A stretch of DNA of 56,766 nt, the filler included, from Dugesia japonica (Eukaryota), in the NCBI GenBank assembly GCA_001938525.1. It is 5 parts of 5 records of this genome, joined end to end, with 100 filler letters (N's around TTAATTAATTAA, not from the genome) between each part and the next. Parts side by side here need not be neighbours in the genome. Positions count along the whole stretch, not along the records: positions 38,340 to 46,705 come from MQRL01601780.1; 4 more parts are not named here. One strand, given 5' to 3'. Shown here piece by piece: positions 1 through 56,766 of the stretch (its first letter is position 1; every line of letters starts with the position of its first letter). The position numbers and the translations under genes were made by a program. The notes beneath the pieces are model-generated. The model saw only the letters and a list, made by a program, of their open reading frames with translations, ran no database searches and had not been told where the DNA came from.

Positions 1-895
1 AAAAAAAACAAAAAATTTATTCAAATATGATCATGTCTTCACTTTTCAATAAATCATCTTGGTTCTGACAATTTAAACCTTGTAATTCCTGTCTCTTCAA
101 TTTAACTAAGACTAACGACCTCAACCTTTCATTTCTAGCAAAAGCTGTTTCATAGAAAGAACGTGTTTTATCGAGATATCCGGAACTAAAGGAATTTAAA
201 ACACATTCATTTGATATTTTTCTCAGTCATTTTTTACCAAATTAATTAGTTTATTTAAATCAGGCTTTATGAAATTCCCCATTAAATTTCTTGTCATTTC
301 TTGTCTTCTGATGATTTTAGAAGACAAAATAAACGAGAAGCTACACCAATTCATCATCCTGATTCAAAAAGAAATGATACCGCAATATATTATATTAAAC
401 ACATAACAAGACTAATATACAATAGATGTAGAGGTTTTTCAGCACCTAAAGACGAATTTCTTTTTTTTTCTGATAACTACAAGTGTTATGTTCGGGCAAT
501 TTAAAATCCATAAATATAAATCAATTGAAATGCCAATATTTTTATTGAATTTAAATTTCAACTCTTCTCTTAAAATATGATATTTAAAAAAATGATTTTG
601 TTTAAAGTATATTTTCAATTTAAAATGTAATATGATAAAAAAATTAATGTTTGAAAGTCTTTGGAATATGTGAACATTAATTTGAGTCTCTTGATTGATA
701 CCGTTTTTCTAATGCTATCCATGTCAATTTCAAATGTCTTTAAATCTGTACTCCTGTAGATGATACGATATGGTCTTTTGTATGGAGATTGAAGGCTTAT
801 TAAATTGGGTAATCGGAGTCAGATTTGTTCGCAATTTTGAAGAGCAGATGGACTAAAAATGGTTCTTTTTGTTATGTTGGATGGCTTTGCTCTCT

Positions 896-1962
896 AGTAG
901 GTAGAAACTTGCGCACGGCACCANGAGCCCCTCCCCGGGATAGAAAATTTTTAGTGGTGTATGAATTTTACGTGTATCTAGTGGGACAATTAAAATTGAT
1001 AAGAGGTGCGTATGTGATTATGTAATAGTGGTGTATGATATTTACATGTATTTAGTAGAGCGATAAAAATAGATAACATGTGTGCATGTGGTTACGTAAT
1101 AGTAGTGTATGAATTNTACGTGTATTTAGCGGGAACGATTTGATTACATAATTTTTGCTCGTATATTTTGTGTGTGCCTAGTTCAATTTTTTTTAATGAA
1201 TTTCTTTTATTTATTTGGATTTATTTTTCACGGAAAATATTTGGCGGAAAATTGAAATTTTTAAAATTACAAGTTATTTTTGTTGTCAAAATGGCTTAAT
1301 TAAAAATATCCGAAACAAATCAATCCATTGATATTATTTGTGATTAAGGTTAATTATTTAGGTTAGGGGGTACTACTCCTGACCTTTGTACTTTTAGAAA
1401 AAAAAAATTTTTAAAAATCGTAAATAAAAATTTTCAAAATTTTTTTCAAAAATAAAATTTCAATAAAAAAATTCAAAATAAACATTAAAAAAAATTTGAT
1501 ATAAAAAAGACAAAAAAAAATGAGGGGTACTCTATGACTTACCACCCACTCACAATATAAAGTGCAACCTATGANNNNNNNNNNNNNNNNNNNNNNNNNN
1601 NNNNNNNNNNNNNNNNNNNNNNNNATTATTTGTGATTAAGGTTAATTATTTAGGTTAGGGGGTACTACTCCTGACCTTTGTACTTTTAGAAAAAAAAATT
1701 TTTAAAAATCGTAAATAAAAATTTTCAAAAATTTTTTCAAAAATAAAATTTCAATAAAAAAATTCAAAATAAACATTAAAAAAAATTTGAAATAAAAAAG
1801 ACAAAAAAAAATGAGGGGTACTCTATGACTTACCACCCACTCACAATATAAAGTGCAACCTATGACTCATCACACTTCAAAACAATTTTGCCCGGTATTG
1901 TGGTTTTCCCTTCGAGGAAAACTTCAGTTCCCTTCAGTTTGGTGCGCTCATATCTACCTACT
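896..1962. mobile_element. Possible Polinton/Maverick-type termini facing each other, with subterminal repeats
   Basis: AGTAGGTAGAaacttGCGCAC at 896; reverse complement ending at 1962 reads AGTAGGTAGAtatgaGCGCAC. AGT starts are typical of Polinton TIRs. Similarity stops after about 21 nt, no TSD is seen, and an N gap lies between them. Confidence 0.35.
952..1150 (+). repeat. ~74-bp tandem repeat, about 2.5 copies
   Basis: Unit start tagt(g/a)gtgtatga recurs at about 952, 1026 and 1100. The tail (gtatttagcgggaacgatttgatta...ctagttcaatttttt) recurs near 36530-36600. Confidence 0.8.
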
Positions 1963-3458
1963 CTTATGGATTATGCCACACTAGCGAGGTAAAATTTTAA
2001 AATCGTATTGATATTTAATTAAATGCTAAAGTAATATACTTATCATTACTAATGTTATCATGTTGATTGAATGTCATATTAATATAATTATCGATTAGAA
2101 TTTTATTTATTTAGACTTTTAGGTTATAGGGAGTTTGAGTTGAGTGGGTTTATAGTGACGGTCTATGTGGCTCCTTTATAATTTATCATAATCATTATTT
2201 AATGTTATAAATTACTGAGTAATCAGGTTAGCTTTAGCTGTTAGTTATAAACTAAATTATCATTTTATTTGCACGATTATTTAAGTAAATTAACCAATTA
2301 CGGATACCTTATTGACGTAATTACATTACATTATATGTTAGTCGTGAGTTCATATTAAGTTTTTTTAGAAAGAAGATAAAAATCTCCTATGAAAAAATCT
2401 ACGAAATATTTGCGGTTATTCACGAAGTCTTTTATTACGTTGATTATTAAGTGCACTTAAGAAAAAAGATACCCAGCTTCTAGGGACTGAGACCAGATAC
2501 GATGAAATNNNNNNNNNNNNNNNNNNNNNNNNNNNNNNNNNNNNNNNNNNNNNNNNNNNNNNNNNNNNNNNNNNNNNNNNNNNNNNNNNNNNNNNNNNNN
2601 NNGCTTAGAGACCAGTTAGTTTTAGAATAAATAAGAATGACTAGAAATTAAATAAGATAGTTTAATCTTGGACTCCATGTAAACAACAAAGTCACAAAAT
2701 AAATTAATCAAACCGAGGATCTATAGCATCTTATTAGCGCATTACAGATACCTCGAGCTACCGTAGATCATACGCACCAAAAACCCGCCGAAAGTAAGGT
2801 GAACTGCACTTTCATTGAACCTACTACAAAATTCTTTGTTGGCATCCTATGAACATGACTGAGCCCTACCATCCGTTTGTGAGATGATATTATTGTTGGG
2901 GTGAAACACCCAGTTGGAAAAGAAAATCAATTGAATACTAATATTATAACAATCATACTAATAAAAGAAGAAAATCAAAAAGAAAAATAAAACTGCAGAA
3001 AGGAAACACCAGATAAATGAATTCAACCCAAATCAATTTTTACAATTAAAGAAAATATAATTATTAATAAAAAAATAAGTAAATGATCGGCAAAATAATA
3101 ATTAATTAACGAAGAAAAAATTAATTAATTTTTTTGAAATTGGTCAAAAAATCGGTTTTTGAAGGATATCTTTGTCCCAAAAAATTGCACGAGGCCCTAG
3201 CAAAAAAATCTGTAAAGGAAATGATACGGGGCAATAGGATTTTGCAACAAAGAAACGTTATCAACATTGTAAGGTTCAGGAAAAGGGTTGAAATAATGGG
3301 TCAATAAGAGGCCTGAAAAGAAACATAAAACAAAGCCATGAAAATACGAAGGTGCTCTAAAAATAGGCATCAATAAGGCATCAGAAAATTGTCAAAATTT
3401 TTAGAATTGAACACAAAATACCAATGAAAAACAAGAAACTGAAAACAAAAATAGCCGG

Positions 3459-3504
3459 CCAATGCGGTAAGAATTGAGTTGCATCTGGAATGGTATATAA
3501 ACCC
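3459..3504 (+). promoter_or_regulatory. Promoter: CCAAT box, GAGTTGCAT, TATATAAACCC
   Basis: CCAAT at 3459 and TATATAAA at 3494. Same motifs and the same 35-nt spacing on the minus strand at 40472/40437. Confidence 0.75.
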
Positions 3505-3816
3505 CCTGAATTTTAGAAGAAGCAACAACAGAAATTTTTGTAATTCACCTGGTGTTAACAGTGAACTAATCAAACTTTCTTAACTATTATTGAAAAAGGA
3601 ATCGAGGAGTAATTTAGTAAATAACAATCATGAAATAGCCATAAGTCTGTATTTTAATTTCAACAATCGACGTACTATTATTTATATTGTTATCAGAACA
3701 AGTATCAACTTTTCAGTCAAGTGTGGAAACAGTAACTAGCATCAGAATATTAGCAAAACTATCGAACAAGAAAGTTTCAGTGTTTTCCCCTCGTTGCAGT
3801 TAAATCCTATATTGAA

Positions 3817-3823
3817 AGTGAGC
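3817..3823 (+). promoter_or_regulatory. Leader-exon splice donor (ttgaaA|GTGAGC)
   Basis: GTGAG donor followed by T-rich sequence. The homologous position in the minus-strand copy is ctataA|GTAAGT (40143|40142), preceded by the shared tcagtgtt...cgttgc(c)ag motif. Confidence 0.7.
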
Positions 3824-4779
3824 TGAAGTTTTTGTTTATTAATTCTTGATTGTAAAAAAATTAATTTTATGCGTCAAAAATATAAGGATTCATTTCATAA
3901 TTATTCAGTTATTTATTCTATTTTTAGATTTAGTTATAATATTTAGTGATATAGTTATCGACATATAATGCCAGTATCAGGTGTATGATATAGACGTTGA
4001 TCAATTGCCTGAAATCATAATTTCCATTAACACGCAATCCACAATATCATCTAGCTCAATTCCAGTTGTTTAACAATTAACGAGTAGAATGATGTATCAT
4101 GCATCTACACAGGCAAAAGCAAGATTACCTCCACATGCTCACTAGCAAAGATAACGCGTGTATAAGTCTCCAGCCGGAGTTACTAACAACAAGAAAATCA
4201 ATATAAATTATTTGTGTTGACACGACTATATAGATTCATTCAGTTACTCGGTTTGTTATATACTTAGATAAATCGTGCAAATACCATATTAGGTATTCCG
4301 TGATCCTGCCAAAGCCTACCATTTTTTGGGCGAAAGCAAATAAATTCTAATTGATGTGTCGTAAACCATAATTCAAATTTCACAGATAGTTTCCTAGATT
4401 TTTAAACAGCAACTGAATCAATCATCTACTTATCAGTAGAATTACTAACCCAGAGAATCAACCTAATTTCCATGCATAGCTGAGAATAGTCATTTATAAC
4501 TCTGCCAGGCAGATTGATCACACACCAGTTAGATTGGAATGGCACACATGCTCAACTACAGAAAAATTTCCACACCAGGTGGCAATTAGCCTAGTAAATG
4601 TTAAATGAATTGATTCCGACATCATTATTAACATGTTTAGCAATCGTACATATCGAGGCAAGTTCATTTTGCAAATATAACAATTAAGCTATGCTGTTCC
4701 TACCTTATGTTTAGCCTCATTTAAAGCATTATTACAATGCGTATTATTAATCATAAGATGACTATTAGTGCTGCTAGTA

Positions 4780-4988
4780 CGAACAATTATAGTATATATC
4801 ACCATCATCAATATCATTTACTATTAAATTAATTTCTATTTATCCCTATTTGTCCTATGAACATTATTATTGTTCATATTATCGTTATTACTGGTATTAT
4901 GTCGTTTGTTATTATAAACATGATTATAGGTCTTACGATTATTAGCATTATCATAGTTGCTGTTATTTCTAGCATAATTATTATTATG

Positions 4989-5021
<33 letters not shown>

Positions 5022-5070
5022 GTTACTATTAGAGTTATTATCATTATGATTAATATTAATTACTATTGCG
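4780..5070. repeat. Degenerate (ATT)n microsatellite inside the LTR-like unit
   Basis: Visible triplet repeat; produces the spurious poly-Ile and poly-Asn ORFs. Confidence 0.9.
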
Positions 5071-5432
5071 GTTGCTGGCAATACTGATATATAATTCCAA
5101 TGTTTTATTACTATTCAGATTAAGATCATTATTAACACTAATAATATATGTTTACAGGGATTTACTAATGTTCTAATTAAAATAATGATTAACCACATTG
5201 TCATGCAAAGCGCACTTATCTAAAACCCCACACGATCGTTCCGGCAAATTTAGCACTATTATAGTCTTCATTTTATATACAGCCTATTTAACATGCTATG
5301 AGTATAATCGGGATCCTGTCAACATTGAGTTACCAATGTATGCTTCCAGGTTACCAGTTGTTATAATTAACACCGAATGGAAACTCGTGTCACTATAATT
5401 TAGTTATAATTTAGGTCTATAATTTATTTTAG

Positions 5433-5621
5433 ATGTCTGTAATTTTGAAAGATACTCTGAGATTTATACGTCGGGAAAGACAACGTGCACGCCGTAAGCA
5501 ATTAATCTGTCATCTTCTCTTCCCCGGTATAATTCTTTCCCCAGATGAATTAGATTTGCAATGTTTTAAGTAATTGTATTTTCTGCCATGGGAAGTAGAT
5601 ATAGATGCTGACACGGAATAG
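5433..5621 (+). pseudogene. Cassette A: ~62-aa unknown protein with one internal stop
   Basis: ttttag|ATG. Reads MSVILKDTLRFIRRERQRARRKQLICHLLFPGIILSPDELDLQCFK*LYFLPWEVDIDADTE. Homolog at 38796-38964 (minus). Confidence 0.7.
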
Positions 5622-5796
5622 TTCAATTTTGATGATCAAGAATTTATTACTGTGATTTGTATTGTAGAATTAATATAGTTGCTAGTTAAAATTTGTTTTG
5701 CTTTTCCAAATTATTAATGTCATAGGCCCATGTTGGTTGGGGTCATCATAATTTCTACTTAATTTATTTAATTTGTCGTTTATTTTTTCTTTATAG

Positions 5797-6217
5797 TGGA
5801 ATACAAGTGGGATATCCTTTTAGATCGATCAACCGGTTGGACTGTATTTAAAAGGTATAGGAACCAACACAATCGAGATGCGGGGGTTCTAGTAGACCGA
5901 TCCAACTTATCGGTGGAAGAAATAAACGATGAGCGGCAGTGGGATTCTAATGAGTATCGAGCTTATTACACTTGGAATGGCCCTGATCGCTCACGGGCAG
6001 TTTATCATGCGGTCACGACCACGCAGATAGACATTAATGGAGAACCGCGAATAATTCGGGAATGGTAGGAAGGCCCTTCTGTTGTTGATATTACTACCAA
6101 CCAGCTACCAATTTTTTTCCAATTTAAGTGCATTCGTACAAAATCATTTATGGAATATTCGAAATTCTGAGGAGGGAAGTAGATAAGAGAACGTTCCAAA
6201 TGTCACCCATGATGTAA
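5797..6217 (+). pseudogene. Cassette B: unknown protein, split A|TG start, 90 aa open then stop and probable frameshift
   Basis: ttatag|TG GAA TAC. 32 of 76 identities, gap-free, with the ORF at 38636-38340 (minus). Similarity continues past the TAG at 6066 (W*EGP vs WCDGP). AATAAA at 6257. Confidence 0.75.
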
Positions 6218-6415
6218 CCCCAACCTGATTTTCATTATGACCTTTCAATAGTTGTTAATAAAAACTTTCTTGTCATAATTACATTTTTTTGTGTTACGTT
6301 TATTTACTATTTATTCTTGTCTTAATAAATAAAGTAGTGAGCAACCATCTTTTAAAAAGGTTTTTCGTTGTAGAAGTCTGCTTTCTGTACTTATTGGCGT
6401 CATTTTATTTTATAG

Positions 6416-6774
6416 TGCACTCTTCACTAAATCAGTCAACTGCTCCTACAAAAAAGGTGAGAGAAACGAGCGAGAACCTAGAAATGACCTGGGACGTTTA
6501 CAAATTAGCTAAGCGTCGTTGGGAGACGGATACCACTACTGCGGAAAGCAAGGTGAGCCGGTATAAAAATAAGCGCATAGCGTTTAGAAAAGAAGCCGAG
6601 GCCTCACATGAACAAGAACGGCTATGGAAAAGTCAGGTTGAGTCTTTTGCCGAAATTATCCGGTCCCTCCATGACCGTGAAAATAAACTGGTGTCCGATA
6701 TTTTGACTTTAAAAAAGGCCATGCCGCTCGAGCCGCTGATGATCGATAAGGGCATGCAAACTTCACGGCCCTGA
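6416..6774 (+). CDS. Cassette C: 119-aa predicted coiled-coil protein, split A|TG start
   Basis: ttttatag|TG CAC TCT, open to TGA, AATAAA at 6800. Gap-free similarity to 10582-10242 (minus). The first ~42 aa of the called 161-aa ORF look intronic. Confidence 0.7.
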
Positions 6775-6921
6775 TCTTTTATGAGCTTATAGTTTTGTAA
6801 ATAAATGACTTTTGGATTTATATTAACTTGCCTTCCAGTTGTTTATGTTGATTTTAAGAATTTTCTTTTTAATTAAATATTAATAGTAATCGGACCACCT
6901 TATAATTTTAATTTGTTTTAG

Positions 6922-7253
6922 TGCCACGAATCCAGTTACCCGCCAGTTTGCGTAGGTGTTATCGAATGATCCAAAGGTTGCTTCTAGAGTCCCACGTTAA
7001 GCAAAAAAACGAAAGAGCGTTGTCACGACACTTGACCCAGAGAAATCTCCTCATTAAAAAACGTGACCTAATCGTCAGAAAGCAGAGTGAAATTATCGAG
7101 CAGACCAAACAACTGCTCACGCATAAAATCAAATTCTTAGAACAATATATTACGGATTTGGCTAACCGGCTAGAACAAGAGGCGGGGACTCGCTGGAATA
7201 GCGAGGATGATGACACCGCTTTTGGCTTCTCATCTGAAGAGCCTACTCAGTGA
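6922..7253 (+). CDS. Cassette D: 110-aa predicted coiled-coil protein with acidic tail, split A|TG start
   Basis: tgttttag|TG CCA CGA, open ORF with heptad-like L/I pattern, AATAAA at 7293. Confidence 0.65.
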
Positions 7254-9014
7254 TTAGACTCGGGTGCTCTCAATTTCATGTGATTAATTNGTAATAAATT
7301 TTTGTATAGAATCATGTTCATTTAATTTACAAATAACCATAAAGGGAAAATAGTGAACCCGAAACAAAGGTATACCGGTGTGTACCCCAGATAAATATGG
7401 GGGTCAACCGCTCTGTACTGAAAATCTAATTAGGGACATTAGATAAATTCTTGAACGGGTCCTCTGAGGGCTGTCTTTTCCCCAGCCACAATTTTTCTAT
7501 ACCTCAACTCAGGTGGAACCCCAACATTATTATTATTATTAAATTAATATTGTTTTACTAATTTTGTTTTACTAGTTCTAATTCTTTTCTTATTTTTTCT
7601 CATTTTATCAGCAATTTATTATTATTTTTTAAGTAATCTAACTTTTCTGAACTTGATTTTTGTAAATTTAATATGATGTTTTCAAATAATTTCTGGAAAA
7701 TTACAATCGAAATTCGAGCTAAATAGACATGAAAATAATCAAATAAAAAAAATATTTTATTGATTAAAAATTTTTATTAATTCACCATTATAAATTTATA
7801 TTTTTACATAATCATGTAACAAAGATCTGTTATGCTTAATTGAGCAATGATCAGCTCATTATAATTATTTTCTAATATTCAAATGTCGAATACAAATTAG
7901 ATTTCGTAAAAATATACAAAATTTTTAAATTTATGTATTGAATTATAATTTCAAAATTTTATATTTTAAAATTTCCTCCTTAAAACAAAATTACTAAATT
8001 AACAATATTACCAATAATATATGAAGAATAAAAATAAAGAGAAAATGAAGTGATGAAGAAAAAGAAAANNNNNNNNNNNNNNNNNNNNNNNNNNNNNNNN
8101 NNNNNNNNNNNNNNNNNNNNNNNNNNNNNNNNNNNNNNNNNNNNNNNNNNNNNNNNNNNNNNNNNNNNNNNNNNNNNNNNNNNNNNNNNNNNNNNNNNNN
8201 NNNNNNNNNNNNNNNNNNCAAAGAAGAAATTGGTCAAATTATATCAAAAGGAGAATTAATGAATTTTCACAGTTTAATCCAACGAGAACTTTTTTAGATC
8301 ATGTTTTAATTTGTGATGATAGAAATTCAAAAATTTCTACTGATAAATTTTTTATTGGAAAAGTAGAATGTTTTTTTGATAAATTTATCCAATAAAATAT
8401 GGAGGAGTTTTAATATAATAAAATTAAATCAGCAACATTTTCAACCTAATCGAGTAGTTACATAGTAGCACTCCCGCTTATCCACCCGGGCGAGAAATTT
8501 ATTTTCAGGTCGACCTTTTTATTCATAAATATTTAGTAAAAATTTTGTAAAAACTTTTCTATTTTTGACAATTTGAAAAGTGACCAATACACACACAAAA
8601 AAAAACTTTTCCCCGGTCTTTTATCATGGCACTCATCATTCGAAGCAAAATTTTACTGCGATTAAAAATATTATAGTTAAAAGTCAAGATTATATATATA
8701 CAACCAATTAAATGAAAAATAACATTACAATTCTTCATGAGGTCTATTAACATTGAAANNNNNNNNNNNNNNNNNNNNNNNNNAACATTAAATTAATAAT
8801 ACTTGCACAGAAAAAATTAAATGCAAATGACATTGCAATTCTCTTGGAGGAATATTAACATTGAACAAAAAAAAGCAGTAAATAACAAAATTTTCAAACT
8901 AATATCTATTCAAATTAAATCTTGTTTTCTATCCATCTGGTTGAGCTGTCTGGAACTTGTTAGTTGAATTGCTAAAAAATAAAAATTAAATAATTTCAAT
9001 TAACAAATAAAAAT

Positions 9015-9114
9015 NNNNNNNNNNNNNNNNNNNNNNNNNNNNNNNNNNNNNNNNNNNNTTAATTAATTAANNNNNNNNNNNNNNNNNNNNNNNNNNNNNN
9101 NNNNNNNNNNNNNN
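9015..9114. other. Artificial 100-nt spacer N44-TTAATTAATTAA-N44
   Basis: Six-frame stop linker at 9059-9070; identical layout four times in the window. Confidence 0.97.
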
Positions 9115-10241
9115 TATTTTCAAACAATTATTTTGTGAAAAGTGTTTAAATGAATAAAAAATTTTTATATTAAATGTAAAGTTGTTTTGGAAAATTATTG
9201 TGTAGGTGTATCAAACCTACCGGTGTAAAATCAGTATAAATACTGATTAGTTTTCATTGTTAATCAGACATTTCAATTATTGAAGGCTCCAACCTATCAG
9301 GGCGGTAGTACTTCATATAATTAAAACTAGTCTGATAAGGAAACTAGTTTACACTTATTGTTATACATCAAAAATAATAAAAGGTATTTTAAAAGGGCTT
9401 ATTTGATTTATTTATATAAGGTTACACAATATATCACTTTATTTATATTGTCATATATTGTTTATATAATACAGTATAGACATACATACAGGGATAANNN
9501 NNNNNNNNNNNNNNNNNNNNNNNNNNNNNNNNNNNNNNNNNNNNNNNGTGTATCAAACCTACCGGTGTAAAATCAGTATAAATACTGATTACTTTTCATT
9601 GTAAATCAGACATTTCAATTATTGAAGGCTCCAACCTATCAGGGCGGCAGTACTTCATATAATTAAAACTAGTCTGATAAGGAAACTAGTTTACACTTAT
9701 TGTTATACATCAAAAATAATAAAAGGTATTTTAAAAGGGCTTATTTGATTTATTTATATAAGGTTACACAATATATCACTTTATTTATATTGTCATATAT
9801 TGTTTATATAATACAGTATAGACATACATACAGGGATAAAAACTAACACCCATAAAATCTCAATTATATTTTATTGTCATCAATAGTAAATACGAACCAT
9901 AAAATCTTTTGTTGAGTTGTAATACCCAACATATTTAAAAACAATAATTTATTAAAATATCGAAATACAATTATTTTTTTATGAACTCTTAATTAACATT
10001 CTAAAGCTCCTTTCTATTAATATTAAAAAAAATTCTTTTATCTTTTTTTACAAATAAAAATTTTTTAAAAATTACTTTATTGATATTATTTTTTTAAAAA
10101 AAATTTAATTATTGAAAATAACGTTAATCTCAAATAGAAAGAAAGTGAAGTCTTCAATCACTTTCAAAAGAAACATAATATGTTTCAAGAAAAACACCAT
10201 ATTAAATGGAAAACAATAAGAAAAAGCTACATTTCTACACT

Positions 10242-10582
10242 TCACAGAAAAAAACACGAACAAATACTAAATAAAGAGGATAAACCTAAGATTAACGTTA
10301 TTTCATCCTTTAGGTTTCTGTATAGCAGCCACAGGGCTCTCAAATTGTTGAATACAGTCGCTTCTCTGTCAGCATAGACTTTGATAGTTTCTGCCATCAA
10401 CCGGTTGGCTTGGTGGAGCGCCAACTCCTTCTCTTTTAATTGTTGATATTTTGACGCCTGTTATGTCGTCTGGCTCTTTAATTACAGCACTTTGTTCTGC
10501 AGCTCTCTGCGCTCTTCTTTCCATTTCGTCTGCATAGTAATCACATCTCTTCTAGATATTTTGCTATCGGGCGTTGAATTCA
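10242..10582 (-). pseudogene. Cassette C homolog (coiled coil), split A|TG start, two internal TAA stops
   Basis: gattttag|TG AAT TCA gives MNSTPDSKISRRDVITMQTKWKEERRELQNKVL*LKSQTT*QASKYQQLKEKELALHQANRLMAETIKVYADRE, sharing W-x9-KV-x3-K...ExE...AExI-x4-DRE with 6416-6774. Confidence 0.7.
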
Positions 10583-11071
10583 CTAAAATCATAAGAGTTA
10601 TTTTTAAAATCGACTACCCAACAAAATAACAATTGAAATTCATAAACGAAAAATTTTAAGATTGTTTTAATTATTTTTGACATTCATAAACACTTCTACT
10701 AAATCTATTATTTTTAATAATGATAACGATAATGAAACCTTGATTAATACTTTGTAACTACCCAAATAAAAATCGTTTCATGATAACAACCTAATAATTT
10801 TAGCTCAATTTGATACCGGTTAAACTAATCGTCATGGTTGTTAGTACTTTTCCTTACAACAATCACATTTAATCATGTTCTGATTAACTGATAAAATTTT
10901 CTCGTCCTAGCGTCTACGAAAGGTTTATTTTTAAACAAAAATCACTGAAAATTATTCAAAGACTGCCTCTGTGGCTCATCGTGAAATACATATCACTTTC
11001 TTTTACTCCAACGATAATTCAAAAAAAATAAAATCAAACGAAAATCTCTCAATTAACAAATTTCCACTTTT

Positions 11072-11494
11072 TTATTTTTTATCTACAGATGGATTTGTGA
11101 CAGAACCGCTCAGACTCATCAAATCCCTCACAATTGCCCATTTTTCCTCTTCAGTCTGTGATTCCAACATGGCATTCTCCGAAAAACTGCATTGTATATC
11201 GACTTCTGGTTTATGGTTATCTAACAGAGATGTTTCCGACTCGGTGTTCTCGATAACAGCCATAATCTGACCCCTTTGGTTCGTGAGAAGCTTTAAATTC
11301 GCCTTCATGATTGCAATCCGCTGATTTGCAATATCTAAATCTGCTCTTACATTGATGACATCGTCTGCATAATATCTTTTTTCATTCCTCAACATCTCCT
11401 GGACCTCTGACCATTCGATGTAATATCGCCCGCTGTCGTCTATATACGGCCAAATATAACGGGGCCTTCTGCTTGCTCGTCTAGTTTTATGCAT
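11072..11494 (-). CDS. Cassette E: 140-aa unknown protein with coiled-coil middle
   Basis: Open ORF, GC-richer than flanks; ATG directly follows an acceptor-like tttattag. Confidence 0.6.
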   Translation of the reverse strand: MHKTRRASRRPRYIWPYIDDSGRYYIEWSEVQEMLRNEKRYYADDVINVRADLDIANQRIAIMKANLKLLTNQRGQIMAVIENTESETSLLDNHKPEVDIQCSFSENAMLESQTEEEKWAIVRDLMSLSGSVTNPSVDKK

Positions 11495-38339: not shown

Positions 38340-38636
38340 TGCGGCCGATATAGGGATAAATGCAGGCCCGTCACACCACACTCTCGTAACCTGCCCGGTT
38401 TCCGGATCGGTGACGGTGACGCGATGCAAAACCTCGCGGGTCCGGTTGGGATCTCTCCATTCGTAAAAGGCCTGGCGTTCGGACGCAGCTTATTCTCTTT
38501 CATTTTCCGCATCGATGGAAGGCATGTTGGAGTAATCCGTAAGGACCCCCGCATTACAATCATGAGGATTCCAATACCGTATAAAAATTACCCTATTGGT
38601 CCGACGATTGAATAGCGTTTCCCAAGGAAATTCCAT
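38340..38636 (-). pseudogene. Cassette B homolog (one internal TAA, truncated by piece end)
   Basis: tttgtag|aATG. Reads MEFPWETLFNRRTNRVIFIRYWNPHDCNAGVLTDYSNMPSIDAENERE*AASERQAFYEWRDPNRTREVLHRVTVTDPETGQVTRVWCDGP. Confidence 0.85.
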
Positions 38637-38795
38637 TCTACAAATAATAAACATAATTTTTTGGTTTAATTTACGGTATTAATAAAGATATTTATAGATT
38701 AAATAGGGATGGGAGTAAAAAATAATTACAACTAGTTATCTATCTAGATTTATATTCTCATACAAATAAAACAAAATGCGTTGATAAAACGATTA

Positions 38796-38964
38796 TCATT
38801 CCTCATCGATGTCCACCTTTTAAGGTAGCGGGAACATCTCGGCAAAACTCCTGAGATATGTTTCGTCCGGATGTTCAATTATGCCATTAGAGAGGATATG
38901 TGCTAAAAGCTGCTTCCTCCGAATTTTGAATCAATCTTAACATTTTTAATAATCGATGGGGCAT
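38796..38964 (-). pseudogene. Cassette A homolog (frameshift and TAA)
   Basis: KIRRKQLLAHILSNGIIEHPDETYLRSFAEMFPLP*KVDIDEE aligns with 5433-5621. Confidence 0.8.
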
Positions 38965-41594
38965 CCTACTNGGCTTCCTAATAAATATAGCAATCAAAAT
39001 ACATTTTCCTCCATTTAAAACAAAAGTAATTATCTCTTCAGTTTACCCCTTTCTGATTTTAAGTTCAGCTAACAAAAAAAACATCAGTGACTGGGGTTAT
39101 TATTTCGTCAATAACATTGTAGTCAGCGTATAGTAGTAGAGTTATTTTATCGATCGAATTAGTTGAAAATTAAATCACTTGCCAGAAATCAATTCATTGA
39201 ACAAAAGTTATCTGATAGAAAAACATAATTTCTTTTGGGTTCAAATGATGATAAACATTACTGATGATAGTATTACTATTAATAAATGTTAATAAAAGGA
39301 ATAATAAGTGCTTATGATTAGGCAAGGAAAGTTTCATTTGTGGCAATAGTAATATTTATCATGATAACACTGCTACCGGTACTAATAAATACCCGATTGT
39401 TGTCGCCTTTAAGATTGATAAAGAAAAATCCACTTTTATGAACAACGAAGTTGGAATAATCTAGCGATAATTGTTATAGAAGGGTGAACTGGATTGTTAA
39501 TTTGTTCGAAATTAATTACGATTATATCTAGTTCCTTTTTTAATTTACCGCTATTGAGAGTTGCTTAGTTACCTAACACAACTTCTATCACGTAACAACC
39601 TCCTGCAGACCTATCGACAATAATGATGTGATATTGCAAGTAGGCAAGAGAAGTAGCCATGTGTGTATCGGCGACAGCATTTTGATACACGTCTTATTAG
39701 TGCATGATAGTCTGAGTAACGCCGATTTTGTTTTATACTGATGCATACATTCATTTCAACGTTTAATGCGACATGACATTCGCGAAACAGACAGTCAAAC
39801 ATACCTAAAAAATTTATTTCGAAGATTGTGTTATCAAATTTACGACTGGTTTCTGTATTCAATTATTCACGGATGTAAAGGCATGTATGGCACGATGTCC
39901 TCATTTTTCTGTCGCAATAAAGCAGAAAATTGGGGATGCGTTGATCAGAACCAGCATGTTCATTTATGAGGCTGCAATTTTTAGGCTATTGAATAATAGG
40001 GTGGTAACAAAGATTTTAGCACGTAATATTTATGAAATTAATAATGACACATTCACTTTGAATATTTATTAATTAACATTTAATAAATTATTTCGAAACA
40101 AGCAATTTTCTTATTAGAAAAAATTATAAACTCATTACTTACTTATAGATTGGGTTTTTATTCTGGCAACGGGTTGAACACTGACAAATTGGCAATTTCG
40201 ATTTGAGAATAATGGATTGATTTTAATTTGGTTCTCCTTTAAAATATAGTAATTAATCGCAAATAATTTTCTTTTCAAGTTTACTTTGGTCTCGTGCTCG
40301 GTTTCCAATAACGATAGTTTACTTCTTTTATTTCTTTTTTTAAACTGATTATATAGCGTGATATGTCTTTCACACTCGTAATTAAATCGAAGAAAAAAAT
40401 GGTTGTTTTTTAGACTTATTTTCCATGGGTTTATATAGCTTCCCAAATGCAACTCGTTATCGTTGCTATTGGTTGTCTAATTTTAATTCAAATTTCTTCG
40501 ATTCTATTGGAGTAGCCTTGGATTTTTTACACATTTTTGACTATTTTCTGTTACGTCATTGGCATCTACTTTAGGAGTGACATGTGATTGTCATTTCTTT
40601 GTTTTATTTTTATTTTCAGATCTCTTATTGGTCCAATCTTCTAATCCCTGTGGAAACCTTCTGGATAGTGGTAAGAGCTGGAGATCTTGGAAATAATTTT
40701 TTCGTGGTTTTTAAGATTTATTTGTGGTGGGACAAAAATTTGGTTTATACATTGTCTAAAGGACTTATTATGCGGATGGATGGTTTGTCCTAGAACTGTG
40801 GTAGCGCAAGGGCACATTCGTATGACTTATCGTGCGGGTTTTTGGGAGGGTGTATGTTTGTATGGGGTTATTGGAATTTGTTGGTTGATAAATTGTTGAA
40901 AAGGTAATGTGATGGGGAATATTTGGAATGTCAATTGTGCTTTAATTTCTGATTGGTTGTGGTCGAATTTGATTGATTAATATTTGTGTGTAGTATAAGT
41001 GTGTTAAAAAACTTTTCAAAAGGGGGGAAAAGGTATAGGTGGAAAGAGAATTAATTATCAGATTTTATAAGATTTATTTGAAAATTTTCTGTCGGAAGTG
41101 TATGACGTAATAATGTTTAGAAATGTTTATTTTAGTTAAAATGCTGTATTTTGCTTAAAATGATGAATTTGTTGAAAGTAATAGTATTTTTGTAAAAATG
41201 ATGTATTTTTGAGTATTTTTGAGTGGGCTGGGTTGTTTTTAATATTTTTTGATGGGGGAAGAGTAGAGTCTAGAGTCTCCTCTCTCTAGAGGGGAGGAGA
41301 GGAAAAATTTTTTGGCGGGATATTTAAAAATATATATATATATATTGGTGGGAAATTTTAAAAAAATACTTTTGGTGGAAATTTAAAATTTTACTTTTAA
41401 ATACCGGGAAATTTTTTTTAATTTAATTAAATTTAATTAAATATTTTTTAGAAGACATTTATATTTATGTATGAGATGGGGCAGTCTTAATATTTTGCAT
41501 GGTATTGTGGAGTTTCTATATTTAGCATGTGATGGGGCGGACTTGATATTTTGCAAGGGATGGGGCATTCTAAAATTCAGTTATCTGATTTTCA

Positions 41595-41860
41595 TTGTAT
41601 GTATGTTGCATCTGAGTATCATCTCAGTTGATACCTATTGCATTTTCTTAAAAAAATTCAAAATGGAGGCTATGTTGAGTTTTACAAATTTCTTTTTGGT
41701 GGGAAAAATTTTAAAAAATTCCTAGACACATGATTTACAGTGTATGTGTGTTGCATCTGAGTTGCATACCTATTGCACTTATTAAAAAATCGATAAAAAT
41801 CAATAAAAATTCTCGGCATGTGATTTTTAGTGTATGTGTGTTGCATCTGACTTGCAACCA
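41595..41860 (+). repeat. Three copies of gtatgt(g/a)tgttgcatctga
   Basis: Near 41597, 41742 and 41832. Confidence 0.75.
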
Positions 41861-42051
41861 TATTACAAACATACATCATTCATTAATAAAAAAACTGTTT
41901 ACAACAAAAAACATTTATTACAACAACAACTATTTTTCTTTTCTTCTACTTTAACTTTTTCTACCCTTTAGATGGATTTCTATTGGTTCCTCAATTTCCA
42001 TTGGTCTTTGGTTTGTTTCAGTCCCTTCTACAAACAATAAATTATACATAC

Positions 42052-42150
42052 TGTTGGGGTTTTACCTAGGTGGGTTAATCTTTTGGAAAATTTAGTCTAG
42101 TACTTAGTAAAACCCCGCGAAGAATTTAATCTGGCGTCCCAAAAATCCAG
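42052..42150 (-). mobile_element. 3'-end fragment of a giant LTR-like unit
   Basis: TGTTGGGGTTTTACCTAGGTGGG...AAAACCCCGC..GAATTT.ATCTGG; reverse-complement match to 46806-46930, and resembles the end at 7526. Confidence 0.7.
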
Positions 42151-42364
42151 ATCTTTAAAGAATTTAAATGTAAAATTAATATTGTAGCCGGCGATACAGA
42201 TAGCTTTTCCTAGAAATAGAAAATACTAAATTAGAAAAATTAACTGCAAGTATGGTGAAAGATCGGCTACTTGATACTTAGAATTATGATAAAGATCATA
42301 CCATTTATAGAAACNNNNNNNNNNNNNNNNNNNNNNNNNNNNNNNNNNNNNNNNNNNNNNNNNN

Positions 42365-43061
42365 GCGCTTATGTAATTCAGCAAAGAAGCTGATTACATA
42401 TACATCAAAAGCCGGATTTAAGAAAACAACAAAAATTGTTGATGATTTAATTACTGTTCTTCTCAATAATGACATCGTTTGTTTAGATCTTCCAAGCTAC
42501 ATAGGACAATATGTACTTGACCTCTCGAAATTGAGAATGTATAAACTTCAGTACATTGAGTTGGACAAGTATAAGAAGGAATTTAAATGTAAAATTAATA
42601 TTGTAGCCGGCGATACAGATAGCTTTTCCTAGAAATAGAAAATACTAAATTAGAAAAATTAACTGCAAGTATGGTGAAAGATCGGCTACTTGATACTTAG
42701 AATTATGATAAAGATCATACCATTTATAGAAACAGCATGAACTCATTTATAGGGGAATTCAAAGATAAGAATAAAGGGANNNNNNNNNNNNNNNNNNNNN
42801 NNNNNNNNNNNNNNNNNNNNNNNNNNNNNNNNNNNNNNNNCAGCATGAGAGCCAAAGGCATATCATTAAAGAATACAGAAATATCTCATCAGTCTTACCT
42901 TGACTGTTATAATGAGAAATAATCGGTCTTGGTAGAACAATTTCGAAAAACCACCAAAAATTACCAATTATATAGCATTAAGTCAAATAAAATAGCATTA
43001 ACGAACACGGAGGATAAGTGGGTATGAATTAATAAAAATTAGTAGTGTCCCATATGGACAC
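42365..43061 (+). pseudogene. Polinton protein-primed DNA polymerase B, C-terminal half, decayed
   Basis: PSYIGQYVLDLSKLRMY, AGDTDSF, IGEFKD, RAKGI, KIAL...DK, PYGH. Confidence 0.93.
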
Positions 43062-44470
43062 NNNNNNNNNNNNNNNNNTTTTCCATAAAACCAGTCATTC
43101 AATCAAGTATATTAAACAAACGGTATTTATCTGTTTTTAAATGTTATTTTTATTGTTTTTATTTAGATTATGACTAAAAAAGAAACCATCCTCAAAAGAA
43201 CATTTGTGAACGTATAACTGGTCCTCTTTAGGACCAAAATTCTACATTATTGTATTTATTTAAATAAAAGTTGTTATTATCATTTGTTTTTTTATTATTT
43301 ATTTGAATTCGTTTATCGCAAACACGCATTGTACATAACGAGAGCATATTAAATATAAACAAAAATAATTTAAATATACATTAATAATGAATTTGGACCT
43401 TATTAAAGAATAAATGCTGGAAAATATTGAAAGAAATTATTTCGTAACTGAATTAAAAATATTACCAACTATTCAAGAAGGTAATTAAAAAAATTTTTTT
43501 TGTTTAATTATAAGATTATAAACATAGCTTTATGTTGAAAATAAAAAACACATTGATTAAATAAGGTTTATTATGTAACATGGAAAAAAACAACAAATAA
43601 AAGTGCACAAAATATTTACAACACTTAACAAATTAAGTCTTTTACAACCAAGAAACAAGATGTTGGTGTCATTGTTTTACATTGTACACTAACTCTTAAC
43701 TAATAATTAATAAGTTTACATAAATAAAAAATATATTACAGCTATTTTTCTTCCTATTCACACGACATTGTCTTTGCTTACCAAATGCAATGGATATAGC
43801 GTGCATTTTAACATTTGTTCGGTTTATACTGATTATTTCTGGACTCTGATATTAAATGTTCATGATTAATTTTTTTAGTAATGTTTACTTTTTTTTCCTT
43901 ATAAATCTCGATAGCTGATGTTGGTGGATCAAGTTCAAAAATTCTTCCCAAGTTTTTCATAAAAAATTTCATGTTTTCAAGTAATTTTGGATCAAATTGA
44001 AGTTTTTAAATTCTTTCTTATTGTCTTAATACCTAATTAAATAATAATTATTGTATTAACATTATTAATAATATTATCACCAAACTATCAAGAAATTGAA
44101 TTTCTATCACACCATGAAGACCCATTTGTAGTTTCTTCTCCTACTTATATCGATACGATATGTTGAATATTTATGTCATTGGATTCATAAACGGTTCCAG
44201 ATTGTATTCACACTTTATTTTTCTGCTTTATTAACTATACACCTATTCAAATTGTCCATATAGTTCAGTNNNNNNNNNNNNNNNNCGATTGACAACACTT
44301 TGTATCCTTCATTGGGTAGAGAATTTACATTATCTTCATTATTTTTGTTGCATATATCTATCTGCTTAAGCATTTCATATTGCTTGTGTGATGAATTGCG
44401 AATATCTAACATTTTGAAAATAAGGAAATCTCTAAAAGAATCTCTATTTATATACTTGCTGTGTATGTAT

Positions 44471-45845
44471 TGTTGGAGTGAAACCCCTGGTACGGAGAAT
44501 AAGAATGGCGGTAGGTAAAGCCGAAAGTGAAAAGATAGTCACCAAATGAGGAAACAAAGAATCCAGACAAAGGAAAGTCATAGTTTGGGGAAAGAAAGAA
44601 ATAATTAAAGGAGAAACCAAGACTGGCAGTTAAAACCAACGTAAGGACCAGCAAAATCTAAAATTACAGCGAGAAATAACTCAGAAACAAGAAAGCCAAA
44701 AAAGAAGAAAAGAAGTAATAGAAGATATCAGCCGGAATAAAGAAANNNNNNNNNNNNNNNNNNNNCATTAGACAAAACTAAGAAAATCATAATAAACTAA
44801 TAATTGGTGAAAGAGAAAATAAATTAAAGCAATTAATTAAATTAATTAATGAAAGAAAAACGACGAAATTAAATTAAATTTAGATCAGAAAAACAAAGAA
44901 ATGAACATATAATTAATATTTAAGAAGAAAATAAAATAAATAATTTATTTATTTAAATAAAATAAATCATACGAATTAAAATCATTTATTTTTAAAAGAA
45001 AATTAAATATTTCGCGAAATATGGCAAAAACGACGACTTCCCAGAGTGAAAAAATTAGAAAATAAGATAATTATGGTCAAGAAAACATCGGAGATTTCGA
45101 AAATCTAAGTTAAAAAATCATAGCAAGACCTGGAAAGAAAAATACAATGGTTTCAAGAGTGACCAATGGTTTTTTAATCCAAAAATATCAACCTATAAGA
45201 AGGAATCATGTGACGATCAAACCAATAGAAGCATTAGAAAAATCGTATGACGTCAAATAGCCATTGAAAGGAACAAGGGTGTAAAAAGAAACTGGTATAA
45301 ATACCGATGTAATTTTCATCAAAAGGCAGCTAAAAAACAATCAAAACTTATACTCAAGCAAACTTTGGATCGGAATTTATCTCAAGAGGTATTACTCGTT
45401 TTAAAATTGGTGATTTATAGTGGTTTCCGACTTGATGGATTACAGAAATTATAGGACCCAACATGATGGTTAAGTGGAAAACAATTGGAAGTCATAATAA
45501 GCCAAATAATTCCTGTGTGCTTGCTCCAGATTGAGAGTCAGTCTATGTTAGTTTTTAGTTTTATTGATGTAATTTTAATTTAATGTGCAATGGATGGAAT
45601 TAGCAATAATATAACTTTCCATAACCGGATTTCTTTTATTTAATGTGATTTTATTTTATTTAAATTCTTCTGTTAAACTAACACCAGTAATTAGAGCTAA
45701 AATTAACTCACCTTTTTAGGAACTAAGTAATAAGTAAAATGATAAATTAAAAATGTTTATACTAGGAACAACTACCTAACATATTATGGTTCTCCGCTTA
45801 TGATAAATTTAAACGGATTCTTCAAGTAGATTATTTTGTCTTTCT
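44471..45845 (+). mobile_element. 5' part of another giant LTR-like unit
   Basis: Starts TGTTGGAGTGAAAC (cf. TGTTGGGGTGAAAC at 2894), same A-rich layout, CCATT at 45261 and TATAAATACC at 45296 (35-nt spacing). Confidence 0.7.
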
Positions 45846-46705
45846 AGTAAGTATATAGATAGTGGCAGTCCGCACCACGCACACATTCAGTAGTCCCCCC
45901 CCNNNNNNNNNNNNNNNNNNNNNNNNNNNNNNNNNNNNNNNNNNNNNNNNNNNNNNNNNNNNNNNNNNNNNNNNNNNNNAATAGTACTTAATTTGGGGTT
46001 ACTTTTTTCCTATGTATTTAGTTGAGAAAATTATTCTGCACACAAATTATGTCATGAGATTAATTTCATCGATGAAATTTTACGTAATAGGATTAACTGG
46101 TGTTACTTTTTTCCTGTGTATTTAGTTGGGAAAATTTTTTTATGGGAATTTTTTAAAGAATCCGTGCAAACTGTTCATTTTATATAAATAAAATGAAAAT
46201 TTAAAAGTTTTTTAAATCAAATTTTTATGAGAATCCGGGAAAAACTCCGAAACTTCGAAAATTTTTGAAAAAATTTTTTATCGAGATTTTTACATGAATC
46301 GATGGAGATTATTTTTCACAAATAAAAATTTTTCGAAAAAATTATTTATCATCTTTACATAAAATAGCTATGTCTATTAGATAGAAAATTCTTTGTTGAT
46401 TCTAAATATATAAACCTAAAATCGCCAAAGTTTATCCGGAATGAAATAAATGAAGTTTTGTGTTGAAAAAATGTCAAAACTCAGAATTTAGATCTCAGAC
46501 TTCTGTGCACAGAGAATTGCTATCGACTCAAATTTAATATTATTTTATTCAGGAGGAAAAGGTGACTATGCAAAGTTAAAATATCGTCTCGGCAAAAATG
46601 CTCCCTAACGAAGATATTCAGATGTCTTTTTGGATTTGGTAACTTTTTTAGAAAATTAAAAATGTATCTCAAAATTGGTCACAGAGGTATCTATTTGATA
46701 GAGAA

Positions 46706-46805
46706 NNNNNNNNNNNNNNNNNNNNNNNNNNNNNNNNNNNNNNNNNNNNTTAATTAATTAANNNNNNNNNNNNNNNNNNNNNNNNNNNNNNNNNNNNNNN
46801 NNNNN
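46706..46805. other. Artificial spacer N44-TTAATTAATTAA-N44
   Basis: Linker at 46750-46761. Confidence 0.97.
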
Positions 46806-46930
46806 ACCAGATTCAAATTCATTGCGGGGTTTTACTAGGTCAATTACCCTAGACTTAATTTTATATAAAGTTCGACCCCACTAAATTTAGTCGTATAAAA
46901 AATCAACCCACCTAGGGTAAAACCCTAACA
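46806..46930 (+). mobile_element. 3' end of an LTR-like unit abutting Gypsy pol
   Basis: Ends GGGTAAAACCCTAACA, then pol sequence EVKFGR begins; homologous to 42052-42150. Confidence 0.7.
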
Positions 46931-49430
46931 GAAGTAAAATTTGGAAGAGTCATATTGGACGAAGAACGAGAGCAGCAGACTATAAAGATAATTCAACCAA
47001 ACAATGAAGCACAAAAGATAATAGTAGTTAATAGACGAGCCTTTATGGATGAAGGTTGGGATATAGGATGCACCATGCTCGTGAAGCATTAAATAATCAC
47101 GATAGGAGAGCCAATCAATATAAGGCCATGGCGTCAACCGGTGAACTTAGAATACGAAATTGAAAAAACACTACAGAACTTAGAAGAAAACGACATCATT
47201 AGGAAATGTAATTCAAGATGAAATATGCCACTAGTTTGCATATGTAATAAAGAAAAGAAAAGGCTAAAATTATGTTTAGACTTTCGCCAGCTAAACCAAA
47301 TACCGAAGAAACAAGCATATTCAATGCCAAACACAGAGGAACTGCTAGATAGATTAATTGGAGCCCGTTTTTTCAGCATAATCGACCTAGTCAATACGTA
47401 TTATCAGGTTAAATTGGAGGAATCATCACAGGAGAAAACAGCGTTCTCAACAAAAAAATGTCAATACTGTTTCACGAGGATGCCATTCGGAATTGCAGCA
47501 GCGCCAGTTATATTCCAGAAATTGATGACAAACGTATTGGAAAGCACACCTGGAGCAATGGTATATATGGATGATATTTTCATTTATTCTGATAATGCAA
47601 CGGACCATTTCAAGATGCTTGAAACTGTGCTGAAAAAAGTAGCAAAAGCTTGATTACGTATCAACCCCAAGAAATGCAGTCTCTTGCGGAAAGGGGTAAA
47701 GATTCTAGGACACATCTTTAACGAAAATGTCATTCGAACAAATCCTGCAAAAATAGAAAGTATACAGAACTTTGAGAGACCAGAATGTACAAAACAAGTC
47801 AGAAGCTTTCTGGGTATGTGTAACTACTTCAGGAAATTCATCAAGTGATATTCTGCAAAATTCAAAGCATTAGAAGAATTATGTGGCAGAAGTAAAGACA
47901 AGCTAATATAGACACCGATATGCAACGAGGCATTTCAAGAATTGAAACTAGCTTTAATAAAAACACTAGTGCTAGGTTTTCCAGAAAGAAATAAAAGTTG
48001 CATTTTAGACACTTATGCAAGTTTTAATATTATTGGGGCTGCGGCATCACAGCTGAATGAAAACGGTCGAGAATGAGTGATTGCTTACGGGTCTCGTGTA
48101 ATGAACGCGCACGAAAAAGGATATTGCATAACCAGGAAAAAATTGTTGACAATATACACTTTTGTAATAGTTTCCAACATTATCTATACGGTAGACAATT
48201 CATCCTACGAACTGATCATAAGGCAATAAGTAGATTGGATATGGATATTCAGTTCAAAAAAGAAGAAGCACATTCCAATGCTGGCATGTTATCCAGAATG
48301 GAGTGTGAAACTTGTGTACAATGTGAAATGCAACATAATGAGGCAATAAAAGGTAAGATTAAAACACGAAGACTGTATACCATAACAACGGATATGGAGT
48401 TCAGATGGCAGAAGAATAATGCTGAAATAAAGGATATAATAAAGAACATCAACGAAGACAGAAGTTCAGAATATATAATAAAAAGGGATTGTCAGAACAA
48501 AAAGCGACAAAATATGGATTCTAAAAGAGAAACGATCAGAAGGAATGAAAGAAATTTACACCCTACTAATGCACGCGGGTCAAGAAAAGATATTATATTA
48601 TATTACAAGCGGATATGATATGCTGAATATGCTCGAAATAGTAACAGAAACCACACGAAGATGCGGAGATTGTCAAAAGAATAAAGTGCACACATCAATA
48701 ACGAAAGAAGAGAAAATCACACTGCAAGCTAACCATGTATTTGAAAAGATCTATATCGACGTATGTGGAACGTTCAAAGAGACACTAAGGAGAAAAAAAT
48801 ACATTCTAGCCATAGTAGATCACTATAGTAAATATATGTTATTGTCGGACATAGGAAGACCGGATGAGGAAACCATATGCAAGATAATCATGGATAAATG
48901 GATCCTACGGTTTGGAGCACCAAAATAGATACATATGGATTGCGGGAAGACTTTGGAATCAAAGGTGTTTAAGGATATGACATGCAAAATGTACATAGAA
49001 CTATGTTACTCGAGCCCATACCACCACGGGACAAATGGCTTGGTTGAGAGACAATTCAGAACTATCAGGGACTGCATAAATGCATCTGAAAAAGCATATT
49101 GGGACGAAAATAATTTTGAATTAGAGTTCATAATGAACGCCACATATTGAAAGACGATTAGAACTAGCCTAGCAGCCATGGTGTACGGAAGAGAGATTCG
49201 AAGAGAACGATGGATTGATCATAAAAACGTAGAATAGAAATCGATCTTTGGAGAATTGTACCCAACCCACAGAGCGTTCAAAATTGGTCAGAAAGCATTG
49301 GTGAAAAACGAAGTAAGATCAAAGGACAAGGAAAGATATTATGGTCGATACGAGAAAAATGAAAAGATCCATGAAAGAAGATACAAGGTAGAAGACAAGC
49401 AAGGAAGAGTAATATACAGAAATGTGGAAA
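46931..49430 (+). mobile_element. Decayed Ty3/Gypsy pol (RT, RNase H, integrase)
   Basis: LCLDFRQLN, RMPFG, YMDD, FLGMCNYF, LRTDHKA, HHCC, DVCG, VDHYSK, SPYHHGTNGLVER; several stops and frameshifts. Confidence 0.97.
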
Positions 49431-49969
49431 NNNNNNNNNNNNNNNNNNNNNNNNNNNNNNNNNNNNNNNNNNNNNNNNNNTCCAACATAAAAAATTTTAT
49501 GAAAAGTTTCATAAAAATTTTATTTAATAATAATTGAAGAAATTTCAAATAAAATAAAGAAAATAATTAAAACAATTAATTGTTTTAATATTGCTATTTT
49601 GATAAAATAAATTTTTCACTAGAATTACCCGACTTATTAATAGATATTTATGGATGGAAACTGCAGAAAGTTTAGCAGCGGCTAACAGTTATAATTGCAT
49701 ACAAAACAATTTTCATAAATTAAAAAGAAAATATTATTAATTTTTTTTATATGAAACATATTTTTGGGTAAATACTCAATTATATAAAACATTTTATATT
49801 TTTTGAGTAATTGCTCAGTTATTTAAAACATTATATTTTTGGGTTTATATAAAAAAATTAAGTAACTTACCCAATATTATATAAAGGTTTATATTACCCA
49901 GTATTATATAATATTGAGTATTTACTTAAAAATATAAAATGTTTTATTTCTGTCAATTCTCTAAATTCG

Positions 49970-50157
49970 ATTCAAATGATCTTCCTCTATCATAAGTAAT
50001 AATTTTAGGAGCCCCAAATTTCAAAATAAACTGATTTTCTAATGTATTTGCTACAGTTTTTTTGGTTTGATCAAATACCTATATTAATGAAATATACTTG
50101 CTAAATTGATCTATCATAGCTAATATATATTTTTCACTATTTCTAGTGGTTTTAAAC
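49970..50157 (-). mobile_element. Gypsy integrase fragment
   Basis: Minus-strand translation YILAMIDQFSKYISL...ILKFGAPKIITYDRG. Confidence 0.75.
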
Positions 50158-51199
50158 NNNNNNNNNNNNNNNNNNNNNNNNNNNNNNNNNNNNNNNNNNN
50201 NNNNNNNTAATAATCAATAAACAATTTATGGAGACTTGTGAGACTTTAAATTTAACTAATACCTATAAAAATTAATTGATTTTTAATAATCAGATAAATA
50301 ACAATTGTATAATAATTTCTTTGTTCATTATTCATTTATTACTTTGTAACTTAAAATTTTAATAGTGGAATAGTAAAATATTATTTTATAAAACATTATT
50401 ATTATTTCACTAAAATTATTTTATATTTTGATTTATCTATATTATAAATAAATTCATTTTTAATATTAAAGAAAACTCATTTAAACTTTAACTAAAGAAA
50501 AAGTAAATACAACATTTCTAAAATAATGAAATCATAATAAAACAAAACTAAATTGATTAAGTAATTAATAATAATAATAACAACAATTCTAAATGTTTTT
50601 ATTTAGATAAATTTTAATTAAATCTTAAAGAATCTTTTTCTTTGTAATCAGAGAAAGATTTAAAATTTGAAACAATCATTTTACTTCTGGTTTTAAAAAG
50701 GATTTGAATACATTATCATAACTCATCAAACAACCGTTCCAATTAGATTCAATCACAATTTGTGGTCCTAAAGAGGACCATTATGCGTTCTCACTTTTAT
50801 ATTTGTTTAATTTAAAACCTATTTTGAGAATCGATTTATTGGAAAATTTCTAATTATTTCTAAAATTTCGACAAATTGGAAAATTTTAAATCTTCTTCTA
50901 ATCTCTAATTGTTGATATTGTTTACATTATTGTCCACACATTTTTCTGGTTTTATTGTACTTAAAATCGTTAAAATTTAAACATGTCGGTTGTTCATTTC
51001 CATTAATTTGCACTGTTTCATAGTTATTCCTAAATTATTATAAATAATATTATTTTATAAAAATAAAAAATCCTTACTTATTATTTTTCATTTTATTGTA
51101 AAGAGCGGCATACTGTAGAAATTTTAATTATAACAACTTAAATTACCTCAACGTAATATATAAAGTTTTATAAATTATTTTTTGCTAATTTTAAATTTT

Positions 51200-52330
51200 T
51201 ACAGTTTTTCTTTTTTGACATTTTCATAGCTTTGTACTGTCTCATATATTATATCAGTTTTATTTTCCATATCAAATTGTCTCGAAATATATTCGTGAAC
51301 TTTTTTCGATCCAGCATGACATAATAATTGATGAGTATATATTCAATGAATTTGATTTTCATTTCTTTTGGGATCCAAATTTCATTGTGAATTGTATAAA
51401 CAATATTTTCAATAAATTAAAATTTATAATTTCTTTCACAGTTTATGTTCTCTTTAATTACATCGATTTCTTTACACCCTTCTTGCCATTTATAACCATC
51501 ATTTTGTAACACTAAGGCCAATATTTTAGTTTTTAATTTTCCACATTTCGGTTCTTTATGTATAGTCTNNNNNNNNNNNNNNNNNNNNNNNNNNNNNNNN
51601 NNNNNNNNNNNNNNNNNNNNNNNNNNNNNNNNNNNNNNNNNNNNNNNNNNNNNNNNNNNNNNNNNNNNNNNNNNNNNNNNNNNNNNNNNNNNNNNNNNNN
51701 NNNNNNNNNNNNNNNNNNNNNNNNNNNNNNNNNNNNNNNNNNNAGTTCTTAATCGAAATCTCTGTCCATACAAATAATGTTTAAAATGTTCTGTAAAATA
51801 AACAATCGCCAAAAGTTCTTTTCTGGTAATGCAATACCCCAGCTCGTGTTAACTCATCGCTTTAGATTCGTCAGCAATTATTTTTTCTTCACCATCGTTA
51901 TTAATTTGACTTAAAACTGCATCTATTCTATCAAAGCTAGCATCAGTATCTAATATAAGTTCTTAAGAAAAATTCGGAAATGCTAAAACTGGAGCTTTTA
52001 TTAGTTTAGCTTTCAAATTTTTAAAGAAATTTCGCACTCATCTGCCCAGTATATGTTTTTCTGGTGACTACCACATTGATTTTCTAAACATTTTGAATAC
52101 TTTGTGTAATACTTTATAAATTTCCTATAACAATTTGCTAGGCCTAAAATATTTCTCAACTTTTTAACACATTTTGGGGTTTCAAAATTAAAATTTTCTT
52201 CAATCTTTTTATTATCAGTATGAGTTCCTTTTGAATTAATAATATGACCCAGAAATTTTATCTCGTTTTCATGAAATGACATTTAGATGGACTTATTTTT
52301 AAACCGGCTTCTTTTATACGTTTCAAAACA
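51200..52330 (-). mobile_element. Decayed Ty3/Gypsy RT-RNase H-integrase N-terminal fragment
   Basis: IKFLGHII, LGLANCYRKF, LDTDAS, KELLAIV, HYLYGQRFRLRT, LCHAG. Confidence 0.92.
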
Positions 52331-54089
52331 ATAAAATAAAACAATATTTTTATTTCAACAGAACAAAACAATTCAATAGCATATCAGAAATGTTAAATGC
52401 TTTTACATTAAAAACTAATTATAAAATAAATAGAACTTCTTACTATAAATATATACGATACTTAAAAGCATCTATATATTTATTNAAGTCTTTATATTTA
52501 TCACAAAATAATAACGACTTAATTATTTTTATTATGAAAGATGATACAGTAAATAATAATTTTGAACATTTAAAACACTTAATTGATTTCAGTAACGAAG
52601 AGCTTGAATATTTAACAAATCACTTTTACACGATCTTTCGAAATGACTGCAGTCTAACCACAAACTACTATAGTCTAACTGCAGGCATTTTCAACACAAC
52701 AAAAAACCATAAATAGTAACAACACGAAGAAAAACTAACAGATGAAGAAATATTTAATGAATTAGATGAACATTTCGTTCGCATAAAAATTTAGTTTTTA
52801 ATAAATAAATAATTAATTAAAAATGGAAATAAAAACAACGCAATTAAGCTATATTTGCAATGAATTAAATAGAATGATTAATGTTAAAGAAAAGAGAAAT
52901 AAAAATCATTGTATGTTATTTATCTGTTCAATATTTACTTTATTATTATTTTATATTTTAACACTGATCTAACGTTTCAAATAATCTACGTTTTAATCTA
53001 TCGTGATGAACTTTTATTTGATTCTTCTAATTCTTTATATTTAATTATTCTATTTATTTCTTCGGGATCATACTTTTCTAATTGTTGAACTAAAGCTTCA
53101 TTTTCAATATCTAGATTAATAAATGCTCATCCAACTAATATTACAGCTGCTTCATATTGTTTAGATTTAACAAATAATTCAGGAGCTAATGCTCCTTTAT
53201 TTGCATGTGATATTATGAACAAAAGGGCATTTAGACCTGAGTCCTCCCAGCAAGAACTATGTTTCAGGAATGCAAAAAATTTCAAAACAGTTCTAGAAAA
53301 CAACTTAATATTACAGACTGGTTGATTAAAAAGGGATTGTTTGTTATATTTGTACATATATGTATTAATAATAAATGTATTTTATTTGATTTGTACATTT
53401 TCTTTCTTATTTGTTAAATGAAAAATATAACTCACGCTTCACTTAACTCGAGGGAGCAGATCATGGACCTTAGTGACCGCGGGTTAACGGGACTGCACTG
53501 TATTTATTTTGAAATATATATTTGAATAATAAAAGCCTTTACAACCATAAGCGTTTAATGACTGTCGCGTTAATATTTTTATCACCGAGTGTCGGTTTCA
53601 ATAAACCTCAACTATTTTTGTGATTTTAAAAAAAAGGTGAAAAACTAAAATTTATGCGCGTATTTATACTAAATTGGCCATTCGCCCGTTACACACGAAG
53701 TTGAAAGTCGTTAATAAATCGCATAAATCGTTAAATGGAAAAAATAAAAATAGAAAGAATAAAATTTGATACAGATAAAAATAAAATAAAAATTAAAAGA
53801 ATAAAATTTATACAAATGTCTGAATTAGATCATCAAAGCAATAGAATTATGTTTGAATTAAGGAATCTGGAATTGGAGCTTGGCTGATTAAGAAGCACAC
53901 TGTTATGCAATTGTTTTGTATTGATTTTTGCGTGTTTGTGTATTTGTGTGGTTAATATTTCTGTTTCCTGACAAATGTTCCCTCTTAAAAAGAAGATGCT
54001 CCAGCATCTTGAGTTAAAAATAAGGTAAAGTAGGGGCAGGTGATATCATGATGGCCAGCGGGAATACTATTAGTACAAGGTTTGTTATA

Positions 54090-55003
54090 TTAACATAGGT
54101 TAAAGTCTTCTTCAATGTTCAGGAGGTTTGGGTAAGGTGAAGTCGGACAGGAGAAGACTAGTAGTGGTGTTCGATGTTTTCTTGATAATATTTTAGTGGG
54201 TTTTCCTTTTGTTTTTTTACTATACTCTGCTATTTTTGCCAATAACGTTTTCTCGGATTTTTCCTTCCGGATAGTTTTCTTTAGGTGGATGTAAAATAGG
54301 GCTTGTCTACCTATACTACCAAGTGTCAGTCTATGATCGATATCTAATTTAACCTTAACAATTTTGCCGTGTCCATATTCAATTATTTTAGTACTTATTT
54401 CAATGATCTGTCCTGTGATTTTATATGGTAGCTTCATGATAAGTAAATTGTGTAGATCTAATTGTTCTTGGGCGTTTAAAAATAGATTATGATATCTTCC
54501 GGTTTGAAAAATAATCTGGGGAATAGAATATCTCGGTGATGGATAATATTGAATTTTTCTAGCTTTTGACTTTGTTTTTTGTGAAATTCTTGGATGAATT
54601 CGAAACGATCCGGAATCCGGATGCGGGGATTAAATCTTTTAATCTCTGAGTTCAGATGTATGATAATATTATACGTTTTGTTTCTACGATAACTAAGGCT
54701 TTTTATTGTATGTAAGTTGTTATGAATATTGCTGAGAGACATTGTATCTCTTTGAATTGTAACGTTGTTGTATCTTCCAACGAGATCACCAAATTCAGGG
54801 ATATTACTTAGGTAGAAGAGAGGTAAATTGTGGGCTATTCTAATTCTGTTATTATATAGGACTTTAACATTGAGGAGAAAAGTAAAAATTTGACCAATTG
54901 CTGGGGCTTTTTGAGTAATAAAACATTTTGGTGTGAACATATCTATAAAAAAGCAAATGGGACAAGAAGGCATTTCGTTTGTGTAATATATAATTATTTG
55001 CAT
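54090..55003 (-). pseudogene. ~300-aa unknown ORF split by one frameshift near 54480
   Basis: The 175-aa and 115-aa ORFs are joined by an open bridge FLNAQEQLDLHNLLI in the second frame. No family recognised. Confidence 0.45.
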
Positions 55004-56042
55004 TTAATTATTTGCACAAAATTNNNNNNNNNNNNNNNNNNNNNNNNNNNNNNNNNNNNNNNNNNNNNNNNNNNNNNNNNNNNNNNNNNNNNNNNNNNNN
55101 NNNNNNNNNNNNNNNNNNNNNNNNNNNNNNNNNNNNNNNNNNNNNNNNNNNNNNNNNNNNNNNNNNNNNNNNNNNNNNNNNNNNNNNNNNNNNNNNNNNN
55201 NNNNNNNNNNNNNNNNNNNNNNNNNNNNNNNNNNNNNNNNNNNNNNNNNNNNNNNNNNNTTTTAATTGAATTTTTGATAATTAATAATTTATTTTAGTCT
55301 GTTAAGGACTAGTTTTATTTTAATTAAAAATTTTATTTTTACAAGTCTGTTATAGATTGGATTAATTATTTTACAAGTTAATTAAAATATTATTTGAAGG
55401 ATACTGTTCGACATATTTGTTAAGCANNNNNNNNNNNNNNNNNNNNNNNNNNNNNNNNNNNNNNNNNNNNNNNNNNAGTTACATTTAGAATTGAAATTTA
55501 CATTTAGAAATCAATCAGGAAATTTATATCAGTTGAATTTAATTAAATTACTGGAGAAGTAAATTATTATTGTTTTTGCAATTGTTTATTAGTTTCCAGT
55601 TTGATAATGGCTGGGATTTTTTTAAAACAATTAATATTTTAATTGAATTTTTGATAATTAATAATTTATTTTAGTCTGTTAAGGACTAGTTTTATTTTAA
55701 TTAAAAATTTTATTTTTACAAGTCTGTTATAGATTGGATTAATTATTTTACAAGTTAATTAAAATATTATTTGAAGGATACTGTTCGACATATTTGTTAA
55801 GCAGGTATCCTATACTTCTTAAAATAAATTTCAAAATTAGCGAAACCCAAAAATCTCGTTTTCTTGTTTATTGCATAAAGGCAGTGTGCTTCAATTTGTT
55901 AGTGCCATTATTATTATTATTACTCAAAAAATTATAAATAATTTTATAAAATCAAATAAGAATAAAAATAGTTAAATGAACGCAGATTTATTTAATAATT
56001 ATTTTAAACAATAAAATCAGAAAGTGAACAAATATTAATCGT

Positions 56043-56462
56043 CTAGTCTTCATCATCACTATCAAATTCTATTTTGCAAATTTTTATTTCATCGATATGA
56101 AAAATTGGATAAATTAATCCTTGATCACTTTCTTTAAAACCTAATAATTTTATTTTTAATCGAGCATGAACTTCATCAGGTAATTGTCTATTCCGCTTTC
56201 CCTTTTCATTATATATACCTAATTTTTTGACTTTCTTGATGAAAAAAGATTCTGGATCAAATGTTAGCAATCTTGGCTTAGCAATCAATAAATTATTGTT
56301 CAATCTTTCAATATCATCTCCACTAATATCTTTAATTAGGAATTCGAATTTACAATTTTTAATTACAATCATATCATAACATTCAATAGTGATTGCTTTC
56401 TTTAGAAAAACTATTTTATAACCGAAAAATATTTTTGATTCTTGGAATGTATCTTTATTTAT
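56043..56462 (-). CDS. Unknown ~110-140-aa protein, possibly a viral-type OB-fold ssDNA-binding protein
   Basis: Frame open 30 codons upstream of the called Met, back to cactag|. Beta-strand pattern ARLKIKLLG...YPIFHIDEIKI and acidic tail FDSDDED. Function is an inference. Confidence 0.45.
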   Translation of the reverse strand: MNKDTFQESKIFFGYKIVFLKKAITIECYDMIVIKNCKFEFLIKDISGDDIERLNNNLLIAKPRLLTFDPESFFIKKVKKLGIYNEKGKRNRQLPDEVHARLKIKLLGFKESDQGLIYPIFHIDEIKICKIEFDSDDED

Positions 56463-56546
56463 CTAGTGATTTAATATAAATTTTATTATTATTATTTTTA
56501 TTTTTATTATTATTATTATTATTATTACTATTATAATTATTATTAC

Positions 56547-56766
56547 TGTTGGGGTAGAACACAGTCATTAGTAAATATTTATTTAGGAAGGCAAAAGGAA
56601 AGCAACGAAATAGGTGAACGGTCCAGAAGGATAAAAGATTAAGAAACCCAGATAAGAATAGTAACGAGAGAAACATCAGGAATGAAGAAGATATAATTTA
56701 TTAATGTAATCAATAAATTATTATGAAATGAATAAGCAATTAAATATTTAAAGGAATTTAATTGCA
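56547..56766 (+). mobile_element. 5' start of another giant LTR-like unit beside an (ATT)n tract
   Basis: TGTTGGGGTAGAACAC follows the ATT array at 56483-56546; A-rich continuation as after 2894 and 44471. Confidence 0.7.

Follow-up and report, generated by a model that had tools for sequence, protein, structure and literature searches.

A highly diverged second copy of a promoter, leader and cassette unit in Dugesia japonica, probably belonging to a family of giant Ty3/gypsy solo LTRs

The minus-strand segment 40660-38340 of the Dugesia japonica window (the whole 56,766-nt stretch of DNA that was analysed, filler included) was found to be a highly diverged relative of the element at 2894-7526. 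The two are referred to as copy 2 and copy 1, respectively. An earlier note had described this second copy on the minus strand; it is real, and all the motifs were found at the places given. The observation was therefore confirmed, and the interpretation attached to it was supported in part. Copy 2 probably belongs, in decayed and truncated form, to a diverse family of mobile elements 4-5 kb in length. As judged from sequence features, these would be giant Ty3/gypsy solo LTRs in which alternative last exons are spliced onto a non-coding leader. The giant solo LTR was the best fit to the data, short of proof. The features of the two copies were as follows; a slash marks a predicted splice junction.

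2894..7526, plus strand: copy 1, complete 4633-bp element, TGTTGGGGT...ACCCCAACA, with TTAT on both sides
3270..3504, plus strand: copy 1 promoter, approximately 600 nt inside the left end
3524..3817, plus strand: copy 1 predicted leader exon, ending in A; donor GTGAGC at 3818
5433..5573, plus strand: copy 1 cassette A, ag/ATG, 46 aa, N-terminal half basic
5797..6068, plus strand: copy 1 cassette B, ag/TG, 89 codons past the split start; AATAAA at 6257, 6324 and 6328
6416..6774, plus strand: copy 1 cassette C, ag/TG, 118 codons; AATAAA at 6800; donor-like sites at 6457 and 6553
6922..7253, plus strand: copy 1 cassette D, ag/TG, 109 codons; AATAAA at 7293
40427..40660, minus strand: copy 2 promoter, CCAAT boxes at 40631, 40562, 40510 and 40472; GAGTTGCAT at 40455; TATA at 40437
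40143..40407, minus strand: copy 2 predicted non-coding leader exon, with no ATG, ending in A; donor GTAAGT at 40142
38978..40142, minus strand: copy 2 predicted intron, 1165 nt (copy 1: 1615 nt), not clearly alignable
38820..38977, minus strand: copy 2 homologue of cassette A, candidate acceptor at 38977; ATG at 38964 out of frame with 38927-38820
38340..38637, minus strand: copy 2 homologue of cassette B, own ATG at 38636, one base past the acceptor; stop at 38492-38490; enters the gap

Under the proposed scheme, the 4-5 kb elements would be giant LTRs of a planarian Ty3/gypsy retroelement, left behind as solo LTRs, with the repeat carrying its own accessory-gene unit. The multi-CCAAT/TATA promoter would start the RNA approximately 630 nt inside the left end, and the 270-300 nt ATG-poor leader, ending in A, would be spliced to any one of four acceptors, with removal of an intron of 1.2-1.6 kb. 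At the acceptors of B, C and D, the TG would join the A of the leader, and the junction itself would create the AUG. B, C and D each have a candidate poly(A) signal of their own, and the choice of acceptor and poly(A) site would give one small protein per mRNA. Unspliced RNA would be unable to start B at an AUG. No AATAAA was found between cassette A and the B acceptor of copy 1, which counts against the scheme.

Homology between the copies was assessed by TBLASTX, in which the promoter, A (19/39) and B (32/85) formed one collinear chain (E 3e-24). BLASTN aligned 3302-3504 with 40630-40427 at 68% identity (E 5e-10). By TBLASTX and promoter alignment the homology reached approximately 40660, further upstream than the coordinates of the earlier note. 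The gapless B homology of 32/76 reported there was reproduced when Met was counted, with 31/75 identical beyond the Met. The shared order that it had claimed was established for promoter, donor, A and B only; copy 2 ends in an assembly gap at 38339 and so says nothing on C and D. A left end of copy 2 was sought upstream and none was recognisable (p 0.47-0.65).

The promoters, of approximately 250 nt, were 65% identical between copies, with a global alignment score of 221.5 (shuffle maximum 102.5). The copy 2 CCAAT boxes were in register with those of copy 1 at 3301, 3370, 3421 and 3459, two of them reading TCAAT. The reported CCAAT (40472), GAGTTGCAT (40455) and TATATAAACCC (40437) of copy 2 correspond to 3459, 3476 and 3494 in copy 1. 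The stretch from CCAAT to TATA was identical at 31/46 positions without gaps, and the composite GAGTTGCAT..TATA pattern occurred twice in the window, once per copy.

The donor was likewise present as described, with its GT at 40142, 295 nt past the TATA; the GT of copy 1 is at 3818, at a distance of 324 nt. Across 54 nt surrounding the donors, the copies aligned with the GTs in register (score 35.5, with approximately 1/1000 dinucleotide shuffles as high). With a generic donor matrix, which is not planarian-specific, the leader donors ranked only 4th/212 and 5th/99, a point against the scheme. With this generic matrix both donor sites inside cassette C (6457, 6553) outscored the leader donors; these were treated as cryptic or regulatory because splicing from them to the D acceptor would miss the frame of D. 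The copy 2 leader start site was placed from the TATA position. Both predicted leaders were poor in ATG: copy 1 contained one (3630), which opens a 2-codon frame, against 5.1 expected (p 0.026), and copy 2 contained 0 against 4.1 expected (p 0.015).

Similarity between the copies was not uniform, so that the even similarity which the earlier note had named as grounds for refutation was not observed. Local alignment scores of copy 1 against copy 2 were compared, region by region, with 200 dinucleotide shuffles. The promoter scored 89 (shuffle maximum 33) and cassette B DNA scored 28 (shuffle maximum 27). Local DNA similarity was at shuffle level for the leader (p 0.62), the start of the intron (p 0.15), cassette A (p 0.92) and the A-B spacer (p 0.64), and was marginal for the middle of the intron (p 0.035). 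The global scores of the leader, intron middle, A and spacer approached or slightly exceeded the highest of 15-60 shuffles, and faint residual similarity in these four parts is possible.

It had been suggested that conservation concentrated in signals and proteins reflects selection. The codon pattern and the non-uniform similarity supported this. The B proteins of the two copies scored 168, relative to a maximum of 59 in 2000 shuffles, and the A proteins were identical at 15/28 residues (E 9e-6). Of 76 codons compared in B, 44, 50 and 26 were identical at positions 1, 2 and 3, respectively, and of 31 codons in A the corresponding numbers were 13, 21 and 11; the B frame was picked by protein similarity, a choice which favours a purifying-type codon pattern. 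The two other B frames were identical at 20/75 and 16/75 and contained stops in both copies. Codon alignment of B gave pS 0.80 and pN 0.38 (bootstrap interval of pS-pN 0.24-0.59), which is in line with protein conservation; the synonymous sites are saturated, so that a dN/dS value cannot be given. Copy 2 is broken in both cassettes, with an in-frame stop in B at 38492-38490 and a frameshift in A between the ATG at 38964 and the conserved part starting at 38927. Selection therefore acted on lineages ancestral to the copies.

The termini of copy 1 were examined along with related ends elsewhere in the window. The 4-bp target duplication of copy 1 is TTAT; a chance 4-mer match in these flanks would be expected at approximately 1-3%, and the value of the duplication as evidence is reduced by the (TTA)n run that forms one flank. 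The ends form a 9-bp perfect, approximately 20-bp imperfect inverted repeat. They conform to the Ty3/gypsy LTR pattern of TGTNR, or TG...CA with a short inverted repeat, and six ends in the window share TGTT.G.GT. The LTR layout of U3 promoter, poly(A) signal and U5 was matched at the motif level, with the TATA 600 nt in and the last AATAAA, that of D at 7293, approximately 230 nt from the right end. The further candidate ends were as follows.

44471..45902, plus strand: probable additional member of the family, with TGTTGGAGTGAAAC as its left end and an upstream part rich in A; truncated by a gap
56547..56766, plus strand: another left end, adjoining a (TTA)n run and truncated where the window stops
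42052..42156, minus strand: another right end of 105 nt, adjoining a fragment that resembles Polinton DNA polymerase
46806..46930, plus strand: another right end, with a gypsy pol fragment immediately after it

The member at 44471 carries CCAAT at 45163 and 45222 and TATA at 45296, these motifs lying approximately 830 nt in. Its left end was recognised at p 0.010, and its promoter did not align significantly with those of copies 1 and 2 (p 0.07 and 0.10). The left end at 56547 scored 108.5 against copy 1, compared with a maximum of 105.5 in 300 dinucleotide shuffles (p 0.05 in the local test). The right end at 42052 scored 58.5 against the copy 1 right end (maximum 42 in 300 shuffles). The right end at 46930 scored 51 against that at 42052 (maximum 29) and showed no significant similarity when compared with copy 1 itself (p 0.15-0.73). 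When profiles of the promoter, left end, right end and pre-donor region were run with nhmmer, only the training copies were recovered; the assignments of the 44471 member and of an element at 9.9-12.9 kb accordingly rest on weaker tests.

No primer-binding site (PBS) was found after the right ends (0/3) and no polypurine tract (PPT) before the left ends (0/3), which counts against the LTR reading but would also be expected of solo LTRs. The gypsy internal fragments in the window showed no TGTTGGGG-type LTR with a PBS or PPT at the places inspected, and no parent element of copy 1 was found within the window. It counts against an LTR that full-length RNA would need to pass several poly(A) signals.

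Several of these observations would also suit a leader-and-cassette unit that resides, instead of in an LTR, in a DNA element which is non-autonomous and mobilised by an integrase, either Ginger-like or unclassified. Most Gypsy LTRs are described as having TGTNR ends, and so are Ginger transposons (PMC2836005, part cited), and TGT...ACA ends with a 4-bp duplication, the lack of PBS or PPT at 0/6 ends and the lack of internal direct repeats of the ends are all compatible with such an element. However, the inverted repeat is perfect over only 9 bp, and beyond it the left and right ends differ in type, whereas the part of PMC2836005 cited gives Ginger TIRs of approximately 40-300 bp and targets of CCGG/CCGT or RTATAY, as opposed to TTAT here. 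The promoter near the left end and the last poly(A) signal approximately 230 nt from the right end form an LTR layout. Cassettes A-D encode no transposase or integrase domain, although a non-autonomous copy would lack one anyway. A DNA element was on balance considered unlikely, and the giant solo LTR was retained as the preferred reading. For a flatworm LTR family, ta-TRIM/lennie of Echinococcus, and its solo LTRs, 4-bp duplications are reported as the rule (PMC4558846, in the sections cited).

The split start codon was examined in copy 1. Cassettes B, C and D begin ag/TG and the leader ends in A, so splicing would make their AUG. At the DNA level the bases at donor and acceptor spell A/TG in an open frame for all three. 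In the phase needing one added base the frames are 89 (B), 118 (C) and 109 (D) codons long; the other phases reach only 8, 4 and 15 codons and 17, 31 and 10 codons, respectively. With an acceptor filter chosen after the cassettes had been seen, 359 T-rich acceptor-like sites were counted in the window, and a frame of at least 80 codons in that phase followed 3/15 of those with TG and 4/344 of the others (Fisher p 0.002); the three sites are those of B, C and D. With the same kind of filter, a scan of both strands for a T-rich acceptor with TG or ATG and a frame of at least 40 codons returned six sites: all four cassettes of copy 1 (A-D), cassette B of copy 2, and a site at 358 that is unrelated. 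Copy 1 B contains no Met, and both copy 2 B and the B-like protein P0001 carry a Met exactly at the register of its predicted split codon. The own ATG of copy 2 B (ag/aATG) is present at 38636, as reported. The earlier proposal that the split start can be gained or lost holds only as a difference in sequence between the two copies.

It is also conceivable that the ORFs are real and selected and are read independently of split-start splicing, from a GTG or downstream ATG, from short transcripts or through upstream coding exons, with ag/TG arising partly by chance. An in-frame GTG spans each of the B, C and D acceptors (agTG), and these cassettes could start there; C and D have in-frame Mets approximately 15-20 codons in, and strong donors lie within C. 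Against it stand the three independent ag/TG sites, which all fall in the open phase, the Met that copy 2 and P0001 share at one register, and the lack of any ATG in B. Such a reading was judged improbable.

Still less probable is an operon of A-D resolved by flatworm-type spliced-leader trans-splicing, with the acceptors serving as trans-splice sites. The host is a flatworm, and the distance from each poly(A) signal to the next acceptor (approximately 90-120 nt) is in keeping with the short spacers of flatworm operons (PMC12582326, part cited). Flatworm leaders, however, end in a full ATG according to the same part of that source. Only the phase needing one added base is open, so a leader with a complete ATG would give B, C and D 8, 4 and 15 codons, respectively, which argues against the flatworm spliced leader. 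B has no downstream Met of its own, although C and D have later Mets, and a cis donor ending in A is kept at the aligned place in both copies.

The purifying pattern and the lack of any transposon domain in A-D would suit a small, duplicated and decaying host gene family lying merely among repeats, but this is hard to credit given the precise TG...CA ends with target duplication, the several related ends in 57 kb, the broken copies, and a codon style unlike that of the host gene in the window (GC3 of 0.43-0.50 in the cassettes versus 0.16-0.18 in the ENaC and Polinton genes of the window).

The cassette proteins were compared with databases. Pfam returned no family above cut-off for A-D or the copy 2 pieces (8 element-related queries among 20), with sub-threshold matches for C, D and the ORF at 11494 only and none for B. 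A full HMM search for B gave two matches in 1.84 billion proteins, P0001 and P0002. P0001, a 94-aa protein from a 512-nt ENA record, matched at E 8.5e-17 with 31/65 residues identical to B; its last third does not match, and it was compared as a protein. P0002, a repeat-summed Calx-beta protein with 0 matched stretches, was rejected. A word-index search with B alone found nothing, and with a three-row B alignment 1/53 candidates was kept, P0001 itself. For B, the ESM Atlas gave no usable match and a PDB sequence search gave 0 matches; for C, the ESM Atlas gave weak matches only, at low recognition. An AlphaFold model of B had a pLDDT of 48, and a Foldseek search of viral and PDB libraries with this model found no match at E 0.001, a result that means little given the low model confidence. 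Rfam gave 0 matches. The A, C and D frames tested had no exact copy in a collection of 15 billion proteins, and no homologue was confirmed for C or D in these searches.

No cassette protein qualified as transmembrane (maximum 19-residue hydropathy of 1.24 for A, 0.06 for B, 0.96 for C and 0.29 for D), and none starts with MG, the N-terminal myristoylation motif. A role for A-D as MDG1-type sORF2/FAST-like fusogens was rejected on these two grounds. C and D are probably coiled coils, a reading with which their sub-threshold Pfam matches agree. It is possible, though doubtful, that A-D are small soluble accessory regulators which aid the element or alter the host cell, with C and D as coiled-coil adaptors.

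The copies were compared with known systems. In Drosophila elements of the gypsy/springer subclade the env start codon is made at a splice junction as AT/G (PMC2585583; 10.1101/2023.08.03.551782, parts cited), and a junction-made start codon in a Ty3/gypsy element is thus shared with the scheme proposed here. In the parts of these two sources cited, gypsy env has one acceptor and one large Env ORF after pol, whereas here there would be A/TG, three such acceptors plus one full-ATG acceptor, small ORFs and separate poly(A) signals within one pair of TG...CA ends. The MDG1 group of Ty3/gypsy elements (412, Mdg1, Stalker and Blood) has sORF1 and sORF2, which resemble the cassettes as accessory ORFs of 70-110 aa that are subject to purifying selection and separated by an alternative poly(A) site (PMC11952523, part cited). 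According to the same part, the MDG1 sORFs precede gag on an RNA that is not spliced, and sORF2 is transmembrane and fusogen-like; A-D, in contrast, lack a transmembrane segment and seem to depend on splicing.

The Burro/GYPSM1 elements, which are giant Ty3/gypsy elements from dugesiid planarians, are described with internal regions of up to 25 kb and total lengths of more than 30 kb, which on our inference implies LTRs of several kb (PMC6431247, part cited). Compared by description, they resemble the present family in being planarian elements with accessory ORFs and host-regulatory domains; in the part cited, the extra domains lie in the polyprotein or an upstream accessory ORF, as opposed to the splice-selected array predicted here inside the LTR. 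The ta-TRIM/lennie elements parallel the reading proposed for copy 1 in that they are solo LTRs of a flatworm, have 4-bp duplications and initiate transcripts that are spliced, but, as described in the sections cited, they are small, non-coding and splice into host sequence, whereas copy 1 carries its own conserved ORFs (PMC4558846). The adenovirus major late unit works alike, with one promoter, a non-coding leader joined to many 3' coding exons and several poly(A) sites; there is no sign of kinship, the viral leader gives no part of the AUG in the part cited, and the unit here lies in a chromosomal mobile element (PMC7070027). LTR elements are reported as major piRNA targets in planarians (PMC8532177, part cited), and further general background was drawn from parts of PMC11410931, PMC13238120 and PMC6673714.

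LTRs are commonly regarded as control regions that do not code for protein. Retroviral ORFs that lie in or overlap an LTR include MMTV sag and HIV nef. Every single part of the proposed unit has a precedent, and the combination would be a variant on known retroelement gene expression. The combined architecture was not found in the literature searched, which excluded most subscription papers, supplements and Repbase reports; the supplements of the Burro papers and Repbase reports may already show these ORFs.

A broader model is put forward tentatively. Planarian retroelements may have made the LTR a multi-gene unit in which the leader gives the A of the AUG to interchangeable last exons and splicing gates translation; solo LTRs would still make accessory proteins, and a new ORF would need only ag/TG and a poly(A) signal. 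If true, an LTR would hold four selected, splice-chosen genes without genomic start codons, which would be invisible to gene finders, and planarians would harbour a hidden class of transposon accessory proteins. The model gives exact predicted junctions, which can be checked in existing long-read RNA data.

A minus-strand array at 9.9-12.9 kb is possibly a third cassette array, as suggested by the following feature.

10260..11494, minus strand: possible distant relative, ag/ATG 140-aa ORF at 11494; broken ag/TG cassette at 10582

The promoter of this array did not align with those of copies 1 and 2 (p 0.69 and 0.88). The broken ag/TG frame resembles C weakly (p 0.006 as the best of 15 pairs; p 0.007 ungapped), and the GC3 values of the frames (0.44 and 0.50) are like those of the cassettes. 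The ENaC gene of the window had its best match in Schmidtea mediterranea asic, at 45%.

Neither the order nor the orientation of the pieces can be relied on across gaps, because separate assembly pieces were joined by linkers and sequence was found duplicated on both sides of several gaps (for example, 42157-42314 and 42576-42733). The joins were as follows.

9015-9114, 27565-27664, 38240-38339 and 46706-46805: 100-nt linkers between separate pieces, each comprising 44 N, TTAATTAATTAA and 44 N.

Flanks were read at further termini of the type found in copy 1 (the 4633-bp mobile element at 2894-7526). GTAT directly precedes the left end at 44471 (flank 44456-44470, +) and directly follows the right end at 42052 (flank 42032-42051, -), in both cases within a (GTAT)n context. 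These ends may be the two termini of one insertion, lying on mis-oriented assembly pieces; if so, a second 4-bp duplication would be present. At several ends (7527-7540, 56480-56546 and 44460-44470) the adjoining DNA is a short (TTA)n or (GTAT)n microsatellite, which suggests a target preference. The exception is the right end at 46930, which adjoins gypsy pol instead.

Within copy 1, a sequence that differs from the right-end decamer at a single position was observed at 6216-6225 (+), 150 nt 3' of the small ORF termed cassette B; it is either a chance occurrence or a trace of modular growth. Cassette C contains two strong AAG|GTGAG donor-like sites, at 6457 and 6553 (+), which could affect poly(A) choice or yield short out-of-frame products. 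The core of the conserved copy 1 promoter motif, GTTGCATCTG, recurs identically in dispersed short repeats at 41471-41867.

A region on the minus strand is possibly a distant family, and contains the following features.

9900-12950, -: candidate region, with CCAAT boxes at 12654 and 12594.
11494, -: intact 140-aa ag|ATG ORF, followed by AATAAA.
10582, -: broken ag|TG cassette.
9910-9931: 22-nt TGTTG...CAACA stretch.

The remainder of the annotation comprised repeats and other genes.

13400-14700, 18440-21970, 29600-34800, 46930-49500 and 51400-52300: decayed Ty3/gypsy internal copies (mutual identity approximately 70-80%).
22170-24700 and 35880-37350: regions of degenerate tandem repeats; the long frames in them are of low complexity.
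25265-27158, +: Polinton-like cluster that includes a PLA2-like domain, an rve integrase and an A32-type ATPase.
16343-17929, -: DEG/ENaC (ASC) channel gene, a single ORF of 528 codons with one N.

A fragment at 42282-42632 presumably resembles a protein-primed DNA polymerase, judging by a motif. ORFs of 137-179 codons at 54090-55003 (-), 56043-56462 (-) and 52303-52716 (+) gave no match in Pfam; two of these ORFs share 54476-54629 in different frames. The closest match of the channel gene was Schmidtea mediterranea asic (45%).
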